From: a phage
Sequence record: NC_100371.1
Direction: 5' to 3' (one strand)
Length of the DNA stretch: 64,000 nucleotides
Position numbers and translations under genes: made by a program. How positions within the stretch are numbered: position 1 is the stretch's first letter; the number at the start of each line of letters is the position of its first letter. Positions 1 to 64,000 of the stretch are shown here, one piece after another. The notes below the pieces were generated by a model. The model saw only the letters and a list, made by a program, of their open reading frames with translations, ran no database searches and had not been told where the DNA came from.

Positions 1-893
1 TGAGCGTACTCTTTCTTAAGCTCGATGGTGACCACGTGCAGTGTTTTAGCCACATCTAAAGGGCTGTCAATCTTAAACCCGCGATCCAGGATGATCTGCA
101 ATGCATTGATACTGTGCCCTGTCTCTACACCGATGGGGTCGTAAGAGGATTTACGCTTACCACCAGAACCTTGTGTACCGTTCTCTGCTTTAGGCGGGTA
201 GGCCTTGAAGCCGCTGATAATATTCCCGGTGTCTTTGTCAACAATAGCTGCAACACGACCGCCAACCACCAGGTCTTTAAGCTGCTCATCAGAGACAACC
301 ATAGCACCTTCACCAATCTTGTGATCATTGACAGTAACCACGTTGCCAACAATCTGAGTCACATCACCATAGATGCGTAAAACGTCCTGATTGGCATTCT
401 GCTGAGGTTTCTGCTTCTGGCCTTGTGATTGTGTGCCTTGTTGCTGTTTTTGTTGCTGTGGAGCTGCTGGAGCCTCTCCTGCCCCCAACTTAACCATTTT
501 AGCCAGTGAGCCTTTGTAGTAGGTCTTGCCGTTATGCTCGTTTGCCTTCAAAGGGATATTTACGATCCATCCTGGCGTTACGGTTTCCCACTTGTCGTCA
601 ATTTTAACAGAGACGGAGTCTTGATGACCAGGCTTAAGCAGCTTATCACCCATACTGATCCAAACTTCTTCACCACCTTGGAGCAGGTTATCAGAGGAGT
701 CCAGTTCAGAAATCAGTAAAGAGATGGTGTGGCTGGATTCAATTTTCTTACCTTGCCACACAGTGGTTTTAATACCTGTTGTAGGATCAGCACCTTTAAT
801 GGGCTTGATGCTGACACGTTTAATCATACCGTGAGCCAGTAAAACAGTTTCACGCGGATTCATCGGGTTGGCAAATTGTTGAATAACGCTCAT
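1..893 (-). CDS. hypothetical protein, partial (3' end beyond window); two domains joined by a Gln-rich linker
   Basis: Manual translation of the minus strand from ATG at 893-891 is open through position 1 (~297 codons, no stop); absent from the ORF track because it runs off the edge. Start overlaps the upstream stop (TAATG). Low-complexity APAAPQQQKQQQGTQSQGQKQKPQQNANQ linker. Confidence 0.55.
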   Translation of the reverse strand, partial: MSVIQQFANPMNPRETVLLAHGMIKRVSIKPIKGADPTTGIKTTVWQGKKIESSHTISLLISELDSSDNLLQGGEEVWISMGDKLLKPGHQDSVSVKIDDKWETVTPGWIVNIPLKANEHNGKTYYKGSLAKMVKLGAGEAPAAPQQQKQQQGTQSQGQKQKPQQNANQDVLRIYGDVTQIVGNVVTVNDHKIGEGAMVVSDEQLKDLVVGGRVAAIVDKDTGNIISGFKAYPPKAENGTQGSGGKRKSSYDPIGVETGHSINALQIILDRGFKIDSPLDVAKTLHVVTIELKKEYA

Positions 894-1258
894 TATTTGT
901 CTCCTTGTTCTTCGTTGGTGTTTGCTGTGTGTGCAAACCCTGCTTGAATTAATTTGTCCTGGACTTGAGCTAACAGGCCCATTGCAAAACTCGTCGTCCC
1001 AGAAAGGGCCATTAGCATATCTCGTTGTTGAGCTACCCAACCTAAGGCATAATCCAAACGACGATATTTTTCTTCTTCACGCAGAGCCTGAAATAACTGT
1101 TCAGCCTCTGGTTGTTGTGTGAGCTCCTGAAGTCTTCCCATAAAAGAAGAAAGTACCAGCAGAAGAGACACTTGATCTTTGCTTAACCCTAAGAAAAATT
1201 CTTGAGGTTGTTCTTGCTCGTTCATCGCAACCGACGCTTGATCGTTCATTTGTTCCAT
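893..1258 (-). CDS. hypothetical protein
   Basis: ORF track 893..1303; preferred start is the internal ATG (MEQMNDQ...) preceded by GGAGA. Stop overlaps the next start codon. Confidence 0.45.
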   Translation of the reverse strand: MEQMNDQASVAMNEQEQPQEFFLGLSKDQVSLLLVLSSFMGRLQELTQQPEAEQLFQALREEEKYRRLDYALGWVAQQRDMLMALSGTTSFAMGLLAQVQDKLIQAGFAHTANTNEEQGDK

Positions 1259-1340
1259 TGTGGAATCTCCGATTTTATTTGAACAACATAAAGGAGACAC
1301 CATTTTAGCATCTCCCTCTGTAAATTACAACAGATATTTG

Positions 1341-1586
1341 TTAGCCAATTACTTCGAAAGTACCCCAACTCCCGTTCAGCAGGCAGGTGATCGGATCACC
1401 ATCATCGTCAATTATTTCAAAGTTTTCAACATCCAGAATATGGTCATCGAACACAATACTTTCGTCACCACCACCAGAAACAACAGTGTATTCCTTACCT
1501 TGAGTCAAGTTTTGACACCCTTTGCCACCAAAACCTACTTCAACACAACGTACTTTCTGTCCTGCGCGAGCAACTACTTCAGCCAT
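1341..1586 (-). CDS. hypothetical small protein (81 aa)
   Basis: ORF with AGGAGA RBS about 6 nt upstream of ATG; co-oriented with the operon. Confidence 0.5.
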   Translation of the reverse strand: MAEVVARAGQKVRCVEVGFGGKGCQNLTQGKEYTVVSGGGDESIVFDDHILDVENFEIIDDDGDPITCLLNGSWGTFEVIG

Positions 1587-1603
1587 CTTAAGGTCTCCTG
1601 ATA

Positions 1604-1924
1604 TTAATCGTCAAGTTCAAAATAGATTTTAACAGCTTCATCAAAGATTGGAATCCCGATGTTGTTGATAAGCTGCCAAACTACCATATCTTTTCCTGGA
1701 TCTGGGAGAATGTCAACCTTTCTCCATGCGCTGTATATCCAGTTCGGACCGCCTTCTGCACTAACTGGTAGATTTTCACCAGCTTCCTGTAGATACTTAT
1801 ACAGCAAAAGATATTCTGGGTACTCTAGAACACTATCTTCTGTAGTATACAGCAGTTCACGGTATACTTTCAAGAATCCTGTTGGGTTGATGTTTTCAGT
1901 CTTCATTTGCTGCTTCTCCTGCAT
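1604..1924 (-). CDS. hypothetical protein (106 aa)
   Basis: Co-oriented ORF in operon; start uncertain (overlaps upstream gene by 29 nt if the first ATG is used). Confidence 0.4.
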   Translation of the reverse strand: MQEKQQMKTENINPTGFLKVYRELLYTTEDSVLEYPEYLLLYKYLQEAGENLPVSAEGGPNWIYSAWRKVDILPDPGKDMVVWQLINNIGIPIFDEAVKIYFELDD

Positions 1925-2300
1925 TCATCAGATCTGCCATAGCGTCACCAACGAAGAGGACAACCACGTCGTTGACAGCGTCAGCATCATCTTTATTGAT
2001 GTTGCTGAATTTGGGGCACACTGCAATGACCATATAGACCCCGTTGCCCAACTGAACAGTGCGTGTAGTGCACATCAGTGTGGTGCTTGTGCCTTCTTTA
2101 AAGGCAAATCCTTGCAGACGTTCTTCCAGAGAGTCACCTGTTGATTTCAACAAGGCAAGATCTCCCAATGCGTAGGTAGTGTCCTCATAGGTCAGTCCAG
2201 AGGTCAATGTTACCTTTCCATCAGAGACTATAATAACTCCATCGGCACCGTCAAGCTCAGAGGCTTCAAAGATATTAATATCCCAAATGTTTTTCATCAC
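1896..2300 (-). CDS. hypothetical protein (134 aa)
   Basis: ORF with GAGGAA RBS-like sequence upstream; ATGA-type overlap with the upstream gene. Confidence 0.45.
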   Translation of the reverse strand: MMKNIWDINIFEASELDGADGVIIVSDGKVTLTSGLTYEDTTYALGDLALLKSTGDSLEERLQGFAFKEGTSTTLMCTTRTVQLGNGVYMVIAVCPKFSNINKDDADAVNDVVVLFVGDAMADLMNAGEAANED

Positions 2301-2569
2301 GCTTCCTCGTCATCTAAGTAATCATCAAGAGAGGTGAAGATTTCACCGAAGTATTCTAATACCTCCAGCTCTCTGGTGGTGCAACAAACATAATCCCCCT
2401 GGTCATCCTTGATAGTAGCCTCCTTACCTAGCACATCCACTTCAAATTCATCGTTTAGCAGGACGGCCCCTGTGTAAATTTTGTCTGCTGTGCAGTCCCG
2501 AAAAGCAGAGTCCTTCTCCAGATAGTCTGGCTTAACCTTGGCTTTAATTCGTTGATATTGTTTGGTCAT
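2297..2569 (-). CDS. hypothetical small protein, paralog family A (AF[RK]DCT ... DD[QE]GD motif)
   Basis: ORF track 2297..2629 (TTG at 2629); preferred ATG at 2569 has a strong AGGAGA RBS and aligns with the N-terminus of the neighbouring paralog 2633..2887. Confidence 0.5.
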   Translation of the reverse strand: MTKQYQRIKAKVKPDYLEKDSAFRDCTADKIYTGAVLLNDEFEVDVLGKEATIKDDQGDYVCCTTRELEVLEYFGEIFTSLDDYLDDEEA

Positions 2570-2632
2570 TGCTGTGGTCTCCTTTCGTTTTGATAGGGCC
2601 ATTATATTAGGCCCCATCACTGTTGTCAAGTA

Positions 2633-2887
2633 TTAATGTTCAGGTTTTACAAAAACTACTTCATTAACAGTGCACCAGACAGAGTCTCCTTCATCATCTT
2701 TAAAGGTAAGGCACTGTGCTGAGTTTTCCAGCTCATCAATCTCTTCTTGTGATAAAGGGGCCCCTTCTTCCAGAAGGGCTTTTACCCGGGGATTCTCACA
2801 AAACTCTGCTTCATAAATTGCACCGACTGTGCAATCTTTAAAAGCTCGGTCATTTGCAACGCATTCTGGCTTCAAAGTGATTTTCAT
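2633..2887 (-). CDS. hypothetical small protein, paralog family A
   Basis: AAGGAGA RBS upstream; shares KP...AFKDCT...IY...KDDEGD pattern with 2297..2569. Confidence 0.5.
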   Translation of the reverse strand: MKITLKPECVANDRAFKDCTVGAIYEAEFCENPRVKALLEEGAPLSQEEIDELENSAQCLTFKDDEGDSVWCTVNEVVFVKPEH

Positions 2888-2962
2888 CTTGGAGGTCTCC
2901 TTAATTATTTGAAATCAACGCTCTGTTTGTGTGAAGCATCTTATATCTAATCTTACTTCTTG

Positions 2963-3334
2963 TCAATGGCTATTTTCAATCAGCCACACAGGGTCGAGGT
3001 AAATTTGTTGGCGTTTTGCCCAATGACAAACTTCATTGTACATCTGAATCTCTTTGTCTGTCAATTCACGAATAGGCTCATCTATACCCTCATTTTTGTG
3101 GTAATCCCAGTCGGCATCGATTTCCCACAACCATGACTTGTTGTCACCACGCTTACGCACACAGAAGTCACCGGGGCGGCCTGCCAGTGCATTTAAGAAC
3201 TCGTTCTCCGCTCGCTCCTGGAGAATACTGAGGAGCAAAACGTTGGAGCATGACTGTAAAATATGCTTCAGCTCGCAGTCATCAATCTCAACTTCAATAC
3301 GTTGCTTGACTGTGTGGGTACCTTTTACTAACAT
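2963..3334 (-). CDS. hypothetical protein
   Basis: ORF track 2963..3361; internal ATG at 3334 has a GAGGAGG RBS and avoids overlap with the upstream gene. Confidence 0.45.
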   Translation of the reverse strand: MLVKGTHTVKQRIEVEIDDCELKHILQSCSNVLLLSILQERAENEFLNALAGRPGDFCVRKRGDNKSWLWEIDADWDYHKNEGIDEPIRELTDKEIQMYNEVCHWAKRQQIYLDPVWLIENSH

Positions 3335-3344
3335 TCTACCTCCT

Positions 3345-3539
3345 CTATACAAACTCTGCAAGGGTTGTGTTGTTCACCGCACCGCAGTAGATGGAATATC
3401 CCAACCCATTATGGTGCAGAAACCACGGCACACCTTGGTCATCCTTCACGTATACATCTCCATTTTCCGTGAAGGGCCAATACTCTTCCCCAAGGGTAAA
3501 ATACCTACTCATACCTTCAGCCAGATACTTTACTTTCAT
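3345..3539 (-). CDS. hypothetical small protein, paralog family B
   Basis: 64-aa ORF; shares KDDQG-x-W[FY] ... hydrophobic C-terminal pattern with the next two genes; ATGA overlap. Confidence 0.45.
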   Translation of the reverse strand: MKVKYLAEGMSRYFTLGEEYWPFTENGDVYVKDDQGVPWFLHHNGLGYSIYCGAVNNTTLAEFV

Positions 3540-3763
3540 AGATCCTCTTCAACAACTACAAACTTGGCAAGCAGGGTGGTCCCATAGATATGATACTCAC
3601 CATTTGCCAGATGGGAGATATACCAGGAGATACCGTCCTCGTCTTCGATCATATTGTTCCTGCGATCCTTATCGTAATAAACCTTGTAGACCTTACCTTC
3701 TTCAAAGAATGACAGGTCTGTCATCTTTTCTTCTACAAACGTAGCTTTAACCAAAGTTGTCAT
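3536..3763 (-). CDS. hypothetical small protein, paralog family B
   Basis: 75-aa ORF; EDEDGISWYISHL...IYGTTLLAKF resembles flanking paralogs; ATGA overlaps on both sides. Confidence 0.45.
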   Translation of the reverse strand: MTTLVKATFVEEKMTDLSFFEEGKVYKVYYDKDRRNNMIEDEDGISWYISHLANGEYHIYGTTLLAKFVVVEEDL

Positions 3764-4044
3764 TGATCTGTCTCCTTCTTGTTGAGCCGGAACACTGCAA
3801 TAATAGCATTTCCAAGATGCAGTGTCAAATCATTCCCCAGATACCATAACATTCCACGGTCATCTTTAATGAAAGGGTAACAATCCGGTGCCTTCCAGAC
3901 ATTATACACTTTGCCGACCTGAAAGAAATCAGGCCCTGTTGGAATTTTAGTACCGGGCCACACTTGGGACACCTGAACGCACTCTACCTGCATAATGACA
4001 GGGATAGTCATGGAGGTAAATGTTTTTGTTGGTTCTACTACCAT
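3760..4044 (-). CDS. hypothetical small protein, paralog family B
   Basis: 94-aa ORF; KDDRGMLWYL...AIIAVF pattern; RBS AGAGGAGA upstream. Confidence 0.45.
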   Translation of the reverse strand: MVVEPTKTFTSMTIPVIMQVECVQVSQVWPGTKIPTGPDFFQVGKVYNVWKAPDCYPFIKDDRGMLWYLGNDLTLHLGNAIIAVFRLNKKETDQ

Positions 4045-4095
4045 AAAAGTCTCCTCTCTTTGTCTAACAACACTTCCGTGTGTTGATAGTTTACA

Positions 4096-6873
4096 TTAGT
4101 GACAATCGCCCCAGTTACGACCGCACAAGTATTCACCTGTGATCTGGAACGGAACGCCCATCATTTTAGAAGCCTGCCAGAAGCAATGCACCACCATTTC
4201 GCCCACAGGGCTCCAGATAAGTTCAAGCTTTCCGTCATCATTCAAGATAGGATCATATACCGTATTTCCGTCCTTGTCAACCACTTCGTTTCCATCCTCA
4301 TCCTTGCGTGCCTTTTTGTACTTATGACCGTCGAACACATGAAGTTTAGCCTCCTGCTTGGCCTTAAATGTTTCCAGCTCTTCAATTGTGTCGAAGGTGT
4401 ATACGGTTTTATACTTAGGTGTGTCAGGCACTTGAAGCTGATATTCGTCATGGTAATAAATAATACGACGAACACCCTCATCATACCATCCACGCTTCAC
4501 CATCTGGTGGTGCATGAGTATCCCAACTAAGTCACACAATGATGCACCGCCATTTTGCTGGTATGCATTAAGCAAAGAGTGTTTAGAGCGGGTCCAAATA
4601 GCATGACCGTCAAAAGAGTAGATAAATTTCTTACCTGTTGCTTCCCAGAATTTCTCCAGATCCTCTTTGCGCCCCTTAAGACCTGGGTTGGCATCCCAGA
4701 GAGCATCGATTACTCTCTGCCCCAGTTCTGGAGAGATATCCAGCATATCTGCAACTTTATCTTTTTGTGCCCCATACATAACCCCATACGTGATAGGTTT
4801 ACCATCGTTACGAGACACCTCTCTACCTGCTACTTTTGTATATGCCTCAGCATTGTTTTGGTGCGCGTCCCCGTTACTTACAACATCATAATACAGACCG
4901 TTGTCAAACTCAAAGGCACCCCAGGCCCCGATGAGCTGCTCTAAGTTGGACCCGTCAATACCGATCTCAAAGTATCCCGGAGGAACACCCCACAGACTAC
5001 GCATCTCTTTACCCATAACCACTTTAGGAGATGGTTTAGGCATGTTTGCACAGATACTATGTTTCTGTCTGGAAGTGTTTGTTAATCCAGAACTTTTAGC
5101 AGGAAGCTTGTGGTCAATCTTCAAACGTGGATGATTAAGAAGACCAGTATCAACCTTATCTTCCTTGATTGGATCAAGGACCGATCTGCGGTTTCGCAAT
5201 GATAACCACAAAACGATATCTTTAGCCATCTCTCCGTTCAATTTTTCAAGATTCGGGCACAGGTGTCCAAACGTATCTTTCAGTTGCGGAGAAGTAATAA
5301 GCGCTCTGGCTTTTCTACGTATCTTCCCAAACACTTCCTTTTTAATCCTTTCTGAGTTAGGGAAGCTTCGGAACTTATGCACAGTTGTCTGGAACTTGGC
5401 ATCAGTTTTGTTCCAGAAGTTGATAATTAGATCACAATACTCTGACTCCAAAAGCTCGTCCATATATGCATATACGCGTGCATCAACATCTGCATCAGGT
5501 AAAGCTTTCTTCTTACTATCCTTAGTTACATCTTTAGTTCTCCACATTGTTGGGAGCCAACCAGCACTGATCAGGTATCGCTTGATGTCGTCCTGATTGC
5601 TGATTTTCATAGGTATCTTGCAGTCAGGCATTCGCTTCTGCTGCAGATCACTTATTGCCTGATCCATTAGCTCTTTAGGTAAAGGGTGTGGTGTAGAAGT
5701 TCCTTTGATATACCCCCTCAAGAAATCAGCCATCTTATCTGGGTCTTTACAGCCCATCTCTTCACACCATTTTATCCCCATTTTGCTGACATCTCCTGTG
5801 GAGGTAAATGCTCGCTTAGGTGGAGCTTTGAACTCTAAAGCACTCATGTCCACAGGATAGCCAAGCTTGTCTTTTAACCATTTCCAACCATTATTGGAGA
5901 TTGTCCCATCCTGGTTAAACGGCTTTTCAGGGAACTTAGGCCGCTGAGACATTGATAACTCTTTTAAAGGAAGCTGTGGTTCAACACGATCAGCGATCTC
6001 TTTCATCCACGCATCGCAACGGTCACGTAAAGCAATAGCCCCATCTATGTCGAAATACACCCCCTGTCGAGCCTGCAGCTCCATCAGGAAGTGCTGTAAC
6101 ATGCCTCGGCGTAATGCGTTCTTCCAGGTGATCTTCTTGAAGCCTTTCGGCTTCTCTTTGGCAGGATCGTACATAAAGTTCTGCATGTCAGATTTGCCGT
6201 AGAATACACCTTTTGATTCAGCTACCAACTCCTTCCAGAGCAACTCCTGAATGATAACGTCCTCGAACACACGATCCACATACTTCCACAGCGGAAGCTC
6301 ACGCCAGTCATCGATTTGAACTTTCTGGTTACCAAGGGCATAGCCCCATGCCATAAGGCCATGAGGCCCAACAGGCTGCATTTTCTTGGTAACTGGATTG
6401 AATACTGCGTCCGGACAACCTTTTGGCAAAGGGCGGTCAGGCCACAAGATTCTACTCATCGCTAACGTATCAAACAGATTAACCTGGTGGTCATTGATAG
6501 TTCCCATGCATTTAGGATCACGGAACATATCAAAATGAATACCGGATAATCTTTCCATCAGCATAAAGTCGTAACTGTAGCAGTTATGGCAGTTCAAAGC
6601 CGTAGGTGACCAGTCTGAATTGCCTGTAAGCCAGCCTTCCAACTCTGAAAAATCTGCTATGCGAGCCTCAAAATCTGTATAAAGGGTCTTCTTTGCCAGA
6701 ATGAAGTTCTTAGCTTTCTCCACATCCTCTTCAGAGTAGTGTGTGCGGTCATTTAGGGGAAGGAACAGCATAAAACGGTTCTTATTCAGCTCTTTAAACA
6801 AACCGCAGTGATAATAAAGATCTGGGTCTTCCAGCAAGCCAGAGGCCTCAAAATCGAACGACCACATGCTCAT
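4096..6873 (-). CDS. DNA polymerase, family A (Pol I-like) with N-terminal 3'-5' proofreading exonuclease
   Basis: 925 aa. Exo I-like FDFEASGL near N-terminus; Pol A motif A-like IGIDGSNLEQLIGAW, motif B RNDGKPITYGVMYG, motif C YYHDEYQLQV. AAGGAG RBS upstream of ATG. Confidence 0.9.
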   Translation of the reverse strand: MSMWSFDFEASGLLEDPDLYYHCGLFKELNKNRFMLFLPLNDRTHYSEEDVEKAKNFILAKKTLYTDFEARIADFSELEGWLTGNSDWSPTALNCHNCYSYDFMLMERLSGIHFDMFRDPKCMGTINDHQVNLFDTLAMSRILWPDRPLPKGCPDAVFNPVTKKMQPVGPHGLMAWGYALGNQKVQIDDWRELPLWKYVDRVFEDVIIQELLWKELVAESKGVFYGKSDMQNFMYDPAKEKPKGFKKITWKNALRRGMLQHFLMELQARQGVYFDIDGAIALRDRCDAWMKEIADRVEPQLPLKELSMSQRPKFPEKPFNQDGTISNNGWKWLKDKLGYPVDMSALEFKAPPKRAFTSTGDVSKMGIKWCEEMGCKDPDKMADFLRGYIKGTSTPHPLPKELMDQAISDLQQKRMPDCKIPMKISNQDDIKRYLISAGWLPTMWRTKDVTKDSKKKALPDADVDARVYAYMDELLESEYCDLIINFWNKTDAKFQTTVHKFRSFPNSERIKKEVFGKIRRKARALITSPQLKDTFGHLCPNLEKLNGEMAKDIVLWLSLRNRRSVLDPIKEDKVDTGLLNHPRLKIDHKLPAKSSGLTNTSRQKHSICANMPKPSPKVVMGKEMRSLWGVPPGYFEIGIDGSNLEQLIGAWGAFEFDNGLYYDVVSNGDAHQNNAEAYTKVAGREVSRNDGKPITYGVMYGAQKDKVADMLDISPELGQRVIDALWDANPGLKGRKEDLEKFWEATGKKFIYSFDGHAIWTRSKHSLLNAYQQNGGASLCDLVGILMHHQMVKRGWYDEGVRRIIYYHDEYQLQVPDTPKYKTVYTFDTIEELETFKAKQEAKLHVFDGHKYKKARKDEDGNEVVDKDGNTVYDPILNDDGKLELIWSPVGEMVVHCFWQASKMMGVPFQITGEYLCGRNWGDCH

Positions 6874-6931
6874 ATACAGTTCTCCTTAAAGGGGAGGCGG
6901 TTGTACTACCCCTCCCACTCTTGGTTAAACA

Positions 6932-9010
6932 TTAAAAAGGTGTTTCGTCGTCTTCAAAACCAGGAACGTGGTTAGAGGACGGATCATCATACTGAAGATC
7001 TTCCTGTGTGTCAACAGGGTTAACAGCAGGAGTTATAACCTTATCAGCCACAACCTTGCCCACAGGTGTTTCTACAACTGCATGCTCCTGATCCTCAAAC
7101 ATAGCTTGAGGTCTCCAAACAACCTCTCCACCTTCCCCGTCTGTAAACATCTGCATCTCTTTATCCCAATACCAATTGCTGGCATCGTGGAACTTGCCTG
7201 TGTGGGGATCCATAACTAGGGTGTCCGCAATACCTAAGGTTTTTGCTGGGCGGTTTTTAAGACCTACCAGCCGGACACGCCCACGGGAACGATCCACCAT
7301 CTCCTCTGCCTCTACCCCGACAACCACCCAGCTAAGTTGCTCCAATCCGGCACTACCGCGAAGGTTCTCTTTTCGTACAGGGTACCAGAAAGGTAACGGA
7401 TTTCCATCCTTATCCTTCGGAGGTACAATCTCTGTGCGCTTCAGGTGAGCAATCACCAAGATAAACACATTAAACTGCTTACAGAACGCGGCTAGTTGAG
7501 TCATAGCCATGTCAAGCTCTTTACGCTCATCCTTAACATTAAGCCCTGAAATCACCATAGACAAGTGATCCAGCACAATGTAACGGCAGTGATACAGGCA
7601 CACCATTTGTTTAAGCTTAGTGATCAGCTCATCTACAGGGATGGAGCCGAAATGCTTGAACACTTTGATTTTTCCGGCCTTGGCCCAAGATTGATGAATC
7701 TCAGCGTGCTCCTGATCGGTCAGGAACTGACTGGGGTCTTCAACAAACTCTTTAACATCAAACCCCAGCTGGTTAGCGTACAGAGAGTTGATTGCTTCCT
7801 CTGGATCCTCTTCAAGATGAATCAGGCACAGGCGATCATCCTCTTCATAATCATCAGCTTTAGGGCATGTTGGATCCATCAAGTATCTTGCAATGCAGTG
7901 TTCCAGTTTCTTGGCTACAGTTGTTTTACCACCACCAGATGGGCCTGTCAGCATCATCAAGGTGCCTTTGTGGAGCCCTTTCAGCATCTTCTGCAATTTA
8001 GGGAACTCCGCACTGATATCTACGCCATTGGAAGTCTTCTTACGAAGAGATTCAATGGAGAAGTCTTCTAAATCAGATACAGCATCAGGCACATATTTGA
8101 CTGGGTGACGGAACATGTTGACAATATCTTCCAGCTTTTTAGCCTTCAGCATGTCACGGATATCTTTTACACCATCAGGGTCGTTTACCTCGCCAGGATA
8201 TTCCACGTGGTAAACGTTGTCAGCCATCAAAAATGCTGCGATATTATGTGTAGCTTCAACACCTTTGATAACGTGTTTTTGCTTCTCTACCTCGTTAGCT
8301 GCATCGTTGTCCATTGCAAGGACTACTGTTCCGTAGCTACGGATAAATTTCTCATTGTTCGCAAAAGTGTCTACGGCGTTTGCACACCCGCAGTTAATTC
8401 CGACAAAAGGCAGGCATGGTTTTCCTGCCAGATCACCGCCGTTGATAACTGCATCAATCCCATCCTGGACTTCTTTAGCCCACTGCTTCACCTTCGCTGG
8501 GGCTTTAGCATTGGTGAGAATTCCTTTTACTTGTACCTGATATGCAGCCTGCCACGCTGCAATAACATCTCCTTCCCCCTCACAAACGTTAATCTGCTTG
8601 CGGTTGTTGGAGGATGCACACAGCTTTTGACCAAACATCTGGGAGTTGGCCTTTACTATGCCGACAACCGAGAAATGGCCCCTTTGCTCTTTAGGGATTG
8701 TCCAGTCCCGCTTTTTAAAGCCGGATAGATTACCGTAGCGGTCATAGTACGGGAAGTAGGTGGCAGTAACAGTTACACCATCCTCTTGGGATAGGGATGA
8801 TCGTACACCAAAATATTGTGCAGCCATCAGTCCAATATTTTGTTGTGGAACAGGGACAATTTTAGTGTTTTCTAAAACAGTCTCCACAGTTTCAACTTCT
8901 TTTTCATCACGATAGTCTCGTTTCACACTTCCCCCACTTTTATACTTAGTTGCTTTCGGGTTTGGCTCACCGAAACGGTTGTATGCAGATGCCATGAATT
9001 TACTGCCCAT
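6932..9010 (-). CDS. bifunctional DNA primase (TOPRIM) / replicative helicase, T7 gp4-like organisation
   Basis: 692 aa. TOPRIM signatures (VCEGEGD ... LAMDNDAANE) in N-terminal half; Walker A MLTGPSGGGKTT plus DnaB/gp4-like helicase region in C-terminal half. AAGGAGA RBS 7 nt upstream of ATG 9010. Confidence 0.85.
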   Translation of the reverse strand: MGSKFMASAYNRFGEPNPKATKYKSGGSVKRDYRDEKEVETVETVLENTKIVPVPQQNIGLMAAQYFGVRSSLSQEDGVTVTATYFPYYDRYGNLSGFKKRDWTIPKEQRGHFSVVGIVKANSQMFGQKLCASSNNRKQINVCEGEGDVIAAWQAAYQVQVKGILTNAKAPAKVKQWAKEVQDGIDAVINGGDLAGKPCLPFVGINCGCANAVDTFANNEKFIRSYGTVVLAMDNDAANEVEKQKHVIKGVEATHNIAAFLMADNVYHVEYPGEVNDPDGVKDIRDMLKAKKLEDIVNMFRHPVKYVPDAVSDLEDFSIESLRKKTSNGVDISAEFPKLQKMLKGLHKGTLMMLTGPSGGGKTTVAKKLEHCIARYLMDPTCPKADDYEEDDRLCLIHLEEDPEEAINSLYANQLGFDVKEFVEDPSQFLTDQEHAEIHQSWAKAGKIKVFKHFGSIPVDELITKLKQMVCLYHCRYIVLDHLSMVISGLNVKDERKELDMAMTQLAAFCKQFNVFILVIAHLKRTEIVPPKDKDGNPLPFWYPVRKENLRGSAGLEQLSWVVVGVEAEEMVDRSRGRVRLVGLKNRPAKTLGIADTLVMDPHTGKFHDASNWYWDKEMQMFTDGEGGEVVWRPQAMFEDQEHAVVETPVGKVVADKVITPAVNPVDTQEDLQYDDPSSNHVPGFEDDETPF

Positions 9011-9764
9011 TAATTCTTCTCCTTACTGCAGGCTCGTTTGCTAAGAATACAGCTCTTGCCCAGCCACGTGGTGTAAGGCTTCGAATCATCTTCGTCCTTG
9101 CGCTCTTTCCACCTAGCTTAGCGTGTTGCATGGAATAACCACTAACCACATCAACTATTTGCGGGACAGGCTTTGTGGCAGGGATTATAAATCCATTGCC
9201 TATCCAACCGCAAGTTATTTTTGGGTAGGCATCCCGTGGAGCTATAAATTCAGGAAACCAGGGGTTTACATCATCCTCCGGTAAATACCCGCCATAATCT
9301 GAAGGATGAAAACGGTAATCAGGTTTTCGCCACAGTGTTGACATAACTCCTACAGGGTTCTCTACATGCCACGGGCAATCGTAAATCTCTCCCAACTCTT
9401 CTGCAACCCGAGCATCTTTCACAGCATTAATTTGGATCAGAGGATCCTTAGCCAGCTTTTTCTTAAAGTGTGCAGCTCCGGATACTGCTAAATGCGTGCA
9501 CGGAGGGAATGCAAGAATAAAGTCTGGAGCTGGATACATGCAAAAAGTTTCTTGAGGGAACCATGGATCAATCCAATAATCCACATAGTGAATGTTAGGA
9601 TGATCTGTTATCACCTCTGCATAACTGCCGTGGTCAGCACCTTCTGCATTAAAGCACAGGCACAGGTACCCAGCTTTTGCCCAGTCAATAACTGCACCAC
9701 CCGACCCGTCAAATAGACTCCACACAACACCTTTGTGGTAGTGTTCTTTGTAGATAAATTTCAA
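9000..9764 (-). CDS. putative DNA (cytosine-5)-methyltransferase-like protein
   Basis: Motif I-like VWSLFDGSGG, motif IV-like AFPPCTHLAVSG, motif VI-like HVENPVG in canonical C5-MTase order. ORF-track start (GTG 9794) lies inside a hairpin; TTG at 9764 with GGAGA RBS is preferred. Short for a C5-MTase (~255 aa). Confidence 0.5.
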   Translation of the reverse strand: MKFIYKEHYHKGVVWSLFDGSGGAVIDWAKAGYLCLCFNAEGADHGSYAEVITDHPNIHYVDYWIDPWFPQETFCMYPAPDFILAFPPCTHLAVSGAAHFKKKLAKDPLIQINAVKDARVAEELGEIYDCPWHVENPVGVMSTLWRKPDYRFHPSDYGGYLPEDDVNPWFPEFIAPRDAYPKITCGWIGNGFIIPATKPVPQIVDVVSGYSMQHAKLGGKSARTKMIRSLTPRGWARAVFLANEPAVRRRINGQ

Positions 9765-9815
9765 TTTGCTGTCTCCTAATGCAAAAAGCCCCACCCTTTC
9801 GGGCAGGGCCTAGTG

Positions 9816-10298
9816 TTAAACCCGGATACCTATTGTATACTCGGTGGATACCAATGTCAAATCTAAATTTAAAATTTCTTGCATCTCATAGTATGCGTCT
9901 AGGGTGAGATACATTTCACCATCCTTTTCTACATACTTGTCAAGGTGTTTGAGGCATTTTGGATAGCTATCAAGGGCAGCCTTTAGGCACTCAAACTCCG
10001 TGCTGTTGATGAATCCTTCCATCTTGGCTACCCGTTCCGGAGTAACGATAGCACTGTAGTGAGATTTAGCTTCCTGAATGCAATGGGTCCAAGCATCAAC
10101 TTTCTCTTCGAAAAGTCCGAAGAACTTCTTCTTGGTGAGCTTCAGATTCTTTAAGTGCTTAAGAACTCGGTTGCCGATTACAGACACATCACGAAACTTA
10201 AGGATCACTTTGTCAATATCCTCGCGGCCTATTTTCACAAAGCAGGCCTCACACATTTCAGGAGAGGCATAGCCTACTTTCCACATAAAATCTGACAT
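9816..10298 (-). CDS. hypothetical protein (160 aa)
   Basis: Co-oriented ORF; no recognisable motif. Confidence 0.45.
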   Translation of the reverse strand: MSDFMWKVGYASPEMCEACFVKIGREDIDKVILKFRDVSVIGNRVLKHLKNLKLTKKKFFGLFEEKVDAWTHCIQEAKSHYSAIVTPERVAKMEGFINSTEFECLKAALDSYPKCLKHLDKYVEKDGEMYLTLDAYYEMQEILNLDLTLVSTEYTIGIRV

Positions 10299-10310
10299 AA
10301 CACTCTCTCC

Positions 10311-10706
10311 TTATTCCTGAAAAGCAACAATATCATATGCACTTGCAGATGATCCTGGTGAAGAGTGACTCCAGTCTAGGTCATCAGAGTAGTCAGCATA
10401 CTGTGCACCGCTACGTAGTTTGTATTTTACCCACTTACCTGGTGCAGGGTTCTCACCACCTTCCCATGCTTCCCAGCCTTCTGGCAGGCCATCTTGAGAG
10501 TAGTAGTCCACCTCACTAATAATCTTAGGGTTTGGCACCAAGATTCCGGCTGGTTCTTCCTTCTTAGCAAGTGTCCACACAATGTATGTGTCTGAACAGG
10601 AGCATGTCAGTAAAGTATACCCACTGTTCAGAACTTCTGAAAGCTCTTTTTCAGCATCTTCTAATTTGGTTAGGTGGTATTGGATAATCTTCACATCTGT
10701 AATCAT
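10311..10706 (-). CDS. hypothetical protein (131 aa)
   Basis: Co-oriented ORF; 1-nt overlap with the upstream gene. Confidence 0.45.
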   Translation of the reverse strand: MITDVKIIQYHLTKLEDAEKELSEVLNSGYTLLTCSCSDTYIVWTLAKKEEPAGILVPNPKIISEVDYYSQDGLPEGWEAWEGGENPAPGKWVKYKLRSGAQYADYSDDLDWSHSSPGSSASAYDIVAFQE

Positions 10707-11008
10707 TAGAAGCCTCCCACTTCTTCAGCAAATGCTGCCGCTGTCGTCGCTGCATCCAGATAGGACTCTAGTTCACGTGCTGCACGTTTGTAAATCGAGT
10801 GGCGCAGATCGTTTGGTAACTGGTGAAAATCCACCTCTTCTCCGTTGTGGTAAACATGCACATCAGTAATCTGTCTAAATCCATAATAATCAACATCAGA
10901 ATCACGGCACTCCGGATCTGGCAACTGGACAACTGCCTGAGCTTCTACAGTGAGCATATCGTCAAGTTCGAAATCGATTTCAAAAGTGTATGGTTTATAA
11001 CGCTTCAT
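10706..11008 (-). CDS. hypothetical protein (100 aa)
   Basis: Co-oriented ORF. Confidence 0.45.
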   Translation of the reverse strand: MKRYKPYTFEIDFELDDMLTVEAQAVVQLPDPECRDSDVDYYGFRQITDVHVYHNGEEVDFHQLPNDLRHSIYKRAARELESYLDAATTAAAFAEEVGGF

Positions 11009-11067
11009 CGTTTGGTGTTCTCCTTATCTTGTGTGAAGAGTAGACCTACCCTTCGATATTTTAAATA

Positions 11068-12411
11068 TTACTCTAAATCTTCTTCTGAGTCAAGCTTATC
11101 TTTCATAACTAAGTTCGGGGCAAGTTTGTAATAGCGAAAGCCCCCGCCACCTTGCCAGTTTACAGATTTAGAAATACCACTTTGATCTTCGCCATCGATC
11201 ACTTTTTGCAAGCGCGGGATGATATGGGTATGACAATGATCACCTAACTCGACAGAGATCCAACGTCTTTTCATCTTGTGAGCTACAGCAGCAGTAGTTC
11301 CTGAACCGCCGAATGAATCCAAGACTAAATCTCCTTCTCGCGTACACATTTCGAAAATTCGCTTCAAAAGCGCTTCGGGCTTTTTTCCATTTTTGAAACT
11401 AACGCCGCCTTCATTTGCTATTCCATTCCAACTAATGTCGGTCCAAACATCAGTTATTAGTTCAGCAGGCTGCATCTCACCGTCAATTTCCAAAAGCCTA
11501 TTGGAATAAAAGACCATTTGCCTACCATTTGCGATATAAAAGCCTTCGACATCCTCATTTGGATGTACATAAACCTTATCCCTATCTTTCTTTGACTTCT
11601 CGATAGTTTCTTTTCTCTTTATTTTGGCACCACCACCAATTGCAACGGATTGAAATACACGTTCTGCATTATCAATTGCAAATTGTGCTAATTCATCATC
11701 AAATGTATCAGGAAGTTTTTTCTTGGCTTCTTTTGCATCCTTATATCCATTGGCCTTTGCAAACGCATCGGCAATACCGCACCACGTCCAACTTTTATAA
11801 TGGTCATCTGGGTTTAATAGATATTTGTTATATCCCGTATCATACTCTTTAGGTATATAGATTTTGTTAAGTGGTTTCTTGGTACGATCTTTTGCATATA
11901 CAAGCAAAAAGTTTGCTGTGGAGAAAACTGTAGTTCCTGTTGCCTTAAAGCCTGAAGGGCAATTTGTAGTCATCGATATGGTATTTAACTGATTTGCACG
12001 ACCAAAAATCTCGTCCATCAAGACTTTTAAATAAGCCATTTCGCAGTCATCTAAGTGAACGAATATCACTCCATCATCGCTTAGCAGATTACGAATTATT
12101 TCTAATCTGTCCCGCATTAAGCCCAGCCAAAGGGAGTGCTCCAGGCTATCATCGTAGTGCTCAAAATCCCTTCCGGTATTGAATGGCGGGTCTATGTAAA
12201 CACACTTCACTTTGCCTGCATACTCTTGCTCTAGTGCCTTCAATGCCAGTAAGTTATCTCCAAAAATCAGTTTATTATCAAAAATATCGTTTTCGGTCAC
12301 CTTTTTACTGGCGTGATAAGACTTGCTCGAATCTTCTAACAAAATGTGAGGCTCTAGCTTTTTGCGCTCGTTCTTACCTATCCAGGTAAGTTCTAATTTG
12401 GTTTTACTCAT
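11068..12411 (-). CDS. DNA methyltransferase, beta-class N6-adenine/N4-cytosine (N6_N4_Mtase-like)
   Basis: 447 aa. Catalytic motif IV VYIDPPFNTG precedes SAM-binding motif I DSFGGSGTTAAVA (circular permutation typical of beta-class amino-MTases). AAGGAGAG RBS upstream. Confidence 0.85.
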   Translation of the reverse strand: MSKTKLELTWIGKNERKKLEPHILLEDSSKSYHASKKVTENDIFDNKLIFGDNLLALKALEQEYAGKVKCVYIDPPFNTGRDFEHYDDSLEHSLWLGLMRDRLEIIRNLLSDDGVIFVHLDDCEMAYLKVLMDEIFGRANQLNTISMTTNCPSGFKATGTTVFSTANFLLVYAKDRTKKPLNKIYIPKEYDTGYNKYLLNPDDHYKSWTWCGIADAFAKANGYKDAKEAKKKLPDTFDDELAQFAIDNAERVFQSVAIGGGAKIKRKETIEKSKKDRDKVYVHPNEDVEGFYIANGRQMVFYSNRLLEIDGEMQPAELITDVWTDISWNGIANEGGVSFKNGKKPEALLKRIFEMCTREGDLVLDSFGGSGTTAAVAHKMKRRWISVELGDHCHTHIIPRLQKVIDGEDQSGISKSVNWQGGGGFRYYKLAPNLVMKDKLDSEEDLE

Positions 12412-12437
12412 CGTTTGGTGCTCTCCTTAGTTTTTGT

Positions 12438-12455
12438 GGGGAGGAGTGCCTCCCC
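12438..12455. other. perfect 7-bp intergenic stem-loop upstream of the methyltransferase RBS
   Basis: GGGGAGG-AGTG-CCTCCCC; on the minus-strand transcript it is followed by A-rich sequence and the RBS, so not a canonical terminator in that direction. Confidence 0.4.
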
Positions 12456-12472
12456 TTTATACTCACATCTTA

Positions 12473-12814
12473 CTACTCAAGGTCTTCAGAGTCAAGCTCA
12501 AAAAGAATCAAACTGTGCATGCCTGCAGAGAGATCAACACACCCTGCAACAATAAGGGTTTGATAGTAAGGTTCAGCACCCTCAATATCTTCGTTAAAAT
12601 CCACAACAAGGTAGTCACCTTTGTTAAAGGTGTATTTGTCCGATGTAAACGCAAAACCTGCCCAGTCCCCTACTGCAGGATCTTTATCAGTCACCTTTGT
12701 TAGCAGTAGATCTTTTTCACGAGATCTTTTAGTAAAATCGTGAATCACAACATCCTTCTCTTCAGGAGTCGGATTGCCACACACGTAGTTAACGATATTT
12801 CTCCACAAACTCAT
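12473..12814 (-). CDS. hypothetical protein (113 aa)
   Basis: Co-oriented ORF; ATGA overlap with the upstream gene. Confidence 0.45.
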   Translation of the reverse strand: MSLWRNIVNYVCGNPTPEEKDVVIHDFTKRSREKDLLLTKVTDKDPAVGDWAGFAFTSDKYTFNKGDYLVVDFNEDIEGAEPYYQTLIVAGCVDLSAGMHSLILFELDSEDLE

Positions 12815-13458
12815 ACGTCCCCCTTTTCTGCTCTAGTTTCAAAATCTTTCCTGACTTTCTCGTCTAAACCAGGGAAAGTTGTATTATAAAACTCTACGAC
12901 TCTCGGGTCAACAATAATATCCACCTCTCTTAATGGACGCAACAAGTTTATTCCTTGTATCGTCTTAACCCGACTCAAGGCAACATACGTCATTCCGGGA
13001 GAGAAAGCTCCGTTCTTTCCGAGGTCTAGGTTGTAACAATCTAACGTAAGTCCTTGACTTTTATGCGATGTTACTGCGTACCCAGATTTCAAAGGAAGTT
13101 GCTCATAAGACCCGATCACAACCCTCTCTATGAACTTCTCCATCTTCCTTTCGGCAATATTGTACCTCTGGGAAGGTTTGTACTCGTTATTCTCCCACAA
13201 TCTCGGCTCAATTTCAACCTGTGTCCCGTCTTCCAGCTCAACCACCACAGACTTGGTCTTGAATTTTACCACTGTGGCTCGTGTCCCGTTGACATAGTAC
13301 GGAACTTTGTGTGTCGGGTCAACATCGTTTGAGGTTATCATAACCTTCATCCCTATCTTCAGCCTCATTTCCTGCTCCACAGGTAGTGTGGAAGGGAACT
13401 TACCTTTCATTTTACCAATGTAGGTCTTCTCTGGGGCCTTGATGGCATCATAGAAACG
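12811..13458 (-). pseudogene. Pif1/RecD/Dda-like SF1B helicase, C-terminal part (frame-shifted relative to the N-terminal part)
   Basis: Contains helicase motifs V/VI (VTSHKSQGLTLD, TYVALSRVKT). This frame is open upstream to 13458 and overlaps the end of the N-terminal ORF in a different frame. Confidence 0.7.
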
Positions 13459-14179
13459 TCATCACCTCCTCTGCTTGCTTATTGGTGGCACAGATGGTCA
13501 AGGCATCTGTTGGGACACCACCATGATAGCAACGAGTGTTAAGCTCTGCTACAACCTCTTTTATGCGACGACCTTCACGAACACAGTTCAACATTGTGGC
13601 GAAGCGAACAGATTCCTGACGGAACTGGTCTACTAATGCTATGTTGTGAAGATTAAGATCCTCCCAAGATTCTGTATAGCAACACAGATCTGTGTGGTAG
13701 AAGTTGAAGTAGGCTTCTTTCTCCATAGAAGAGACAACTGGAGGTGCTTGGTAGAAATCTCCAAACAATAACACCTGAATGCCTCCGAAAGGTTTGTCAT
13801 TTTTCCGAAGAAAGCGGAGTTTTCTATCCATCTCTATGAACTTGTCAGCACGGATCATAGAGATTTCATCGATAATCAGGATGGTAAATGCCTTGCTTTT
13901 CAGAGGCTTTGCTGTTTTTGCCCTTATTGCTGTCCAGTCTGACTCCATGCTCACACCTGCGGCAAGATCGAAAGTTCGGTGCGCTGTTGCTCCATTAACG
14001 TTTAAAGCGGCTACCCCTGTCGGGGCAACCGTTATGCAAGAGTCTCCATACATGGACTGGATCATGTTGATAAGATATGTCTTCCCGGTTCCACCAGGTC
14101 CACTTACGAAGACATTCTCACCGCTCATGATTGCAACAAGGGCAGCATCTGTGCCTACATCGTACTGCCCTTTTTCCAT
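13448..14179 (-). pseudogene. Pif1/RecD/Dda-like SF1B helicase, N-terminal part
   Basis: Walker A GPGGTGKT, motif II LIIDEISM, motif III LLFGDFYQAPPV; ends ...ATNKQAEEVMTFL and continues in another frame as the C-terminal part. Confidence 0.7.
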
Positions 14180-15420
14180 TACGCCTCCTCGTAGATAATG
14201 TCGATAGTATTACCGTCGCGGTCAACCACGTACTCAATTGGGTCGCCATCTTTGCGCGATTCTGGAGCTACTACGATTTCGTAGCGGCATGCACGGCACT
14301 TGGCGCTGTTGTGTTGGTAAGGTACACTAACTACATCAGCAGGGTCAACCATAACCGTCATCACAGTTCCGTAGCTCTTTGCATACTCTTTGCTGGCACA
14401 GTGCAGGCCATAAGAGCATGCAGCTTCCGGATCATCCTCTACAAAGTTACGAGGCATGGATACAAAAGCCCCCTGGTATTGTGGGACTTTACCACTGTGC
14501 CAATCCACCCACTTGTCGCCGTTAAACTGAACCCCTTTGTAGCAAATGATTCGACCATCTTCTGCAATCTGAATGTCGTTTGCCTGCATAAAATCGTAGA
14601 GCATGTTTACAGATTTTGCAGAAGGATTGCGTAGCAGGCGAACGAGGAATTTCACATAGCGGTCATCCAGTGTTCCGTCTGCATAATCTTTCTCAATTTT
14701 CTTTGCAATGGTGGATCGCATCTCTACACCGTAGTAGTAGAGCTTACCATCTTTCATGATCAGGTTGTCTGCAAGTGTGGTGAACTCATTCTTGCGTTCC
14801 AGCCAGACAAGGATTTCACCAATTGCCTCGTCATATTCCTGAACAGAGATATGGTCGAAGACTTTCTGGTAAACTTCCTCACTTTCACTGCGGCGAATTT
14901 CAAAAATACCTTCGTTGCAGGTGATCTGGAGGAGTTCCCCGCAAATAACCACCAAAGGCTCGATGCTTCGGGTCTGTTGCTGAGACACACTGCTCACCAC
15001 CTCCAGCACCGGGTCTTTGACTTCTACTAAAGGTTCTTCTGACTTGATTGCTACCCCAGTGAACCCTACACCGTGAACAACACACAGCGGATATACCACG
15101 CCCCAACGTTTAACGGAACCTTCGCCTAAGTCTAAGATCATGGCGTACTTACCGTTATCTTCCAGCCCATATCGAAATAAACGGGCCTCTTCACGGGTTT
15201 CAAAATCCTCACGGGTGTAGCAGACGCTGTCACGGTCAGGATCGAACAACTCTGGGGCACCTACTGCCAGTGTCCAGGTTGTGTTACCTTTCTCAATAGC
15301 GCATGTGAAACCCTTCTTCTCAAGCTCTGCACGGCGGTCACGTGCTTCTTTACGAGTTTTGAAATGTTCGTAGATGAAAATCATCTTGGTCTCCTTATTT
15401 GATGTTATTCTTTGTATCAA
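14179..15420 (-). CDS. hypothetical protein with two N-terminal ~45-aa repeats
   Basis: 413 aa; repeated F-x-TR-x-EAR-x(4)-LE-x(2)-G motif (IFIYEHFKTRKEARDRRAELEKKG / YTREDFETREEARLFRYGLEDNG). Overlaps the GHKL gene by 26 nt. Confidence 0.5.
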   Translation of the reverse strand: MIQRITSNKETKMIFIYEHFKTRKEARDRRAELEKKGFTCAIEKGNTTWTLAVGAPELFDPDRDSVCYTREDFETREEARLFRYGLEDNGKYAMILDLGEGSVKRWGVVYPLCVVHGVGFTGVAIKSEEPLVEVKDPVLEVVSSVSQQQTRSIEPLVVICGELLQITCNEGIFEIRRSESEEVYQKVFDHISVQEYDEAIGEILVWLERKNEFTTLADNLIMKDGKLYYYGVEMRSTIAKKIEKDYADGTLDDRYVKFLVRLLRNPSAKSVNMLYDFMQANDIQIAEDGRIICYKGVQFNGDKWVDWHSGKVPQYQGAFVSMPRNFVEDDPEAACSYGLHCASKEYAKSYGTVMTVMVDPADVVSVPYQHNSAKCRACRYEIVVAPESRKDGDPIEYVVDRDGNTIDIIYEEA

Positions 15421-17377
15421 TCAGTTCACGGTATTCAATCATAGCAGGAGTGTCCCAATATTTCAAGCCTACATGCTTCAAAAGTGGATATTTCTTTTCC
15501 AATCTTGCAATATAGGCCTTCCCGCACTTAACCCGGTTGGCGATTAAGATTTTGGCACGATGATTTAGCTCACCGTACTTCCACGTGGTGCTACCTTCCC
15601 ACTTGTGGAAATGTGGCCGATAACTTCCAAAATCCTGCATGGGGATAATTTTACCTAACTGTCTGTACAGGTTGTCATATGAAGTTTCATTTGCTGCGCG
15701 AGTTAGTAAGAATTTCCAAGCATCCTCTTTCAACAAATGTTCCACATTCTTCTCTGTAACATATTGGCAATCAGGATCAGTCCAAAGCAGACGAGATTCC
15801 GACACCAGGTACAGATCTTCCCCTTCAGGAATCTGGAGTGCCGCACGCACACGGTCATAATCTTGCTGGTAGATGTTGCTCATCTGCCCTAGCCAACAAC
15901 TTCCGCGTTGGATATCCCCCTCATACGGTATGCAGTGCTTAATCTTCCTGAACTCTGCCTTAGTAATACGCTCACGCCGGAAGTAACCATCCTTCTCAAG
16001 TTTTTTAACCCAATAGCCTGGTTCGTAACGGGTTTTGGTTTCACCTTTCTTCGTAGGTCGGCGTGGAAGCTCCGATAACAATTTGACCGTATCTGCAAAA
16101 AACGGATGGTGTGCCGCCTCTTTAAACTCTTTCACCAGATCCGTGTTACGGCAATAGAAAACGTTGCGTCCGGTAATCTCGCTTAAGTAGTTACACTTAT
16201 TCCGGTTATATTTGCCGTCTCCGTCGTTAAATACTAAATAAACTCCCCGTAAGAATTCTACCTTTCCGTAGCAGGCGTAACCTATGCGGCCTTTATTTAA
16301 GCCGCCAGCGAAGATCTCGCAGTCCCCCAAATTTCCTAGCCCTGTTTCTTCCCAGCGGTCATACATAAAATTCTTACCGAAGATGTGCCCGAACACTCCA
16401 CTGTTCTTCATCATCTCGCGTGCTTCTGAGGATGTTTTTGCTGTCTCCAGTTCTGCAACAACTTCTGCTCCACGAAGGCGAATGCCTTCTTTGACAAAAG
16501 CTTCCAAACGCTCTTGGAATCCACCATCGTCGTGACCTTCTATGGTCCATTCACGCCCTGGGTTAATATTGCAATCTCCGATAGGGATCTCTACACAAAT
16601 TGCAGGATAATCTATTAGTGTCTCCAGGAACTTAGAACGGTAAGGTTGGTGACCCATTACCACACGACTCTCGTCAGAGCTGGTATAACCCTTCAGGATG
16701 GTCATCTTCCAACCATCTTTTTCATAATAATACTGCGCCTCTACTTTGTCTCCCTCCAGCATCTTGCTCGTCATCGGGTCGGTGACAGTGAACGGAAATT
16801 TTGCATAGCGCAGGCATGATGCAATAGCGGTGCGATATTTCAGAACATGCTCTTTCTTAACATGAAACTGAACTTTTACCCCGTTGTGCTCTTCAGTCTT
16901 CCGCTCACGGATCTTGGTGACATTTGGGATACCCTGGTCCAAGAACAATAGGTATGTGCTTTCCACACCGTTGTGCACACTGATTACATCGAAAGTGTCC
17001 ACCATGCTGAACGGGGCCTTTGAACCAACACCTTTATTGCCTACCAGAGCGTTGCTGTTGCGCTTGGTCGACTCACCGAGGTTCATGAAAGTGTTACGGA
17101 CCATCTCTTCTGACATGCCTAATCCAACGTCCTGCACAAAGAAGTATGGTTCAAGGTCTGTAGGAGAGTGAATGATGATCGGAACATCACCCCGTCCAGA
17201 CTCAACATGGGAGTCCACAGCATTGAAGATCGGTTCACGGCAGCTTGCCAGTACCTTATCTTCATAAATCCCTTTGATGATTAGCCCAAAAGTCTCTTTG
17301 TTCAGAGAAATTGATCCCCTGGTTACCTCCATATTCCCAGTTAGCACCGCTTTAGTTTCATTGCTGTTTACAATCAT
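15395..17377 (-). CDS. GHKL-superfamily ATPase (Hsp90/MORC-like ATP-binding domain) with ~450-aa C-terminal region of unknown function
   Basis: 660 aa. N-terminal Bergerat-fold motifs: REPIFNAVDS (N box), DVGLGMSEEM (G1), GNKGVGSKAPF (G2). Confidence 0.65.
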   Translation of the reverse strand: MIVNSNETKAVLTGNMEVTRGSISLNKETFGLIIKGIYEDKVLASCREPIFNAVDSHVESGRGDVPIIIHSPTDLEPYFFVQDVGLGMSEEMVRNTFMNLGESTKRNSNALVGNKGVGSKAPFSMVDTFDVISVHNGVESTYLLFLDQGIPNVTKIRERKTEEHNGVKVQFHVKKEHVLKYRTAIASCLRYAKFPFTVTDPMTSKMLEGDKVEAQYYYEKDGWKMTILKGYTSSDESRVVMGHQPYRSKFLETLIDYPAICVEIPIGDCNINPGREWTIEGHDDGGFQERLEAFVKEGIRLRGAEVVAELETAKTSSEAREMMKNSGVFGHIFGKNFMYDRWEETGLGNLGDCEIFAGGLNKGRIGYACYGKVEFLRGVYLVFNDGDGKYNRNKCNYLSEITGRNVFYCRNTDLVKEFKEAAHHPFFADTVKLLSELPRRPTKKGETKTRYEPGYWVKKLEKDGYFRRERITKAEFRKIKHCIPYEGDIQRGSCWLGQMSNIYQQDYDRVRAALQIPEGEDLYLVSESRLLWTDPDCQYVTEKNVEHLLKEDAWKFLLTRAANETSYDNLYRQLGKIIPMQDFGSYRPHFHKWEGSTTWKYGELNHRAKILIANRVKCGKAYIARLEKKYPLLKHVGLKYWDTPAMIEYRELIDTKNNIK

Positions 17378-17874
17378 TTATTGCGCTCCTTGTAGTAGAT
17401 ATGACTCCCGAATTGAGCTGTCCTCTGCATCTTTTTTGCCCATTTCGGTCGTACTTTTGTTGTATGGTAGTGTGTTGCTCCACCTGTTATATCCATAGCC
17501 ATGTATGCAACATGGTTGTTATTATAAACCTTTAGAAGCATCTTTGCAAGACTTTTAGCGTGATCCCATGAATCTTTTTCTGTCACCTTAAAAGTTTTGC
17601 CGTGGTTTGTCCACGAAAACTGGTTAGGTTGGTAGACAATCTTTCTTATAGTGTCTGGGTATTTGGGGTGAGATTTCCTGTTTAGTGTGGCAAATCCGGA
17701 TGCCAGCATCCCCATCGTGCCATCCCCTCTAGCCTCCCTGTAGATATTGCATGCTAGAATGTTTTCCTTAGTATCCGACGGCTTGCAAGTGTGATATACT
17801 TTTTGTTTTGGTGCTGCAACAACAGGCAGCGATAAAAATGCGCTCAAAATAATAGCAAAGATTTTAATTTTCAC
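17374..17874 (-). CDS. secreted SleB/CwlJ-family cell-wall hydrolase (candidate signal-peptide endolysin)
   Basis: 166 aa, GTG start with GGAG RBS. N-terminal signal-peptide-like MKIKIFAIILSAFLSLPVVAAP; SleB/CwlJ signature ACNIYREARGDG ... LNR ... QPNQFSW. Confidence 0.75.
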   Translation of the reverse strand: MKIKIFAIILSAFLSLPVVAAPKQKVYHTCKPSDTKENILACNIYREARGDGTMGMLASGFATLNRKSHPKYPDTIRKIVYQPNQFSWTNHGKTFKVTEKDSWDHAKSLAKMLLKVYNNNHVAYMAMDITGGATHYHTTKVRPKWAKKMQRTAQFGSHIYYKERNK

Positions 17875-17894
17875 AATAGCTCCAAATAGAAAAT

Positions 17895-17910
17895 CCCCGC
17901 CGAAGCGGGG
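17895..17910 (-). terminator. intrinsic terminator (UUCG-loop hairpin)
   Basis: Minus-strand RNA CCCCGC-UUCG-GCGGGG followed by AUUUUCUAUUU; same 16-mer as at 44316-44331. Confidence 0.55.
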
Positions 17911-17923
17911 TGTGTCTTAGAAA

Positions 17924-18304
17924 TTAATCGTAGTGTGCCAAAATCTCTCCATCGTTGCAAGTCCCCTCTACGAAGTTGTGAAGATTCATGCATTCATCTT
18001 GATAGAAGAATTTACCGCTTTTCAGCCGTAGACCAAACAACTCCGCATCTCCACGATGGCAAGCCTCTACAAGTTCATAGATTTCATACGGTAATTCCCC
18101 ATCGTCATGGAAGAACCCCGCTTTATCGTTGACATAGATGAAGAAATAGTCACTGCTGTCGCAAGCGTCCAGTATTTTAAACCAGATTTCATCCACATCT
18201 TTTTCTCGGATATCGATCACACAAGTGGAGCTGCATTCGTACTCCTTCTCCGGCTCCTCGGTCAATACCACTAGGTAGTTTCCCCGCTTACCTACTTTAG
18301 CCAT
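17924..18304 (-). CDS. hypothetical protein (126 aa)
   Basis: Co-oriented ORF followed by a terminator hairpin. Confidence 0.45.
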   Translation of the reverse strand: MAKVGKRGNYLVVLTEEPEKEYECSSTCVIDIREKDVDEIWFKILDACDSSDYFFIYVNDKAGFFHDDGELPYEIYELVEACHRGDAELFGLRLKSGKFFYQDECMNLHNFVEGTCNDGEILAHYD

Positions 18305-18313
18305 ACAACCTCC

Positions 18314-19498
18314 TCAAGCTTTAGCTAAAATGGCGCTAAACTCTTCACCAAACTCTTTTACAATCTTCATCAGGTTTGGGTATGCTTTGATCAGCTGAGC
18401 AACGATCTTGTCCCTGCCTTTACCAATAAGTAAGGCATTTCCTAAGGCGTTAGGTTTCATCATCGCCATAAAGACTGAGAATACAAAGTCTCGGTTCTCA
18501 TCCTTGAAATTTTCCCAAAGGAAATCAAGGAAGTTTGCCACACAGCTGACGAGATCTTCGTCGGAGATACTTGCATTTTCCATCATATTACGAATAGCGA
18601 TACAACCTTCAGACCCCAGAATCCACAAGATGTCTGGCTGCTTAGGACCTACATATTCTTTGCAGCCTCCTGCCATAATCCGACCGATTTCTGGCAAGTT
18701 TCGTTTCTTGGTGTGGTAGGTCCAAATTTCTACCGCTGCAGTGTGACCAATTGCACCTTGTAGAAGGACACGGGCCATAGCGTCAGAAATAATACCGCTG
18801 TCAAAATCGTGCAGGATGTCAGATGCAGCAACCCAAGATCGCGGTGTAGCAAAAGATGGACAATTAATCTCAGCCATGGCCTCATAATTATCGATGGCTG
18901 ATGGGACTCTTTTCAGATATCCAATTACCGAGGAGTGCACCCCATTAAGGAATGCATAGTCCTCAATAAACACCTCTGCACTGCTTGTAACTTCTACAAT
19001 GATAAAGCGGTTAGCTAGAGGAGCTTCGAGCGCCGAAAGAACAGCACCGTCTGTAGCACGGTTACCTGCAGCTACAAAAACAGAGCCCTTAGGAAATGCA
19101 TAGGTGCCGCACTTGTGGTCGAGCATAATTTGCATTGCAACCTTCTGCAGGTAGTTATCTGCATGAGTAAGCTCATCTAGAAAGATAATTCCGCTCCAGT
19201 CCGGATCTGCAGGCCAAAATTCTGGAATTGCAAACACTGTGCGTGTAGTCCCATCCGACTCTACAGGGATAGGTAGCCCAGATAAGTCAGCAGGATCTTT
19301 ATCTGACAACCGCACGTCAACCAGGTTGTCATCTCGCTCACCGAACATATTATCAGCAATCTGCTTCATCACCTGGCTCTTCCCCACGCCCATCGGTCCT
19401 AAAATCAGGACAGATCGGTTATGACGCTGGGCAAATTGAATAATAGCTGGCAACTCGCGGACAGTGATTTGACCACTTTCGAATACGTTTCTTGACAT
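18314..19498 (-). CDS. MoxR-family AAA+ ATPase (AAA_5; CobS/RavA-like)
   Basis: 394 aa. Walker A ILGPMGVGKS, Walker B IIFLDELTHA, sensor/arginine region AAGNRATDG ... ANRF typical of MoxR/CobS AAA+ proteins. Confidence 0.8.
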   Translation of the reverse strand: MSRNVFESGQITVRELPAIIQFAQRHNRSVLILGPMGVGKSQVMKQIADNMFGERDDNLVDVRLSDKDPADLSGLPIPVESDGTTRTVFAIPEFWPADPDWSGIIFLDELTHADNYLQKVAMQIMLDHKCGTYAFPKGSVFVAAGNRATDGAVLSALEAPLANRFIIVEVTSSAEVFIEDYAFLNGVHSSVIGYLKRVPSAIDNYEAMAEINCPSFATPRSWVAASDILHDFDSGIISDAMARVLLQGAIGHTAAVEIWTYHTKKRNLPEIGRIMAGGCKEYVGPKQPDILWILGSEGCIAIRNMMENASISDEDLVSCVANFLDFLWENFKDENRDFVFSVFMAMMKPNALGNALLIGKGRDKIVAQLIKAYPNLMKIVKEFGEEFSAILAKA

Positions 19499-19767
19499 TA
19501 GTAAAAGTCCTCTACTTGTGTGTAAGTGTTTTCAAAGTTTTCCAAAACAGACATCACATCGGATCTGTCAATATCATACGCAACTCTCCAGCCATATGCA
19601 ACCCTTTCTGCTGTTGCCTCTTCTGGCGCTAGTCGTCTGCTGGCATAAAAGAGTGTTGGAGTACACTTTCTTGCTTGCCCTCTAACTTTCCCATAATAAT
19701 ATCTGTGAATATCTTTGTCAAAATTTAATTCTTTTTCTGCACGAAGTTCGTACTGCTGGTATAACAT
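19498..19767 (-). CDS. hypothetical protein (89 aa)
   Basis: Co-oriented ORF; 1-nt overlap with the MoxR gene. Confidence 0.4.
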   Translation of the reverse strand: MLYQQYELRAEKELNFDKDIHRYYYGKVRGQARKCTPTLFYASRRLAPEEATAERVAYGWRVAYDIDRSDVMSVLENFENTYTQVEDFY

Positions 19768-19811
19768 CTCTACTGCTCCTTAAGCAGCATCCTTGCCGCC
19801 ATCCCTACCCA

Positions 19812-20192
19812 CTAAAATGCAGTCCGAATCCAGACAAGGTTCTTATCTGCCCAATCATAGAGGCAAGTCATTGCACTATTGAATTGCTCACACGGAGGAT
19901 AATCTTCTTCCATCTTGCGCATAGCAGAGCCTTGTGGGTAAAGCTCCCGTGCTGCAAACCACGCGTCGTAGTCATCAACGGTATCGAAGTAGTATACAAC
20001 ATCCTCCAACTCAGGATCGAACTTTGAACTATCAGGATCCAGCCGTTCAGGGAACTTGGAGCGTAACTTGCCAGCCACAATACTTGCCAACTCGCTAACA
20101 TGTTTGTTGTCCCACTCTACCAGTTTCCCGTCTTCAGTTATGCGTCCTAACCACTGATCATGAAGGTCAACTGTTGTCTTCCACTGGGCCAT
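19812..20192 (-). CDS. hypothetical protein (126 aa)
   Basis: Co-oriented ORF. Confidence 0.45.
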   Translation of the reverse strand: MAQWKTTVDLHDQWLGRITEDGKLVEWDNKHVSELASIVAGKLRSKFPERLDPDSSKFDPELEDVVYYFDTVDDYDAWFAARELYPQGSAMRKMEEDYPPCEQFNSAMTCLYDWADKNLVWIRTAF

Positions 20193-20194
20193 TA

Positions 20195-20452
20195 TCAGTC
20201 TACCTCTTCTTCTCGTTGCAGTTCAAGATACCCATAGGTCTGGATATCTTCAAAGGTGTGGAACTCTCCATCTGCCGCTAAGGCACGGACAACCTGGCAT
20301 AGAGTTTTATAAGGTACTTTCTCCAAACCCAGATTCAGCGCAGGAAAAACCTTATCTAAGTCAACAAAATATACAAACTGTAGCTCACCAGTTTCAAAAG
20401 GCGTATCTTCGATAAACATCTTCTCGGCATTAGTTAAGATTTGCACTTTCAT
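20195..20452 (-). CDS. hypothetical protein (85 aa)
   Basis: Co-oriented ORF; tightly packed. Confidence 0.4.
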   Translation of the reverse strand: MKVQILTNAEKMFIEDTPFETGELQFVYFVDLDKVFPALNLGLEKVPYKTLCQVVRALAADGEFHTFEDIQTYGYLELQREEEVD

Positions 20453-20808
20453 TATTCTGCCTCCTCTTCTTTTTCTTCAGCATTAGTTTCAGTACCACCC
20501 CACTCTGGAGTTTCCACCTCGACAGTAAACTCACGCACTACACGGTAATTGCCCATGAAGCGCTCCACTTCTTCAAGGCTTATGGAGAGGCCATTGGCAA
20601 CCAAGTCTGCAGCACCCTTCTCTACCAGGTAGTCCAGATTGGCTTCCAAGGCTTCAGGCTCAAACCCTGTCAATGCAATCATATAACCTTCCCCTTCATC
20701 AGGGAGGGCAATACAGCCCAACTGATTTTCTTTAAAAAAGCAGTGACCATCACTATTGATTGGTTGCTCATTGCAGTAAATAGCTGCACGATAAGTAACT
20801 TTAGACAT
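20452..20808 (-). CDS. hypothetical protein (118 aa), acidic C-terminus
   Basis: Co-oriented ORF; C-terminal AEEKEEEAE tail. Confidence 0.45.
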   Translation of the reverse strand: MSKVTYRAAIYCNEQPINSDGHCFFKENQLGCIALPDEGEGYMIALTGFEPEALEANLDYLVEKGAADLVANGLSISLEEVERFMGNYRVVREFTVEVETPEWGGTETNAEEKEEEAE

Positions 20809-20820
20809 TGATAGGCCTCC

Positions 20821-21099
20821 TTAGGCAACTGTCATTTTACATTCTTGAAATTTTAGCACAAGACGGTGATTGTGTCTAGTGTCTAAAAAGATTTTTTCAA
20901 CCATCAGGCACACGGTATAACCGTCTGTCTTGTTGACAACAAAATCCCCAGGGTGAGGGAGAATGTCCCCAGGATTGGGGAAACATAACCCGCTCAAGAA
21001 GGCATCATCGGTGGTGGACTTAATGGATTTCCACACACTATCTGCCTGAACATTCTCACCAACATAATATACACTACCACATGACTTCATCATAGTCAA
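20821..21099 (-). CDS. hypothetical protein (92 aa)
   Basis: Co-oriented ORF. Confidence 0.4.
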   Translation of the reverse strand: MTMMKSCGSVYYVGENVQADSVWKSIKSTTDDAFLSGLCFPNPGDILPHPGDFVVNKTDGYTVCLMVEKIFLDTRHNHRLVLKFQECKMTVA

Positions 21100-21995
21100 A
21101 TCTCCGCGTAAATTAAACTGGAATCAGTATACTTCTTTAGTGGGTAAATATCCTGTCCATAGATGCCGTCATTAAACACCTCATCTACCCAAAGGCTACA
21201 CTTATATCCCATCATCTCTAAAACACCCATCTCTTCTTCGGTAAACTTATCACCGCTCTTGCAAGATGTCAACACCTCATTCTGTACTCTTGCTACCTCG
21301 AAGCGATTATTGGCAATATCGCTATTGGCGATCAAATACTCACCTAAAGGGTGTGCGGCATTAAAGATGCACAGTGGGCGGTTGACGTAATAGTCTCCAG
21401 GTGTATAAAAATTATTGAGGTCTTTCACTAGGACATTCTTATCAGTCACTTCATTTATAACATCATGCATATCGCACATCTTTATATGTTTGAGGATTCC
21501 ATCCCCCATCACAAAATAAAAACTTGCTGAGACACTCTCGGCATAGATCTTACTAGATCCGTTGTAGTTGTATTTTACTCGGATGCTAACGGGGGTTTTT
21601 CCTGTCGCGTTAGCCATCATCCAAAGAAATGGCAGCTCATACTTCTCCTCTGAGGAAACAAAAGGTGAAGTTGCCAGAGATCGGAAACCTCCAGAGAAGT
21701 TGAAAGTTACAGAACCGCTCCGGCGGTATGATACTGCGTATTCCACTTTTATATCAACATATCCGTTGGAGTAAGTATGCCCTCCATTATCAAGGTATGT
21801 CCACTTATCTGACCCAGATACCAACCTCCGCTCAATTACCTTCATCACTACAGGGATTAGCGGATTAGTACAAACCGATTTTGAAGTAGCTTTATCATCC
21901 AAAGCCTCGTAAATTGCAGAAAGGATATCACCTGCTGAGAGATTGGTTGTGATATCTTGTTTCCACCTGGTGCTAAAACTGTTAAGATTTGCCAT
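21096..21995 (-). CDS. hypothetical protein (299 aa), first gene of the leftward operon
   Basis: ATG at 21995 with AGGAG RBS; immediately downstream of the minus-strand promoter. Confidence 0.5.
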   Translation of the reverse strand: MANLNSFSTRWKQDITTNLSAGDILSAIYEALDDKATSKSVCTNPLIPVVMKVIERRLVSGSDKWTYLDNGGHTYSNGYVDIKVEYAVSYRRSGSVTFNFSGGFRSLATSPFVSSEEKYELPFLWMMANATGKTPVSIRVKYNYNGSSKIYAESVSASFYFVMGDGILKHIKMCDMHDVINEVTDKNVLVKDLNNFYTPGDYYVNRPLCIFNAAHPLGEYLIANSDIANNRFEVARVQNEVLTSCKSGDKFTEEEMGVLEMMGYKCSLWVDEVFNDGIYGQDIYPLKKYTDSSLIYAEI

Positions 21996-22035
21996 GAGTA
22001 AGTGCTCCTATGTTAGTTTTCTTTTGAATGGGTGC

Positions 22036-22064
22036 ACTATATCGTGGATTTAGAGTAAAGTCAA
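22036..22064 (-). promoter_or_regulatory. sigma70-type promoter, leftward (-35 TTGACT, 17-nt spacer, -10 TATAGT)
   Basis: Read on minus strand: TTGACT-N17-TATAGT in the divergent intergenic region upstream of gene 21096..21995. Confidence 0.6.
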
Positions 22065-22077
22065 TACGTTTTTCAGG

Positions 22078-22106
22078 TTGACATCTTCTCAGGCACTTGG
22101 TAAGAT
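22078..22106 (+). promoter_or_regulatory. sigma70-type promoter, rightward (-35 TTGACA, 17-nt spacer, -10 TAAGAT)
   Basis: TTGACA at 22078-22083, 17-nt spacer, TAAGAT at 22101-22106; upstream of the first plus-strand gene. Confidence 0.6.
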
Positions 22107-22138
22107 TTCTCCACCCACAGAGAACAAGAGACAACTCA

Positions 22139-23127
22139 TGAATCTTGAAAAATATTATACACCAGAAGAGTTAGAGCGCTTGCTCAAAAAATACAGACGC
22201 AAACAGAATAACGCACGGAAACGGGATATAGAGTTCAACCTGTCATGGGAAGAATATCTCCTATTTGGTAAAAAACTTTTAGGAGAGGGAGTATGCGACT
22301 ATACCCTTATACCTTTCGACATGCACACAGATGAAAACGGACTGGGAAATCCTTTCTACCCATCTCTAGAGCGGATAGATGATGAAGGTCCTTATGCGGT
22401 TGATAACTGTTGTGTGGTAGGATTGAGATGCAACTCTCTAAAGGACTGTCTGGTAGATAAAAAGACCGCAGTCTTGATTAAAGACAAAACTGATCGAAAA
22501 ATTGTCCAGCAGATGATGCTCCACCTGAGCGAAGAGCGTATGGAGAAATTGAAAGGTGATTACACTTTTGAAGATTTCATCTTGCAATATGGAACGGAAG
22601 AGGATAAACTAGCACTCTTTGACGAAGAATGGGAGGAAGATATGTCACCAATGCAGGATTTTAAAAACTTCATGGCTAATCGTGGAGCCAACAAGCACAT
22701 TTCTGACATTGTAAACGAGCCTGCAGTAGAGGAGATTGAAGAGATGACGCAACAGGCTTACGAAGAGGAAAAAGAGCCTCAAGGGGTCGAAGAAGAGCTT
22801 ACAGAAGAGGTTCCTGCACTGCCTGACGATGTTGAGATTGCCAAAGCTTACACTTTCTATTGCCAGACGTTCTACGATGCAGGTATGAAAGTTGATCTGT
22901 CATTCAGCCAGTTTAAGAGCACATACATTCGAAAATGTTGTGCTTTAACTGGTGAACGTCTCGGTGCCGGACTTAAACCCCTATTAGTTACCGACTGGAA
23001 CAAAGGTTTCACCAAAGGTAACTTCATGGTAGTATCTCCAATCATGGAGAAGGCTATGACAGACCTTATGAAGACCACTCGCATGACAATGACCGAGTTG
23101 GCTGGTATTTTCAAGCACGTTAAATAA
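22139..23127 (+). CDS. hypothetical protein with internal duplication and acidic linker
   Basis: ORF track 22078..23127 starts at a TTG inside the promoter; ATG at 22139 preferred. Two related segments (…SLERIDDEGPYAVDNCCVV… / …LTGERLGAGLKPLLVTDWNKGF…NFMVV…) separated by a Glu-rich region. Confidence 0.5.
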
Positions 23128-23160
23128 TGACAGGGGCCAATGGCCCCTTCTGGAGTTTTA

Positions 23161-24621
23161 ATGGATAGCAGAAGTTCAGAAATCATTACCGCACAAAAAG
23201 ATGATGCCTTGCGAATGCTGCAGGCCGCTCGCATGTACCTTCTTGAAAAGCTGCCGTTTTATGGCACACTGTTGTCAGGGTTACAGTTCGTAGAAAACCA
23301 CACATGGTGCTCCACTATGGCAACAGACCATAAACGCATCTACTACAGTCCTGAGTTCATTATGGGGTTGGCAGATGAGCGTAAAACCATTCTTAAAGCA
23401 TCTCTGACTGACAAGCAGTTTGAGATGGCTGAAGTTTTCTATTCCCCAAAATCTGTGAAAGAGGTGGCCTTTCTTCTGTCACATGAGGTGGGGCATATTA
23501 TCTGTGATCATCTGGTCCGTGGTAAAAGCTTTGAGCCGGAACTGTTCAATATTGCTTGTGATCACGTTATCAACACAGGTCTTGTGGTTGACTTTAGCAA
23601 GCCTCCTTGTGTTTTCTTCCCGAAGGGGAAAAGCACTGAGTTCGTAAAAGGTAAGCCTTTTGGCTTCTTAGCCAGTTGCTACTGCGACATGGAGTTTCAT
23701 GGATGGATTGCTGAGAACGTCTATGCAGTTCTTGATAAACAAAGAGATCAGAATAGCGGTAAAAGTAAGAACGGTAAAGGTGAGAACTCCCAAGGAGATA
23801 AACGACAAACCGATGATCACATGAGTGGGAACGGTGGCACCAGTGATGATCTTGGAAAGGCTATGGGGTATGATCAGCCGCAACCAGTAATCAGTCAATC
23901 TGATAAAGATCAGGCCATGCAGGACTCTGGTGACATGTTGGAAGCAGCAATGCAAGCTTCAGGAGGTCGTTGCCCCGAGGCGGTGCGCGAGTTTGTCAAA
24001 AACAGAGGCAAGCCTGTAATCAATTATATAGATATTATTAAGCAACGTATGTTATCTAAAAGAAAGGCTGAGTTAACCTACAGAAAACCTGGTCGCCGAT
24101 CTGGGTCTTTGACCACCACAATGCGAAAAGTTGGAGCTATAAACAAGAATCAACACGTTATTGTTCCTGGTCGTAATCCGGAAAACACTATAGATATTGT
24201 AGTGGCTTTAGACGTTTCTGGATCGATCTCACAAAGAACTTTAAAGAAAATGTTCAATGAGATCACCGGGTTGTGCAATTTGTATAAAGAGTTTAAGGTT
24301 ACGATGTTCTGTTGGTCAACCGAGGTTGGAGAGGTTAAAGTATACACTCGCGGTAACATCGATGAGATGATCAACTATGAGGTCCACTCAACATGGGGCA
24401 CAACAGCCGCCTGCGTGTTCGAGTATCTGGATGCTAACATACCGAATGCAAAAGATGTCATCGTCCTTACCGATCTCTACTTTGAGCATAACTTTGAACA
24501 AAAGGCTGTTGACAACAAGTGGAAAAAGTACGATACTTTATGGGTTCTCACTGAAGGGTATAATAAAAATTATATCCCGAGCTTTGGGAAAACTGTGGAA
24601 TTAATCGAGTACGTTAAATAA
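23161..24621 (+). CDS. HExxH metallopeptidase-like / von Willebrand factor A (vWA) domain protein
   Basis: N-terminal HExxH (LLSHEVGHIICDH); C-terminal vWA with MIDAS DxSGS (VVALDVSGSIS) and VIVLTDLYF. Preferred start ATG 23161 (GGAG RBS) after hairpin 23132-23148; ORF-track start 23140. Confidence 0.7.
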   Translation: MDSRSSEIITAQKDDALRMLQAARMYLLEKLPFYGTLLSGLQFVENHTWCSTMATDHKRIYYSPEFIMGLADERKTILKASLTDKQFEMAEVFYSPKSVKEVAFLLSHEVGHIICDHLVRGKSFEPELFNIACDHVINTGLVVDFSKPPCVFFPKGKSTEFVKGKPFGFLASCYCDMEFHGWIAENVYAVLDKQRDQNSGKSKNGKGENSQGDKRQTDDHMSGNGGTSDDLGKAMGYDQPQPVISQSDKDQAMQDSGDMLEAAMQASGGRCPEAVREFVKNRGKPVINYIDIIKQRMLSKRKAELTYRKPGRRSGSLTTTMRKVGAINKNQHVIVPGRNPENTIDIVVALDVSGSISQRTLKKMFNEITGLCNLYKEFKVTMFCWSTEVGEVKVYTRGNIDEMINYEVHSTWGTTAACVFEYLDANIPNAKDVIVLTDLYFEHNFEQKAVDNKWKKYDTLWVLTEGYNKNYIPSFGKTVELIEYVK

Positions 24622-24636
24622 AGGAGGAGATTATTT

Positions 24637-24900
24637 ATGGCAACAGAGTTAAAATTTGCATCCAACCGTAAAACTAAGAAGTATCTGTCTTCAGTAGCTC
24701 CAGGTACTGTGGTGATGTTTGTTGATGAACTTGGAGATGTGAATACAGCACTTGTTGTGAGATCACATCCTGCAAACATATATGTTGGGGTATTTGACCT
24801 GTTCAGAAAGGTGTTTGCAGAACTACCTCACACCTTGGTTGTTACAGAAATGGATGCCTGCATAGAAATTCTTGGCGAAGTTATGGTGGAGGAACAATAA
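24637..24900 (+). CDS. hypothetical small protein, tandem paralog 1 of 4 (87 aa)
   Basis: AAGGAGGAG RBS; MAT...GTVV...D..G pattern shared with the next three genes. Confidence 0.55.
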   Translation: MATELKFASNRKTKKYLSSVAPGTVVMFVDELGDVNTALVVRSHPANIYVGVFDLFRKVFAELPHTLVVTEMDACIEILGEVMVEEQ

Positions 24901-25163
24901 TGGCTACTAGCATTGTATTCAATTCTAAAGTGAAGAACAAAAAGCGTGCAGACAGTTTTCCATGTGGGACCGTGGTAAGTTGTGACGGAGACGGCATTCA
25001 AAACATAGTTATGATTGTCAAAACAGGGGAACATTGTGTATGGGGGTTCGATTTAGAAAATAATGAGTTGTACGATCTGCCACCAAACATGAAAGTTACA
25101 GAGCTTGACACCAAAATTACCATCCTTGGAGAGACAAGCTATTCAAAAGAAGGAGGAGAATAA
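24900..25163 (+). CDS. hypothetical small protein, tandem paralog 2 of 4 (87 aa)
   Basis: TAATG stop/start overlap; same length and pattern (MATSIVF...CGTVVSCDGDG). Confidence 0.55.
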   Translation: MATSIVFNSKVKNKKRADSFPCGTVVSCDGDGIQNIVMIVKTGEHCVWGFDLENNELYDLPPNMKVTELDTKITILGETSYSKEGGE

Positions 25164-25426
25164 TGACCACGAAAATCACCATTGCAGAACCAAAAGCTAA
25201 CACGCAACCTATCGAAAAGTTTAAATGCGGTGAGGTGGTAACATTTACACCAGATAATGAAGATGCTAAGATTTTTGCCATGGTAACAGCCGAGTGGATG
25301 TGTGACAATACCACACAGGTGCTGCGTTTTGACACCTATCTTACAGATGAAATCAGGAACGACAAGATCGTGACTGGTGTGGATACTGAGATTATTTTCT
25401 ACAAGAGCTTTTTAGAGGGTTTCTGA
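25163..25426 (+). CDS. hypothetical small protein, tandem paralog 3 of 4 (87 aa)
   Basis: TAATG overlap; KFKCGEVVTF pattern. Confidence 0.55.
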   Translation: MTTKITIAEPKANTQPIEKFKCGEVVTFTPDNEDAKIFAMVTAEWMCDNTTQVLRFDTYLTDEIRNDKIVTGVDTEIIFYKSFLEGF

Positions 25427-25427
25427 T

Positions 25428-25661
25428 ATGGCAAAAATTCGTAAATTATCCAGCAATCAGGTTGTGAAAGACTTTGAATCTGGAGAGATCTTGTATGTCC
25501 GTGATGCAGATGATGAATGTGAAGATCTTGTTATGCTGGTAGGGCACGCTGAAGACGGATGCATCCAGGCTGTTTTTCTTGAAACAGCGATGGTGCACTG
25601 GATAGAGCTGGACCTGAAAGCACGAAAACCTAAAGCAGAAATCATTATTTACGAAGATTAA
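25428..25661 (+). CDS. hypothetical small protein, tandem paralog 4 of 4 (77 aa, more divergent)
   Basis: Adjacent, co-oriented; FESGEILYVRDADDECEDLVMLV pattern resembles paralogs 1-3. Confidence 0.5.
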   Translation: MAKIRKLSSNQVVKDFESGEILYVRDADDECEDLVMLVGHAEDGCIQAVFLETAMVHWIELDLKARKPKAEIIIYED

Positions 25662-25677
25662 CAAGAAGGAGAGAGCC

Positions 25678-26127
25678 GTGTTGAGCAAACGTGAATGCGA
25701 CAGCATTAGCCTGAATTCTTATAAGAAACAATGGTTTGGGGTAGAAGTTTGCCGACTACGGCTGGGCTCCTACTTGAACTTCGTCTATTATGAGAGTGAC
25801 AGTCGTATCGTTTCTTATGAAGTGTTCTACACTAAGAATACATTCGAGCTGAGACGTAAGGTGGATGGCGGGAGATCTACCGCCCAGAATAATTGGGAAA
25901 CTATTCTGCCTCCAGATGTTATAGGAAGTCCCCTGAATGTATCTGAAGATGAAAATCTTATGGTTCATGCTATGATGGGACTTGACAGCTTAGAGCTGGC
26001 GATCTATGATATGTCTATCGAAGCAGTTAAGCTGGACTACATCGAAAACACTTTAGAGGAAGGTATCAAGAAGTTTCTCGGTGAGAAATTGAAAGCCCAC
26101 TTTCATAAGGAGCTATATCTGTTATGA
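25678..26127 (+). CDS. hypothetical protein (149 aa)
   Basis: ORF with AAGGAGAG RBS; non-ATG (GTG/TTG) start likely. Confidence 0.45.
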   Translation: MLSKRECDSISLNSYKKQWFGVEVCRLRLGSYLNFVYYESDSRIVSYEVFYTKNTFELRRKVDGGRSTAQNNWETILPPDVIGSPLNVSEDENLMVHAMMGLDSLELAIYDMSIEAVKLDYIENTLEEGIKKFLGEKLKAHFHKELYLL

Positions 26128-26369
26128 AGACCCGTAAAGAACGTAACAAGATTTTACCTGGCGCTCTCGAACACATGATGAAGTGCAGATCTATCTGGCA
26201 CTCTGCCAAGGAGGGGCAGCATGTGGTCGTGGTTAGTGATAATGCCAACCCGTTCGGTGATTATGTCACCATGATGACTCCATACATCCGCGACGGTGTT
26301 GTGGAAGTGGTTCCTTATAGTGGTCTGCATGAGAGGCATTTTGAGAGCACTTTGCTAGTGGAGCTATAA
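26124..26369 (+). CDS. hypothetical protein (81 aa)
   Basis: ATGA overlap with the upstream gene. Confidence 0.45.
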   Translation: MKTRKERNKILPGALEHMMKCRSIWHSAKEGQHVVVVSDNANPFGDYVTMMTPYIRDGVVEVVPYSGLHERHFESTLLVEL

Positions 26370-26371
26370 TT

Positions 26372-26938
26372 ATGGCGGTCAATGTGGCTTACAACACAGG
26401 AAAGCTTGACAGAGACATTGGGTGTCTTGTCCTTTCAGATACAGAGGAGTATTGGGGTTATGGGTTGCTGTCAGACCCACACCCGAGCAACCTTGTATCA
26501 ACAGTGCTATATCGCTACGACCCTGTACCAACGGTGCACGACAAAGATATTCACGACCTTCGGGTCAAGTGTCTGGAAGATCTTCTGAACAATGGCTGCA
26601 ACGATCTGCAGGTAGCCAAGGAGAAGCTTACAAACATCCACAAAGAGGAAGTGATGAGCACCCTCAGTAAGAGGTCAGTGCACAAAAAGATGATGCTGAA
26701 CTTTGCAATGGGTATCTACATGGATGGGTATAAGGGAGGGGATCCGATCCTCAAGCTTCGCTGCCCAACACTGTGGGAAAGAGTGGTTGACAGTAAGGAC
26801 GGTACTGCCCTGCTAGAACTCCACACTGCAGGTTGGATTTGGCGGTATGTAGACGGATACCCTCTGTGGGCATGTGGACCCGGTGAGTTTGTTGACAGAC
26901 CTAGCGCGGTGGTGGATTTGCTATTGCAGTTTGAATAA
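26372..26938 (+). CDS. hypothetical protein (188 aa)
   Basis: Co-oriented ORF, 2-nt spacing from the upstream gene. Confidence 0.5.
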   Translation: MAVNVAYNTGKLDRDIGCLVLSDTEEYWGYGLLSDPHPSNLVSTVLYRYDPVPTVHDKDIHDLRVKCLEDLLNNGCNDLQVAKEKLTNIHKEEVMSTLSKRSVHKKMMLNFAMGIYMDGYKGGDPILKLRCPTLWERVVDSKDGTALLELHTAGWIWRYVDGYPLWACGPGEFVDRPSAVVDLLLQFE

Positions 26939-26994
26939 AAGGTGAGTTATAAAGCATTCATACACCTATCAACAATACAACAAGAGAGACTGAG

Positions 26995-27270
26995 ATGACG
27001 AAAGAAGAAGCTGACGTATTAGACTTTGCACTAGAGGCTACGCAAGAGGCTCTAGTGTTAGCTTGGAAAATGAACCAACGTGCTGCAGAATGCAACCGCC
27101 GAATCAATGAGATCCTGGGTATGTCTATGTATGATTTCACCATGCATGCTGGAGAGATTCCTGAATTAACTGCTGAGATGAATGATCTTGACAATAAAAT
27201 TAATATCATTCTGAAGACAGCAGAAACAACTCACCAAACCGCCCGTAAATTTATCAACGAGAAGGTGTGA
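26995..27270 (+). CDS. hypothetical protein (91 aa), predicted helical
   Basis: Co-oriented ORF. Confidence 0.45.
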   Translation: MTKEEADVLDFALEATQEALVLAWKMNQRAAECNRRINEILGMSMYDFTMHAGEIPELTAEMNDLDNKINIILKTAETTHQTARKFINEKV

Positions 27271-27746
27271 ATATGGACTACAGCTACTGCGGAGAAGAAG
27301 TACCTTTTAACTACAGCAATCTCACCACGAGCAATCCATATGAGACTCGTCACGGCACGCATATCATTGCTATTGACTTTGATGGAACGTTTAATGCGAG
27401 CCCTTTCATCTTCTCCCGCCTTATTAAGGACCTGAAGAAGGAGGGGTGGACAGTCTATCTTGTGACTTTCCGATTCATCACTCAAGACAACGTGGACATC
27501 GAATACTGGCGCAAGGAGCTCGATGTTGGAGTGTTTTATACTGGAGGCGTTCAGAAGGCCGCTTATCTGGCGCAGTTTGATATCTACCCAGACATCTGGG
27601 TTGATGATTCTCCAGCTTGCATTCCGGCTAAGAATCAGTTAGAGTTTGCAATGAAGGAGATTGAGTATAAGTCTGACGCTAAGCGTAACGGATGGCCCTT
27701 TATTATTGAAGATTACCCAGATCCTGAACCGGAGAAAGAACCATGA
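27267..27746 (+). CDS. HAD-superfamily phosphatase (possible nucleotidase)
   Basis: HAD motif I IIAIDFDGT and C-terminal acidic motif IWVDDSP. Confidence 0.6.
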   Translation: MNMDYSYCGEEVPFNYSNLTTSNPYETRHGTHIIAIDFDGTFNASPFIFSRLIKDLKKEGWTVYLVTFRFITQDNVDIEYWRKELDVGVFYTGGVQKAAYLAQFDIYPDIWVDDSPACIPAKNQLEFAMKEIEYKSDAKRNGWPFIIEDYPDPEPEKEP

Positions 27747-27913
27747 AACGAAGATACCATTACGTGATGTGGAAGTTATATCATGGTGCTGCTAAGGCTT
27801 ATCGAGCCGTGTTTGGTAATGACAATCACTGCATTATGTTACACCTTACATCCATTGAGCATCACAATGAGTGGATTCGTGAAATCGTAATAGGTGACAA
27901 AGACTTTAAGTAA
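27743..27913 (+). CDS. hypothetical small protein (56 aa), below the ORF-track length cutoff
   Basis: Manual translation MKRRYHYVMWKLYHGAAKAYRAVFGNDNHCIMLHLTSIEHHNEWIREIVIGDKDFK; ATGA overlap with HAD gene stop; GGAGA RBS ~7 nt upstream. Confidence 0.4.
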   Translation: MKRRYHYVMWKLYHGAAKAYRAVFGNDNHCIMLHLTSIEHHNEWIREIVIGDKDFK

Positions 27914-27943
27914 AGTATGGCTTTCTAGATGGAGACTGACTAA

Positions 27944-28324
27944 ATGTGCAAGTGTAAATCTTATAATTGGAAAGTGAAAGGTGCCAAGCATCCAAATGTT
28001 ATCGTTGATGTGCCTAAAAAGCTCCGTGACGGCAAAAAACGTGTGTGCCTTGATAAGTGCATGGCTAAACCTATCATGAGTCTATGGGCGGCAGGATTGA
28101 AAACTCTAAACTGCTGCTGTGGTCATAACAAAGATGTTCCAAGCATCATTATCCCAGAGGATGCAGACCCTAAAGCTTATGCCAAAATACTGACTCGCTA
28201 CCCCAGCACCTTTCTGATCGGAAAATGGTGTCACGATGAACTTCAATGGTGGATAGCGTACGGTAGTGTAGGTGCTGCTTTTGGCTTCCCAGCTTTGTCA
28301 GAGCGCTACGTCAAATCGTCATAA
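27944..28324 (+). CDS. Cys-rich hypothetical protein (126 aa)
   Basis: Cysteine clusters CKC...C...C and NCCCGH; GGAG RBS. Confidence 0.5.
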   Translation: MCKCKSYNWKVKGAKHPNVIVDVPKKLRDGKKRVCLDKCMAKPIMSLWAAGLKTLNCCCGHNKDVPSIIIPEDADPKAYAKILTRYPSTFLIGKWCHDELQWWIAYGSVGAAFGFPALSERYVKSS

Positions 28325-28428
28325 TCTGTTTTAAGGCCTCAAACGAGGCCTGTGCCTTCATAAACTGCCTACCTCTGTGTGATTACCTCTCTAAATAAAA
28401 TACCCTCTCAAATTGCTTAAAATTAAGC

Positions 28429-28457
28429 TTGACATCAACACCAGATTTATATATGAT
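28429..28457 (+). promoter_or_regulatory. sigma70-type promoter (-35 TTGACA, 17-nt spacer, -10 TATGAT)
   Basis: TTGACA 28429-28434, TATGAT 28452-28457, ~30 nt upstream of ATG 28488; preceded by hairpin AGGCCTC-AAAC-GAGGCCT (28331-28350). Confidence 0.55.
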
Positions 28458-28487
28458 TATCTCATCAACCAAGCAGAGGAGATTGTC

Positions 28488-28895
28488 ATGGATAATCTTG
28501 CAAGTGTGAACGTCGAAATTGTTAAACTAAAGTTCTTGGGCTTTCGAGACCCTAATTCTCTAACAGCTATACTGATGGATACCCACTTCACACCTGGGAA
28601 AGAGTACACTGCCTTCCGTTATATTTGTGGAGATCACGAATCGGCCTATAGTGTGAATACAAACCTCGGCGAGGGGTATTTCATCAAAGATATCACAGAT
28701 CACTTGTGGGGTATGTGGGAATTGGTGGAAGAAGAGAATAAATCCCTTCCCAAAGAGATTTGGGTGCACACCTTCCACACAGGTAAGTTCGGAGGTACGG
28801 AACATAAGTCTATCCACTATGAAGAAGAAAGTGCCATCAAACAACAAGCTGTGCTTGGTGGATCTGTAGAAAAATTTGTTAAATGCGAGGACTGA
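28488..28895 (+). CDS. hypothetical protein (135 aa)
   Basis: ORF track 28413..28895; ATG 28488 preferred (GAGGAG RBS, downstream of promoter). Confidence 0.5.
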   Translation: MDNLASVNVEIVKLKFLGFRDPNSLTAILMDTHFTPGKEYTAFRYICGDHESAYSVNTNLGEGYFIKDITDHLWGMWELVEEENKSLPKEIWVHTFHTGKFGGTEHKSIHYEEESAIKQQAVLGGSVEKFVKCED

Positions 28896-28898
28896 GAA

Positions 28899-29099
28899 AT
28901 GGCTGATTTTTGTAAAGATTGCTCTGAAGAGTTGTTTGGCTTTGACTGCAAAGATTTGGAAGGTCTGATCACTGAGGATCAGTGGAAGGAAGGCTATGCA
29001 GCACCTGTTATTTGTGAAGGTTGTGGCTATACCTATGTTGACCATAAAGGTAAGCGCGTCAAGCCGTCTGAAGATGGGGCATGTTGGGAGTATTACTAA
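28899..29099 (+). CDS. small zinc-ribbon-like Cys-rich protein (66 aa)
   Basis: CKDC ... CEGCG cysteine pairs. Confidence 0.45.
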   Translation: MADFCKDCSEELFGFDCKDLEGLITEDQWKEGYAAPVICEGCGYTYVDHKGKRVKPSEDGACWEYY

Positions 29100-29112
29100 C
29101 TATAAAAAGAAA

Positions 29113-29137
29113 GGGGCCATTTGGCCCCCCTTTTTTA
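29113..29137. terminator. bidirectional intrinsic terminator between convergent operons
   Basis: GGGGCC-ATTT-GGCCCC hairpin flanked by an A-run upstream and a T-run (TTTTTT) downstream. Confidence 0.7.
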
Positions 29138-29148
29138 TCTACTACTTG

Positions 29149-32100
29149 TTAAAGAGAGAAAGTCGCGTAGGCTCCCAGACGATACTGCTGGTCACCAGGG
29201 AACATAACACCTATAGAGGCTGTCCCTAGAATCCTGCCTTCCTTTCCAGACTCCATTCTGAACCCTACCCATCCTGAACTCCTTGCAGCCTCGATGTTGT
29301 CGCTATACCCGAAAGTGGCAAGATCGTCAACACCAGCCCCAAACAGCAACTGAAGCTGACTTCTCGGAAGCCCTATAATTTCAGGAATATATGCACCAAA
29401 GTACACCATCTGCCCTACCTTAGGACCGCTGCCGTACTCCATCGGCTTGCTTGTAGCAAAAGTCTTCATACCAGAAGTCCCTGCCGGATTAGGGTATGCC
29501 CCGTTTGTTGCTGTACCTATCCACATTCTCCACTGTGGTGTCATCTGTTTGACAGTAAAAGATGTTGAAGACGTTTTGCGACCTGCATCATCAGTAGCTA
29601 CAAACTTTATAGTGACATTACCAGGAGCTTTAAATGTTACCAGCCCTGTGGTAGCATACACTGTTGCAATGTTGGTATTACTGCTTTCCCAAGTCTTTCT
29701 AATCCCAGACACATTGGAAGGGGTAATAGAAGGTTCCTGCATCTGCAGTTTACCACCCACAATCCCTATGCCGTTACCTGGGTTATACAACGCACCAACT
29801 TCATCTATAATGTTACCTGCCTTGAGACTGTACTTCCTTGAGAAGTTGTAAGTTCCGTTATAAGCGTGTGTCCCTGAGAAGGTGACATCTGCTTTTCCGT
29901 AAGAGATGCAAACCAAAGCATACTTCCTGTCAGGCAACGTTTCTCCAGTCTCTGGGTGAGTTTTACCTACCTGGAACACACTCGGGTCAGTGGAGTCGTG
30001 GCTATCACTAACGGAGCTTGGACCACCCATCAGTTGTGACAAGCAATTCCTTACCCATGTCCAGTTATTGTCACTGGAGAAGTCTACGGTCAAATCAAAC
30101 ACAACCCACTCATTTGGCTTCCACACAGGTGTTGTGATCAACTTACCAACACCCCCACCCTGAAGAGTAGGAGATTGTTCAGTGATCAGGGCAGAGTATG
30201 CCAGAGTGCCCAACTGCATAGTCTGGCTTGCTGTCCTCACTACCTTAGAATCAGCATCTGTGAAGTTGTTGATGATCTGGAATGTGCCATAAGTGTTTTT
30301 ACAGGTAATTCTGGCGTTCAGTGTGTCAATCTTCCTCACATCTGCCATAGCAGTGTTAGACACAGAGAAGTCAGAAGCTTTAGCTGAGTTTGCCGCAACA
30401 GCAGGATCAACGTTAAGAGTTGCGTTGAACTGACAAGCAGGGGTAACCAGCAGCTTGTTATCACCTATTTGCTTCCATGAAACACTTTGAACAGGGAGAT
30501 TCCATTTAATACCTGAGAAAACTTTAGCAACCCTTGGTCCCAGGGCTCCAGTCCTGTTGTCTTTACAGCACATGGACATGGTGATCGTTGACGGAGTTGC
30601 CTGACCAAACAATTGCTGTGCTTTTGCAGAGGACATAGTGTAGAAATTGTCCTTAACAAACTCATCAGCCGCTAACGATCCGTCAGATCTCCACCATTGT
30701 ACCTGGTATCCTGTCTTATCCCAGCCACCAACCTGCTTCAAGTCCTCCCAAGAGATTTCCAGATCCCCAGTGGTAGGGTTGATTGCCGCAGTTCCTGGTG
30801 TTCCAGATGACCATATTGGGATATCGAACCACGCTGGTTTAACAGACTGCACTGCGTTAGGTCCTATTGCAGCAGCAAGTTGTTGACCCATCAATACGCG
30901 AGCATCTTTCACCAGGCCCCACTCAATCATAGATCCAGAGTAACCCTCTTTCTTATATGCAGAGGACCCGTTCAAATGGATGAGCCTGCTGCAGTCGAAG
31001 CCATACGCTCCACCACCATTAGGGTCTGCGAAGTTAGTTATGATTCTATCCCTAATATTTTTCCATGCCCTACCCCCAATCTCGTAGTCATGGTCATAAC
31101 ATCTTTGCAGCGTTGTCCAGCAAATGATTGCCATTCTTCTGCCACCTGTAAACCCGAAAGCGCCGTCATTCAACTCTTTCCACAGGTAGCAGTTAGTTGT
31201 CCACATAGCTCTGTGAATGTTGAACCAGTTTATGGACTTGGCTGAGTTATCCCACTGAGTCCCAGGTAATTCAGGCCACACTGCATTAACCAGCATGTCT
31301 TCTGTTCCTGCATCAACCAAGAACCCTCTTACCTTTTTACCCATGCCTACCCTGTCTTTTGCAATCCAACTGCCAAACAATCTCAGTTTTGGACCGTAAA
31401 CAACATCTTCCGGATGCTCAAAAGAGACATACTTTAAGTAGATTGTTGGGTCACCGTAGGTGCCATCACAAACACTTTTGTGCATGTTTTCGCCAAGATC
31501 TAGACGAAGCCCTGTCACCACTTTAGACGTGTCAGTGAATTTGTCTGTTAAATCAAATTCATACCACCACCATCCACCACCAAGCATAAATTTCTTGCAT
31601 CGAGTATTGTCTGTATCAGATATTCTCTTATCCCCTGCAAAAGGTGAATCAGCAAACTGATAATGCAGAGCAGTCTCGAATAGATGTGTTGAGGTTCCGT
31701 TTTCTGCAAGAACTTGCTTACCTATTAAGTCGCACTTAATGATCATCACAACACGTTTGTACCCGTTTGTTACTGGAACTTGCATAGATATGGATGTTCC
31801 GTCCATGTTCGATCTTAGTGCTGTCATGATGATATATGGGTCAACAGCGTTGCCTAAAGTTTCAGGCCCTGGGATTATCTTGTACTTCTTAACCTGCCCC
31901 ATGAACCTGTCACTGGCGTAAGTTGCAGCCTCAAAGCAAGATCCTCCATTAGGCAGTTCGCCAGGACCCCAGAAAAATGCGCCATAACAGTTATAAAACC
32001 ACTTGTTAGGGTCGTATTTGTTCTTGAAGGTCTGAACCTCGTTAGCCTGTTTTGTCAAGAAAACCTGCGTATCTGTAAAGATTGCAGGATTTACTCTCGC

Positions 32101-32883
32101 CTGACGTTGAGGGTACCCTGTCGATTGGTTAAACCACTGATTACAAGAGTAATCTCTCATATAGTCATAATCAGAGTATTTGTTTGCATCTTCGTTCCAA
32201 CACATATTTAGGTTGGTACCGCCCATGCACACAATGTATTCTGCGATATACTTATCGCTTCTGGTAGGAATACCTATGAACCATCTATTAACAGGCTCAT
32301 CCCAAGCTGTGCGCTCATCTTTAACGCAGATAGCAATCCAGTCATGTGTTCCTGTTTTCTTGCATACATCTCGCTTCATACCGTAGTAGAACTCTTTAGT
32401 ATTCGGCTCAGGTGCATTTATCAGGTAACTCCATGCCTGATTTGCATAAGTTCCATTGGTTCGCGGGTCATGATCAAAGGCATACATGATGATCCTTTCC
32501 CCACCAAGATGTTCGCCAAGAGTAACTTTGACATTCACATCGCCGTAACCATTGCGAACAACATCCATATTATCAATAGAGATGCCCCTAGGGGTGTAGG
32601 CAATTTTCAGAGAGCTATCTTCACTGGTGCCTCCAAGTGTAATCCCTATGTTGTTTGTTGTCCCGTCGGCATATCTTACTGTGGCTTCCCAGCGTATTCC
32701 GAAATATCCTGCATCATGGCTGACAATTTTCAGTGTACGAGCACCTGGGTGAGGTTTTCCAGGATCAGGCCAAGGGTCTGGGTGTTCGTGGACAGTCAAC
32801 GACGTTCCGTTTTGCTCGTTAACCTGCAACATTTTACCGCCTCTGCCGTTAGGGTTGAACTCCCATACGGCCTGTGTCTGCAC
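29149..32883 (-). CDS. large virion-associated protein with C-terminal Big_2-like Ig domain (putative distal fibre/adhesin)
   Basis: 1244 aa; last gene of the tail operon. Ig-like Big_2-type segment (ITPSNVSGIRKTWESSNTNIATVYATTGLVTFKAPGNVTIKFVATDDAGRKTSSTSFTV). Confidence 0.55.
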   Translation of the reverse strand: MQTQAVWEFNPNGRGGKMLQVNEQNGTSLTVHEHPDPWPDPGKPHPGARTLKIVSHDAGYFGIRWEATVRYADGTTNNIGITLGGTSEDSSLKIAYTPRGISIDNMDVVRNGYGDVNVKVTLGEHLGGERIIMYAFDHDPRTNGTYANQAWSYLINAPEPNTKEFYYGMKRDVCKKTGTHDWIAICVKDERTAWDEPVNRWFIGIPTRSDKYIAEYIVCMGGTNLNMCWNEDANKYSDYDYMRDYSCNQWFNQSTGYPQRQARVNPAIFTDTQVFLTKQANEVQTFKNKYDPNKWFYNCYGAFFWGPGELPNGGSCFEAATYASDRFMGQVKKYKIIPGPETLGNAVDPYIIMTALRSNMDGTSISMQVPVTNGYKRVVMIIKCDLIGKQVLAENGTSTHLFETALHYQFADSPFAGDKRISDTDNTRCKKFMLGGGWWWYEFDLTDKFTDTSKVVTGLRLDLGENMHKSVCDGTYGDPTIYLKYVSFEHPEDVVYGPKLRLFGSWIAKDRVGMGKKVRGFLVDAGTEDMLVNAVWPELPGTQWDNSAKSINWFNIHRAMWTTNCYLWKELNDGAFGFTGGRRMAIICWTTLQRCYDHDYEIGGRAWKNIRDRIITNFADPNGGGAYGFDCSRLIHLNGSSAYKKEGYSGSMIEWGLVKDARVLMGQQLAAAIGPNAVQSVKPAWFDIPIWSSGTPGTAAINPTTGDLEISWEDLKQVGGWDKTGYQVQWWRSDGSLAADEFVKDNFYTMSSAKAQQLFGQATPSTITMSMCCKDNRTGALGPRVAKVFSGIKWNLPVQSVSWKQIGDNKLLVTPACQFNATLNVDPAVAANSAKASDFSVSNTAMADVRKIDTLNARITCKNTYGTFQIINNFTDADSKVVRTASQTMQLGTLAYSALITEQSPTLQGGGVGKLITTPVWKPNEWVVFDLTVDFSSDNNWTWVRNCLSQLMGGPSSVSDSHDSTDPSVFQVGKTHPETGETLPDRKYALVCISYGKADVTFSGTHAYNGTYNFSRKYSLKAGNIIDEVGALYNPGNGIGIVGGKLQMQEPSITPSNVSGIRKTWESSNTNIATVYATTGLVTFKAPGNVTIKFVATDDAGRKTSSTSFTVKQMTPQWRMWIGTATNGAYPNPAGTSGMKTFATSKPMEYGSGPKVGQMVYFGAYIPEIIGLPRSQLQLLFGAGVDDLATFGYSDNIEAARSSGWVGFRMESGKEGRILGTASIGVMFPGDQQYRLGAYATFSL

Positions 32884-32934
32884 TAAGTTGTTGTAGGTAT
32901 TTCGTCTCTGATCATAAATCTCTTGGGTAACATC

Positions 32935-34785
32935 CTAGGTGACTGATCCAGCATCCATTCTGTGGAGTCGGACCATATACGATGTATCTCCTTCTACCGC
33001 AGGCTGAGTCCCATTCAGCCCGAAGTATACAGTATCGTTAACATGGAACTGCTTGTTTCTACCAACGGTATGCCACTTACCGTCAGAAGGATACGCAGGA
33101 ACTATGGTGTTCCAGTTCAAAGTCCTTGTCGTGTGAGTTCTTCCTGTGCCATGTTTGTCATGATAGGTTATTTTTACAGAGTACAGGCCACGTCTGTTAA
33201 CATTCCTGTTATACTGAGTAACAACAACTTCGTTGGCCCCGCCGTGGTTCCAGTTGGTGGAGAATTGGTAATTTGCATCTGTAACAACCGTACCCGCAGC
33301 ATTTACCAGTTCAATCTTGTCAATAATGAACGTAGCCCCCTCTGGCTGAGGCTTCAATTTCATCTTGACCGTGTCACCAATGTAAATATTGCTAACACTG
33401 CTAACACCGTTAACGTCAAAAATATCATCAACACCCCAACTGTCTACTGGGACATTTTTATACCAATTCTCAGGAACCTCTGTGAACCCCTGACTATTAA
33501 GTCTTCCGCCAAACAGGTTGTTAGAGCCTGCAAAACTTCCCCTTGGGATGCCTGACCACCAAAGTTTACCATTAACAACAGTAAAGGTACCTAAAAAACC
33601 TTCTCTGTGAATGCCCTGGAAATAAACACTCTCTGTCCAGCTAACTGGGAGGCGTTGCTCAACGTATTTGGCTGTGGCAAGAGCTTGATAGTGGATAAAA
33701 TTGGCCCTAGGGTTATTGTTTGCAGATTGTGCGCCAATATCATTACATAAGTTGCGAGAGAATCCGCGATACTGCTTAGTGCCATTATTGAAGAAAATGC
33801 CACTTGTTCCGTACCCACGAGCCATTATTACTTCATGGGTGTAGGTAATATTTAAGGAACGCCATGTATCATCTCCCCAGACATCTTGCCCGTAGAATAC
33901 GTTAACAAGCTGCTGATCATTAGGCTTGTGCATCCTCTGCGTTGCAATTATCGCCCCGTTCGGACCACACATGAATCCTTTCCACTCCTCATCTGCAGGA
34001 ATGCCTTTCAAATCGTTGCGAGTAATCTGAGCAGGGGGCCAAACAAGGTCGTTTCTACTGTTGTTTCTCAGAAAGTCGTATCCAGCAATCCAAAAACCTC
34101 TGGGCCCACCGAAAATAACAGAGTTGTCATGCACCTCGCAGTTGATACTTGGGTTTTTCCAAGGGCCTGTTTCAGGATTTTCCGATGTTTCACCAATCTT
34201 TACAGGGGTTGCATGCTGGTTCTTATCTACATGTAAAGATCCGTAGGTGTTGTTACCAGACCCGTACAGGTGTAAAATGCCGTCACCCTCAGCCTCTGCC
34301 ATAACCCAAACAGTGTTGTTAATACCGCCCATTACCTCGATAAGGCGCTCTGGGTGGGTGTCAAGGTGCAATCCTTGAACAATCTGTTCCGGAAGAGGTG
34401 TCCACTCGTTTACGCAAACATCGTTACCACCTGCCGCAGTGGATCCGATAAGACCTGCAGTGCAGCCGATGTAGAAAAACTGGTTATCAAAAGTCCGGAT
34501 CACAAACGCACGGTCTGCTCTCCACACATGATCAACATTCCAGGCCGTCTCGCTCGGGTAGTTTATAGGGTTACGATCCCCAGTGCGACACTCCCCGAAC
34601 TTGTTATAGCCAGTAATATTAAGCTGACCATCGTCAAAAAGTATAGCTAAGCTATTTACATAAGCTACTGTAGTGCTTGTACCGTCACTGTTGTCTATTG
34701 GGTATGACAGAACAGCAAGTTCCTTAACTCCACCCCTCTTATCGAGGAAATGACGACCAAGTTTTAGCAAAGGGATTGGAAGCAT
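32935..34785 (-). CDS. putative tail fibre / receptor-binding protein
   Basis: 616 aa, Gly/Asn-rich beta-type sequence; located in fibre cluster. Confidence 0.45.
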   Translation of the reverse strand: MLPIPLLKLGRHFLDKRGGVKELAVLSYPIDNSDGTSTTVAYVNSLAILFDDGQLNITGYNKFGECRTGDRNPINYPSETAWNVDHVWRADRAFVIRTFDNQFFYIGCTAGLIGSTAAGGNDVCVNEWTPLPEQIVQGLHLDTHPERLIEVMGGINNTVWVMAEAEGDGILHLYGSGNNTYGSLHVDKNQHATPVKIGETSENPETGPWKNPSINCEVHDNSVIFGGPRGFWIAGYDFLRNNSRNDLVWPPAQITRNDLKGIPADEEWKGFMCGPNGAIIATQRMHKPNDQQLVNVFYGQDVWGDDTWRSLNITYTHEVIMARGYGTSGIFFNNGTKQYRGFSRNLCNDIGAQSANNNPRANFIHYQALATAKYVEQRLPVSWTESVYFQGIHREGFLGTFTVVNGKLWWSGIPRGSFAGSNNLFGGRLNSQGFTEVPENWYKNVPVDSWGVDDIFDVNGVSSVSNIYIGDTVKMKLKPQPEGATFIIDKIELVNAAGTVVTDANYQFSTNWNHGGANEVVVTQYNRNVNRRGLYSVKITYHDKHGTGRTHTTRTLNWNTIVPAYPSDGKWHTVGRNKQFHVNDTVYFGLNGTQPAVEGDTSYMVRLHRMDAGSVT

Positions 34786-34833
34786 TGTGTTCTCCAGATA
34801 AGAAAACCGCCCCGTCAGGAGCGGTCAGATATA

Positions 34834-36579
34834 TTAACGTTGTGCAATAACCACATCCACAATATCACCAACACCACAATATGTCAATTGTAGCAAGGTG
34901 ACACTGTTGGCTTTGTTGTTAATAACAGGAGTAGCCGACAGTATGGCATATTTATCGTGTAAAGTCACGTTGTGGCCTACAGCATCCTGAATGACATAGA
35001 TGATTGCAGTGAACGGGTAAGGTTTATCTTCAGCCGATGTTCCAGGCCATTGCCCTATTGTAAAATCCCCTTTCGCGTGGACAACATACATATTGGCCTG
35101 CCCGTTAGGTGTCCATGTCCCACTAGATGCGTCAGCCTCCTCTAAGTCAAACTCCACCTTCCCTGCATGGAAAGCAGGGGCAGTAATAGTTTTACCAGCT
35201 TCAATTTCTTGAGAGGTGGTTATCTTGCCACTAGAGTTAATGCCATTACAGACAAAGTTGACATTAGAGAAGTCTGGCAGCCACCCAGTCACTGTACCTG
35301 ATATTTCAAGGTTGTGAAGGTGGGTGGTGCCAGTCCCTGCTGCGTTTAAACTAACATCTCCATTTACCTGCAAGTTTCTGGTAACGTTGCAGTTTTCAGA
35401 GTTTGCAGTTGTTGCAGTTAAAGTGGTGGTTGTCAGCTCGGTAATTACACCTTTGTTGGCTGTAAGTCCTTCTCCTTCAAAAGTGGCACGCTCATTCACC
35501 CTCAGAGTATTTAAAGATATGTTCTGGACAGATGCTGTGCCACGAATGACTATAGATCCTCCAACCTCTAAATCTCCATTGATCAGTGCATCTCCCGTGC
35601 TTTCAATATAGCTAGGGTAGATCATGGTGCCATCTACAGAGTAGGTTATCCCTGTAACGGTGCCTGTCACCTCAAGGTTCTTAACCCTAGTGGTCCCATC
35701 AACCTGCAATGTCGGTTCGGTGGCTGCCTTCATGGCATTACCGCGAATGTACACGTAGTCAAAAAAGTTATTACCTAGACCATCAAAATGCACATCGTTG
35801 TTATTAGCCACTGGTTTCCCAGAAGTTATAGTGTCAGCTATAACTCTGTGAGTTGATACTTCATGAGGTTGCAGCTCTGTGCTCCTCCAGTCTGCATGCT
35901 TAGGATCGCTCCACGCAAAAGTCAGTGTAGAAGTATTTGCCGTAAGGATTAGGTTCCTGAAGCGTGCAGTAGAATCTGCTCCATTAACAGGTCCGTGTAA
36001 GGTAAGGGTACCCCCAACTATAGTGTTAGCAAGTTCTGTAAGACCTTTTACCACCAAAGATCCTACAGTAACTTTCATCCCCTCCATGGCTTTAAATATG
36101 CTATCCACATAGTCAACAACAAACTCTGTGTTTGCTATAGACTCGGACTTATCATCCATTGGAGGTGTAGGTACTCTCGGGTCACCTTCGAACCTTGGGC
36201 TGTTAAGTTTTGCGTAGTATTTTGCCATTACTGCAGAGTCGGTGTATAATCTCCAGTTCGGAGATTGTGAAGGATCTGCTGGCATCCTAACCGGGTTAGA
36301 TTTTGACGCTGCTGGAGCGTACCACCACTGAGGGCCTGTATCTCCTTTAAACTCATACAGCTGGTTAAAAACTGTTGTGGATGCACCATACGCCCAAGGG
36401 ATCGGTGGCGTTTTAAAATAAAGGTTGTCAAGCATGGCTTTTCGTACCGTAGGGATAGTGGTCCCATCCTCTACGACAACTTCATCCACAGCGTTACCGT
36501 TGACAACCAAGTGCAAACGTTCAGAATCAACAATTACTTGATCTACCGCCTGCTCGAAGCTTGTCATGTCTTGCGCCAT
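34834..36579 (-). CDS. putative tail fibre protein (beta-helix-like repeats)
   Basis: 581 aa; repetitive Thr/Gly/Asn-rich segments (NLEVTGTVTGITY, LEVGGSIVIRGTASVQNISL). Confidence 0.5.
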   Translation of the reverse strand: MAQDMTSFEQAVDQVIVDSERLHLVVNGNAVDEVVVEDGTTIPTVRKAMLDNLYFKTPPIPWAYGASTTVFNQLYEFKGDTGPQWWYAPAASKSNPVRMPADPSQSPNWRLYTDSAVMAKYYAKLNSPRFEGDPRVPTPPMDDKSESIANTEFVVDYVDSIFKAMEGMKVTVGSLVVKGLTELANTIVGGTLTLHGPVNGADSTARFRNLILTANTSTLTFAWSDPKHADWRSTELQPHEVSTHRVIADTITSGKPVANNNDVHFDGLGNNFFDYVYIRGNAMKAATEPTLQVDGTTRVKNLEVTGTVTGITYSVDGTMIYPSYIESTGDALINGDLEVGGSIVIRGTASVQNISLNTLRVNERATFEGEGLTANKGVITELTTTTLTATTANSENCNVTRNLQVNGDVSLNAAGTGTTHLHNLEISGTVTGWLPDFSNVNFVCNGINSSGKITTSQEIEAGKTITAPAFHAGKVEFDLEEADASSGTWTPNGQANMYVVHAKGDFTIGQWPGTSAEDKPYPFTAIIYVIQDAVGHNVTLHDKYAILSATPVINNKANSVTLLQLTYCGVGDIVDVVIAQR

Positions 36580-36588
36580 GATTTCTCC

Positions 36589-36780
36589 TTAAGCTTTTTG
36601 CTCTTCGTTTTTAACGTGGTCAGGGTGCTGGCAACCCCACCGGAGCGAGATGAATTTGCTAATAAGCTGGGGGCAGGCTACTGAAGGTGCGTATATCCAC
36701 GCATACCATTCAGGAAGCGTATCATTGTACCCCATATGAATAAACACCCCAGTCATCACTGCCATGCCTATGTAGACCAT
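36589..36780 (-). CDS. questionable small ORF (63 aa) with hydrophobic N-terminus
   Basis: Only ORF in a 284-bp gap; no convincing RBS. Confidence 0.2.
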   Translation of the reverse strand: MVYIGMAVMTGVFIHMGYNDTLPEWYAWIYAPSVACPQLISKFISLRWGCQHPDHVKNEEQKA

Positions 36781-36863
36781 AGCTTAGATTGGGACACTTT
36801 CGTAGGGTCATCCGATGCCGCAACCAACCCCCATAAAAACTGAGTTAATTTCATTTACCCTCT

Positions 36864-37907
36864 TTAAGCATAAGATATAGTGATCCATTGACCGTTTACA
36901 AATTTTTGAATGGCACCAGTCCAATAGTCGCCTTGATACGGGTGTTTATAGGCGTAATTGCCGGAGCACATTACATGCCCAGGGTATACTCTTGATTCTC
37001 TGTAGGTGGTTCTGAAACGGTTTGCTATCCTTACATCTTCAACACCCCTACTAGGCATAGGAATAGTAAGGTTACCACTGCTATCTGCGCTACTACCATT
37101 TACCCTGCGGACCACGTTTCTCCCACCAACTGTTGCATATTGACCCCTGGCGGTGTTATCGTTACAATCCACTCTTCCACCTATTTGAGCGCTGCCGCAG
37201 GATTGTTGTCCATTAACAGTGGCTCTTGGTATCGTTACCGCATTAGCATTTGCAGAGGAGCTTTTTGCATCATTGCATTCAAGATTCCCTTGGATAGCCA
37301 GTCTTGCACGGTTGGCAGTTATAGCATTAAGCTTCATAGCCGAAAACACAGGCTGCCCACCAGAAGGTTGAAATCTCCAACGGAAACCGTCTATTTGGTG
37401 AGAAGGATCATCAAGGTCTGTGCCGTCAGCGCCGCCGATGTTGTCCATAATCCAGAAATCCATCATCGTTTTGTCTGGAGTTATGGTGGTGTATATCGCT
37501 GCATTGTCTGTTGACGCGGATGCAAACTCGATTCTTTGAAGACCCAAAGTTTGAGTCTGGGTCATTGTGTCTCCAGTCTTGTCAACATACAGGTCATCCA
37601 TTTCTTCAGGCGAGTATACATTGAGGACTTTACGTGCAGCAGCTTTGTCTGGAACGTCTGCCAGATTATTAGTGACCCTTAAGAATCTATTATCCCATCC
37701 AGGGACAACATCTTCTGTTAAATGCTTTAGCCACGCAGAGAGCATGTGGAGTTCAAAGTTAACAACTTCACATGCTATCCTTTGTGTCATATCCCAACCT
37801 TTCAATCTCTCTTCTTTGTTCGGTTGAGACTTGTTCAACTCTCCTGTATTTTCAAGCACAACATCCTGATTGGCCCAAATATCGAGAGGGATAACTGGTT
37901 TAGTCAT
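36864..37907 (-). CDS. tail fibre protein, P2 gpH-like C-terminus (paralog 2)
   Basis: Paralog of 38923..39963 at both ends (MTKPVIPLDIW ... QKFVNGQWITISYA); C-terminus resembles the gpH-family tip. ATG 37907 with AGGAGA RBS (ORF-track GTG at 37910). Confidence 0.6.
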   Translation of the reverse strand: MTKPVIPLDIWANQDVVLENTGELNKSQPNKEERLKGWDMTQRIACEVVNFELHMLSAWLKHLTEDVVPGWDNRFLRVTNNLADVPDKAAARKVLNVYSPEEMDDLYVDKTGDTMTQTQTLGLQRIEFASASTDNAAIYTTITPDKTMMDFWIMDNIGGADGTDLDDPSHQIDGFRWRFQPSGGQPVFSAMKLNAITANRARLAIQGNLECNDAKSSSANANAVTIPRATVNGQQSCGSAQIGGRVDCNDNTARGQYATVGGRNVVRRVNGSSADSSGNLTIPMPSRGVEDVRIANRFRTTYRESRVYPGHVMCSGNYAYKHPYQGDYWTGAIQKFVNGQWITISYA

Positions 37908-37926
37908 CACATTCTCCTGAGAAAAT

Positions 37927-37989
37927 TCCTTAAGGACTATTTTAACACTTTAGAGAACAAAATGCAAGAACGGCATCCTTACCGTTCTT
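37927..37989 (-). promoter_or_regulatory. terminator hairpin followed by extended -10 promoter-like motif
   Basis: Minus strand: hairpin AAGAACGG-N8-CCGTTCTT (37966-37989) then TTGCAT-N17-TGT-TAAAAT (-10 at 37939-37944) upstream of fibre gene start 37907. Confidence 0.4.
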
Positions 37990-37997
37990 ACCTTTGT

Positions 37998-38312
37998 TTA
38001 CCTTTTACTATGCTCTACAAGCATGTGCAAAATCTTTTGTACATCAGCTCGGATACCGGAGACATCTGTCCTGACATCTTGCTTAAGGTCGTTAATATCG
38101 GCCTCTAGCTTACTTAACCGGGTCTCGATAATGGAATCAAGTCTATCTTTTGTAACCATGCTATTTTTCACTAAAATGAGGTCTTTCTCCAGCTCATCCA
38201 ACCTCTTGGAAATGCCTTTCCATTTGGTGTGCCACTGGTTGAAAGCCCATACACAGATCGGGACAACGGTACCCATGCAGATACCGTACAATGCCGCCAA
38301 ATCCAACTCCAC
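37998..38312 (-). CDS. membrane-anchored coiled-coil protein (104 aa)
   Basis: N-terminal hydrophobic segment LAALYGICMGTVVPICVWAF followed by charged helical region. Confidence 0.45.
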   Translation of the reverse strand: MELDLAALYGICMGTVVPICVWAFNQWHTKWKGISKRLDELEKDLILVKNSMVTKDRLDSIIETRLSKLEADINDLKQDVRTDVSGIRADVQKILHMLVEHSKR

Positions 38313-38323
38313 AACACCTCCTC

Positions 38324-38908
38324 TTAGAGGGTAGGTCGTTCCGGGAAGAAAATGTCAGGGGCTTTAGATGTATCTATTTCAAGAAGTTTTACCCTGTACA
38401 TTTTCAAATCTCTGATGTTGCGTTTTTGGTCATCAGTAAGATCGTATTCAAGGTCAATCATGTCTTGATAGGCACCAATTCTAGCAGTAGCCCAAGCAAG
38501 TTCTGTCTCTATGACACCCTCTGCCTGTTGAACAAAGAATTCATTGTCTGTGACAAATTCATCACCAACTAAACGCAAAGCGTCGTGGTGGAGCATAATG
38601 TTTTCTGGTACCTCTTCTTTTTTGGCGATAACCACACGAAGACCTGGAGCAGGCCACAAGGCATCAGGTTCTTCTGTAGATGTCTTAAGAATACCCTTCT
38701 CGTCAACAAGTAAGAAGATACAGCCGGGATTTTCTTGTCGCAGTGTTCGTGATTGCACATACCAATCGCCATCATCATTACGTAAAAAATATCCAGTGTA
38801 TGCTGTGTAATCCTCAACCTCCTGAGGAGTCAGCTCCTTGGTCTCCTTGTTGGTGTAGTATTCGCCAGATCCCGGTTGGTAAAGTTTAAACTCTTGAAGT
38901 ATTTTCAT
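38324..38908 (-). CDS. tail fibre assembly protein (Tfa / P2 gpG-like chaperone)
   Basis: 194 aa immediately downstream of a fibre gene; C-terminal region DQKRNIRDLKMYRVKLLEIDTSKAPDIFFPERP matches the conserved Tfa C-terminal pattern. Confidence 0.7.
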   Translation of the reverse strand: MKILQEFKLYQPGSGEYYTNKETKELTPQEVEDYTAYTGYFLRNDDGDWYVQSRTLRQENPGCIFLLVDEKGILKTSTEEPDALWPAPGLRVVIAKKEEVPENIMLHHDALRLVGDEFVTDNEFFVQQAEGVIETELAWATARIGAYQDMIDLEYDLTDDQKRNIRDLKMYRVKLLEIDTSKAPDIFFPERPTL

Positions 38909-38922
38909 GCTAGTCCTCCGAT

Positions 38923-39963
38923 CTACGCATAATTAACAGTGATCCATTGACCATTTACAAGTTTTTGTAAAGGTCCTGCCCAGTAGGTTGAACCACGCAT
39001 CTCTTTTTTATCACCAAAATGCCAACCTGTGACAACGTAGCCGTTGCGAACTGGAGATTCAGAAACACCATCAACAAGTCTTGCACCGATTCTGATATCC
39101 TGTACCCCTGTCTGCGGGATGGTGATCGTTACATCTCCGTTACCGTTAGCCGTCACTCCATTCACAGAGCGCACCACATTTCTGTTACCGACAACACAAT
39201 GCTGGCTTCTTACAACCATACTGTCACAACTTGCACCGCCATTAACATATACGGACCCAGCGGTCAACTGACTAGCCACATTACAGTTGGTGAATGTTGC
39301 TGTGCTGCTGATGGTAAGGTTGTTACACCGCATGTTATCGACAACTTCAACATTACCTACCACTTTCAACAGCGCACGGTTAGCCGTGATCGCGTTCAGG
39401 TACATCAAAGTGAACTCTGGATTAATGTCTGGCTGAGTTGGCTGGAATCTCCAACGAAACGCATCTACTGTAGATGTGCCACCATCATCAAACGCCCCAG
39501 TGTTATCACTTAACCCAAAGTCGAGAGTTGTCTTATCTGGACCAATAGTTGTCTCTATCCAAGCCTTATCTGTCTCGGCAGCTTTAAAGTTGATACGCTG
39601 CAAACCTAAGGGGCCTGTCATTGTATCGCCTGTAACTTTTACATACCTGGCGTCTGCCTCTTCCTTAGTGATAATCCCAAGGTTTCTACGGGCAACAGGA
39701 ATGTTCAAAAGATCGCTCAGGTTATTATCACGTACCAGATAACGGCCCTCTTGGGCAGGGATCTGCTCGTCAGCAATATATTTTGCCCAAGTCCCGAGCA
39801 TATTGAAAATATAGTTAAGTTCTTCACATGACGGCTTTTGACCAAGATCCCAACCTTTTCTCCACAAATCATCAATCGGGCGTAGCCTGTTCTGTCTGTG
39901 GGTGTTAGGCAGAACCTGATCCTCCTCTGCCCAAATCTCTAATGGAAAACTAGGTTTTGACAT
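38923..39963 (-). CDS. tail fibre protein, P2 gpH-like C-terminus (paralog 1)
   Basis: 346 aa; N-terminus MSKPSFPLEIW and C-terminus LQKLVNGQWITVNYA shared with 36864..37907. Confidence 0.6.
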   Translation of the reverse strand: MSKPSFPLEIWAEEDQVLPNTHRQNRLRPIDDLWRKGWDLGQKPSCEELNYIFNMLGTWAKYIADEQIPAQEGRYLVRDNNLSDLLNIPVARRNLGIITKEEADARYVKVTGDTMTGPLGLQRINFKAAETDKAWIETTIGPDKTTLDFGLSDNTGAFDDGGTSTVDAFRWRFQPTQPDINPEFTLMYLNAITANRALLKVVGNVEVVDNMRCNNLTISSTATFTNCNVASQLTAGSVYVNGGASCDSMVVRSQHCVVGNRNVVRSVNGVTANGNGDVTITIPQTGVQDIRIGARLVDGVSESPVRNGYVVTGWHFGDKKEMRGSTYWAGPLQKLVNGQWITVNYA

Positions 39964-39975
39964 TTTATCTCCTGA

Positions 39976-42048
39976 TTATGAGAAGTCTGGCGGAACAACA
40001 TCTTCTACATACCCTTTCAGAGCAACCTGCCCCATATGCAGAACAGTAGAATCTCTGGCGGTAACAGTGATGCTGTCAGACATTACTTGCGGGTATGCCC
40101 ACACATACTGTTTTACCTCAGGGTATCTATACTCTATGGTTGCCATGTTTCCGCAAATACATCTCCATAAAAATTCTTGGTAATTCCTGGTTGGGTCGTA
40201 GCCATATACCGGAGCAAGCTCTTTGCTAGGAACGAACCCTGCAAGGTATTGTATTTCAGACGGTTTCCAACCTAACTTAACGATAGGTATGTTTACAGAC
40301 TCTTTTGCCTTTTCAATACCTCCCTGCATCACCCAATCGTAGCACTCAGTGCAGAAGAAATCAAGAGCACCTGCTTCCTTTTTATATTGGTCAGCAAGGT
40401 TCAGTTTTTGCGTAAGCTCGGTTTCCATAATAGTGGGGAAAAACAGTAAAGCTGTCATCTGAGCCGATGCAGCGTGTGCTTTTATTGCCTTTGAAATGGC
40501 TGCAATACGAGCGCCAAGCTTACCACGACAAAATGCTACATACTTGTCATAAACACCGCCAGTTTTAGGATCGTCAATAGTCCCAATGTCTAGTGCATAT
40601 TCACCAGTCTCATCATAAAACGCCTGCTTTGTAGGGTAGTCATAAATACAAGGCTTACGAGTATCGGTATTGAACCACCACCACGGTTCACCAATCTGCA
40701 TAATCACTGGCAGGTTGTTTCTCATAGCGGCTGATGCAAAATTCTTAAATACTGCAGTAAGGAAATTCATGCCCTCTTCAATGGTTGGAGACAGGAGGTA
40801 ACTACAAGGCGTATAGCCTGTTTTAGCATAGTTATCGTTCCAGTCTCTCTGGGTCCATTCCAACGGACAGGCATCGCTATAAAGCTCAAAGCTTACAGAC
40901 TGCATAACGTCGAAGTCATGTCGTTTGGCATTGTACATAAAATCATCATGCCATTTATAAGCTGCAGCGTTTAGAGCTCCTGTTTTGTTTATAGACCATT
41001 GGGTTCCTGACCATGTGTAGTCATAATAATGGCTCATACCAACATAATGGTTTATGGTTCCTGTATAGCCCAGACGCTTGATATTGCTCAACACCCTTAA
41101 AGGGGATACGTTCCACATATCGTCATATGCTGTGCAGATCCCAACATCGTGTTCTTTCACCTGAATATTGTTAAGTTGCATCATTTTCCAGCCTGTGTCC
41201 GGCTGAAGAAGATCTAGACGCAACTCACACTCTACATTTTCCGTTCTCGGGTCTGTGCTATTACCTACCCAATCTTTAGGCATAAGTGGTATTAGAATCC
41301 TTCTCACCTGCCGAGGATCAACACCCATCATGTTGTTGTTCTGGTCCATCCCGACGCAGTCCTCGAAATCAATATGAATTTCTGCAACATTCTTATCCTC
41401 TGAGATGCTGACAGCATATTGAGCTAAAGGAACATAGATGATTGTACCATCAACAAGGTCTACAGTCATAATCATCTTTTCAGGGGTGGAGAAGTTGCTG
41501 GCATTGGTTATTGACATTCTGAACCAAAGCTTGGTGTTTCTCATCTCGTAGTGATCATCAAATCCAATGCCGAAATGGTCATACTTGTCAACTGTTTCCC
41601 AAATGCACCCAGCCATGCCCCCATATGTTCTTGACACTAAACGGTTAATACAGCAGTTATTATCCGCAACAATACAGGTGCTTTCAGTCTGCTGTGTGGT
41701 TGTAACCCAGTATCTTGGGTGAAACATTCTCTCCTCAACTGTATCCCAAGATATTCTGTCAAGATTCTCATCTGAAACTATTGTACATTTCGCTCTTTGT
41801 GTTCCAATCATAACCCCTTGGGAGTTTGATGAAAACTCCATAAAGAAGCTCCTTGGCAACCTGTTTGGCAATTTGTCAACAATTTCTACAGGGATCTCGA
41901 TACTGGTTGCCCCAACCGGGATAGTTACATCGCCCTCAACATGATCATAATCCCTACCCGGAACTGCAGTATCCTGAACTGTGCGGTAATGAAACCGTGC
42001 AGCCATTGTAGAGTAATCACGGTAAGGTTTAAAAACAGCTGTTGCCAT
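39976..42048 (-). CDS. baseplate-associated structural protein (possible fibre or glycan-binding/hydrolase)
   Basis: 690 aa; follows gpI-like gene; N-terminal Calx-beta-like segment (RDYDHVEGDVTIPVGATSIEIPVEIVD). Confidence 0.4.
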   Translation of the reverse strand: MATAVFKPYRDYSTMAARFHYRTVQDTAVPGRDYDHVEGDVTIPVGATSIEIPVEIVDKLPNRLPRSFFMEFSSNSQGVMIGTQRAKCTIVSDENLDRISWDTVEERMFHPRYWVTTTQQTESTCIVADNNCCINRLVSRTYGGMAGCIWETVDKYDHFGIGFDDHYEMRNTKLWFRMSITNASNFSTPEKMIMTVDLVDGTIIYVPLAQYAVSISEDKNVAEIHIDFEDCVGMDQNNNMMGVDPRQVRRILIPLMPKDWVGNSTDPRTENVECELRLDLLQPDTGWKMMQLNNIQVKEHDVGICTAYDDMWNVSPLRVLSNIKRLGYTGTINHYVGMSHYYDYTWSGTQWSINKTGALNAAAYKWHDDFMYNAKRHDFDVMQSVSFELYSDACPLEWTQRDWNDNYAKTGYTPCSYLLSPTIEEGMNFLTAVFKNFASAAMRNNLPVIMQIGEPWWWFNTDTRKPCIYDYPTKQAFYDETGEYALDIGTIDDPKTGGVYDKYVAFCRGKLGARIAAISKAIKAHAASAQMTALLFFPTIMETELTQKLNLADQYKKEAGALDFFCTECYDWVMQGGIEKAKESVNIPIVKLGWKPSEIQYLAGFVPSKELAPVYGYDPTRNYQEFLWRCICGNMATIEYRYPEVKQYVWAYPQVMSDSITVTARDSTVLHMGQVALKGYVEDVVPPDFS

Positions 42049-42734
42049 TAACCCTCCTGTCTAGTTGCGTTTACTGTAATACTTTCACAATAAATGGTTG
42101 TAGTGTCCCAATCAAGTCTTACGTCAGGAACATATAACAAAGTAGCCAGCCCACCAACCCCGAACTGATTTTCTTCCCACACTGATCCAAAGCCGAGAGC
42201 TGTAGAGTCCCCTTCAAAACCAAAAGCTTGTCCTTGCGACTCCGTAAGACGCAAATGACAAGGCAATGGCAGCATATCTAAGATTTGGTCGATAGACTGC
42301 AATATGTCAAAGCAAGTTTTTCTAATGTTTATGTCAAACCTGAAATTGTCACCTTTCCACGTATCGAAATTATCTCTTCCGAACAACTGTCGTAAGGTGG
42401 AGATGACATCTTCGCGAGTACCACCTCTTGATGATGCTGCCTGCTGAATAATCAGCGTAGCACGAAAATCCGCGTCTGAAAGACCATTCCTAAGAATACC
42501 AAGTTGATTACCAACTTCGTCAAGGTATCTCCCGCTGGCATTGTTAAGCAATCTTCCTTCAGCCAAGCCTACCAGCATTTTATCAACATTCTCCAACCTT
42601 TTAAGGTACACGGTTAAGAATGTGACTAAATTAACCTTCTCAGCCAGAAAATCCCCAGAGAGGTAATCAAGACCTCCCTGAACAAAATCTGGCAGAGTGT
42701 GGATGTGGTTGACATCCGACTTAATCTCTGCCAT
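42048..42734 (-). CDS. putative baseplate wedge protein (P2 gpI / Mu gp48-like position)
   Basis: 228 aa immediately downstream of the Baseplate_J-like gene with 1-nt overlap; assignment by synteny only. Confidence 0.35.
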   Translation of the reverse strand: MAEIKSDVNHIHTLPDFVQGGLDYLSGDFLAEKVNLVTFLTVYLKRLENVDKMLVGLAEGRLLNNASGRYLDEVGNQLGILRNGLSDADFRATLIIQQAASSRGGTREDVISTLRQLFGRDNFDTWKGDNFRFDINIRKTCFDILQSIDQILDMLPLPCHLRLTESQGQAFGFEGDSTALGFGSVWEENQFGVGGLATLLYVPDVRLDWDTTTIYCESITVNATRQEG

Positions 42735-42745
42735 ATCTCACCGCC

Positions 42746-44236
42746 TTAAATAGTTTGTTGGAAAGTTATATTACTTTCGTCTAGATCAAACACCTCAGTC
42801 ATGTTTGCAACAATATCGTTTGTGGTGTAAGCTTCATCAGAGGCCCCCACAGGTTTGACTTGAATTACAAGTCTGTTAAATCTGCCTATTGACACAGCAG
42901 CCGATGCAGCACCAACCAATTGGATATTGTACAATGTATCTGCAACATCCAGTCCGTTAACAACCTGCAAAAGAGCCTCTACAATGGCATCTTTTTCGGT
43001 TGTAGAAAGCGCAGCACCTGAGTAGGTAATTCTTACATCTAGGCGGTAGGTATTTGCCTTGGAGTAATAAATCCTTTCAGTCTGACCGTCTGATGTGGTA
43101 ATATCGTAGAAGATATTCCCATAAGTTCTGTTTGTGCAAGCTATGGTTTGATACAGCGCCTGACAGATATCCTCTGTTGCACCACCAAACACCACCACTT
43201 GAAACTTATAAGGTGGTATACCTTTCGCATCCGTTTTATCGGTGTTGTTAGAGAACACTCTTACTTTCTCAACACCCTTCACCTCGCTTACAGCGCTAAG
43301 GATTGCAGGACGGGTAGCTTTAGATGTCAACTGTTTAGTGCTGGAAGCTCTTAGGCGATACTCAGAGTCTTTCTCAACATCCCTGCCCTCATTGAATCTT
43401 TCTCGGTTGGTAAGCTTGATAAATCCACTGGGAGTAGGTGACATTGTTGTCACGGTTTCTGCCTCTCTTGACAGCTCACCCGCCTCGTTAGCGATAACAT
43501 CTAGGGTGATAGTTCTTTCCCCTACAATCGGGGATACTCTGAAATCTACCCTGCTATTAAGTCCAACTTGATCAAGATTCGAATTGTACCCTATCCACAA
43601 CGTCCCTGTCAACATATCTATCTGAATTAAATCATCATTCAGCAGGGTTGTATTATCGACAATGAATTGCTTAATCTCGCCGTAAAAGCTTGGCAAATCA
43701 GAAGAGTCCAGAGCCTTATCTGTTAAAACCAGACTTTTTGTTTTGATACTTCCGTCTGTCTGGTTGGTAATTTGAAAGTTGTATTTCCCAATTCTTAGGT
43801 CTGGAGCGTTTATTCTGTGAGCAATAAGATTTCCCGCCACCTGCACATCGTTGCTAAGAACAAAGTTGCCACTGTCCAGCGTATAAGTTTTGGAATCATA
43901 AATCATATTGTACGGCACAGTTGTATTGATTGTCAACTGGCAGGTACCTGATGATTTAGAACGGCCTCTTCGGTAAATACCCTGTCTTCCAAGAAGCTCA
44001 TCCAGGTAAATACCTTCTGCCCCATATAGCGTCTGTGATGCGTATACAGATGCTGCCATAAGAATAAGTTGATATTCTCGCTCGTTGAAAATAGTGGTCA
44101 GCTTATCTGCAACTGAGTTACTTTGTACGTTGAAGTTTTCGCCAAAAGCACGGATCAGGCTTTGCTTAGTTTCAACGATTAGGTCATTTAGGGTTGGTAT
44201 AACGAAACCAGCCTCTGTCAATCCATACTTAGCCAC
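42746..44236 (-). CDS. baseplate wedge protein, Baseplate_J-like (P2 gpJ / Mu gp47 family)
   Basis: 496 aa; N-terminal MAKYGLTEAGFVIPTLNDLIVETKQSLIRAFGENF typical of Baseplate_J proteins. Confidence 0.55.
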   Translation of the reverse strand: MAKYGLTEAGFVIPTLNDLIVETKQSLIRAFGENFNVQSNSVADKLTTIFNEREYQLILMAASVYASQTLYGAEGIYLDELLGRQGIYRRGRSKSSGTCQLTINTTVPYNMIYDSKTYTLDSGNFVLSNDVQVAGNLIAHRINAPDLRIGKYNFQITNQTDGSIKTKSLVLTDKALDSSDLPSFYGEIKQFIVDNTTLLNDDLIQIDMLTGTLWIGYNSNLDQVGLNSRVDFRVSPIVGERTITLDVIANEAGELSREAETVTTMSPTPSGFIKLTNRERFNEGRDVEKDSEYRLRASSTKQLTSKATRPAILSAVSEVKGVEKVRVFSNNTDKTDAKGIPPYKFQVVVFGGATEDICQALYQTIACTNRTYGNIFYDITTSDGQTERIYYSKANTYRLDVRITYSGAALSTTEKDAIVEALLQVVNGLDVADTLYNIQLVGAASAAVSIGRFNRLVIQVKPVGASDEAYTTNDIVANMTEVFDLDESNITFQQTI

Positions 44237-44269
44237 GTCACTCCTCCGGTATGAAAATCTCTACAAGGT

Positions 44270-44331
44270 ATTTTACCAAATTTTGTAACAATAGTCAATC
44301 TGAGCATAAAAATAAACCCCGCCGAAGCGGG
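44270..44331 (-). promoter_or_regulatory. intrinsic terminator (UUCG-loop hairpin) followed by extended -10 promoter
   Basis: Minus strand: CCCCGC-TTCG-GCGGGG (44316-44331) + U-rich tract, then TTGACT (44297-44292), 16-nt spacer, TGG-TAAAAT (-10 at 44275-44270). Confidence 0.55.
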
Positions 44332-44341
44332 GCTTTAAAGG

Positions 44342-47300
44342 TTAGTCGTGAGACTCGTTCCAAGGTCCCTGGAAGCTTGAGTTAGAACGACTAACGATCA
44401 CAGTGGGACAGGAGATTGTGACACCTGTCACGCTAGACGTTGACCACGGTGTGTAAATCTCGATAACAATGTCTATAGTTTGTTCACCCAGACCTGTTAT
44501 CCCTACCGCACACATGCCGTTGTTGTCGTTAAAATACTTCTTGCCAGCAAGGATCTGATGACCAGCTATCCATGCATTCAGCTGGGAGCTGGCAAGAGTA
44601 CCATTCAGTTTAAAGAAGAATGTTACGTTCTTACCCTGACCTGAAACGTTATCTACGTATCTCCACCTCCAACGGCAAACCCTTTGCTGGGAGTTATATA
44701 CTGGAGCACAATCTCCGTAAGTCCTGTGTGCAACGATTGCACCTTCGAACTGGTTAGCACGGATAACGGAAGCTTCTACACGTCCACGGAATGTACCTCC
44801 TGTTGCATCTATGGTCCCTCTAAAGCTACCGTTGTTGGCATAAACATCCCCACGGAAGGTACCACTGGTGGCGTTAACTGCCCCTGTGAAGTTACCTGCA
44901 CTAGCGTTAATGTTACCTTTCACCCACACATCCATAAACTGGGCGTGCCCGTTCTTGTTAATATACCAACCGTATTTGTGGTACCCATTGCCATCGTAGT
45001 TGTTTGACGAAATTTCTTGCGCGATCTTGGCAGAAGAGATCGTGCCGTTCTCTATAAAAGCGTCTTTCAAGAACGCTTGGTTGTTCTTGATTGCGAAAGC
45101 AAGGGTTGCTGTCCCATTGCCCGGGTTGTATACCGCAAAGTTGTTTGCGCTAACCATGAAATATGACTGAACTTGGCCTCCAGAGCCTTCCATGCCTAAC
45201 TGGATACCTGCCACATACTTATTCCCTGCGGAGTCTACCTGTATTTTTGTGCCCCATTGAGCATTTACTTTGCCCTCTAAGTCGGTCACAGCCTTAGATG
45301 TTGTAGCCACTGCAGCTCTGAGCTCTGACACATCCCCAACATCATCAATGATCTCCTGCTTAGCAACAGCAAGTTCTTGACGAATAGCTGACGCTGTGCC
45401 GTTAATAAGATCCACGGTTGCTTTGTTGGTATCGGAAATTGTAGCATCCAGAGCTGTCTTTGTGGAGGTCAGTTTACCATCTAAATCCTTAATCGCCTGT
45501 TTGTTGGTAGAAATCTCCCCACGTGCAGAGGTTATCTGCTCTGACAGTGCAGAGGTTTTCTGATTCAACAAATCGGTGGTGGCCTTGTTGGTATTGGCAA
45601 TCAAGGTATTGAGATCAGTTTTTGCGGTAGTTATCTTACCATCAAGGGTGGTATAGTTTTTAGATACCGTCGCGTTTGTCTGACTAATCTTTTGATCCAG
45701 GGTCTCAGAGGTCTTGTTCAAAAGATCCACTGTCGCTTTGTTGGTGCTCAGGATGCTTGCATCAAGTTCCGTTCTCTGGGTGTTGATCTTGCCATCCAGA
45801 GTTTTATCTCCGGCAAGGTATCCGCTCTCCACACCATCTATTTGTTCTACCAACTCCCCTTTGGCTGCAACCAATTTCTCGTCTAAAGCCTCTGTCTTTT
45901 TGTTCAGAAGATCAGTGGTTGCTTTATTGGTTGTCTCGATCAGGGATGCCAGTCTTCCACTTTCAGTGTTCAGATCGTTGGTGAACTTGTTCTGTGCAGC
46001 AACAAGTTTCCTATCCAGAGCTGTGATATTTCCATTGACATCCTCAAACTTCTGAGTTGTCTCTGTAACTACCGCACCTATCCTATCTCCAAGTTGTTGG
46101 AATGCCTCATCTACCCTTCCGTCCATGTACTTGTTAAGCTCTGTGACACGATTTTCAACCTCCTCGATAGAGGAATCTAAAGTGCTCATCAACTCTTTAT
46201 AAGTTTCTGTCTTTTTAAATTCAGCATCTATCTGAGGCATCAAATCTTCAATAGAGGTGTAGCAGCGTGCAGCGCATTCTACAAACTGAGAACTACCAAA
46301 AGCGTTTGTGGTTCGAATATACCAATAATAAATCTTATCGTTCTGCAGACCTTCAGATGTCCAAGTTGAACCAACACCCATACGGGTGGCTTTTGAAGTA
46401 ACGGTTGCATCACTTGTGTCCGGCAACCTTGTCATACCAGATGTCCAAAAATCATACTGGGTGCTTACACTTGCTAAGTCCCTGCTGTGCGGAATCAAGG
46501 TGATAGCAAAGTATCCCTGCTTAACTTCTACAGAAACAGGAGCTTCAGGTGCTTGAATGTTGAACTCGCAGTAGGCTTCTGGAGATACACCACCTTTATA
46601 AGATGTTGCAACCACGGTTGCTGTGTATGACCCTTTGGTCAATCCTTCTACGCGGACAAACTGCTCGACTGTTTGTGCTGTCCAAATAATCTCTCCGTTC
46701 TTTCTTACCTGCACAATATTTTGAGCATAAGTTCCAACGTTGTCCCAAGCCAAAACACCATGAGTTACTTCCCCAGCTTGAAGAACAGAGTATCTGAAGT
46801 TTTGCGGTTGAGCTACGCCGGACGGGGATATCGGAATATCCACATCTCCAGAATCCGGAAGTTGCCCTGTGGCATCATTCCACTCTTTAGCATCTTGACG
46901 GAGTTTTACCTTGACACCGCCCTTTTTGGTGAACTCCCATTCAAGAACCCTCATTTCTTGGCCCACTATACCAATACTTGGAAGGTCCATCGTAACGTAA
47001 CGCCCAGGCTTAAATTTAAAACCCCGCATATTGCAGGTTACTTCAATAATCCTGCCAGCTCTGGCACGTCTTAAGAATATTGCGGAAACACGCTGAGCCT
47101 GATAAGGACTGGTAACAAAACGATAATCTATATCAATTATCTTTCTTTCTCCGTCCTTCTCTACCCATTCAGGTACGAACACCGACGGGAAGTCTGTTTC
47201 AGAATACCCTTTGGTTGGACTGGTGAATCTTCCGGTTATTGTGTTTGATCTTTTGTCGAAGGAGGCTTCAGGATAGATCTTAACCTCACCGCAAACACAG

Positions 47301-48181
47301 TCCTCACTCAGTGTCATTGTTGCCGGGCCATAGTATGCACCTACCAGTAGACCATATTTGCCAGCCACATAGCTAAGGTCTGCACCACAAGCCTTCAGCA
47401 TCTCTGCCATAATACTTGCTGGTGCTTCGTCCATGTCGAACTCGCCATTAATGGTGTAACGGCGCTCACTGGTTCCGTCCGCGTTTTTTACAGCCTCGTC
47501 GCATATGTTGGCAGCTTCCTTGAAGGACTCCCAGTTGATGGTTTCGTCAGGACATTTAAGGTACGTTCTTAGATAGTCCAGAATCACCAAGGCAGCGTTA
47601 TTGGTATACATCTCTTTACTGATACGAGGATCATAACATTTTTTACCAACCTTGACAAGTGTAACGTTTGGCAACCCAAAAGGAAACTTGTTAGGGTCAA
47701 ACTTAAAGCTGGCACGTAGCCAACTGATACCTCTACCTATCATGTCTGGTGACCACGAAGGGCAGTGTGTTCCCATGAAAGGATCAGAGGTTTTCCTGTC
47801 GTTATGTAACTCCCACGATACCAAATCCCCATACGAGGAAATAGGATTACCGTCGATAAGTATATCTTCTATACCTTCCAAGGGATGATTGGCAAGAACA
47901 ATAGCACAATGAAGGGTTCTGTCCCTGTCCTGCTCCAAAAACGCAAGCAACCCAGATGTGCGTGTCTTCCCATACACTACAGAGCAAGGTGCAGCAGAAG
48001 ATCTGAGAAGTTTTTGTCTATCTTGCTGACTCCTGTAAGATTTGTTTCCTTCGAAAATCTTATCCAGGGTTCTGGTGGTAACAGTGTTCAGGCTGTCAGC
48101 CAGAGCTGCCTTGGATGCGTTCCAGTCATAGCTCGAAGATCTTGCAGAAGCAACGATGTTATCAATCATTGCAATTGGCAT
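44342..48181 (-). CDS. central tail fibre / host-specificity protein, lambda gpJ-like, with internal coiled-coil tandem-repeat insertion
   Basis: 1279 aa. FN3-like region (APEAPVSVEVKQGYFAITLIP ... YYWYIRTTNAFGSSQFVE) and C-terminal region (FMVSANNFAVYNPGNGTATLAF) resemble lambda J from memory; ~200-aa insertion with TNKAT[TV]DLLN-type repeats. Confidence 0.65.
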   Translation of the reverse strand: MPIAMIDNIVASARSSSYDWNASKAALADSLNTVTTRTLDKIFEGNKSYRSQQDRQKLLRSSAAPCSVVYGKTRTSGLLAFLEQDRDRTLHCAIVLANHPLEGIEDILIDGNPISSYGDLVSWELHNDRKTSDPFMGTHCPSWSPDMIGRGISWLRASFKFDPNKFPFGLPNVTLVKVGKKCYDPRISKEMYTNNAALVILDYLRTYLKCPDETINWESFKEAANICDEAVKNADGTSERRYTINGEFDMDEAPASIMAEMLKACGADLSYVAGKYGLLVGAYYGPATMTLSEDCVCGEVKIYPEASFDKRSNTITGRFTSPTKGYSETDFPSVFVPEWVEKDGERKIIDIDYRFVTSPYQAQRVSAIFLRRARAGRIIEVTCNMRGFKFKPGRYVTMDLPSIGIVGQEMRVLEWEFTKKGGVKVKLRQDAKEWNDATGQLPDSGDVDIPISPSGVAQPQNFRYSVLQAGEVTHGVLAWDNVGTYAQNIVQVRKNGEIIWTAQTVEQFVRVEGLTKGSYTATVVATSYKGGVSPEAYCEFNIQAPEAPVSVEVKQGYFAITLIPHSRDLASVSTQYDFWTSGMTRLPDTSDATVTSKATRMGVGSTWTSEGLQNDKIYYWYIRTTNAFGSSQFVECAARCYTSIEDLMPQIDAEFKKTETYKELMSTLDSSIEEVENRVTELNKYMDGRVDEAFQQLGDRIGAVVTETTQKFEDVNGNITALDRKLVAAQNKFTNDLNTESGRLASLIETTNKATTDLLNKKTEALDEKLVAAKGELVEQIDGVESGYLAGDKTLDGKINTQRTELDASILSTNKATVDLLNKTSETLDQKISQTNATVSKNYTTLDGKITTAKTDLNTLIANTNKATTDLLNQKTSALSEQITSARGEISTNKQAIKDLDGKLTSTKTALDATISDTNKATVDLINGTASAIRQELAVAKQEIIDDVGDVSELRAAVATTSKAVTDLEGKVNAQWGTKIQVDSAGNKYVAGIQLGMEGSGGQVQSYFMVSANNFAVYNPGNGTATLAFAIKNNQAFLKDAFIENGTISSAKIAQEISSNNYDGNGYHKYGWYINKNGHAQFMDVWVKGNINASAGNFTGAVNATSGTFRGDVYANNGSFRGTIDATGGTFRGRVEASVIRANQFEGAIVAHRTYGDCAPVYNSQQRVCRWRWRYVDNVSGQGKNVTFFFKLNGTLASSQLNAWIAGHQILAGKKYFNDNNGMCAVGITGLGEQTIDIVIEIYTPWSTSSVTGVTISCPTVIVSRSNSSFQGPWNESHD
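45380..46010 (-). repeat. imperfect tandem repeats (~160 bp unit, about 4 copies) inside the gpJ-like gene
   Basis: Recurrent DNA segments near 45400, 45560, 45720 and 45905 (e.g. gatccac[tg]gt[tc]gctttgttgg) encoding repeated TNKATxDLLN units. Confidence 0.55.
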
Positions 48182-48618
48182 TAATACCTCCAGACATCAA
48201 CAACGATAGAATCTTTCATGTCGAACATAAAGATCCCTTTATCACCTTTCGCCCAAATCTGGTTGTTCCAGAACACACCAGCGGTTAGCCCGTTCAGACC
48301 TTTGAAAATAACAATATCACCACGCTGAACCTGTTTAGGAGTATCCAGTCGAGTCAAAAAGAGATCAAAAATAGTAGGCAGGTGTGTGGTTTTGAAACGA
48401 AGCATGCACCATCTCTTGCTTTCCAACTCTGTTTTATATGTTCCTTCAAAGTTAGAAATAAAATCTGTTCCGTATTGGGCATCAACACACTTAGCCGCAA
48501 AGGTGCAGCAATCGTGGAATCCCCATTCAAACGGGACGGTGGCTTCTTCGTCAAACACTTTCCACAATCTTTCTTGCCAGTCTACTAAACGAGGGTGTGT
48601 GCTCATTAAACCTCCCAA
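48181..48618 (-). CDS. tail assembly protein, NlpC/P60-like (lambda gpK-like position)
   Basis: 145 aa directly upstream of gpJ-like gene (start/stop overlap); HDCCTF and GDIVIF resemble a possibly degenerate NlpC/P60 fold. Confidence 0.35.
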   Translation of the reverse strand: MGGLMSTHPRLVDWQERLWKVFDEEATVPFEWGFHDCCTFAAKCVDAQYGTDFISNFEGTYKTELESKRWCMLRFKTTHLPTIFDLFLTRLDTPKQVQRGDIVIFKGLNGLTAGVFWNNQIWAKGDKGIFMFDMKDSIVVDVWRY

Positions 48619-49172
48619 ATGATCGGGCGGCTTGCCACCTGATCCACATATTTAAAAAATCTGTCATTATCGTTTCTTGAGCTATGGCTTTCCTCTGTGT
48701 ATCGATAAGGAAAACCTCTTAACCAGCTGTTGAAGATGGAAGAGATGGATATAGACAAAGCACTATTCTCCCCTGTCTGAATAGCCATGTCTGTTATAAG
48801 GCCGTCAAACAAGCCATTAGTTGTAACAGGTAAACCATTCTCCATAGCGGTGATATATAACGTGGCACGGCAACCAGAATACTCCGTCTTCAGCAGATCA
48901 CCTACATACTTGGGATCAAACCCGTTCAATGTTGCTACCACAGATCCGAAGTTGGTGGCATCTTTCTCAGACACAGCAGTCAATGTTGCTGATCCACCTA
49001 TTCCTATAAAATGTTGCCCCTCAATCACCACAACACCAGTGCCTGAGCACACCCTGACAGTTCCTGTTGGCAGCTCTAGCTTTGCAGCAATTAAGATCTC
49101 AACACTATCAAGCTCTAGCTTTTCAAGAAATAAATTATCTAATGGCGCTCTTATCATCTTAGAAATCCTCAA
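48606..49172 (-). CDS. putative minor tail protein (lambda gpL-like position)
   Basis: 188 aa; synteny upstream of K-like and J-like genes. Confidence 0.3.
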   Translation of the reverse strand: MRISKMIRAPLDNLFLEKLELDSVEILIAAKLELPTGTVRVCSGTGVVVIEGQHFIGIGGSATLTAVSEKDATNFGSVVATLNGFDPKYVGDLLKTEYSGCRATLYITAMENGLPVTTNGLFDGLITDMAIQTGENSALSISISSIFNSWLRGFPYRYTEESHSSRNDNDRFFKYVDQVASRPIIWEV

Positions 49173-49749
49173 AGAAGTTGATAACTATATTGTCACCTTT
49201 CTGCATAGCATCAACCTTTTGCTTAATCTTATAGAGATCCCTGATATGAAATCTACCCTTCGGAGATTGAGTTATTATCTTCATAGTATCTCCTGCGGCA
49301 ATAGGTTTCCTAAGTCTTGGTGATATGTTTATAACAGCTGCCCCCACACCATCACTTCGCACTGAGGATGTTACAACTTTCAACTCATCATTGACAGATA
49401 TTTTATCCCCAGCCCTGACTATATCTCTGTTCGGTTCCCAACCAACCGTCTTCAAAAAATCGTCATTACCAGTTGGTCCTAGAGCGATTGGCTCATTGGA
49501 AGTAACTGAATGACCATAGGCCTTGATAAGAAAAATGTTTCCATCTTTGTAAACCTGATCAACAAAACTTTTAAGCTCCAATAGCTGGGACTCACTTATA
49601 TTGGAAACCGTCAAAGTTCCTTTCCAGTTGGGCGTGGCATAGGTTACTTTTTGCGTCTTACCTGTAAACGGGCTTTTAAACGTAACAATATCTGCCAGCA
49701 ACTCCAATCTAATATCTGGAAGATATCTAGGTCTTTCCCATAAAAACAT
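49159..49749 (-). CDS. putative tail protein (196 aa)
   Basis: First gene after a terminator/promoter junction; GGAGG RBS. Confidence 0.4.
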   Translation of the reverse strand: MFLWERPRYLPDIRLELLADIVTFKSPFTGKTQKVTYATPNWKGTLTVSNISESQLLELKSFVDQVYKDGNIFLIKAYGHSVTSNEPIALGPTGNDDFLKTVGWEPNRDIVRAGDKISVNDELKVVTSSVRSDGVGAAVINISPRLRKPIAAGDTMKIITQSPKGRFHIRDLYKIKQKVDAMQKGDNIVINFFEDF

Positions 49750-49780
49750 TATGCCTCCAGGTTAAACAATTATGATAGTT

Positions 49781-49840
49781 ATTTTACCAGATTTTAAGTT
49801 AATACGCAATACAAACAAAAAGCCCTCGCCGAAGCGAGGG
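49781..49840 (-). promoter_or_regulatory. intrinsic terminator (UUCG-loop hairpin) followed by extended -10 promoter-like motif
   Basis: Minus strand: CCCTCGC-TTCG-GCGAGGG (49823-49840) + CUUUUUGUUUG, then TTGCGT (49809-49804), 17-nt spacer, TGG-TAAAAT (-10 at 49786-49781). Confidence 0.5.
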
Positions 49841-49854
49841 CAATACTTTATACT

Positions 49855-50187
49855 TTAAAGTGCTTCCAAGGTAGATACTGATGGGTCGAACATGTTCAAC
49901 CTTATCGGATCTACAATTTTTCCGCTTTTAGAGATGATATTTTCTGCATCTTCGTCCAGAGCCAGAACGTTGACATAAAACAATTTACTTTTCTCGCAAA
50001 CTGGGTAGACAACCATGTTGCCAAACTCATCCTCGGCCTCATAAGTGTCTTCAGTTTCTGTGTAAATGAACCCGACAACCTCTACAAGAAGGGTGTTTTG
50101 CAACACCTCATTCTCGTAAAAGCCGATTTCGTCCATGAAACCGTTAAAATCCTCCCTACCAGTAAACCCAAGGGTAAAAGTATTCAT
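49855..50187 (-). CDS. hypothetical protein (110 aa), possible fibre chaperone
   Basis: Start overlaps the stop of the 1479-aa fibre gene; acidic. Confidence 0.4.
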   Translation of the reverse strand: MNTFTLGFTGREDFNGFMDEIGFYENEVLQNTLLVEVVGFIYTETEDTYEAEDEFGNMVVYPVCEKSKLFYVNVLALDEDAENIISKSGKIVDPIRLNMFDPSVSTLEAL

Positions 50188-53100
50188 TATTCAACACTCT
50201 CCATCATAAGCTGGGTGTCGGTCAATGCAGAGTTCCAAACTCTTACATCTTTAATATGACCAAACAAATGTCTTTCACCTGTCGCCGTTTGACCTCCGAG
50301 ACGGATGAGAGCGCCTCCTGCCAGGAATTCCCAAGAAGATTGCGTTTCCGTACTCACCAATCCGTTAGCAAAAGAGCAGGTTTTACCGTCATCTTTTATC
50401 CTGAACCCAATTTTCAATTTACGTGTTTTAGCCATCTCATAGACACGTCTGTTTGAACCGCCAATATCACAATATGGATAACCATCTTCTGCAATATTTG
50501 CTGCAGAGCCAAATCCCATGATAAATGCAGCACCGTATTGGTGGCCCTCTGTATCAATAACTCTAGGAGCTGCGTTAGGAGCTTTTCCCCAACCTCTCCA
50601 GTTGGCATCCACCGTAGCGGCGATGGTGAACGGTCTAGGTGCTAAATTATCAGTCATTGGGAATTTACAAAGGTCTGCTGCCCTAGTCACTGGTGAAGAC
50701 CCTGTAGGGATAAACGAGGACTCACAAGATCCTAACTCGAACTGAGGTATTGCGACGTCAACCCAATCCCCTACGGCATGTTGAGAACCATCCGGTGGGG
50801 CAATCTGGAACTGGCACCCAATATTCATGTCAGAGTCCACTGCCTCAAACGTAGCAACAACTCTTATCCAAGCAGGTCCGGCTGTTTGCCATCTCTCAGC
50901 TTTTACTTTAATTCTCCCAGCTGCAACACCTGTTGTTTTAACTTCAAGTGTTGACAGGTTAACATAGGCATCACCTTGGAATACTGTGGTGGATCCGTTA
51001 TACATGTCAAATCTTACACGCAGTCTCTGGTGAGCTTTACCACCTCTTGCAATAATAGACCCAGTACAAAATTTCTCAGCACCTGTTACATCTGCACCAC
51101 GGGTGGCTGGAACTGTAGCCAGGTTTAACGCTGTTGTTTCTACACCGGATACGTTGCTTACTGTAAATCTTGCACCTTTTGTGCCGTTGGTGTTTGTTAC
51201 AGTGTTACCGACCGTAATCTGTGACTGGGCTCCCCATTTGCTCGGATCTTCACTGTTAAGCATCAGATTTGTCCTTTGACCTTCAATGAGCAGACCATCT
51301 CTTTCGAAACGTGGTTGGTTTGCCTGTGCAACAGCCATGACACCGCGCTTAGTGAAATAGGTTGCGGTAGAAGGTCTGGAGAAGATCATCTCCCCCTCAC
51401 CTAACACAGGTTTCAGGTTAGAGGTTAAAGGTAGCCACAGATCTGGCATAACTGGGGCAGTTGTACTTTCTGGGAAGCTAGTTCTCTTCCAAGGGCTCCA
51501 GTTCATTCCACTGCCAGTGTTATTATAATACCTTTCCCACGTTCCACCAAGATACATTTTATATATCTGGACACACCCTGTACCCTCGTTGGCAGAGTTT
51601 CTAAGCACGATAAGCGTACCAGCCATCTGCTGTCCTGGTGGGTAGTGTCTCTCCGCTGTGGCGTTGGCATTTGCCTCTTGATGGTAAATACCTTCGCGAT
51701 CCGCTTTGTAATCGTTAAGGTCGCTAGTTCCCAACCCTTGTCCACGGTGCTGAATAACTTTGTTCCACGCTCTGTGGTTACCCTGCTCTATGGAACGGGT
51801 GTACAGCTGATCTAAACGACCTGCCATCTGGAAAGCATAGTTTCCAGAAAATGCCACAGACAACCCACCAACAACCATTGAACCTTCAGGCCCGTTGACG
51901 TTGCCAGCCAGTATTTTGGACGGATTATTATTTCCGAACTGGTTGTTCCAGTCTGCACCTGTGTGGCATACAAAACCACCTGGGGCCGAGAAAGTACCGT
52001 CTTTGTTGAAATTGTAGAATCTGTGAGCTGTGCCAACAACATCGCGAACAATAACTTGACCCGCTTCTGGAGTAGATCTGAACTCTGCCTGACCTTTGAG
52101 ACCAGCACCATTGCCGCATTTAGAGGTAAATGTGCCGTTAGTCAGATCCTCTGTCCCATCTGATGCACACTGGAATCCTGCATTAGAGAATAACGCCTTT
52201 CTAGGACTGCTGTAGCACAAATAGTCAATACCGTCTGCCCATAGCTCGACTTTCGGCATGTTCATTTTGCTCATCACTGCATAGCGTTCAGCAGTGCCTA
52301 TATAGTGCCACTGTGTGCCGCCGCCAGTGTAGAACCCAGAAGTACCTTTGAAGTCAACAATAGGTCTGGTGTTTGTATTGTTATCTCCAAGAACAGCAAG
52401 ATTCAAGTCTGCCGACTGGAGAGGTGAAACGAACTTAACACCGTCCTGATTGTTTGTTACAGAGCCGACCTGATAATCTTGCTCTCTGGTAAACACTTCG
52501 ACAACATTTCTACTTGCGTATATGCTAACAGGGAAAGCACGAGCCTCTACATAGAAAGCAACATACTCTTGTTTACCCCTTGTTGGAGCAACCATCCCAA
52601 GAATTGCTTTTTCATTCTGGTAGAAATTTACTACCCCGTAGAAAGAGTCTCCTCTGTCTGTCCAACCACCAGTTCTATAGTGACACTGCAAGGTGGCGCA
52701 GTTCATAGGGTCACCGCCAGATGAAGATCTGGTAACTATGGTAATATCAGTGCCAGTTGCTGGAGCATAGTACGGATCTGTTCTGACGATGATCGGGTAG
52801 TATTTCCCATCTTCCATTCCTGCGGTTCTTGGCAGTGTTAAGAAGTCTTTTACACCTGCTGCTATAGGAACTTTGAACAGATTCTGAGCATCTGCTAAAG
52901 TTGTAGCCCCAGTGCCGCCTGCGGCTTGAGGTAAAGGTTCCCACTTGGCCTTCCGGTTGTTATACACACCCCATTCCAGAGTGCCGTTACCGGATTCATC
53001 CATCCCTCCATCCCAAACGACCATTTTTGCGGCTTTCTTGGATCCCCAGAACCCTCTTTCTGCTCCTGAACTACGGATCCATTCCCCAAGTCCCCAGTTT

Positions 53101-54626
53101 GTCAGCTGACCAGTGAGATCCCCAACCTGCATGTATTTAGGACAATCTAATACGCCATCCTCACGGAATCCTAAATATCTATGAGTTTCAGATCCTTTTG
53201 CACCTTTGTGGAGGTGAATTGTTAACCAAGCCTTATTATCGTTTCTTACCTCGGAGTAGATCCTATACCCATGCTCAAGAACACCGTCGGTGTCATATTT
53301 ATCCCCATGGAGAATACCTGAAGCAGATTTAACATCTCCTGAGTATTGAGCCAAGTAAAGGTGCCCGAAAGCAGGGGAGTTGTTTTTACCAAGGCCGATA
53401 TGAGATCTGAAGGTGTCATCATTCCGAGGTCTGACCATCGGCTGCCATGCAGTCCACTGGTTTGTGTTGGCCTGATAGGTTCTCAAATACCAAACATCTA
53501 CGTTAGAGAATGGATAGTATTCCTGACGACAGCCAGTGCCACCGTTAGCATTGTTCTGCCAAACAATCAGGTGACCAGCACCAGAACCTGCAGGGTAACC
53601 ATTTGCCTCAGTTGCATTAGCGGTTATCGGCTGGTAGTATATGCCGTCCTGATTACCAGTCAAGTTATTGATATTGAAATTTGCCTCAAGGGCTGCACGT
53701 TGCTTATAGAAAGCACCGATATTGATACGGACTCCAGCGGCATCTCTAGCTCCTGTACCGCCTTGCTCTATAGCAAGAGGTTGCCACGAGGCTGTTTGTT
53801 GGTTCCACATGCCCCAACGGCCTGCTGCATCAAGCTGCAAATACCCTGCCGTGTTTAAATCATCTCCGGCACGGATAACTGTTCTTGTTGGGTTGTTTGC
53901 CTCTAGGCGTTTAAATTCATCACGAAGTGCTATTCTTTTTGTTGTTGCCACACCGTTGGTCACTGCAATGGTGTACATGGCTCCGGAGGTAGCGCCACGG
54001 AAAATACCATCAACAGTTGTAGTATCACGACGAGATACCACACCGTTCAGAAATTTTTCACCAGCTGCTTCAGAAGGGTAGTTAGTAGTTCTTCCCTCTT
54101 CAATAACTGCAGGACCCACAAAGTTGACAAGGTGAATAACATCGCCTACAGTATGCACTGTACCAAAATCTACCCGCTGTGCAAGTGCTTTAGCATCGTT
54201 GGCTGTCTGAACAGTAACATCCATTACATCCTGGACAGACTGCCCTTCGGCTGTCATGATCATAGATGCGCCAATGGTAGATTCCAGCTCCTCCCTTAAG
54301 GACGGATCTGTATATACCATCCATGCAGCGTCAGTAATCCCCCCGTCGGAGTACGGTGAAGACAGTGCAGGAACAGTGTGTGGAAATTCGCCTTTCCAAC
54401 GCAGGTAGAGGTCTTCCTCTTCGAAGTAGGCAAAATCCATTGGGCCGTTTAACTTACCACCTTCCTTAAAGGAGATTACATGAGAAACAGTCCCATCCAC
54501 ATGGACAACATCGCCAATTTTTACACGACGGGTCAGGTCTGGTTGTTGAACAACCAGGTAATCATCCTCTGTCACTGCGGTAGTGGCAGGAAGAGATTCA
54601 ATTCTGACAACTTTAATATCAGCCAT
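50187..54626 (-). CDS. large tail fibre / receptor-binding protein with N-terminal anchor domain and C-terminal LamG/ConA-like lectin domain
   Basis: 1479 aa. N-terminal ~100 aa shared with 57263..57931; repeated W-x-PL-x(3-5)-GGTGA motifs; C-terminal LFGHIKDVRVWNSALTDTQL resembles the LamG-type signature. Confidence 0.6.
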   Translation of the reverse strand: MADIKVVRIESLPATTAVTEDDYLVVQQPDLTRRVKIGDVVHVDGTVSHVISFKEGGKLNGPMDFAYFEEEDLYLRWKGEFPHTVPALSSPYSDGGITDAAWMVYTDPSLREELESTIGASMIMTAEGQSVQDVMDVTVQTANDAKALAQRVDFGTVHTVGDVIHLVNFVGPAVIEEGRTTNYPSEAAGEKFLNGVVSRRDTTTVDGIFRGATSGAMYTIAVTNGVATTKRIALRDEFKRLEANNPTRTVIRAGDDLNTAGYLQLDAAGRWGMWNQQTASWQPLAIEQGGTGARDAAGVRINIGAFYKQRAALEANFNINNLTGNQDGIYYQPITANATEANGYPAGSGAGHLIVWQNNANGGTGCRQEYYPFSNVDVWYLRTYQANTNQWTAWQPMVRPRNDDTFRSHIGLGKNNSPAFGHLYLAQYSGDVKSASGILHGDKYDTDGVLEHGYRIYSEVRNDNKAWLTIHLHKGAKGSETHRYLGFREDGVLDCPKYMQVGDLTGQLTNWGLGEWIRSSGAERGFWGSKKAAKMVVWDGGMDESGNGTLEWGVYNNRKAKWEPLPQAAGGTGATTLADAQNLFKVPIAAGVKDFLTLPRTAGMEDGKYYPIIVRTDPYYAPATGTDITIVTRSSSGGDPMNCATLQCHYRTGGWTDRGDSFYGVVNFYQNEKAILGMVAPTRGKQEYVAFYVEARAFPVSIYASRNVVEVFTREQDYQVGSVTNNQDGVKFVSPLQSADLNLAVLGDNNTNTRPIVDFKGTSGFYTGGGTQWHYIGTAERYAVMSKMNMPKVELWADGIDYLCYSSPRKALFSNAGFQCASDGTEDLTNGTFTSKCGNGAGLKGQAEFRSTPEAGQVIVRDVVGTAHRFYNFNKDGTFSAPGGFVCHTGADWNNQFGNNNPSKILAGNVNGPEGSMVVGGLSVAFSGNYAFQMAGRLDQLYTRSIEQGNHRAWNKVIQHRGQGLGTSDLNDYKADREGIYHQEANANATAERHYPPGQQMAGTLIVLRNSANEGTGCVQIYKMYLGGTWERYYNNTGSGMNWSPWKRTSFPESTTAPVMPDLWLPLTSNLKPVLGEGEMIFSRPSTATYFTKRGVMAVAQANQPRFERDGLLIEGQRTNLMLNSEDPSKWGAQSQITVGNTVTNTNGTKGARFTVSNVSGVETTALNLATVPATRGADVTGAEKFCTGSIIARGGKAHQRLRVRFDMYNGSTTVFQGDAYVNLSTLEVKTTGVAAGRIKVKAERWQTAGPAWIRVVATFEAVDSDMNIGCQFQIAPPDGSQHAVGDWVDVAIPQFELGSCESSFIPTGSSPVTRAADLCKFPMTDNLAPRPFTIAATVDANWRGWGKAPNAAPRVIDTEGHQYGAAFIMGFGSAANIAEDGYPYCDIGGSNRRVYEMAKTRKLKIGFRIKDDGKTCSFANGLVSTETQSSWEFLAGGALIRLGGQTATGERHLFGHIKDVRVWNSALTDTQLMMESVE

Positions 54627-54640
54627 TCTTTCTCCTGAAA

Positions 54641-54657
54641 GGGGGCAAACAGCCCCC
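54641..54657 (-). terminator. intergenic hairpin (weak terminator/attenuator) between 865-aa and 1479-aa genes
   Basis: GGGGGC-AAACA-GCCCCC with only a short U tract on the minus-strand RNA, immediately before the RBS AGGAGAAAG of the next gene. Confidence 0.35.
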
Positions 54658-54663
54658 TATATG

Positions 54664-57261
54664 TTAAAGGTACAATCCACGGTATTGAGCATAAAGACCC
54701 AGACCGCGAAGGATTTCGCCAGAGTGATAGCCAACCGGATCAGAAACTGCCCAGCAGCCGTTTAAAATATTATCCCCGTTAATGAAGTGGTGCTTTTGCA
54801 GTAACTTCACACAGGCCTCTACAACAATATCTATTTGAGGTATTGTCTCTGAATACCCGCAAAGACCTAGCCAGCAGCAACCTGCAAGCCATTCACCTAC
54901 CACCCACATCCTGTCACCTCTGTCTTGATAAGAGTATCCACCAGAGGTGTTAAAGTCTGTAGGCAAATTTCCTGAATGGGATGACTGGAATCTGTTGAGG
55001 AACCATGCCCATTTCTGGCAGAACAGGAATAGTCTTTCATCAACAGGCTCTTTATGTTTCTTGAGCTCATATATTGTGCGGCACGCAGCAACAAAAGATC
55101 TTGACTGGAGTTTAGAGTTATCTACCATCTCCCACCAACCAGTCAACCCTTCATTACCTCTCTGCCATACATAACGTGAGGCAACTGGACCCTCTGTCTT
55201 AAATGTATTGTTATACCAGACTTGAGAGTCATACAGAAAGCCTATTGTATTTGACAATCTATGGCGGTCTATGTTTTCTGCGCCCATGCAGTAGACTGCT
55301 GGGTATTGCATACCAGGGTAGGGCCAATTTGGCCTTTCCTCTAAGAGATAATTTTCCTTATCTATCACCTTTCCGGCAGGGAACACACCCGGCGTGTGCC
55401 TGTATGCACCTTGCTTGTAGTTTCTGACATAACAATCGCCAACCTTAGCGGTCGATTCTGTCTTGCTTGCCATCCATACACTAAACCAAATTAGGTAAGC
55501 ATCTCTATCTGCAACATAAAATTGCGGTAGCGTGTTGACGCAATACAGATCAAACAAGCCATTGCCTATCTGCCTGTCGCTCAGACTGAAATCTACAGAG
55601 GTGATCCCCTTGGTGTTAGCAAAGAAAGGTTTAATCTCCTCTTCGGTGTGATGAGGTTGTGTAGGGTCTAGTTTAAAATCTCCCAGAGTAAGAGTTTCTG
55701 TTATCCATTGTCCATTAGTGGCATATAGATCAGCATACCATAACCAACGGTCTTTGTCAAGAAATTTGACCCTTACCATCTCATCATCTGATCGATAAGT
55801 CACTGAGTTTAAAGAAATCTCTCTTCCAAAATTGAAAGTTACTTTGCCTTTTACTATATTGCAACGGGTGAAGTTGTCAGAGTGGTTGTAAATGTCGGTA
55901 TCATACTGCATACTAACACTAGCGCCACCGCTTACGGCAATGTTTTCCTCTTTTGGCAAGAGATATGGGTTACCGTCTTTACCAACCACCTCTACAAAAT
56001 CAGTAACCTTGGCAACTGTTTCTGTTACCTCTGCCCCTCCAAAAGGGACACCTATTCTGTACTGTTTTTTGTTATTGTTGCCATCATTAAGGATGAAATG
56101 TGGCTGGAACAGAACCCCTTCTCCTCCGAAATTCATAACAATTTCAGCATCTCTGCCTATTTTGTATGTAGTCCCTTTTTGGATTATTTCGCAAGGCTGG
56201 CGTGCGTTCATTCTAAAATTGATATATCCGTCACTATCCCTACTTATGACAGGTACTGTTCCTGCAACTAGACAAGTGCCATCTGTGAACGGGGCCTTAA
56301 TCAACGTGGTCTTTCTGAACAGCTTGTCGTAGGCATTTATATCACTAAAATTAAGCAACTTATTGTAAGACTGCTTAAACGCGGTGTAATACTTTTCCTC
56401 ACCTGTCAGGGTGTAGAGTTGATAACAAGCGTCACACCACATCTCTTCCCCATCTAACTCTGGGGCTTGATTGTCTGCAACCACGTTTATAGGATTTACA
56501 ATTACAGGGGATCCAGCAGGTATCACCGATCCGCCCTGCTCTTGAGGCAATCTCACACAATAGGTAACCTTGTGGTTGCCTGTAACACCCTTATCTTGCA
56601 GTTGGATTGTGCCGAACTCTGCAGACGTATGACCACTGTCGGCTATGCTACCGTTGGCCCAATAGCGGTTACCATCCCATGCTATATACCACTCAACCCA
56701 CCAACTTAATCCGGAAGTTGTCCAATTAGGATTAGCATCTGTGCCGCCGTAAACATCAGAGTCTACAGTGTTTCTTCCTAAAACACCGTTATACGCCTGA
56801 AAAGCCTTGTCCAAGTATTCTCCCCATGTCGGGGATCCTGCTGGTATTTTTCCTCTACCTTTGTTAAAAGACACAACCACATCTTTAAACCCACCATGTG
56901 ATGGAACTCCATCTGTGGATAACGGGTAGTGGGACAATCTTTGCATTTTACTTTCTACTGCATATACGCCCAGAAGATGACTGTTGTAGGCTTCCCAAGC
57001 CTCTTTGGCCCTGTCTAGATAAAAATCGCTTTTTGATGCCCTGTATGCCTCAATGTATCCCAGAATCAACACAGCTTGGGACTCATGCATTGCCCAATCA
57101 TTATTTATCTTACTCCCTGACCAACCTGACGCTATAAGTCCATCCTGGTTTACCAGTTTGTTCTGTGTAGGGAGATTGGTAATACCTGTGTTGTTATCGA
57201 GGCACTTCCTGTGCCCCTCGATCATCTGAAATACGTTATCAATGTTGTGTTGAATACGCAT
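54664..57261 (-). CDS. virion structural protein, putative tailspike / glycan-degrading enzyme
   Basis: 865 aa in fibre cluster; aromatic-rich sequence faintly reminiscent of alpha/alpha-toroid glycosidases. Confidence 0.35.
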   Translation of the reverse strand: MRIQHNIDNVFQMIEGHRKCLDNNTGITNLPTQNKLVNQDGLIASGWSGSKINNDWAMHESQAVLILGYIEAYRASKSDFYLDRAKEAWEAYNSHLLGVYAVESKMQRLSHYPLSTDGVPSHGGFKDVVVSFNKGRGKIPAGSPTWGEYLDKAFQAYNGVLGRNTVDSDVYGGTDANPNWTTSGLSWWVEWYIAWDGNRYWANGSIADSGHTSAEFGTIQLQDKGVTGNHKVTYCVRLPQEQGGSVIPAGSPVIVNPINVVADNQAPELDGEEMWCDACYQLYTLTGEEKYYTAFKQSYNKLLNFSDINAYDKLFRKTTLIKAPFTDGTCLVAGTVPVISRDSDGYINFRMNARQPCEIIQKGTTYKIGRDAEIVMNFGGEGVLFQPHFILNDGNNNKKQYRIGVPFGGAEVTETVAKVTDFVEVVGKDGNPYLLPKEENIAVSGGASVSMQYDTDIYNHSDNFTRCNIVKGKVTFNFGREISLNSVTYRSDDEMVRVKFLDKDRWLWYADLYATNGQWITETLTLGDFKLDPTQPHHTEEEIKPFFANTKGITSVDFSLSDRQIGNGLFDLYCVNTLPQFYVADRDAYLIWFSVWMASKTESTAKVGDCYVRNYKQGAYRHTPGVFPAGKVIDKENYLLEERPNWPYPGMQYPAVYCMGAENIDRHRLSNTIGFLYDSQVWYNNTFKTEGPVASRYVWQRGNEGLTGWWEMVDNSKLQSRSFVAACRTIYELKKHKEPVDERLFLFCQKWAWFLNRFQSSHSGNLPTDFNTSGGYSYQDRGDRMWVVGEWLAGCCWLGLCGYSETIPQIDIVVEACVKLLQKHHFINGDNILNGCWAVSDPVGYHSGEILRGLGLYAQYRGLYL

Positions 57262-57262
57262 C

Positions 57263-57931
57263 TTAGATAGCTCCTGCGATGATCAGTGCCCCGTACCAAG
57301 TTAGTCCATTATCATATGTTTCCAACTTGAAAATGTCTGTTGCACCAGCTGTAAATGTTAGGATAGGATCTCTTCCGTAGGCCCATTTAACATTGTCAGG
57401 CCAATAAACTTTGTTACCACCAGAGGTCTGCGTTATGCATACAGTTATAGTTCTTGCCACTCCGTCGAGCCCTTCTGTTTGATTTTCAAAAGAGATTGTG
57501 GTGTTTGAAGTGAGCCGAACTTTAAACGTGTCTGCAACGTCAAGATCCATGTCAAGTTGACCACCAATAGAGCCGTAATCAACTATCCTACCTGAAGAAG
57601 TTGCAGCAAGCTCTCCAAAAACAGACCATGCTTTTGCAGACACACCTCCGGCACCCTCTACAGTGGAATCTGGGAGGATTATTTTAGGATAATCTCCATT
57701 CCATGTGTAGTAGCGCTTAGTTTCCGGATCATAAGCAAAATCCTTCTTGCTCTTAAGATAACCGCCCTCTGTGAAATAAACTATTTTAGTAATGCTAAGA
57801 TCATTGACAACATCATCAATCTTAGCCTTTCTTGTCCCGTCAGTCTGGTTGACAACCAAGAAGTCATCACTCAAGACTGTTTCTGCATCTTCAAGATCTG
57901 GGATTGGTATTGTAGGATAAGCTACAGCCAT
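57263..57931 (-). CDS. tail fibre adaptor-like protein sharing N-terminal domain with the 1479-aa fibre
   Basis: 222 aa; N-terminus LEDAETVLSDDFLVVNQTDGTRKAKIDDVVNDL aligns with the 1479-aa protein N-terminus LPATTAVTEDDYLVVQQPDLTRRVKIGDVVHVD. Confidence 0.5.
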   Translation of the reverse strand: MAVAYPTIPIPDLEDAETVLSDDFLVVNQTDGTRKAKIDDVVNDLSITKIVYFTEGGYLKSKKDFAYDPETKRYYTWNGDYPKIILPDSTVEGAGGVSAKAWSVFGELAATSSGRIVDYGSIGGQLDMDLDVADTFKVRLTSNTTISFENQTEGLDGVARTITVCITQTSGGNKVYWPDNVKWAYGRDPILTFTAGATDIFKLETYDNGLTWYGALIIAGAI

Positions 57932-57940
57932 GATTTCTCC

Positions 57941-58657
57941 TTAGTTAACATCAATAGCACGACCAGACTGGTTGGCAATAGCCTCATCATTAGAGGTAGC
58001 AATAACACCAGAATATTCGCGCTCATCTGGAGCAAGCGTCCAGGTATTGCGGTTAATGGTTTGTTCTGCATCAGTCATCAGCAGATCTTTATCCTGAGTC
58101 AACAGAGAACCTACAGGGATCGGGTTTTCCATCTCAGGACCAGCATACTGGTTCCACCACGTAGCATCCCCAGTTCTAGGCAATCTGAAATTGATCAGGT
58201 AGTACAGTTTATTAGCCCACTTAATCCAACCTTCATCATCACAAAGAGAGGTTGCCCCGTCATCAGGCTGTGGGTAGGTAAACTGATCAAGACCTACGAA
58301 AGCCAGCCTTACAATCTCGTTCTCCTTGGTAACAACCTCAAAGAACGCTTGGTATGTTCTCGATCTTCGATCCATAGTAGACTGGAAGTTTATGATGTTT
58401 AGCACATCTGGCTCTTGTCTTGCCACTTCCATAATCTTGTTATCAAGAACAGTCTTCATGACCTTCTTACTGAGAAAGTCCATATAAGGGAAACCAAACA
58501 ACTCATCAAAGTACCAGCTCCCCTTCCATGTATTAAACCTCATCCACAGGCGCTGGCGCAGACTTACTTGGTTTGAATCTATCAACTCAAGACCTTTGTC
58601 TATCGCCAAATCACCTGTCTGTGGGTCCATCAATATATCACTATAAAGCGTAGCCAT
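57941..58657 (-). CDS. putative baseplate protein (gp25/W-like or Mu gp46-like)
   Basis: 238 aa; N-terminal LAIDKGLELIDSNQVSLRQRLWMRFNTWKGSWYFDELFGFPY resembles small baseplate wedge proteins. Confidence 0.4.
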   Translation of the reverse strand: MATLYSDILMDPQTGDLAIDKGLELIDSNQVSLRQRLWMRFNTWKGSWYFDELFGFPYMDFLSKKVMKTVLDNKIMEVARQEPDVLNIINFQSTMDRRSRTYQAFFEVVTKENEIVRLAFVGLDQFTYPQPDDGATSLCDDEGWIKWANKLYYLINFRLPRTGDATWWNQYAGPEMENPIPVGSLLTQDKDLLMTDAEQTINRNTWTLAPDEREYSGVIATSNDEAIANQSGRAIDVN

Positions 58658-58669
58658 TCAAGCCCTCTA

Positions 58670-59347
58670 TTAGTGCGGTCCACTTGTCTCGCCATCAGGG
58701 CAAGAGTGGGTATGACCTTTATATTCTGCATAGAATGAGTCCAAATCCACACCAGCAGCCGTTATAATTCTACCTGATGGGTCTATTGTGGCACCATTCA
58801 TTCTGATATTTCCATCCACAGCAGCTCGTAAATTGGCAGCCCCGTTGGTGAAAGAAAACTCCCCGCTACTGTCGCACCGTAATGTTCCACCAGGTGTTTG
58901 AAGCTCAAAATCACCAGAAGGTGTCAGCTTAAAATAAACCCTATCATTCCATAACTCCACATTATCAGGATCGATCTGTAAAGCGTTAGAGTCTGAATGA
59001 ACAGAGGTTATTGCCCACCCTGGAAACAGGCCGTGAGTTTGTTGATCATCATTATTGTTTTCATTTCTCTCTGAAAACTGCAATCCTACAACATCACCAG
59101 CCTTAATAGGAAGTGTTAACCTTGCCTTCCCGCTGTTTGCAGACATCACCTGGATTGGCACATCATAGATAAGAGGGTATCTCTCAACATCCCCGTCATC
59201 AAACGTGGTTTCAGCTATTGGCTGCACTGCTGCGGAGGGGATACTGTAATCTACACTGACAACTCTGGCCCTGATACTGGTGTGGTAGTCCCTCATTATT
59301 TTTTCTATAAAGGATCTTACAGCAGCATCTTTCCTATTAATTGCCAT
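58670..59347 (-). CDS. baseplate spike protein (P2 gpV / Mu gp45-like)
   Basis: 225 aa; C-terminal YKGHTHSCPDGETSGPH resembles the spike-apex HxH motif. Confidence 0.5.
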   Translation of the reverse strand: MAINRKDAAVRSFIEKIMRDYHTSIRARVVSVDYSIPSAAVQPIAETTFDDGDVERYPLIYDVPIQVMSANSGKARLTLPIKAGDVVGLQFSERNENNNDDQQTHGLFPGWAITSVHSDSNALQIDPDNVELWNDRVYFKLTPSGDFELQTPGGTLRCDSSGEFSFTNGAANLRAAVDGNIRMNGATIDPSGRIITAAGVDLDSFYAEYKGHTHSCPDGETSGPH

Positions 59348-60348
59348 TATACCTCCTCAGTTTTGTCAACAACTCCACCCACTGTTTCCCCAAGGCCAAG
59401 CTCTGTAGTGTAATCACCACCTTCTATGGTGCCCTTATGATGGACTGTGATCACCTTATAGAAGCCTGTGTATTGCCTACTTTTAAGATAAATGGTGGAC
59501 TCTGGGAGGATAGCCCCGTTAAGACATGTGGTTACAGTAAGACCAACATCCTCTCTCGGGTTTTTCTTTTTCTTCTTACTTGTGCCACCTTTCGCAGCAG
59601 CTTTAGCTTTTCGTTTTTTAGCAGGTTCTGGGTTTTTAGGTGTGGGTGAACCGTGCATCCCAGACTCTGCACTTATTTCAAACACAGAGTCCTTGAACCT
59701 TTTTCCAACCTTGGTCCAATATAAAGCCCCGTCCTGAACGCTAAATGTTGAGTTTGTCAGCCTTGCAAACCTGCGCAGGTTCTCTGCGGTGTTTCCGGAG
59801 AAAGCCATAGAGTATTGCAAAGTTTGGTTTCCAAAACCAACAACCCTCCCTTTTGGCAAGTTCATATCCTTCAGCAGGTCATTAAGCACAGAGTTCAGAG
59901 GTGTACCTTTCTGATAAGATCTTGTGCTTTGGCACTTAATGATGTTCTCAGTGCCATCCCCAAAGATGAACTTAGTTTTTCTGGTAGGGCCTTCCCATCT
60001 GTCCTCAACAAACTCTACAGTTCCGGAGAATATCAACTGGTTCTCATTATCATAGCCAGCCTCAAACATAACTGCAAGAGCATCAGCTTGATGCATATCT
60101 AGATAGTTAACTGTATCGTCAGACAGGTTGTAAACTGTCACATAGCCTTTGTTTGGCTCTTTGGTATTGTCCTTTTGTATGTCAAACTCTATATTGGCAG
60201 CACCAGTGTCCGAGCTAATCTCATAAACTCCGGAATCACTTTCTCCTTTCTTTTCAACAGATTTCGGGATATTGGTTTTTGATTTACCACCATGCTCTAC
60301 AGGGCGACCAAATAACAATCGCCATGTTCTACGTCTGTACTCTGCCAT
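59347..60348 (-). CDS. putative baseplate hub protein with internal Lys-rich segment
   Basis: 333 aa directly upstream of spike gene (start/stop overlap); KKRKAKAAAKGGTSKKKKKNP stretch; assignment by position. Confidence 0.35.
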   Translation of the reverse strand: MAEYRRRTWRLLFGRPVEHGGKSKTNIPKSVEKKGESDSGVYEISSDTGAANIEFDIQKDNTKEPNKGYVTVYNLSDDTVNYLDMHQADALAVMFEAGYDNENQLIFSGTVEFVEDRWEGPTRKTKFIFGDGTENIIKCQSTRSYQKGTPLNSVLNDLLKDMNLPKGRVVGFGNQTLQYSMAFSGNTAENLRRFARLTNSTFSVQDGALYWTKVGKRFKDSVFEISAESGMHGSPTPKNPEPAKKRKAKAAAKGGTSKKKKKNPREDVGLTVTTCLNGAILPESTIYLKSRQYTGFYKVITVHHKGTIEGGDYTTELGLGETVGGVVDKTEEV

Positions 60349-60728
60349 TATTCTAACCCTTGCTGTTCCTTGTAAAGATCAACTGGAGTACCGTATACAA
60401 GTTGCAACTCAGATCTTGCTCCAAGGTTGTATCTTCCAACTCTCCCCCAATATTGATCGTCTTTAAACGACAGCGCCATCAATCTACCTTTCGGTAAATC
60501 GTCTCTGTAATGCAGTCCGTCTAGAATATCTTGACAAGCTGTTACTTTTCTGGTTACTAAAGGGCTGTCACCTACCGGACCAAGAGATAACCACCAGGAC
60601 TCATCCCTCTCATTCCATTGCATACGCATTTCATACGTCTCATTGTCTAAAACAACACGCATGGTTTGATCAGGAAAGCCGTCAATGTCCCACACAAAGG
60701 TGATTATGCACCAATCTTTAAGCTCCAT
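60348..60728 (-). CDS. putative small baseplate/tail protein (126 aa)
   Basis: Co-oriented tightly packed ORF between the TMP-proximal gene and hub. Confidence 0.35.
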   Translation of the reverse strand: MELKDWCIITFVWDIDGFPDQTMRVVLDNETYEMRMQWNERDESWWLSLGPVGDSPLVTRKVTACQDILDGLHYRDDLPKGRLMALSFKDDQYWGRVGRYNLGARSELQLVYGTPVDLYKEQQGLE

Positions 60729-60739
60729 TGCACGCCCCC

Positions 60740-61651
60740 TTATTTTCCGTTAACTTTGTTGTAGTTTCCCTGCTCAGATGGGACTATGGTAGAAGGTCTT
60801 CCATATTCCTGATAGTACCAATCCGCAGCAGATTGGGTGACACCGTTTTCATCTGTCCACATCATAGATTTGTATGGCTGCCACTCTTCTGCGGCATTTG
60901 TGGATGCAGTGTCTGCAAATGCCCCTGTGTCCCTCTTGTTACCTACGTTACTGCCATTCTTACAGTCGTTGACAGCACCTTTTTGCTGGGTCTTGCCTAC
61001 TTTCTTAGGGTTGCTGTATACAGTTGCATTAACAACCTTGTTCAAGTAGAATGTGCGGAACTCTGTAAGTTCTACATCAAACACCATCGCAGCACCTTCA
61101 CCAACAGACTTGTTGGCAGAAAGGCTGGTTATGATGTAGTTCTCAAGGAGTCTTTCCTCGGTAACCAAAGAAACCAACTGGCGCTTATTAATGATCTCAG
61201 TCAAAGCCTCCAGTGCAGCGCCTGGTCGCATAGATGCTGCAGGATTTTTAGAGTCAGTATTCCTGTCAATGTAGTTTTGCTCATAGATTATATGTGGTGA
61301 TGTATTTACCCTACCAGTAAAAGAAAATACACCATCTTTAATTACAGCGTGGTCTGACAGAGTAGATTTATCTTCCACCGCAAACCCAGTTTTATCAACA
61401 GAATGTTTGAAAGAGTAGTTCTCAACCTGATCGAAGATAATGGCAAGATCGTTAGTAAAGTTTTTACCCTTCATCTCCATATTGCGACCACCATAGTTAA
61501 GACCGCTGACAAACATAGTGTACTTTACATCGCTTTCAGTTTGCTGCTCTGCCTTTTCAGCCTTTGGAGATTTAACCTCTTGAGGCTTGTACAGGTCTTT
61601 TTCATCAACTATATTGCTTGGCATAACCTCTCCAGGACACTCCGATACCAT
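60740..61651 (-). CDS. putative tail protein following tape measure (distal tail / DNA-circulation-like position)
   Basis: 303 aa; first gene after TMP; start may be at a downstream ATG (MPSNIV...). Confidence 0.35.
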   Translation of the reverse strand: MVSECPGEVMPSNIVDEKDLYKPQEVKSPKAEKAEQQTESDVKYTMFVSGLNYGGRNMEMKGKNFTNDLAIIFDQVENYSFKHSVDKTGFAVEDKSTLSDHAVIKDGVFSFTGRVNTSPHIIYEQNYIDRNTDSKNPAASMRPGAALEALTEIINKRQLVSLVTEERLLENYIITSLSANKSVGEGAAMVFDVELTEFRTFYLNKVVNATVYSNPKKVGKTQQKGAVNDCKNGSNVGNKRDTGAFADTASTNAAEEWQPYKSMMWTDENGVTQSAADWYYQEYGRPSTIVPSEQGNYNKVNGK

Positions 61652-61701
61652 CTAGATATTGTATCATAAAATAGCCGTTTTTACAACACCGATAAAATAA
61701 A

Positions 61702-61717
61702 GGGGGCCGGAGCCCCC
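61702..61717 (-). terminator. intrinsic terminator-like hairpin after the tape-measure gene
   Basis: GGGGGC-N4-GCCCCC followed by UUUAUUUUAU on the minus-strand RNA. Confidence 0.5.
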
Positions 61718-61730
61718 TATGTGCCGTTTA

Positions 61731-63920
61731 TTACCAAAGATCTGTTGACATAAAGTTAATATCTTTGTTGTTCTCCCACTCAAGTTTTGCATCAATTATT
61801 TTGTTAAACTCGCCCTCATTTATTGAAATAGTGATTTTCCCATCACTGATCTCTAAAGGTAGCATTTCCATAGTTCTTAATTGAGAAGCAAAACCAGGGC
61901 CACCTGGCAACGGAAGAGTACCGCCAAGTAAGGTGTCCAAAGGATCAACAAACCCGTTACCTCCCGATATGATATCTTTGCGAATCATATCGCTGATAGT
62001 ATCCAGTTGCTGATTTCTCTCACTCAGTGGGTTGAAACGGTCATTAAATAACTCTCCGGCGCTCAATATTGTACCGATAATACCCAGCTTACCAAGCAGG
62101 CCAACTTTACCACCAGGTGTCTTGAGGCCACCTCCACCTTTTCCTGCCGCGCCACCACCACCAGATCCTTCTGCAGTAGCTGCACCTGCTGCTCCAGCTG
62201 CGCCTCTTATAGAGCTAAGGAATTTAAAGGTTTTTACAAGCATAGATGCCATGACAAAACCTTTTGTTAGGGCGTTGACGACCAGCATGATGGCAGCAGC
62301 AAAACCTGCCCATTTAGCATAACTAAAGGTGTCATGAAGCTCTTCAGAATATTCCTTCGTCTTAGCTGTTATGAATCCCCATTTAATCCCCCATTCAAGG
62401 AAAAACAGGCGGATCTTGACTATGGTATTGTTTAGTTCACCAACTACCCAGTTGAGGCCTCTCACAAACCCGCTAACAAAATCACCAGAGGCATCCCACA
62501 CAAATTGCAAAGTCTCACCAGTGCGAATCAGTGTATAATAGAACTCTGTTAGTTCGTCAGCCCAACGGGTGAACAGTTTCTGACGGGACAGTTCGATGAA
62601 GGTTTTCAGCCTGTTTTCTGCCAACACGTTAGACTTCTGCATTCTCTCATAACCAGCTGCAGATGCCTCGTTCATGTACTTAGCCACATACTTCATGATC
62701 TTGGCTGTTTTAACCTCGCCTTTCTTCATCATGTCCATGAACTGATCCATGGAGAGTTCAGAAAGACCAAAAGCCTCTTTGGTGGCCTTGATAAAAGGTT
62801 CATATGCCCCAGGTAACGCTTCAGCAAGCTGTTGCTTAAGTTCTTCGGACATTACCTGCCCTTTACCGAGCATTTGCTGGATTGCCATAATACCGCGCTG
62901 GTATTTTACCTCATCAGCACCATAAGCAGCAGCATACTGGGAGTATGCAGAGAATAGCTCATGGACCTCTTGGTTTGTCATCTGGTTTTTGGCGTTTACC
63001 GCCATCTGGGCGTAACCTTGAAGACCAGATTTGAGATCAAAACCAAGACGCATAGCCTCTTGCTGGACAAACGCAACCTCACTGTTGGCTTTGTTTGGAT
63101 CTCCAGTAACAGCAGTAAGAGCAGCACTTGCCCCCTCCATCATGTGACCAGATCTGTTCACAGCAGTAAATCCAGAGAAAGCCGTATACGCAGCTGTTGC
63201 ATTAATAACAGATCTACGTAAGTCTCTCATGGCATCGCCTAGTGTAAGCGTTTGGCTGGTGGCGCTTTTAAATCCAGACTGCAGCGCTGACAGGTGGGCG
63301 TTAAAGGTTGACTTTTTCATCTCTCCGCGAGCAAACCTAGACTCTAACTCTGAGTATCCAGGCAAGCTTCCACGGAATCCGGCTCCATACTTGGCAGAAA
63401 GTCTTATTGCAGAGTTGTAGAGGTGGGTTCTCCTTGCCTCACGATCCGACATAAGCCTATTATCCATACCAGCTTTACTGTCCCTTCTTAGCTGTCTATG
63501 ATAACGATTCATAGCTGCTGTCTGAGCTTTCACAAGGTTAGGGTCGGAAGCCACACCACCCATATTAGGGTTACCGGGGATATACTTGAAAGATTTGGCA
63601 TTAGCCAAAACTCTTGCCTTAGGTGCCTTATAACCGCCGTAAGACACTGGTGCAGATTTGGCAACCTTTTTGGCCTCTTTAGCTTGCTGCTGGTAGAACT
63701 TACGCATCCTAGCCATTTCTGGATTTTTAGCGGTAAGATTACCTACAGCTTGTTTACGTCTCGCGTTCTCCCTACGTTCTATTGCAGCCCTTACTGCAGC
63801 CTCTTTCTTGGCTTGTGTTACGCTCTCCCTGTGCAGTTTAGCATTTGCCTGAGATTGCTGTCTGGCAACCCGCTGCATTGTTTGCTGGGTTTTAACAGCC
63901 ACTGCCTGCCATCTACTCAT
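61731..63920 (-). CDS. tail tape measure protein (possibly 5'-partial)
   Basis: 729 aa from first in-window ATG; reading frame stays open upstream to the window edge. Helical Ala/Gln/Lys-rich N-terminus, hydrophobic segment, Gly-rich stretch GAAGAAGAATAEGSGGGGAAGKGGGG. Confidence 0.65.
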   Translation of the reverse strand: MSRWQAVAVKTQQTMQRVARQQSQANAKLHRESVTQAKKEAAVRAAIERRENARRKQAVGNLTAKNPEMARMRKFYQQQAKEAKKVAKSAPVSYGGYKAPKARVLANAKSFKYIPGNPNMGGVASDPNLVKAQTAAMNRYHRQLRRDSKAGMDNRLMSDREARRTHLYNSAIRLSAKYGAGFRGSLPGYSELESRFARGEMKKSTFNAHLSALQSGFKSATSQTLTLGDAMRDLRRSVINATAAYTAFSGFTAVNRSGHMMEGASAALTAVTGDPNKANSEVAFVQQEAMRLGFDLKSGLQGYAQMAVNAKNQMTNQEVHELFSAYSQYAAAYGADEVKYQRGIMAIQQMLGKGQVMSEELKQQLAEALPGAYEPFIKATKEAFGLSELSMDQFMDMMKKGEVKTAKIMKYVAKYMNEASAAGYERMQKSNVLAENRLKTFIELSRQKLFTRWADELTEFYYTLIRTGETLQFVWDASGDFVSGFVRGLNWVVGELNNTIVKIRLFFLEWGIKWGFITAKTKEYSEELHDTFSYAKWAGFAAAIMLVVNALTKGFVMASMLVKTFKFLSSIRGAAGAAGAATAEGSGGGGAAGKGGGGLKTPGGKVGLLGKLGIIGTILSAGELFNDRFNPLSERNQQLDTISDMIRKDIISGGNGFVDPLDTLLGGTLPLPGGPGFASQLRTMEMLPLEISDGKITISINEGEFNKIIDAKLEWENNKDINFMSTDLW

Positions 63921-64000
63921 TGGGTTGGCTGAGTTAAAATCCTCGCCCAGTTTCCTGAACTCCCTCCCAATACTGCGAATTTTCTCTACAGCTTTTTTGT

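Follow-up and report, generated by a model that had tools for sequence, protein, structure and literature searches.

A SleB/CwlJ-type hydrolase with a predicted export signal beside rIIA of an rV5-like coliphage, a candidate accessory muralytic enzyme

Introduction

Within the 64-kb window considered here (the whole stretch of phage DNA analysed, to which all coordinates refer), a first-pass annotation singled out a small protein as a secreted SleB/CwlJ-type cell-wall hydrolase and candidate endolysin, serving either a holin-independent or signal-anchor-release (SAR)-like lysis route or acting as a virion or secreted effector. The locus thus raises the question of whether this protein is an exported peptidoglycan hydrolase and, if so, what part it plays in lysis.

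The window is Vequintavirus DNA (from an rV5-like coliphage), and the protein is orthologous to rV5 gp2 ('cell wall hydrolase'). The same gene is represented by Vequintavirinae orthologs CB7_83, CR3_087, CR8_090 and 4MG_270, and the likeness to rV5 gp2 extends to length (166 aa), domain (PF07486), adjacency to rIIA and the same terminator, t003, upstream. It is therefore a gene already known: its annotation dates back to the rV5 genome paper, and a 2020 paper independently noted a signal peptide on the Certrevirus ortholog CB7_83, reported homologues of CB7_83 in every Vequintavirinae genus, described CB7_83 as toxic when expressed in E. coli (data not shown there) and cited CR3_087 as having been linked to host lysis. 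In the literature we found no biochemical or genetic test of a SleB-type hydrolase from a phage of Gram-negative hosts. New here are the terminator ~20 nt before the GTG start, the ATGA overlap with rIIA and the presence, in sister genera, of a gene for a protein with two transmembrane domains (TMDs) at the position that rIIA holds in this phage.

Results

A SleB/CwlJ-family hydrolase

The features of the gene itself are as follows.

17374..17874, minus strand: SleB/CwlJ-family hydrolase coding sequence, 166 aa (open reading frame list, PF07486, PHROG 938, SleB PDB matches)
17880..17883, minus strand: Shine-Dalgarno sequence GGAG, 5 nt 5' of the GTG start (read from the sequence)
17734..17736, minus strand: GAG codon of Glu47, the predicted catalytic glutamate (aligned with the Glu of SleB 'YGESRGE')

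The open reading frame was recovered at exactly the coordinates originally claimed for it, and we add its strand, which had not been given. Translation starts with GTG at 17872..17874; the next in-frame methionine (M54) lies beyond the catalytic glutamate, so that the GTG is the sole start giving a functional hydrolase.

Family membership, including the SleB/CwlJ motif read earlier from the sequence, was borne out by matches far beyond chance. The protein scored 70.4 bits against Pfam Hydrolase_2 (PF07486; cut-off 27, E = 2.1e-19, profile positions 2-100 of 100), matched PHROG 938 'endolysin' at E = 1.7e-27 and, by phmmer, matched the SleB crystal structures 4F55/4FET at E = 2.5e-6, with NIYREARGDG located at residues 43-52, NR at 65-66 and QFSW at 85-88. 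An AF2 model (pLDDT 88.4, with low values for residues 1-20) found SleB catalytic domains as its only PDB matches (4F55 and 4FET; probability 1.00, target-normalised TM 0.72-0.79). A word-indexed homologue search returned 10 matches, and the family alignment was taken from an exhaustive search; across its 161 relatives E47, R66, QFSW, H137, W145 and H158 vary little or not at all, E47 being unchanged in all 159 aligned relatives. The corresponding glutamate of SleB 'YGESRGE' is, we take it from the published SleB structures, the catalytic residue.

The hydrolase shares with Bacillus SleB (4F55, 4FET) and CwlJ the catalytic-domain fold and the glutamate within a Y-x-E-[AS]-R-G motif, but it is only 21-24% identical to SleB and has a single Pfam domain, with a predicted signal peptide at the N-terminus and no N-terminal PG_binding_1 domain. 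It also differs from SleB in belonging to a branch of didermal bacteria and their phages (each of the best 80 cellular relatives comes from a didermal bacterium) and in carrying a clade-specific cysteine pair. Muramic-delta-lactam is the specificity determinant of SleB and is lacking in the E. coli wall; since Bacillus SleB needs it, the substrate and cleaved bond of the phage enzyme are uncertain. Since solved structures of SleB have been described as those of lytic transglycosylases, the many 'amidase' annotations of this protein are probably mistaken.

Predicted export signal and cysteine pair

Two features of the N-terminal part bear on localization.

17815..17874, minus strand: predicted Sec signal peptide, codons 1-20 (hydropathy, rule-based site, ortholog conservation)
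17749..17787, minus strand: Cys30 and Cys42, codons 30-42, predicted periplasmic disulfide (cysteine co-occurrence)

The hydrolase begins MKIK-IFAIILSAFLSLPVVA, followed by AP, and this signal-peptide-like sequence resolves into an n-region (MKIK, +2), an h-region (IFAIILSAFLSL) and a c-region (PVVA), with rule-based prediction placing cleavage after A20, between VVA and AP; a cut after A21 would put proline at +1 and is therefore disfavoured. The cleavable-looking signal peptide proposed in the first-pass annotation is thus upheld by the n/h/c layout and the Pro(-4)...V-x-A site, as a rule-based assignment. The hydrophobic core spans ~12-14 residues, is rich in Leu, Ile and Phe and lacks glycine, within an uncharged run of 18 residues (56% L/I/F/V/M/W, mean Kyte-Doolittle 2.29). 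A proline at -4 to -6 and a small-x-small site are kept in orthologs from Vequintavirus, Certrevirus, Seunavirus, Kashira and Phapecoctavirus despite sequence divergence, and a signal- or lipoprotein-type N-terminus was found in 132 of 160 relatives. Together with the family, domain and fold matches, the signal features support the view of the protein as a SleB/CwlJ-family peptidoglycan hydrolase bearing an N-terminal export signal.

As the criterion for a SAR domain we used a weakly hydrophobic, Gly/Ala/Ser-rich TMD of ~20 or more residues without a cleavage site. The short, strongly hydrophobic, Gly-free core and the conserved Pro(-4)...V-x-A site therefore point to a cleavable signal-peptidase-I signal and not a SAR domain, and the SAR-like reading first suggested finds no support in them.

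Cys30 and Cys42 are the only cysteines of the hydrolase. Cysteines form mutually exclusive pairs among the 161 family members, at positions 39 and 77 in 100 and at 30 and 42 in 28, with a lone cysteine in 4, a pattern that for the Cys30-Cys42 pair fits a periplasmic disulfide.

Gene context and expression

The surroundings of the gene, all read on the same strand, comprise the following features.

15395..17377, minus strand: rIIA homologue, 660 aa, directly downstream (PHROG 612, E = 2e-123; HATPase_c_3; rV5 gene 1)
14179..15384, minus strand: rIIB homologue, ~401 aa (PHROG 609, E = 1.6e-61; annotations in relatives)
17374..17377, minus strand: ATGA overlap of the hydrolase TGA stop and the rIIA ATG start (open reading frame coordinates and sequence)
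17884..17910, minus strand: intrinsic-terminator-like hairpin CCCCGC-TTCG-GCGGGG with a ATTTTCTATTT tail (terminator scan, RNA fold)
22036..22064, minus strand: sigma-70-type promoter, equivalent of rV5 P010 (2 mismatches to P010)

The gene had been described as sitting among replication genes and far from the structural module. Open reading frame positions in the window support its distance from the structural module, but the replication setting holds only further out, where a helicase, a methyltransferase and a polymerase are encoded; the immediate neighbours are rIIA and rIIB downstream and a hypothetical gene and a MoxR-type ATPase gene upstream. The order hydrolase-rIIA-rIIB-helicase is syntenic across genera, and the ATGA overlap makes translational coupling of hydrolase and rIIA possible. 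A real SPOR (wall-binding) domain in rIIB was considered and rejected, as the match falls below the Pfam threshold.

The terminator-like hairpin follows the stop of the preceding gene (17924) and precedes the weak GTG start of the hydrolase gene by ~20 nt. Its RNA fold reaches -18.9 kcal/mol (z = -3.2), and the identical terminator is listed for rV5 as t003 (-16.0 kcal/mol, Table S4). The P010 equivalent, for which 0 matches are expected by chance, is the proposed start of a leftward unit that includes the hydrolase gene, a suggestion underlain by the transcription-unit proposal for rV5. Within the region, matches resembling promoters are no commoner than in shuffled sequence, and no late-promoter motif was found between the hydrolase gene and P010. 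A literature search for Vequintavirus transcriptome data found none, the one paper naming the genus being concerned with the T5-like phage Bas33. Judged from the sequence, hydrolase production seems to be kept low by a strong terminator just upstream, a GTG start and placement in a sigma-70 early/middle unit.

Lysis genes in the window and in related phages

The earlier statement that no holin adjoins the gene is correct within the window: the flanking sequence, consisting of the hypothetical gene and terminator upstream and rIIA downstream, holds no small open reading frame with a transmembrane segment in any frame. The single other small membrane protein then recognized, at 37998..38312, is indeed one (an ortholog of the rV5 membrane protein gp31, with 1 TMD), but it is not the only one, as another small open reading frame, at 12473..12814, has a C-terminal transmembrane segment. 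Searched by tblastn with lambda R, the window gave nothing below E = 0.1.

A lambda-R-type lysozyme (rV5 gp89, PF00959) is encoded by relatives that share 90-99.7% identity with the window; in the relative Aya its gene lies outside the span of the window. LysECP26, a 98%-identical lysin of this type, has been purified and proved strongly lytic, as well as toxic when expressed. The same relatives encode gp129, a holin candidate with two TMDs, and, according to a 2020 paper, an Rz/Rz1 spanin pair adjoining terL. In the relatives gp89, gp129 and Rz/Rz1 are scattered instead of forming a contiguous cassette, and each of them maps beyond the limits of the 64-kb window; the gp89 gene adjoins that of a DNA ligase, and lysis genes in this phage group are dispersed among early and middle genes. 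An endolysin-holin cassette elsewhere in the genome had been named as the finding that would count against a signal-peptide endolysin, and this is largely what relatives present, with lysozyme, holin candidate and spanins, but as dispersed genes and not as a cassette. A sole, holin-independent lysis route by the hydrolase is thus unsupported, since relatives carry the gp89 lysozyme, gp129 and Rz/Rz1. The 50 kb of HMD-6 annotation checked for lysis genes was uninformative.

In Certrevirus, Seunavirus and Kashira, a holin-like small open reading frame with two hydrophobic segments overlaps the hydrolase gene or follows it by a few nucleotides, so that the adjacent holin-like gene missing here is found in CR8, 4MG and Kashira, in the exact position that rIIA occupies in our phage. 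Set against its Vequintavirinae orthologs, the hydrolase gene of the genus studied here lacks the adjacent two-TMD open reading frame, with rIIA abutting it instead, and otherwise shows no material difference. Searches for homologues of the CR8, 4MG and Kashira two-TMD open reading frames in the window or in Aya (tblastn, blastp) gave no significant match, and no relationship between gp129 and these proteins was detectable.

Proteins with at least 95% identity to the hydrolase occur in ~115 deposited phage genomes, with 99% identity in 71 deposited phage records, and the hydrolase is more tightly conserved in this respect than either the lysozyme or the holin candidate. More broadly, 1,336 deposited phage genomes encode SleB-type hydrolases, in many cases alongside a full conventional lysis set. 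A pairing of two lytic proteins, a Phage_lysozyme and a Hydrolase_2 in the early or regulatory region, is likewise seen in Phapecoctavirus, PVP-SE1-like phages and BME3. T5-like phages retain an early-region SleB-type gene next to a complete lysozyme-holin cassette; there the main lysin family differs, and the SleB-type proteins start at about residue 34 of our hydrolase and thus are without the signal.

With respect to virions, published mass spectrometry lists neither rV5 gp2 nor CB7_83 among the virion proteins (26 for CB7), and the PA5oct homologue is absent from the PA5oct virion proteome, leaving the virion effector first suggested unsupported. A Pfam survey for a virion lysin in the tail module returned only DUF6950, baseplate plug and Dit-like domains.

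Discussion

We propose, at roughly even odds (a probability of about 0.5), that the hydrolase is an exported accessory muralytic enzyme, second to a lambda-R-type lysozyme. The host Sec system would export the precursor and signal peptidase I would cut after Ala20, leaving a soluble, basic mature enzyme of ~146 aa that a Cys30-Cys42 disulfide may stabilize in the periplasm. Glu47 would serve to cleave the glycan backbone, most likely by lytic transglycosylation on the analogy of SleB. The main endolysin would be the lambda-R-type lysozyme encoded elsewhere in the genome, and the hydrolase would pre-position muralytic activity in the periplasm without a holin, adding to wall breakdown after the membrane-depolarizing step of lysis. 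A soluble, active lysin exported early would carry a risk of premature lysis, from which we infer some restraint, through low expression or membrane energization. A partial precedent exists in Lys44 of Oenococcus phage fOg44, reportedly a Sec-exported endolysin with a cleaved signal peptide. The resemblance lies in the predicted cleavable N-terminal signal, export independent of a holin and restraint until membrane depolarization, whereas Lys44 is of another catalytic family, and our protein has a Gram-negative host, a separate cytoplasmic lysozyme in its phage group and an export step that is predicted.

A link to lysis is indicated by the holin-like two-TMD gene directly after the hydrolase gene in sister genera, and the reported toxicity of CB7_83 in E. 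coli is a functional hint in the same direction. The sister-genus arrangement also lends something to a SAR-type endolysin, whose N-terminal tether is released when a pinholin depolarizes the membrane, as the coupling of a lysin to a small two-TMD protein recalls the R21/S21 and P1 Lyz systems, and the ortholog N-termini of CR8 and Kashira are more Ala/Ser-rich. We nevertheless hold this very unlikely for the present protein: its core is short and Gly-free (mean Kyte-Doolittle 2.3) and is followed by a conserved signal-peptidase site, its N-terminus is not Gly/Ala-rich, its fold is unrelated to known SAR endolysins, and no two-TMD gene is linked to it in this genus. Could it instead be the primary endolysin, delivered by Sec and alone setting lysis independently of a holin, with the lysozyme secondary? 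The signal peptide and muralytic family, the 'endolysin' label in PHROG and several GenBank records, the toxicity of CB7_83 and the citation of CR3_087 for host lysis would agree with this. It is unlikely, however, given that relatives encode a lambda-R-type lysin of which LysECP26 is strongly lytic, that a primary lysin would call for the reverse of terminator-attenuated, GTG-initiated expression, and that no regulator of an exported active lysin is apparent beside the gene in this genus. Small muralytic enzymes do sometimes ride in virions, but a virion-associated or injected lysin aiding genome entry is highly improbable, as rV5 gp2, CB7_83 and the PA5oct homologue are missing from virion proteomes, a Sec signal would be pointless for a cytoplasmically packaged protein, and the gene lies outside the structural module in an early leftward unit.

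More serious, though still held tentatively, is the possibility of an early periplasmic wall-remodelling enzyme with no role in lysis, which would be left to the separate lysozyme. Possible purposes are envelope change with the membrane-associated rIIA and rIIB, hindrance of superinfection, adjustment of cell shape or size for the burst and release of anhydromuropeptides. The sigma-70-driven leftward unit, with its want of a late-promoter motif up to P010, the overlap of the hydrolase stop with the rIIA start and the synteny through rIIB and helicase accord with such a role, as does the stronger conservation of the hydrolase relative to the lysis proteins. The full lysin, holin and spanin set of relatives and the retention by T5-like phages of an early-region SleB-type gene beside a lysozyme-holin pair mean that a non-lysis role fits equally well. 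On the other side stand the holin-like gene of the sister genera and the scatter of lysis genes among early and middle genes in any case, so that position says little on role. The hydrolase may still be a second, exported lysin, as we propose. A stronger form, in which the protein is not a lysin and is an early envelope-remodelling factor tied to rIIA/rIIB, within a module hydrolase-(small membrane protein)-rIIA-rIIB that edits the wall from the periplasm, appears doubtful; if true, it would give access to what the rII proteins do biochemically, which has long lacked an explanation. Should an exported hydrolase shape lysis timing or remodel the envelope early, it would add a component to the holin-endolysin-spanin scheme, in large coliphages of the kind used in therapy and biocontrol.

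A SleB/CwlJ-type hydrolase gene beside rIIA and rIIB

The first-pass annotation had recognised a SleB/CwlJ-type cell-wall hydrolase in the early region, and this observation was confirmed, while the interpretation attached to it was supported in part. The gene and its neighbours, all on the minus strand, are:

18314..19498, minus: MoxR-type ATPase, upstream of the hydrolase
17924..18304, minus: conserved hypothetical gene, upstream
17374..17874, minus: hydrolase ORF, 166 aa, GTG start (ORF call)
15395..17377, minus: rIIA, downstream (PHROG 612, E=2e-123)
14179..15384, minus: rIIB, downstream (PHROG 609, E=1.6e-61)
below 14179, minus: RecD-like helicase, then methyltransferase genes

The motifs originally quoted are present in the ORF, and the protein matched Pfam PF07486 (Hydrolase_2, SleB/CwlJ family; 70.4 bits, cut-off 27), PHROG 938 'endolysin' and Bacillus SleB catalytic domains in the PDB (E=2.5e-6). 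A structure search with its AlphaFold model (pLDDT 88.4) agreed, returning only SleB 4F55 and 4FET (probability 1.00, target TM 0.72-0.79). GGAG lies 5 nt upstream of the GTG, which we take as the functional start because the next in-frame Met (residue 54) falls past the catalytic motif. Within the family alignment, E47 aligned with the SleB glutamate and was invariant (159/159), with R66, N65, Q85-F-S-W88, H137, W145 and H158 invariant or nearly so. It is well established that muramic-delta-lactam, the SleB specificity determinant, is absent from the E. coli wall, and the substrate requirement of the hydrolase must therefore differ from that of SleB. Many phage annotations label the enzyme N-acetylmuramoyl-L-alanine amidase, but glycan-cleaving activity is more likely by analogy, because SleB is classed as a lytic transglycosylase in PDB entry 4FET.

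The gene had been placed among replication genes, which is only partly right because the rII genes are its nearest partners, with the helicase and methyltransferase genes further off; its stop codon and the start of rIIA overlap (ATGA). A strong terminator-like hairpin (CCCCGC-TTCG-GCGGGG with T-rich tail, 17910..17884, fold z = -3.2) separates the hydrolase GTG from the stop of the upstream gene (17924) and is identical to terminator t003 described by Kropinski et al. in the coliphage rV5. The same authors assigned rV5 gene 2, the hydrolase ortholog, to a leftward unit starting at the sigma-70-type promoter P010, and a P010-type promoter was found at 22036..22064 (minus). The rV5 late-promoter motif was enriched in the tail module, with no copy on the minus strand between P010 and the hydrolase gene, and no Vequintavirus transcriptome was found in the literature. 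The terminator directly upstream and the GTG start suggest, at the sequence level, low-level early or middle expression.

Several further features were observed at this locus. The minimum free energy fold of 17860..17935 (minus), a single-sequence prediction, paired the hydrolase Shine-Dalgarno and GTG with the flanks of the terminator hairpin, which could further dampen translation initiation. Near-consensus sigma-70-like sites occurred inside the hydrolase ORF (TTGCAA-17-TATAAT, 17521..17549, minus), where one could serve as an rIIA promoter independent of t003, and inside ORF 19498..19767 (TTGACA-17-TATTAT, 11/12, 19693..19721, minus), the count of promoter-like sites in the region being no higher than in shuffled sequence. 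Residues 8-42 of rIIB gave a sub-threshold Pfam match to the peptidoglycan-binding SPOR domain (19.3 bits, cut-off 21, E=0.0015) and some GenBank records label rIIB 'SPOR domain-containing'; such a match is curious so near a wall hydrolase, but no export signal is evident in rIIB.

Predicted export signal and periplasmic location

The hydrolase N-terminus comprises a basic n-region (MKIK), a strongly hydrophobic core of 12-14 residues (IFAIILSAFLSL) and a c-region P-V-V-A followed by A-P-K. By this rule-based assignment, a cut after A20 fits the -3/-1 rule, whilst one after A21 would leave a disfavoured Pro at +1. Five orthologous N-termini were compared, from another Vequintavirus-type sequence, Certrevirus CR8, Seunavirus 4MG, Serratia phage Kashira and Phapecoctavirus WPEC2. 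Their sequences have diverged, and each retains a Pro somewhere between -4 and -6, with a small-x-small site (SFA, ALA, VLA, SYA, VVA) followed by a charged mature end. The conserved cleavage site and the short, Gly-free core point to a cleavable Sec signal rather than a SAR domain. Signal-like N-termini were found in 121/160 relatives and lipoprotein-like ones in 11/160, with several of the remaining 28 borderline by a simple N-terminus score.

Cysteines in the 161-member family alignment fell almost exclusively into two mutually exclusive pairs, columns 39+77 (100/161) and 30+42 (28/161, including the hydrolase), and only four members had a lone Cys. Such a pattern would be expected of alternative disulfides in an oxidising compartment and supports the predicted periplasmic location. 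All of the 80 nearest cellular relatives (<=42% identity) came from didermal bacteria (Rhodobacterales, Pantoea/Mixta, Desulfobulbaceae and Chromatiales), with no spore formers among them.

Canonical lysis genes in relatives

No lambda-R-like lysozyme was detected in the window by tblastn with lambda R as the query (no hit below E=0.1). The window corresponds to 57.3-120.6 kb of the related phage Aya, whose lysozyme at 32.9-33.3 kb (PHROG 90) shares 63% identity with lambda R. It corresponds to rV5 gp89, called 'an obvious lysin' in the rV5 literature, and the 98%-identical LysECP26 lyses Gram-negative cells in purified form. Among the small proteins of Aya, just one with two TMDs and a charged tail is convincing (11011..11247, 78 aa); it corresponds to rV5 gp129, a proposed holin present in 115 phage records, and an Rz/Rz1 pair beside terL has been reported for rV5 (PMC7344957), corresponding to gp67/gp66. 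All these positions lie outside the window. A canonical lysis set thus speaks in substance against the hydrolase as a sole lysis route, although its genes are scattered and known from relatives only.

Other small proteins were noted. In OX460980.1, a 68-aa ORF (32602..32808, minus; rV5 gp90, PHROG 4641) lies directly downstream of the lambda-R-type lysozyme and has a signal- or lipoprotein-like N-terminus (MKDFLLAILFMVACLACGVVFAGE); it may represent a lysis accessory that has escaped recognition. Within the window, the ORF at 37998..38312 (minus), previously singled out as the only other small membrane protein, is the 104-aa rV5 gp31 ortholog (PHROG 5345), with one N-terminal TMD, located between the tail-fibre and tail-fibre-assembly genes and without a family match to a lysis protein. 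It is not alone: a conserved 113-aa ORF amid the methyltransferase and helicase genes (12473..12814, minus; PHROG 11869) carries one hydrophobic segment near its C-terminus (residues 87-105), making it a second small membrane-type protein of the early region.

Relatives and prior description

The phage behind the window is an rV5-like E. coli myovirus of the genus Vequintavirus. A 5-kb stretch around the hydrolase gene matched 122 phage records, with 99.7% identity to OX460980.1 and >99% to two other coliphages, and the protein is at least 99% identical in 71 records and 95-99% in 44 more. Across the genus it is more conserved than the lysozyme (mostly 90-95%) or the two-TMD holin candidate (mostly 80-90%). 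The window is mosaic relative to OX460980.1 (99.7% over 15000-20000, but 90-94% across aligned blocks), and ~1.9 kb (49846-51715) did not align. Records labelled 'Campylobacter phage' (MG065659.1, MG065644.1 and ~16-20 others; host Campylobacter jejuni) match rV5-like coliphages here at ~99% identity and carry the same lysozyme and holin-candidate genes, so that the host label looks doubtful.

As an annotation the hydrolase is not new, and its function is a predicted one: the 2013 rV5 listing gives gene 2 as 'cell wall hydrolase, 166 aa, PF07486', beside rIIA (gene 1). A signal peptide on the Certrevirus ortholog CB7_83 was described by Buttimer et al. 2020 (PMC7344957), who also reported that its expression is toxic to E. 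coli, found homologues in every genus of the Vequintavirinae and pointed out that the one in CR3 has been implicated in lysis; later papers describe 'two endolysins' (lysozyme and SleB-like hydrolase) in related phages. More widely, SleB-type homologues occurred in 1,336 phage records, and 11,334 cluster representatives matched (E up to 1e-3). In T5-like phages the early region holds a version lacking the signal, next to a lysozyme-holin pair. Judged from gene content, a SleB-type enzyme carried in addition to a conventional lysis set is a recurring pattern. [quoted passage not shown]

Proposed role and synteny with sister genera

We propose that the hydrolase would be exported by Sec, processed by signal peptidase and, disulfide-bonded, reside in the periplasm as a glycan-cleaving enzyme serving as an accessory lysin. 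This statement as a whole has a probability of roughly 0.5; its family and export features are, by themselves, very probably correct. The main rival, an early non-lytic role in envelope remodelling linked to rIIA/rIIB, is doubtful. Service as the primary endolysin is unlikely, as is that of a SAR endolysin given the N-terminus described. A virion lysin, the effector role also suggested earlier, is unlikely too: rV5 gp2 is absent from the proteins reported by rV5 virion MS, CB7_83 from the 26 CB7 virion proteins and the PA5oct homologue from PA5oct virions, and a Sec signal would be senseless on a protein packaged in the cytoplasm.

The genes that follow the SleB-type gene were compared across genera, a comparison that is new here; in each of the three sister phages the first ORF listed has two hydrophobic segments:

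CR8 (Certrevirus): 62-aa ORF, a further small ORF, helicase
Kashira: 80-aa ORF (charged tail), helicase
4MG (Seunavirus): 57-aa ORF (charged tail), rIIA, rIIB, helicase
This window (Vequintavirus): rIIA, rIIB, helicase

This first ORF and the hydrolase stop overlap in CR8 and Kashira, and in 4MG a few nucleotides separate them; the CB7 equivalent of the ORF has been proposed as a class II holin (Buttimer et al., PMC7344957). Among the genera compared, Vequintavirus alone has lost this small membrane gene at this position, and searches of the window and Aya by tblastn and blastp gave no significant hit to a related ORF. The pairing of an exported lysin with a small two-TMD protein in the sister genera resembles the logic of SAR-endolysin/pinholin pairs. 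This synteny is the best indirect evidence on the question and suggests, by analogy, that the SleB-type enzyme had an ancestral role in lysis.

Follow-up and report, generated by a model that had tools for sequence, protein, structure and literature searches.

What is the function of a 16-nt hairpin sequence that recurs exactly at two distant places in a phage genome, and did the two copies arise by duplication? The question is raised by the 64,000-nucleotide stretch of DNA analysed here (the window), for which a reading made from the sequence alone had proposed that a terminator hairpin with a UUCG loop is reused, either through duplication or as a selected structural element. The 16-mer, CCCCGCCGAAGCGGGG, is found exactly at 17895-17910 (site 1), as had been stated, and at 44317-44332 (site 2), one position on from the 44316-44331 first given. 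A third match to the pattern, with 2 mismatches, lies at 49824-49839; the near-identical hairpin noticed at 49823-49840 is present, and its full perfect stem is 49822-49841 with the sequence GCCCTCGC-CGAA-GCGAGGGC (site 3). Two exact matches and one two-mismatch match were thus returned from the window by a search for the 16-mer and its variants, and the 137,947-bp genome of phage rV5 holds exactly two exact copies.

Identity of the window and gene setting

The window is 96-99% identical to the Vequintavirus genomes NHEP1, B9-1, S127 and FV3, which are rV5-like E. coli myophages, and on sequence identity it is itself a Vequintavirus of the rV5-like kind. It corresponds approximately to positions 122610-137947 of rV5 followed by 1-48606, with rV5 position 1 at window position 15395; window 15385-15395 spans the arbitrary record start of both rV5 and Murica, at the rIIB/rIIA junction. 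Every search, conducted with window 17000-19000, 43300-45300 and 48800-50800, also matched 16-18 GenBank records that carry the name 'Campylobacter phage' and give C. jejuni as the host (C2, C5, C7 and C12 among them). Their protein identity to this E. coli Vequintavirus reaches 99%, and the stated host looks doubtful.

The genes flanking all three sites are carried by the minus strand. Site 1 occupies the gap between a gp003-like hypothetical gene (17924-18304), with the hairpin 13 nt past the stop codon (17924-17926), and a SleB-like cell-wall hydrolase gene (17374-17874; PF07486) that begins with GTG at 17874. Site 2 follows the 1279-aa central tail fibre gene (44342-48181), 6 nt past its stop, and precedes the baseplate wedge gene (42746-44236). 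Site 3 is located 13 nt past the stop of a 110-aa ORF (49855-50187), which is itself preceded by a 1479-aa tail fibre gene, and has the distal tail protein gene (49159-49749) downstream.

Sequence and folding of the three hairpins

The minus-strand RNA of site 1 (17895-17910) reads CCCCGC-UUCG-GCGGGG. At site 2 the same core is extended by AAG/UUU pairs to a hairpin at 44314-44335, and at site 3 the RNA (49822-49841) reads GCCCUCGC-UUCG-GCGAGGGC. The stems are all perfect with 4-nt loops, measuring 6 bp at sites 1 and 2 (9 bp at site 2 when the A-U/G-U extension is included) and 8 bp at site 3. On the coding strand the loop is C-UUCG-G with C-G closure at 3/3 sites, which by sequence (UUCG loop with a 5' C / 3' G closing pair) places each of them in the UNCG tetraloop class. 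A U-tract is present on the coding strand only. The U-rich tract described after each copy on the minus strand was confirmed, reading AUUUUCUAUUU at site 1 (17884-17894), where it is interrupted, and UUUAUUUUUAU at site 2 (U-tract UUUAUUUUUAUG at 44305-44316, with the U-run UUUAUUUUU); site 3 is followed by UUUUUGUUUGUA (49810-49821), with the U-run UUUUUGUUU. The scan required 5 T in 8 nt, which the tract of site 1 passes though interrupted. All three sites have the sequence features of an intrinsic terminator, namely a G+C stem (about 5-14 bp, with a loop of 3-8 nt), a U-tract and a location after a stop codon in the orientation of the gene, and they rank top in terminator scans of their regions.

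The minimum free energies calculated with flanks were -15.3, -16.5 and -22.4 kcal/mol for sites 1, 2 and 3, with folding z-scores of -3.2, -3.3 and -5.9. The nearest-neighbour energy of the bare hairpin was -12.0 kcal/mol for sites 1 and 2 and -16.6 kcal/mol for site 3. Sites 2 and 3 have d-scores (d'Aubenton Carafa 1990) of +32 and +51, and site 1 one of approximately -1, which is borderline; these values serve for relative ranking only.

An exact 16-nt repeat alone is not unusual at this length, as approximately 0.5 pairs are calculated to occur in 64 kb of random sequence; the window has three further exact direct repeats (D6, D7 and D9), 16-17 nt in length and all inside coding sequence. 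The 16-mer pattern gave 0 matches in 100 shuffles of the window versus the 3 observed. What is non-random is the combination of perfect G+C hairpins, short gaps after stop codons, UUCG on the coding strand and a U-tract.

Terminators annotated in related phages

Twenty rho-independent terminators were predicted in rV5 using ARNold and MFOLD (PMC3606486; Kropinski et al. 2013, Virol J 10:76). Terminator t003 in Table S4 of that study, CCCCGCTTCGGCGGGGATTTTCTATTT with -16.0 kcal/mol, matches site 1 exactly including the tail, and t041, GCCCTCGCTTCGGCGGGGGC..., is at the position of site 3 and differs from it at a single base (A/G) of the 3' arm. The loop is TTCG in 5 of the 20 and TCCG in 1. Site 2 is missing from the table, yet rV5 28667-28682 (window 44317-44332) has the identical hairpin and flanks. 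Terminators are annotated in Murica (RefSeq NC_041871.1) at 2501-2516, 28932-28947 and 34197-34216, corresponding to sites 1, 2 and 3, and in EdH4 (MK327930.1) site 3 is entered as "putative transcriptional terminator, -16.00". A U-A pair of the window at site 3 is U.G in rV5, Murica and EdH4. The rV5 annotations are computational predictions (ARNold/MFOLD), as are those of Murica and EdH4, and not mapped 3' ends. As predicted terminators, sites 1-3 had already been described.

The window also contains, from the same rV5 set, the UNCG-class terminator t049 at 61701-61718 on the minus strand (AGGGGGC-UCCG-GCCCCCU followed by UUAUUUUAU) and the bidirectional terminator t026/t027 at 29113-29128 (GGGGCC-AAAU/AUUU-GGCCCC), with convergent transcription units on either side.

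Promoters adjoining the hairpins

Site 2 is followed by a promoter at 44269-44298 on the minus strand (P036 of rV5) consisting of TTGACT, a 17-nt spacer and TAAAAT with an upstream TG. Within it, at 44269-44278 (minus strand), is the motif TGGTAAAATA, proposed as a late promoter by the rV5 authors (PMC3606486). The only other exact copy in the window (P040 of rV5) is located at 49780-49789, also on the minus strand, upstream of the distal tail protein gene. The two copies, versus 0.23 expected from shuffles, are 38 nt downstream of site 2 and 32 nt downstream of site 3. Since each of these sites is followed 32-38 nt on by the promoter motif, they are predicted to form terminator-promoter junctions between late transcription units. 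In NHEP1 a 29-aa 'hypothetical protein' CDS is annotated at window 44218-44307 (minus strand), covering the P036 region before the baseplate wedge gene; it is probably a spurious gene call.

At site 1 the U-tract runs straight into the Shine-Dalgarno sequence GGAG (17880-17883) and the GTG start (17874) of the hydrolase gene, and the gap from hairpin to start is too short for a promoter. The interrupted U-tract together with the lack of promoter room predicts a weak or leaky terminator, and site 1 is probably, judging from this arrangement, a leaky terminator and/or a 3' stabiliser.

A hairpin with a GAAA loop, the terminator-like t232 of rV5, is located at 9786-9811 on the minus strand (AGGCCCUGCCC-GAAA-GGGUGGGGCUU). 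The hairpin, GCCCUGCCC-GAAA-GGGUGGGGC, lies approximately 20 nt beyond a consensus promoter, TTGACA...TACAAT (P231 of rV5), and stands directly before an AGGAG ribosome-binding site, which places it in a leader and not only at the end of an operon.

Conservation of the stems in relatives

The syntenic position of site 2 was examined in 16 IMG/VR relatives with 57-100% identity in the baseplate protein. Nearly all have a G+C hairpin with a T-tract that precedes a motif of the TGGTAAAATA or TGATAAAATA type, the exception being one contig (L145) with a weak hairpin only. The stems differ among the relatives and include CCCCGC/GCGGGG, GGGGC/GCCCC, CCCGC/GCGGG, GGCCC/GGGCC and GGCCAGC/GCUGGCC. The consensus fold of 10 distinct Vequintavirinae-type sequences from this position has 7 bp, with compensatory double changes in 5 of the 7, none broken and the closing C-G pair invariant.

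Searches of IMG/VR with the single proteins gp003, hydrolase, gp040 and rIIA gave 2-3 near-identical contigs each, and site 1 was traced outside the genus in part, through GenBank genomes and the neighbouring ATPase. At its syntenic position different hairpins, GCCCC...GGGGC followed by UUUUNAU(A/U)UGGAG, are present in Mydovirus KpS8 and in two Seunavirus phages. Outgroup IMG/VR contigs (L296-L299; 73% ATPase identity) have CCCCUC-UUAUA-GAGGGG before the rIIA ribosome-binding site (L296 4073-4133), in which a G-C pair of site 1 is replaced by U-A. The contigs of this sister group have no SleB-like hydrolase gene in the interval from the gp003 homologue to rIIA. Site 3 was followed within Vequintavirus only, tblastn with gp040 yielding no match in more distant loci; across relatives its pairs vary as U-A versus U.G and as G-C versus G.U. 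The compensatory changes in relatives indicate that the stem structure is kept by selection.

The loop also shows a preference. UUCG is the commonest loop among terminator-like hairpins with 4-nt loops on the coding strand of relatives (stretches of approximately 20 kb), with 19 cases against 3 for the next. In the close relative IMGVR_UViG_3300010279_000001, with 95-99% protein identity for the genes compared, the stems are unchanged and the loop is UUAG at site 2 and UCCG at site 3; UUCG is accordingly preferred without being obligatory. The dominance of UUCG and the compensatory stems at the syntenic site are both in agreement with the earlier proposal of a selected structural element built on the UUCG tetraloop.

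Origin of the identical pair

The likeness of sites 1 and 2 stops at the hairpin and a general A/T-rich composition (repeat family D2), the flanks being unrelated. In the UUCG orientation the 16-mer was found in at least 120 viral contigs, the flanks being unrelated in most of them, and in at least 120 bacterial contigs from many phyla, both counts being lower bounds; at least 5 T were present in the next 8 nt at 96 of the 123 viral and 84 of the 118 bacterial occurrences listed. An outgroup with 73-79% protein identity has the 16-mer at site 2 with different flanks and CCCCUC-UUAUA-GAGGGG at site 1, which is separated from the 16-mer by one compensatory pair and a loop change. The proposal that the pair arose by duplication is therefore not supported, on account of the unrelated flanks, the two copies in rV5, the occurrence of the 16-mer in so many viral and bacterial contigs and the different hairpin at site 1 of the outgroup. 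The pair was likewise rejected as a dispersed repeat or duplicated module, for which copies sharing sequence beyond the hairpin would be expected.

The sequence space open to a 6-bp G/C stem with a C-G pair closing UUCG is small and strongly favoured, and the presence of the 16-mer in many unrelated viral and bacterial contigs marks it as a recurrent, convergent solution. For these reasons the identity of sites 1 and 2 most likely reflects convergence on a very common terminator, and convergence is a simpler reading than copying.

Copying of a short patch, by gene conversion or template switching at the palindrome, would instead make sites 1 and 2 a duplicated terminator module, which is considered quite unlikely. 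All Vequintavirus sequences examined (the window, rV5, Murica and two IMG/VR contigs) show the 16/16 identity, and the state of the outgroup, with the 16-mer at site 2 and a different site 1, would fit site 2 as the donor. However, the homology ends at the hairpin, with the flanks alike in A/T composition only, and a 16-nt tract lacking flanking homology would not be a normal product of recombination. Moreover, the same 16-mer arose in many unrelated genomes, and the stem of the outgroup site 1, CCCCUC/GAGGGG, already shares 5 of 6 pairs with it, so that one compensatory pair and a loop change would be enough. Also favourable to copying is a second identical pair in rV5, t213 and t232 (rV5 121343-121370 and 132395-132422; the t213 copy falls just outside the window), which share 22 identical nt including two G.U wobbles in unrelated flanks and which convergence explains less well. 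On the evidence of this pair, short-patch copying of terminators may occur in the lineage, sites 1 and 2 possibly included.

It is extremely improbable that the hairpins act at the level of DNA, as a protein-binding palindrome, a cruciform, a packaging or recombination signal or a dispersed repeat of the REP or MITE kind. In favour are the palindromic DNA and the location of site 3 at a breakpoint in the mosaic tail-fibre module. Against this stand the strict strand asymmetry, with UUCG and the T-tract always on the coding strand, the change of stems by compensation with the structure kept, and the presence of two copies per genome without conserved flanks; a scan of the whole window against Rfam 15 at the gathering threshold gave 0 family matches. 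The hairpins resemble REP/BIME repeats in being short intergenic G+C palindromes able to stabilise upstream mRNA, and differ from them in having two identical copies per genome, no consensus beyond the hairpin, no conserved flanks and a U-tract.

Proposed function

The mechanism of intrinsic termination is established for characterised terminators. Tuerk et al. reportedly described C(UUCG)G hairpins in phage T4 transcripts in 1988 (PNAS 85:1364) as stable intercistronic structures, and d'Aubenton Carafa et al. are said to have found such hairpins among the intrinsic terminators of E. coli in 1990 (JMB 216:835). The hairpins of the window resemble those of T4 and E. coli in having a UUCG loop closed by C-G on a short G+C stem, in lying between cistrons of a lytic coliphage and in being followed by a U-tract, and the same two roles, terminator and stable 3' structure, are proposed for them. 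They differ from the T4 hairpins in lineage, Vequintavirinae and not Tevenvirinae, and in being predicted from sequence. In PMC3972237, with citation of Tuerk 1988 and of d'Aubenton Carafa 1990, UUCG and GAAA tetraloops are stated to nucleate unusually stable hairpins and to serve both as rho-independent terminators and as stops to reverse transcription in T4 mRNA. Loop sequences are not treated in the TERMITe Term-seq paper.

The terminator reading first made for these hairpins is supported by their position and strand, the U-tracts, the compensatory changes and the prior annotation in rV5, EdH4 and Murica. It is highly probable that sites 1-3 are intrinsic terminators for E. coli RNA polymerase on minus-strand operons and that sites 1 and 2 are identical by convergence. 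Termination itself at the three sites is a prediction, no Term-seq, RNA-seq or other 3'-end mapping study of a Vequintavirus having been found in the literature. By analogy with characterised terminators, polymerase passing the stop codon would transcribe a G+C stem capped by C(UUCG)G, which would fold fast into an unusually stable hairpin. Transcript release would then result from formation of this hairpin in the RNA exit channel and from the weak rU:dA pairing along the U-tract, and the hairpin left at the 3' terminus would shield the upstream mRNA from 3'-exonucleases. Sites 2 and 3 would in this way close tail-fibre transcription units, and transcription would restart after each from the extended -10 or late-type promoter TGGTAAAATA, P036 serving the baseplate wedge gene 42746-44236. 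Site 1, 11 nt from the Shine-Dalgarno sequence of the hydrolase gene, would act as a partial terminator that lowers read-through into hydrolase, rIIA and rIIB.

Alternatively, the hairpins, and site 1 above all, could act after transcription as a barrier to 3'-exonucleases, a stabiliser of processed ends or a leader structure that influences how the next gene is translated, with polymerase largely reading through. This is considered unlikely. The U-tract of site 1 is interrupted and its terminator score borderline; the ribosome-binding site follows too closely to leave space for a promoter, so that the downstream genes would need read-through; and a hairpin directly before the Shine-Dalgarno sequence is conserved across genera. 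Further points of the same tenor are that the C(UUCG)G hairpins of T4 reportedly first drew attention as stable structures between cistrons and that the hairpin at 9786-9811 is in a leader, downstream of a promoter. Sites 2 and 3, on the other hand, have canonical U-tracts and a promoter each, an arrangement that is sensible if transcription ends there, and T-runs follow the 16-mer in 71-78% of the listed occurrences in unrelated genomes. The two roles are not mutually exclusive, and given its poor U-tract and borderline score, site 1 may be mainly an mRNA stabiliser or may not terminate transcription at all.

Significance

Termination at sites 1-3 has little import beyond the quality of annotation. 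The sites would delimit late transcription units (tail-fibre and baseplate) of the rV5-like phages, a group employed in biocontrol of E. coli O157. As compact unidirectional terminators, and at sites 2 and 3 as terminator-promoter junctions, they could also find use in phage engineering. More generally, the exact recurrence of a short terminator hairpin with a UUCG loop is no evidence for duplication, since the 16-mer turns up repeatedly in unrelated phages and bacteria.

Two more far-reaching ideas were considered, and it is very unlikely that either one holds: that the hairpin before the SleB-like hydrolase and rIIA is a regulated attenuator, or that terminators of the site 3 type are preferred junctions for exchange of the tail-fibre modules that set host range. 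The attenuator idea derives from the conservation of the hairpin position across genera of the Vequintavirinae while its sequence turns over; if true, read-through brought about by phage antitermination or a change of polymerase would time or dose the lysis-related genes. If terminators were exchange junctions, short-patch copying of terminators would be a by-product, as suggested by the pairs site 1/site 2 and t213/t232.

Mosaic breakpoint at site 3

The site 3 hairpin is located at a mosaic breakpoint. Homology to rV5 (93%) covers 44000-49846, ending 5 nt past the hairpin, and resumes at 51679. Within window 49842-51678 a different module is made up of the 110-aa ORF and the C-terminal portion of the 1479-aa tail fibre gene; EdH4 and one IMG/VR contig share this module, and rV5 and Murica do not.

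Follow-up and report, generated by a model that had tools for sequence, protein, structure and literature searches.

A MoxR-clade AAA+ ATPase and an HExxH-vWA Protein as a Strongly Supported Functional Couple Across a Divergent Promoter Region of a Vequintavirus

The Two Genes and Their Protein Domains

The window analyzed here, a stretch of 64,000 nucleotides (sequence record NC_100371.1), comes from an rV5-like E. coli phage of the genus Vequintavirus. It carries a leftward gene for an AAA+ ATPase and a rightward gene for a protein, hereafter the partner, that joins a zincin-like domain to a vWA domain. Both open reading frames stand where an earlier sequence-only reading had placed them, and the spacing of about 3.7 kb reported there corresponds to the 3,663 nt that separate the genes on opposite strands. 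The partner was correctly described as an HExxH and vWA protein, of 486 aa and not 487, a count that had included the stop codon. An alternative in-frame ATG at 23140 lies within a hairpin and the ATG at 23161 is preceded by GGAG; the start at 23161 was therefore preferred. The two genes are embedded in the early/middle region of the genome, beside rII, an Srd-like gene and replication genes, and outside the structural module. The locus contains the following features:

18314..19498, minus strand: gene of the MoxR-clade AAA+ ATPase (394 aa)
19693..19721, minus strand: sigma70-like site TTGACA-17-TATTAT, 11 of 12 consensus positions, 223 nt upstream of the ATPase start
22064..22036, minus strand: leftward sigma70-like site TTGACT-17-TATAGT, 10 of 12 consensus positions
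22078..22106, plus strand: rightward sigma70-like site TTGACA-17-TAAGAT with upstream TG, 10 of 12 consensus positions
23132..23148: hairpin rich in GC (GGGGCC-AAU-GGCCCC), located between the partner gene and the Srd-like gene
23161..24621, plus strand: partner gene (486 aa), with an N-terminal DUF2201_N zincin-like domain and a C-terminal vWA/MIDAS domain

Within the ATPase, all on the minus strand, the following elements were delineated:

19376-19399: Walker A GPMGVGKS, residues 34-41 (sequence motif)
19232-19273: predicted helix-2 beta-hairpin insert, residues 76-89 (model)
19169-19192: Walker B IIFLDE, with D108 and E109 (sequence motif)
N146 and R147: sensor-1 (alignment)
R164 and R220: putative arginine finger and putative sensor-2, respectively (assigned by analogy)

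Judged by these motifs, the ATPase is a member of the MoxR/midasin clade. Across 37 aligned homologues, residues G37, G39, K40, S41, D108, E109, N146, R164 and R220 do not vary, and the motifs are retained in nearly all of about 218 unique sequences checked. In the AlphaFold model (pLDDT 81), beta2 and beta3 are separated by two strands, 76-81 and 84-89, and residues of about 129-134 form a short hairpin; the model predicts a helix-2 insert, a pre-sensor-1 hairpin and a fold closest to MoxR proteins. When this model was compared with solved structures using Foldseek, the top matches were NorQ (from NorQ-NorD(VWA) complexes) and CbbQ2, at target-normalised TM values of 0.61-0.66. Together with a match to phrog_1297 ('ATPase', E=2e-110) and a closest sequence profile that is that of midasin (1e-10), motifs and fold support the MoxR-type identity proposed for this gene. 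The additional label 'CobS-like' is unsupported, as neither CobS nor CobT is among the Pfam matches. Family searches of the kind the sequence-only reading had suggested recovered PF13203 and PF09967 in the partner above curated cut-offs; AAA_5 in the ATPase stayed below threshold (16.9 bits, cut-off 22), as did bpMoxR (15.7 bits, cut-off 27), and AAA_3 gave no match. Falling below the AAA_3/AAA_5 cut-offs distinguishes the ATPase from bacterial MoxR proteins, as does an extra C-terminal helical region (residues ~270-394). Note that AAA_5 and AAA_3 are recovered at E<=0.001 in 16 of the 37 aligned homologues and that relatives at about 35% identity carry AAA_3/AAA_5 (PF07726 and PF07728 in precomputed Pfam lists).

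The partner, encoded on the plus strand, shows the following elements:

23482..23496: HEVGH (H108, E109, H112), residues 108-112, putative zinc/catalytic motif (sequence motif)
23758..23844: Gly/Ser/Asp/Lys-rich segment, residues 200-228, predicted to be disordered (pLDDT <50)
24178..24618: vWA domain, residues ~340-486 (Pfam and structure comparison)
24211-24225: MIDAS D351-V-S353-G-S355, completed by T414 and D438

Its N-terminal domain combines the HExxH motif with a strong match to the DUF2201_N family model (PF13203, E=2e-28, 100.1 bits against a cut-off of 23.2), and its C-terminal domain combines a match to DUF2201 (VWA-like; PF09967, E=4e-11) with a Rossmann-like vWA fold and a complete DxSxS...T...D MIDAS. 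The earlier reading had made its proposal depend on an intact MIDAS, and D351, S353, S355, T414 and D438 are indeed invariant in the alignment; along with HExxH, H117 and D134 they are retained in all of the roughly 136 unique phage partners. The invariant H117 and D134 are candidate third metal ligands. Campylobacterota versions of the protein lack H108 and E109. Peptidase activity is putative, suggested by membership of the Pfam family and by conservation of HExxH; a solved zincin structure was absent among the matches listed for the N-terminal domain in the structure search. The Gly/Ser/Asp/Lys-rich segment, which differs in length between homologues, is a candidate flexible charged linker. 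Several GenBank records and phrog_1314 name the partner an HNH endonuclease; Pfam gives only DUF2201_N and DUF2201, and the label looks like a mis-annotation.

The vWA partners of NorQ/NorD, CbbQ/CbbO and RavA/ViaA also carry a MIDAS, and these couples share with the window pair the general logic that the vWA domain captures and the ring remodels. However, their partners lack a peptidase domain, and they serve metal insertion, Rubisco activation and respiratory-complex maturation. Midasin/Rea1 differs further: this eukaryotic protein is one giant polypeptide, has six AAA modules and acts in ribosome assembly, again without a peptidase domain. These parallels raise the alternative that the pair is a chelatase-like system for metal-cofactor insertion (as in NorQ/NorD, CoxD/CoxE, CobS/CobT and BchI/BchD) responsible for maturing a metalloenzyme in the course of infection. 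We consider this highly improbable: CobS_N, CobT and chelatase families were not found with Pfam or NCBIfam, a conserved metalloenzyme candidate target was not found beside the pair across the phage lineages examined, and the known insertases have no fused HExxH domain.

The sigma70-like sites at 22036..22106 stand back to back, and both genes had been described as promoter-proximal to them. The description suits the partner gene, second in order and about 1 kb downstream, and fits the ATPase gene loosely, which the leftward site precedes by about 2.5 kb and six ORFs. Sequence comparison indicates that the ATPase has a conserved promoter-like site of its own, the one 223 nt upstream, which falls inside an 89-aa ORF (19498..19767) and recurs at the identical offset in relatives (loci L008-L011, ATPases 72-99% identical). 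Both the window and CR3-like phages have sigma70-like sites upstream of the pair, and the shared divergent promoters could plausibly drive early co-expression. The position of the hairpin is conserved in one of these relatives (L009). Also on the transcription arm of the ATPase are rIIA and rIIB, genes that act against Rex in EdH4, a related phage (PMC11879866).

Co-occurrence and Arrangement of the Pair

Co-occurrence of the two genes in phages is near-universal from whichever gene the search is started. Seeded with the partner, the ATPase was found in 84 of 87 loci, the remaining 3 of which end at a contig edge; seeded with the ATPase, the partner was found in 69 of 79 viral loci, with 9 others cut and 1 borderline. 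The synteny and co-occurrence analysis that the sequence-only reading had proposed as a check thus came out in favor of the pairing. Adjacency is almost as general. The ATPase gene lies immediately upstream of the partner gene on the same strand in 70 of the 84 partner-seeded loci, the other 14 showing the split layout of the window, and the pair is adjacent in 68 of the 69 ATPase-seeded loci (median gap 72 nt). In all, homologues at some 140 other phage loci, found with either seed, are neighbors on one strand with the ATPase first, an arrangement from which the window departs. The split layout (3.5-5.1 kb, opposite strands) is limited to 14 loci of a Vequintavirus/Seunavirus-like lineage; the sister genus Certrevirus has the pair adjacent (CR3_112, CR3_113), as do all other lineages. 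Since only this lineage is split and the other loci are adjacent, the split layout is the derived one. All 14 split loci keep both genes with all catalytic residues.

The genus counts of tblastn matches to the ATPase and to the partner are identical in Escherichia (213/213), Pectobacterium (26/26) and Cronobacter (17/17), and Rak2-like and other jumbo phages are among the matches to both proteins. In bacteria, 19 of the 67 testable loci carry the ATPase without this partner. In a 578-kb jumbo phage the pair is flanked by HSP20 and ClpS on one side and by ClpP on the other. Elsewhere in phages its neighbors are nucleotide-metabolism genes, with a recurrent 5'-3' exonuclease, thymidylate synthase and dCTP deaminase.

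The pair was already known from phage N4 and from jumbo phages, the latter described in 2021, and the window pair belongs with them. N4 gp24 (ATPase) and gp25 (vWFA protein) are homologous to the window proteins (hhalign E=1.8e-35 and 1.3e-38, at ~21-28% identity), and gp25 has the same HExxH and DxSGS...T...D architecture. The N4 genes are adjacent, co-directional and 168 nt apart, whereas those of the window lie 3.66 kb apart on opposite strands. The N4 genes are core genes of N4-like phages (Schitoviridae) and middle transcripts, expressed before the late genes (PMC4193335). The group 2.2 jumbo phages encode a MoxR protein and a metallopeptidase-vWA protein with the same architecture and pairing (Iyer, Anantharaman, Krishnan, Burroughs and Aravind 2021, PMC7824862).

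Conditional Essentiality in Bas54

The sister Vequintavirus Bas54 has the same gene order as the window and genes of identical lengths (1185 and 1461 nt), and its 'MoxR ATPase' gene bas54_0063 is the positional counterpart of the window ATPase. In the HIDEN-SEQ transposon study of this phage (10.1101/2025.11.20.689424), deletion of bas54_0063 caused specific sensitivity to the defense DS-28, and bas54_0140 was validated as a second anti-DS-28 gene. The ATPase and partner genes are non-essential on E. coli K-12, where about 94% of TA sites were disrupted. On E. coli CFE311, insertions in the ATPase gene were lost completely and those in the partner gene fell about 4.6-fold, and the seven intervening genes were not depleted. 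In the resampling comparison of K-12 with CFE311, bas54_0063 has a log2FC of -7.23 (q <1e-5) and gene 0055, the 'putative metallopeptidase', one of -2.20 (q=0.009), with genes 0056-0062 and 0064 unchanged; the supplementary sheet that holds this table is labelled CFE303, and its command line names the CFE311 sample. The preprint treats bas54_0063 alone, and the link to bas54_0055 comes from the present analysis and that table. Because 27 Bas54 genes are significant on CFE311, one extra gene is only moderately improbable by chance. An anti-DS-28 role is demonstrated for the Bas54 counterpart of the ATPase, the supplementary table points to one for the partner, and in the window phage such a role is putative.

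Overall, co-occurrence from both seeds, adjacency elsewhere and the Bas54 genetics strongly support the proposed partnership, and with it a functional couple despite the gap between the genes. Since the effect sizes of the Bas54 ATPase and partner differ, a strictly obligate 1:1 machine is not established. This inequality could also mean that the split uncoupled the genes in this lineage, the ATPase acting alone or with another partner and the peptidase-vWA protein having a separate role. The second validated gene bas54_0140 would be one such partner, and there is a precedent in Sulfurovum ATPases, which lack the HExxH-vWA partner and keep a ~450-aa upstream protein instead. We regard uncoupling as very unlikely, given the retention of both genes and their catalytic residues in every split locus and the depletion of both, with the intervening genes spared, on CFE311.

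Dispensability on K-12 also bears on the published proposal for the group 2.2 jumbo phages, namely that the pair serves virion assembly and processing (PMC7824862). According to this reading, structural proteins are folded or assembled by the MoxR-vWA couple and trimmed by the peptidase. It draws on an analogy with tail assembly in the Acidianus two-tailed virus, which uses a MoxR-vWA system, and an archaeal virus tail-assembly system is counted among the studied MoxR-vWA couples (Kaur et al. 2020, PMC7159879). However, each gene is dispensable for Bas54 plaque formation on K-12, the genes occupy the early/middle region instead of the structural module, gp24 and gp25 of N4 are middle transcripts (PMC4193335), and the neighbors in other phages belong to nucleotide metabolism. 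The proposal is a poor fit to Vequintavirus, and we judge a virion role for the pair decidedly unlikely.

A Possible Remodelling and Proteolysis Machine

The reading we favor, at a little better than even confidence, is that the pair constitutes a two-subunit machine of early or middle infection that remodels and proteolyses a host target and is needed against at least one defense, DS-28. The ATPase would assemble as a MoxR-type AAA+ ring onto which the vWA domain of the partner would dock. The MIDAS metal site would then capture an acidic residue or peptide of the target, ATP hydrolysis would remodel the bound protein, and the adaptor's fused HExxH domain, which is zincin-like, would cut it. 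Host-type promoters would drive production of the machine early or midway through infection, and it would not be a virion component; its target may be a host protein or a phage-host complex. It would be dispensable on the laboratory host and required to overcome at least one bacterial defense.

The pair is core in N4-like phages and occurs in phages that infect many hosts, a distribution that speaks for a role broader than countering one rare defense. Such breadth also accords with a housekeeping remodeller of the replication or transcription complex of the phage, or of a hijacked host complex, whose loss would provoke DS-28 indirectly, for example through a stalled complex or intermediate that triggers the defense. 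The recurrent exonuclease, thymidylate synthase and dCTP deaminase neighbors point in this direction, as do the very large size of the partner family (25,544 cluster representatives at 50% identity, E<=1e-3) and the PIF1-like helicase bas54_0068 of the same arm, which is also conditionally essential on CFE311 (10.1101/2025.11.20.689424). Yet the pair is dispensable on K-12, and the peptidase site, which is not obviously required for complex assembly, is intact in all phage copies; we hold the housekeeping role to be unlikely. A narrower form of the favored machine, which we put forward tentatively and with some doubt, is an ATP-driven targeting protease in which the MIDAS selects a host immune or stress protein, such as a DS-28 component, the ring unfolds or remodels it and the zincin cuts it.

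Few phage modules of cryptic function are as widespread as this pair, which is core in N4-like phages and present in Vequintavirinae and many jumbo phages. Its analysis identifies the 'putative metallopeptidase' of Vequintavirus as the vWA partner that the 'MoxR ATPase' had lacked, exposes the propagating labels 'HNH endonuclease' and 'anti-sigma factor' as probable mis-annotations of the partner gene, and provides evidence from Vequintavirus that counts against the published virion-assembly proposal. Furthermore, it turns a one-gene anti-defense result, Bas54 against DS-28, into a two-component hypothesis open to point-mutant tests. If true, a targeting protease would represent a new mechanistic class of counter-defense common to N4-like, rV5-like and jumbo phages.

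Phage identity and layout of the two arms

A 7-kb region of the window shares 99.2% identity with Escherichia phage B9-1 and 93-95% with over 100 rV5-like phages, which places the phage in Vequintavirus. Coding strand and GC skew both switch at ~22.0 kb. Outward from this switch, the leftward arm encodes a 299-aa protein, five small ORFs, the MoxR-type AAA+ protein (hereafter the ATPase), a 126-aa ORF, a cell-wall hydrolase, and rIIA and rIIB. The ATPase gene and the HExxH/vWA gene of the rightward arm (hereafter the partner) were both confirmed as the sequence-only reading had described them.

Features around the strand switch (coordinates, strand, description)
18314..19498, minus, ATPase gene
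19693..19721, minus, sigma70-like site TTGACA-17-TATTAT (11 of 12), inside an 89-aa ORF, 223 nt upstream of the ATPase start
22064..22036, minus, and 22078..22106, plus, sigma70-like sites placed back to back, consensus matches only
22138..23127, plus, Srd-like 'anti-sigma' gene, rightward arm
23132..23148, GC-rich hairpin between the Srd-like and partner genes, conserved (9969..9988 in the related locus L009); 48-nt context with MFE -17.7 kcal/mol, z=-3.1
23161..24621, plus, HExxH/vWA partner gene, rightward arm, then a run of small ORFs

Both genes had been read as promoter-proximal to the divergent sites. This stands for the partner, which comes second in the rightward unit, behind the stable hairpin (z=-3.1), but is loose for the ATPase, whose start is ~2.5 kb from the leftward site. 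The site at 19693..19721 recurs at an identical offset in four related loci (L008-L011) with ATPases 72-99% identical, and is absent in more distant loci of the split lineage; in CR3-like phages an 11-of-12 match lies 60 nt upstream of their adjacent pair. Like the back-to-back sites, these are consensus matches only. The 89-aa ORF itself (phrog_13164) is labelled 'ATPase', yet has no ATPase motif match. An in-frame ATG upstream of the partner start (23140) overlaps with the hairpin, which may be a terminator or attenuator, or else a site of RNA processing. The literature searched yielded neither a transcriptome nor a virion proteome for these Vequintavirus genes.

Directly 3' of the partner gene lie three successive 87-aa ORFs and one of 77 aa (24637..25661, plus strand); identities of 38% between the first and second, and of only 14-21% between the remaining ones and the first, suggest a small family of tandem paralogues. 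Beside rIIB, a PIF1-like helicase is broken into a 199-aa ORF (12811..13410) and a 243-aa ORF (13448..14179), both on the minus strand. Its counterpart in the sister Vequintavirus Bas54, bas54_0068, is one 456-aa gene with strong depletion on E. coli CFE311 (log2FC -6.32), and the break in the window may reflect a frameshift, an error in sequencing or a genuine split.

Features of the ATPase and its partner

The Walker A (GPMGVGKS) and Walker B (IIFLDE) motifs of the 394-aa ATPase, together with N146-R147, R164 and R220, show no variation across 37 homologues, and the same residues are retained in almost all of ~218 unique sequences. Pfam matched the window protein to AAA families below threshold only; AAA_3 and AAA_5 are carried by thousands of ~360-aa proteins with ~35% identity to it. 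Sequence search of PDB chains returned P-loop-level matches only, and the family profile gave midasin as the best PDB match (1e-10). The AlphaFold model (pLDDT 81) best matched NorQ, solved with the NorD VWA domain, and CbbQ2, and has a predicted beta-hairpin insert after helix 2, the defining mark of the MoxR/midasin/chelatase clade (PMC7159879). Motifs, AAA_3/AAA_5 relatives, profile match, fold and insert thus make the proposed 'MoxR-type' label right. The accompanying 'CobS-like' label is unsupported by any domain match, and a CobS/CobT reading of the pair was dropped for the same reason.

The partner (486 aa) matches DUF2201_N (E=2e-28) and DUF2201/VWA-like (E=4e-11), both above Pfam cut-offs, and at E<=1e-3 its very large family comprises 25,544 cluster representatives. 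HEVGH (108-112), H117 and D134 are invariant in the alignment, as is the full MIDAS set (D351, S353, S355, T414, D438). Residues 200-228 form a segment predicted to be disordered, rich in Gly, Ser, Asp and Lys, that differs in length between homologues. Sequence search against PDB chains returned nothing for the partner; for the pair, profile searching reached only midasin and integrin I-domains. The N-terminal domain had no solved relative among the matches listed, and the putative designation 'metallopeptidase' therefore derives from Pfam family and motif. Neither NCBIfam nor PADLOC yielded a meaningful match.

The partner's PHROG family, phrog_1314, carries the label 'HNH endonuclease'; in many GenBank records the protein goes by 'HNH endonuclease' or 'homing endonuclease', and B9-1 has 'anti-sigma factor'. 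Since Pfam finds only DUF2201_N and DUF2201 in the protein, the HNH label was dropped, and these names look like a propagating mis-annotation.

Co-occurrence of the pair and its derived split

Searches seeded with the partner recovered an ATPase homologue in 84 of 87 loci, the other three being cut at a contig end. In 70 of these loci the two genes share a strand, with the ATPase immediately 5' of the partner; in 14 they are on opposite strands and 3.5-5.1 kb apart, as in the window, and all 14 are Vequintavirus-, Seunavirus- or Mydovirus-like. When seeded with the ATPase, the search found the partner in 69 of 79 further viral loci (nine cut, one borderline), adjacent in 68 (median gap 72 nt); the single split locus belongs to the window phage's own lineage. 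By tblastn the two proteins occur in 674 and 812 phage records, and the counts per genus match; the records include coliphage N4, whose gp24 and gp25 are homologues encoded side by side. The claim that the two proteins are partners is thus borne out by both seeded searches and by annotated phage genomes.

Since the pair is adjacent in Cronobacter phage CR3 (Certrevirus, same subfamily; CR3_112 and CR3_113), the split in the window is, judged from gene order, a derived rearrangement within Vequintavirinae. No similarity was seen between the genes on either side of the CR3 pair and those around the ATPase in the window, so that the path of the rearrangement could not be traced from them.

Bacterial loci, mostly from Campylobacterota, were gathered by searching genome contigs with the ATPase alignment, and the partner adjoins the ATPase in 48 of 67 testable ATPase loci. 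HExxH, H117, D134 and all MIDAS residues are kept in every one of ~136 unique phage partners, leaving the MIDAS site intact. Campylobacterota partners retain H112, H117, D134 and the MIDAS residues, whereas H108 is replaced by N in 43 of 48 and E109 is lost in 44 of 48. Because of this difference, the catalytic site appears to be needed by phages and dispensable in these Campylobacterota.

In 51 of 80 Campylobacterota loci (L089-L167; for example L162 6593..7942 and L125 6559..7947) the gene immediately 5' of the ATPase encodes a ~450-aa protein, frequently with overlap between the two genes. This protein has no Pfam, NCBIfam or PADLOC match and no homologue in phage loci. Some of these loci are from Sulfurovum and have no DUF2201 partner, and the protein may serve the bacterial ATPase as a third partner or an alternative one. 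Another bacterial copy of the pair (L007, GCA_045600625.1) sits behind a 1076-aa SNF2-type helicase, near a Ser/Thr kinase, a PP2C phosphatase, another VWA protein and a JAB-domain protein, a region that looks like a conflict-system island.

Proposed function of the pair

In Bas54, the ATPase counterpart bas54_0063 ('MoxR ATPase') is reported as an anti-defence gene required against DS-28, a defence system of E. coli CFE311 (HIDEN-SEQ preprint, 10.1101/2025.11.20.689424). Gene order and gene lengths in the Bas54 annotation table equal those of the window (10.1101/2025.11.20.689424 supplement). In the K-12 versus CFE311 resampling of that supplement, bas54_0063 has a log2FC of -7.23 and the partner counterpart bas54_0055 ('putative metallopeptidase') one of -2.20 (p=0.0009, q=0.009), effect sizes that differ and that stand among 27 significant genes overall. 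Genes 0056-0062 and 0064-0067 were unchanged, and both members of the pair were scored non-essential on K-12. These values come from supplementary file 9, sheet 'resampling_K-12_vs_CFE303', whose command line and data header name the CFE311 sample; the same table is repeated under the CFE311 sheet, and the CFE303 comparison may be missing from the file. The link between bas54_0063 and bas54_0055 comes from the present analysis, the preprint leaving the two genes unconnected. The nature of DS-28 was not found in the literature searched.

In known MoxR-vWA couples the vWA MIDAS captures a substrate peptide, and charged linkers relay the ATP-driven force that the ring transmits (PMC7159879); NorQ-NorD has a VWA-domain finger inserted into the pore of the ring (PMC13036017). 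By analogy, the most economical reading is that the pair represents this machine with an attached protease: a target would be captured at the MIDAS site, remodelled by the ring and cleaved by the HExxH domain.

Iyer et al. (PMC7824862) proposed that the pair of group 2.2 jumbo phages serves virion assembly with proteolytic processing. We favour a host-directed role in counter-defence or takeover, because the pair lies in the early region, is dispensable on K-12 yet has a CFE311/DS-28 phenotype, neighbours rIIA and rIIB, which counter Rex in the related phage EdH4 (PMC11879866), and in a 578-kb jumbo phage (contig L005, 1592..8591) has HSP20 and ClpS upstream and the ClpP protease downstream, a proteostasis gene neighbourhood. 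In N4, gp24 ('unknown') and gp25 ('vWFA domain') belong to the set of 14 genes that form the core of N4-like phages, and both are transcribed in the middle phase (PMC4193335). Given this core status, the role may be more general and the DS-28 phenotype indirect.

The module is one already known, and the window pair is a rearranged new example of it. With the two-gene link in Bas54 and the active-site residue census, its mechanism lends itself to a direct test.

Follow-up and report, generated by a model that had tools for sequence, protein, structure and literature searches.

Two back-to-back promoters of the host sigma-70 type very probably head the two divergent arms of non-structural genes in this phage, with start sites predicted from the hexamers, a presumed dependence on host RNA polymerase and a putatively early timing. 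An earlier note on this DNA had proposed a divergent early control region dependent on host RNA polymerase; conservation and promoter-class scores bear out the pair of sigma-70-type promoters, and its early timing is suggested by gene content and promoter type.

Genome setting of the divergent region

The window, by which we mean the whole stretch of 64,000 nucleotides that was analyzed, comes from a Vequintavirus (an rV5-like coliphage). Positions 20500-24000 are 99.5% identical to Escherichia phage S127 BCL3, and at least 80% of that stretch is covered by 117 further phage records. Sixteen GenBank records named “Campylobacter phage ...” (MG0656xx, flagged UNVERIFIED) are 90-95% identical to the present coliphage region and are classified as Vequintavirus; they probably represent misattributed hosts or contaminating coliphages.

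On the gene map, which is the mapped annotation of S127 BCL3, the non-structural part of the window contains a single divergent intergenic region, and this is the site of the promoter pair. All annotated genes to its left lie on the minus strand, the nearest being the 299-aa gene that starts at ATG 21995, and the genes to its right lie on the plus strand from ATG 22138 to ~29.1 kb, where a bidirectional terminator marks the border with the tail genes of the minus strand. Both start codons are also the ones annotated in S127 BCL3, the closest relative. The earlier note had located the intergenic region correctly but had given its length as 143 bp; it is 142 bp (21996-22137), because 22138 is the A of the ATG.

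Sequence and geometry of the promoter pair

Direct reading and a consensus scan agree to the base with what had been reported, namely TTGACT-N17-TATAGT on the minus strand (22064→22036) and TTGACA-N17-TAAGAT on the plus strand (22078→22106), and the separation of 13 bp between the -35 elements was likewise confirmed (22065-22077). Each promoter scores 10/12 against the sigma-70 consensus in the scan. The 13 bp between the hexamers read TACGTTTTTCAGG, with a run of five T residues dead center. Absent from the earlier account was the extended -10 TG of the plus site at 22098-22099, which accompanies a -10 hexamer (TAAGAT, 22101-22106) that by itself matches the consensus at 4/6 positions. T-12, A-11 and T-7 are present in both -10 hexamers, and both sites combine the features by which a sigma-70 promoter is recognized: a -35, a -10, a 17-bp spacer and a suitable orientation and distance to the gene. 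Many of the promoters listed for rV5 have a run of A residues 4-6 nt ahead of the -35. The coordinates of all of these features are collected in Table 1.

Table 1. Positions in the window of the promoter elements, flanking genes and terminators.
Feature	Position	Strand	Remarks
Divergent intergenic region, 142 bp, between gp10-like (minus) and gp11-like (plus) genes	21996..22137	.	
gp10-like gene, 299 aa	21096..21995	-	Annotated “putative alpha 1-3 fucosyltransferase”; rV5 ORF10
gp11-like gene, 329 aa	22138..23127	+	Srd-like N-terminal region; rV5 ORF11 “Srd-like anti-sigma factor”
-35 TTGACT (5/6), leftward promoter, homologue of rV5 P010	22059..22064	-	Invariant in 13/13 Vequintavirus sequences; matches rV5 Table S4 P010
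-10 TATAGT (5/6), leftward promoter	22036..22041	-	1/6 columns variable, in one sequence
Leftward spacer, 17 nt	22042-22058	-	14/17 columns variable (82%) in 13 Vequintavirus sequences
Predicted leftward transcription start (A, preceded by C), 7 nt past the -10	22029	-	Predicted from sequence
Shine-Dalgarno AGGAG of gp10-like gene, 9 nt ahead of ATG 21995	22005..22009	-	Conserved in alignments A1 and A2 (A2, 13 Vequintavirus sequences)
A5/T5 run, exact midpoint between the -35 boxes, -44 to -40 of both promoters	22069..22073	.	Invariant in the 13-sequence Vequintavirus alignment
-35 TTGACA (6/6), rightward promoter, homologue of rV5 P011	22078..22083	+	23/23 Vequintavirinae loci tabulated; 13/13 Vequintavirus sequences
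Extended -10 TGgTAAGAT, rightward promoter	22098..22106	+	TG invariant; one -10 column variable (TAAGAT/TACGAT) in 13 Vequintavirus sequences
Rightward spacer, 17 nt	22084-22100	+	10/15 columns variable (67%), TG excluded, in 13 Vequintavirus sequences
Predicted rightward transcription start (A, preceded by C)	22113	+	Predicted from sequence
Intrinsic terminator CCCCGCTTCGGCGGGG then ATTTTCTATTT, homologue of rV5 t003	17895..17910	-	
Bidirectional terminator closing the rightward arm, homologue of rV5 t026/t027	29110..29131	.	

Because a C-A step occurs 7 nt past each -10, A22029 and A22113 are the predicted transcription starts, with 84 bp between them. The resulting 5' UTRs would measure 34 nt on the leftward side (22029-21996) and 25 nt on the rightward side (22113-22137), the latter with AAGAGA ahead of the start codon. 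Each -35 box occupies positions -49 to -54 of the opposite promoter. Since the -35 boxes and the A5/T5 run thus lie in each other's upstream zone, two polymerases could, as a matter of geometry, share or compete for upstream contacts, and the A5/T5 run is possibly a shared UP-like element.

The rightward extended -10, TGGTAAGATTT (22098-22108), also matches at 8/10 positions TggTAaAAtA, the late-promoter motif proposed in the rV5 paper. This likeness is probably incidental, because most relatives have TGATAAGAT instead. The gp10-like gene contains a near-copy, TGTTAAGATTT, within its 5' end (21980-21990).

Chance expectation and promoter class

A single 10/12 match to the consensus is unremarkable, since about 15 are expected by chance per 64 kb; the window contains 42 sites of at least 10/12, many of them intragenic, versus 14.8 ± 3.7 in first-order Markov random sequences. 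This background, and the change in the sign of the GC skew at the promoter region, are what would favor reading the pair as consensus matches that arose by chance in an AT-rich spacer without promoter function, or as a cis element of another kind, for example a replication origin. We regard that as highly improbable. In 20,000 shuffles of the 142-bp region, any site of at least 10/12 appeared in 5%, but a divergent back-to-back pair appeared in 0.015% (1.5e-4), and the selective conservation of hexamers, TG and spacer length described below is not expected of chance matches. The GC skew changes sign at the promoter region because the coding strand flips there; it merely tracks the coding strand and flips again at 29 kb, and a replication origin was accordingly rejected. 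The intergenic stretch contains no iterons or repeats, and an Rfam scan of positions 21600-22500 at E <= 1 matched no family.

We also scored the window with a position-weight model trained on 25 other published rV5 promoters, P010 and P011 having been left out. The plus site scored 16.6 bits and the minus site 15.9 bits, placing them 11th and 12th in the window; a random 64-kb sequence holds 0.2 sites at 16 bits or more. Because a model trained on rV5 ranks both sites this high, we assign the pair to a phage-wide class of sigma-70-type promoters.

Conservation within Vequintavirus and a sister lineage

For a genus-level alignment we used 13 Vequintavirus sequences chosen to span 83-100% identity over the region. 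Only 2 of the 26 promoter positions (the four hexamers plus the TG) were variable, versus 53 of the 116 other intergenic columns (Fisher p = 1.4e-4, in a test that treats columns as independent and was made on 13 related sequences). The spacers are the most variable segments of all (Table 1), yet they are 17 bp long in 13/13 sequences. A fixed spacer length, a free spacer sequence and invariant hexamers together are the signature expected of sigma-70 promoters, and the alignment indicates purifying selection on the hexamers and on the distance between them, with the spacer sequence itself free to drift. In four IMG/VR contigs in which gp11 is ~65% identical, the spacers are unrecognizable, but both -35 elements survive, as do the T-run between them and the TG-TA of the plus -10.

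A further block of ~20 bp at 22016-22035 (GTTTTCTTT[C/T]GAATGGGTGCAC) is nearly invariant in the 13 Vequintavirus genomes and is more conserved than the remaining spacer. It spans the leftward discriminator (22030-22035 are invariant within the genus), the +1 position and the first transcribed bases, to about +20. Its conservation exceeds what promoter function alone explains. The block is lost in the 65%-identity IMG/VR lineage.

The start of the gp11-like gene

The earlier note had suspected that an open reading frame called from 22078 was wrong because it begins inside the -35 element, and the comparison with relatives fully supports this suspicion: the TTG at 22078 is the first triplet of the -35 box, the stretch that follows evolves as noncoding DNA, and the true start is ATG 22138. 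Across the 20 codons from 22078 to 22137, 30-50% of the residues differ from those of three relatives, and the changes fall mainly at the first and second codon positions, whereas across the first 100 codons from ATG 22138, only 1-4% of residues differ from the same number of relatives and nearly all changes are at position 3. In other genera, gp11 homologues align from the same methionine. A false start of the TTG 22078 type is present in the public record of vB_EcoM_366V_SA_NWU; in the record of rV5 itself, the ORF11 CDS is called from a TTG that lies 42 nt past the ATG chosen in most other records.

Search for a regulator site

In phage lambda, the back-to-back sigma-70 promoters PR and PRM start ~82 bp apart, in a region that has three dyad operators and is flanked on both sides by repressor genes. 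When starts lie back-to-back about 80 bp apart, each -35 falls in the upstream (alpha-CTD) zone of the other promoter, and the spacing predicted here is close to that of lambda. The present region might by this likeness be a regulated switch, with one or more operators at which a DNA-binding regulator of the phage or the host would act on one promoter or on both, in the manner of lambdoid PR/PRM. Other features would fit a switch: the only notable inverted repeat of the region, AAGTCAA-N13-TTGACAT, is made up of the two -35 boxes; the block at 22016-22035 is nearly invariant within the genus; and the first rightward gene carries an anti-sigma label.

We nevertheless consider such a switch improbable. 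The suggestion in the earlier note that the region is a likely site for a regulator found no support, in that a custom scan of the intergenic region for dyad operator symmetry returned nothing above chance, its best dyad (7/8, with a 14-bp gap) being matched or beaten in 60% of shuffles, and an inverted-repeat search at seed 6 found none inside the intergenic stretch. The 22016-22035 block is unique in the window, besides being lost in the sister lineage; its GAATGGGTGCAC portion, the conserved leftward +1 block, was tried as a regulator motif and rejected, as it is no commoner window-wide than chance. Folding of the predicted 5' UTRs gave z values of 0.02 and -1.9 and no convincing structure.

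The flanking proteins also argue against a switch. A Pfam search with gp10 and gp11 matched no family, a PDB sequence search with gp11 gave zero matches, and the PHROG families matched by the two proteins are of unknown function or are labeled Srd or HNH, so that neither protein has a DNA-binding family match in Pfam or PHROG. The N-terminal part of gp11, to which the similarity is confined, matches Srd-type families (phrog_1400, 3e-10; phrog_4592, 3e-12). T4 Srd is a host-takeover protein whose characterized function is to stimulate RNase E against host mRNA, not to bind operators. Unlike lambda, then, this virulent phage has no operator-like dyad in the region and no flanking gene for a CI/Cro-type helix-turn-helix repressor. 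A pair of sigma-70-type promoters remains our preferred reading.

Gene arms, terminators and internal promoters

After injection, unmodified host sigma-70 holoenzyme would bind both promoters and transcribe outward from A22029 and A22113. The rightward promoter would drive the Srd-like host-takeover gene gp11, then a DUF2201 metallopeptidase/VWA protein (Pfam) and small ORFs, up to the terminator at ~29.1 kb. Transcription from the leftward promoter would cover the gp10-like gene, small ORFs and the gene for a MoxR-type ATPase and run as far as the terminator at ~17.9 kb, which is the probable end of a first leftward unit of ~4.1 kb.

The earlier note had described the promoters as separating two early operons. 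The divergent promoter pair stands, but the two-operon layout is too simple, because both arms contain internal co-oriented promoter-like sites, and the leftward arm is interrupted by the terminator just mentioned. Beyond the pair, there are 19 further co-oriented sigma-70-like sites of at least 10/12 in the leftward arm and 6 in the rightward arm. Co-orientation with the genes holds for 27/29 arm sites when the pair is included and for 25/27 when it is excluded, compared with 9/17 sites in the late structural arm. Because both members of the pair belong to this phage-wide co-oriented promoter set, the pair would start the two arms but would not be their sole control point.

Several other features of the arms were recorded. 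A perfect GC-rich hairpin, AGGGGCCAATGGCCCCT (23132-23148), lies between the gp11 stop and the gp12 start and has a terminator-like score on the minus strand only; on the plus strand, the ribosome-binding site of the next gene lies in TCTGGAGTTTT, the sequence after the hairpin. The hairpin may be an attenuator or an mRNA stability element after the first rightward gene. The MoxR-type AAA+ ATPase gene (18314-19498, minus) and the DUF2201/VWA gene (23161-24621, plus) lie in opposite arms, ~2.5-3.7 kb and 1 kb, respectively, from the promoter region; proteins of these two types are usually partners. In several public records, the DUF2201/VWA gene is labeled “anti-sigma factor” or “HNH endonuclease,” labels that its Pfam domains do not support.

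Three head-to-tail ORFs of 87 aa (24637-24900, 24900-25163 and 25163-25426) are diverged paralogues, the second and third being 37% and 20% identical to the first, and S127 BCL3 is ~270 bp shorter in the part of the arm around 24637-25426. Two further genes are broken relative to that phage. The RecD-like helicase gene (12811-14179), a single 1,371-nt CDS in S127 BCL3, is split here into ORFs 12811-13410 and 13448-14179 by a 2-nt deletion (about 13461), which is a frameshift or a sequencing error. In the gene for a giant tail protein with Ig-like domains, a single substitution creates an amber TAG at 32935-32937 where S127 BCL3 has TAT, yielding ORFs 29149-32883 and 32935-34785 instead of one 5.6-kb CDS.

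Comparison across Vequintavirinae

We tabulated 23 loci, comprising the window, one sister-lineage contig, Seunavirus, Mydovirus, Henunavirus, TH18-like phages, an Acinetobacter phage and more IMG/VR contigs. In 23/23 of them, the gp11 homologue is preceded by a perfect TTGACA, a spacer of 16-18 bp and a -10, and under the rV5-trained model, this plus site outscores every other site of the locus in Seunavirus, Mydovirus and TH18. The scores of the leftward partner, in contrast, drop from ~15 bits (Vequintavirus, the sister lineage and TH18) to ~6 bits for Seunavirus and Mydovirus, and in Henunavirus-like loci they are ~0-1 bits. Subfamily-wide conservation of the divergent pair was therefore rejected on model scores: since several genera have a weak minus site or none, the pair is well supported in only part of the subfamily.

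This asymmetry raises the question of whether the rightward promoter alone is ancestral or important, the leftward match being lineage specific or weak and the leftward arm being transcribed mainly from internal promoters, of which the arm has many co-oriented candidates. For the present phage we think this quite unlikely. Within Vequintavirus, the hexamers of the leftward site vary no more than those of the rightward site; the leftward site scores nearly as high as its partner in the window, and its homologues in the sister lineage and TH18 score about as well; and no other credible leftward promoter is found between the minus site and ATG 21995.

The gap between the -35 boxes is 13-14 bp in Vequintavirus and the IMG/VR sister lineage (22065-22077 in the window) versus 3-4 bp in TH18-like phages, Seunavirus, Mydovirus and Henunavirus. 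The longer gap adds roughly one turn of the helix, and the central T5/A5 run lies within the additional 10 bp. Among credible pairs, the gap is either 3 bp (TH18-like) or 13-14 bp (Vequintavirus and the sister lineage), with no intermediates. One could imagine from this a coupled twin module, in which both polymerases would use the A5/T5 run as a common upstream element, the helical phase of the -35 boxes would be constrained and the two arms would be co-activated or mutually exclusive, possibly with feedback from the Srd-like protein. Its basis is essentially one 10-bp indel between lineages, and we hold it to be an unlikely, if conceivable, arrangement.

Relation to known systems

The pair is not new. 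Promoters P010 (TTGACT...TATAGT) and P011 (TTGACA...TGATACGAT) of phage rV5 were predicted at the homologous positions by Kropinski et al. (2013, Virol J 10:76, Table S4), and the rV5 GenBank record (DQ832317) carries the feature “Sigma70-type promoter; P11.” The sites are orthologous: they have the same flanking genes (ORF10 and ORF11), the same -35 boxes, 17-bp spacers and TATAGT, in intergenic regions that are 89% identical. They differ in the rightward -10, which is TACGAT in rV5 and TAAGAT here, and in their spacer sequences, and in both phages the sites are predictions. The searched literature yielded no experimental transcription start site, RNA-seq or timing data for Vequintavirus or Vequintavirinae.

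In the same subfamily, a putative early promoter, AAAA(N3-4)TGTTGAC(N17-19)TATAAT, has been described in Certrevirus (Pectobacterium phage CB7 and Cronobacter phages CR3, CR8 and CR9), where it is concentrated in regions of short ORFs and replication genes (Antibiotics 2020, PMC7344957). It resembles the present sites in being sigma-70-like and in having an upstream A-run; the leftward site here reads GAAAAACGTA-TTGACT. However, Certrevirus is another genus with other hosts, and its class was described genome-wide, a divergent pair not being described (PMC7344957).

T4 offers a third parallel: like the present phage, it is a virulent myovirus, and its first transcripts are made by unmodified host sigma-70 holoenzyme, with an Srd-family gene among its first products, as is predicted here. 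The parallel has limits, since homologues of the T4 late transcription proteins gp33, gp45 and gp55 have not been reported for rV5 and the Srd similarity extends only to the N-terminal part of gp11.

Implications

Because the same pair had already been predicted for rV5, it is in itself ordinary; the analysis adds comparative support to the in silico prediction of 2013, and its importance beyond annotation is small. It also places the gp11-like start codon at ATG 22138 and so corrects a false TTG start in at least one public record. If these phages, which are therapeutic candidates, were to be engineered, the pair is predicted to be a compact, probably strong, host-dependent bidirectional early promoter cassette. 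More broadly, the promoter ahead of the Srd-like gene is a subfamily-wide landmark that could anchor the annotation of early regions in Vequintavirinae.
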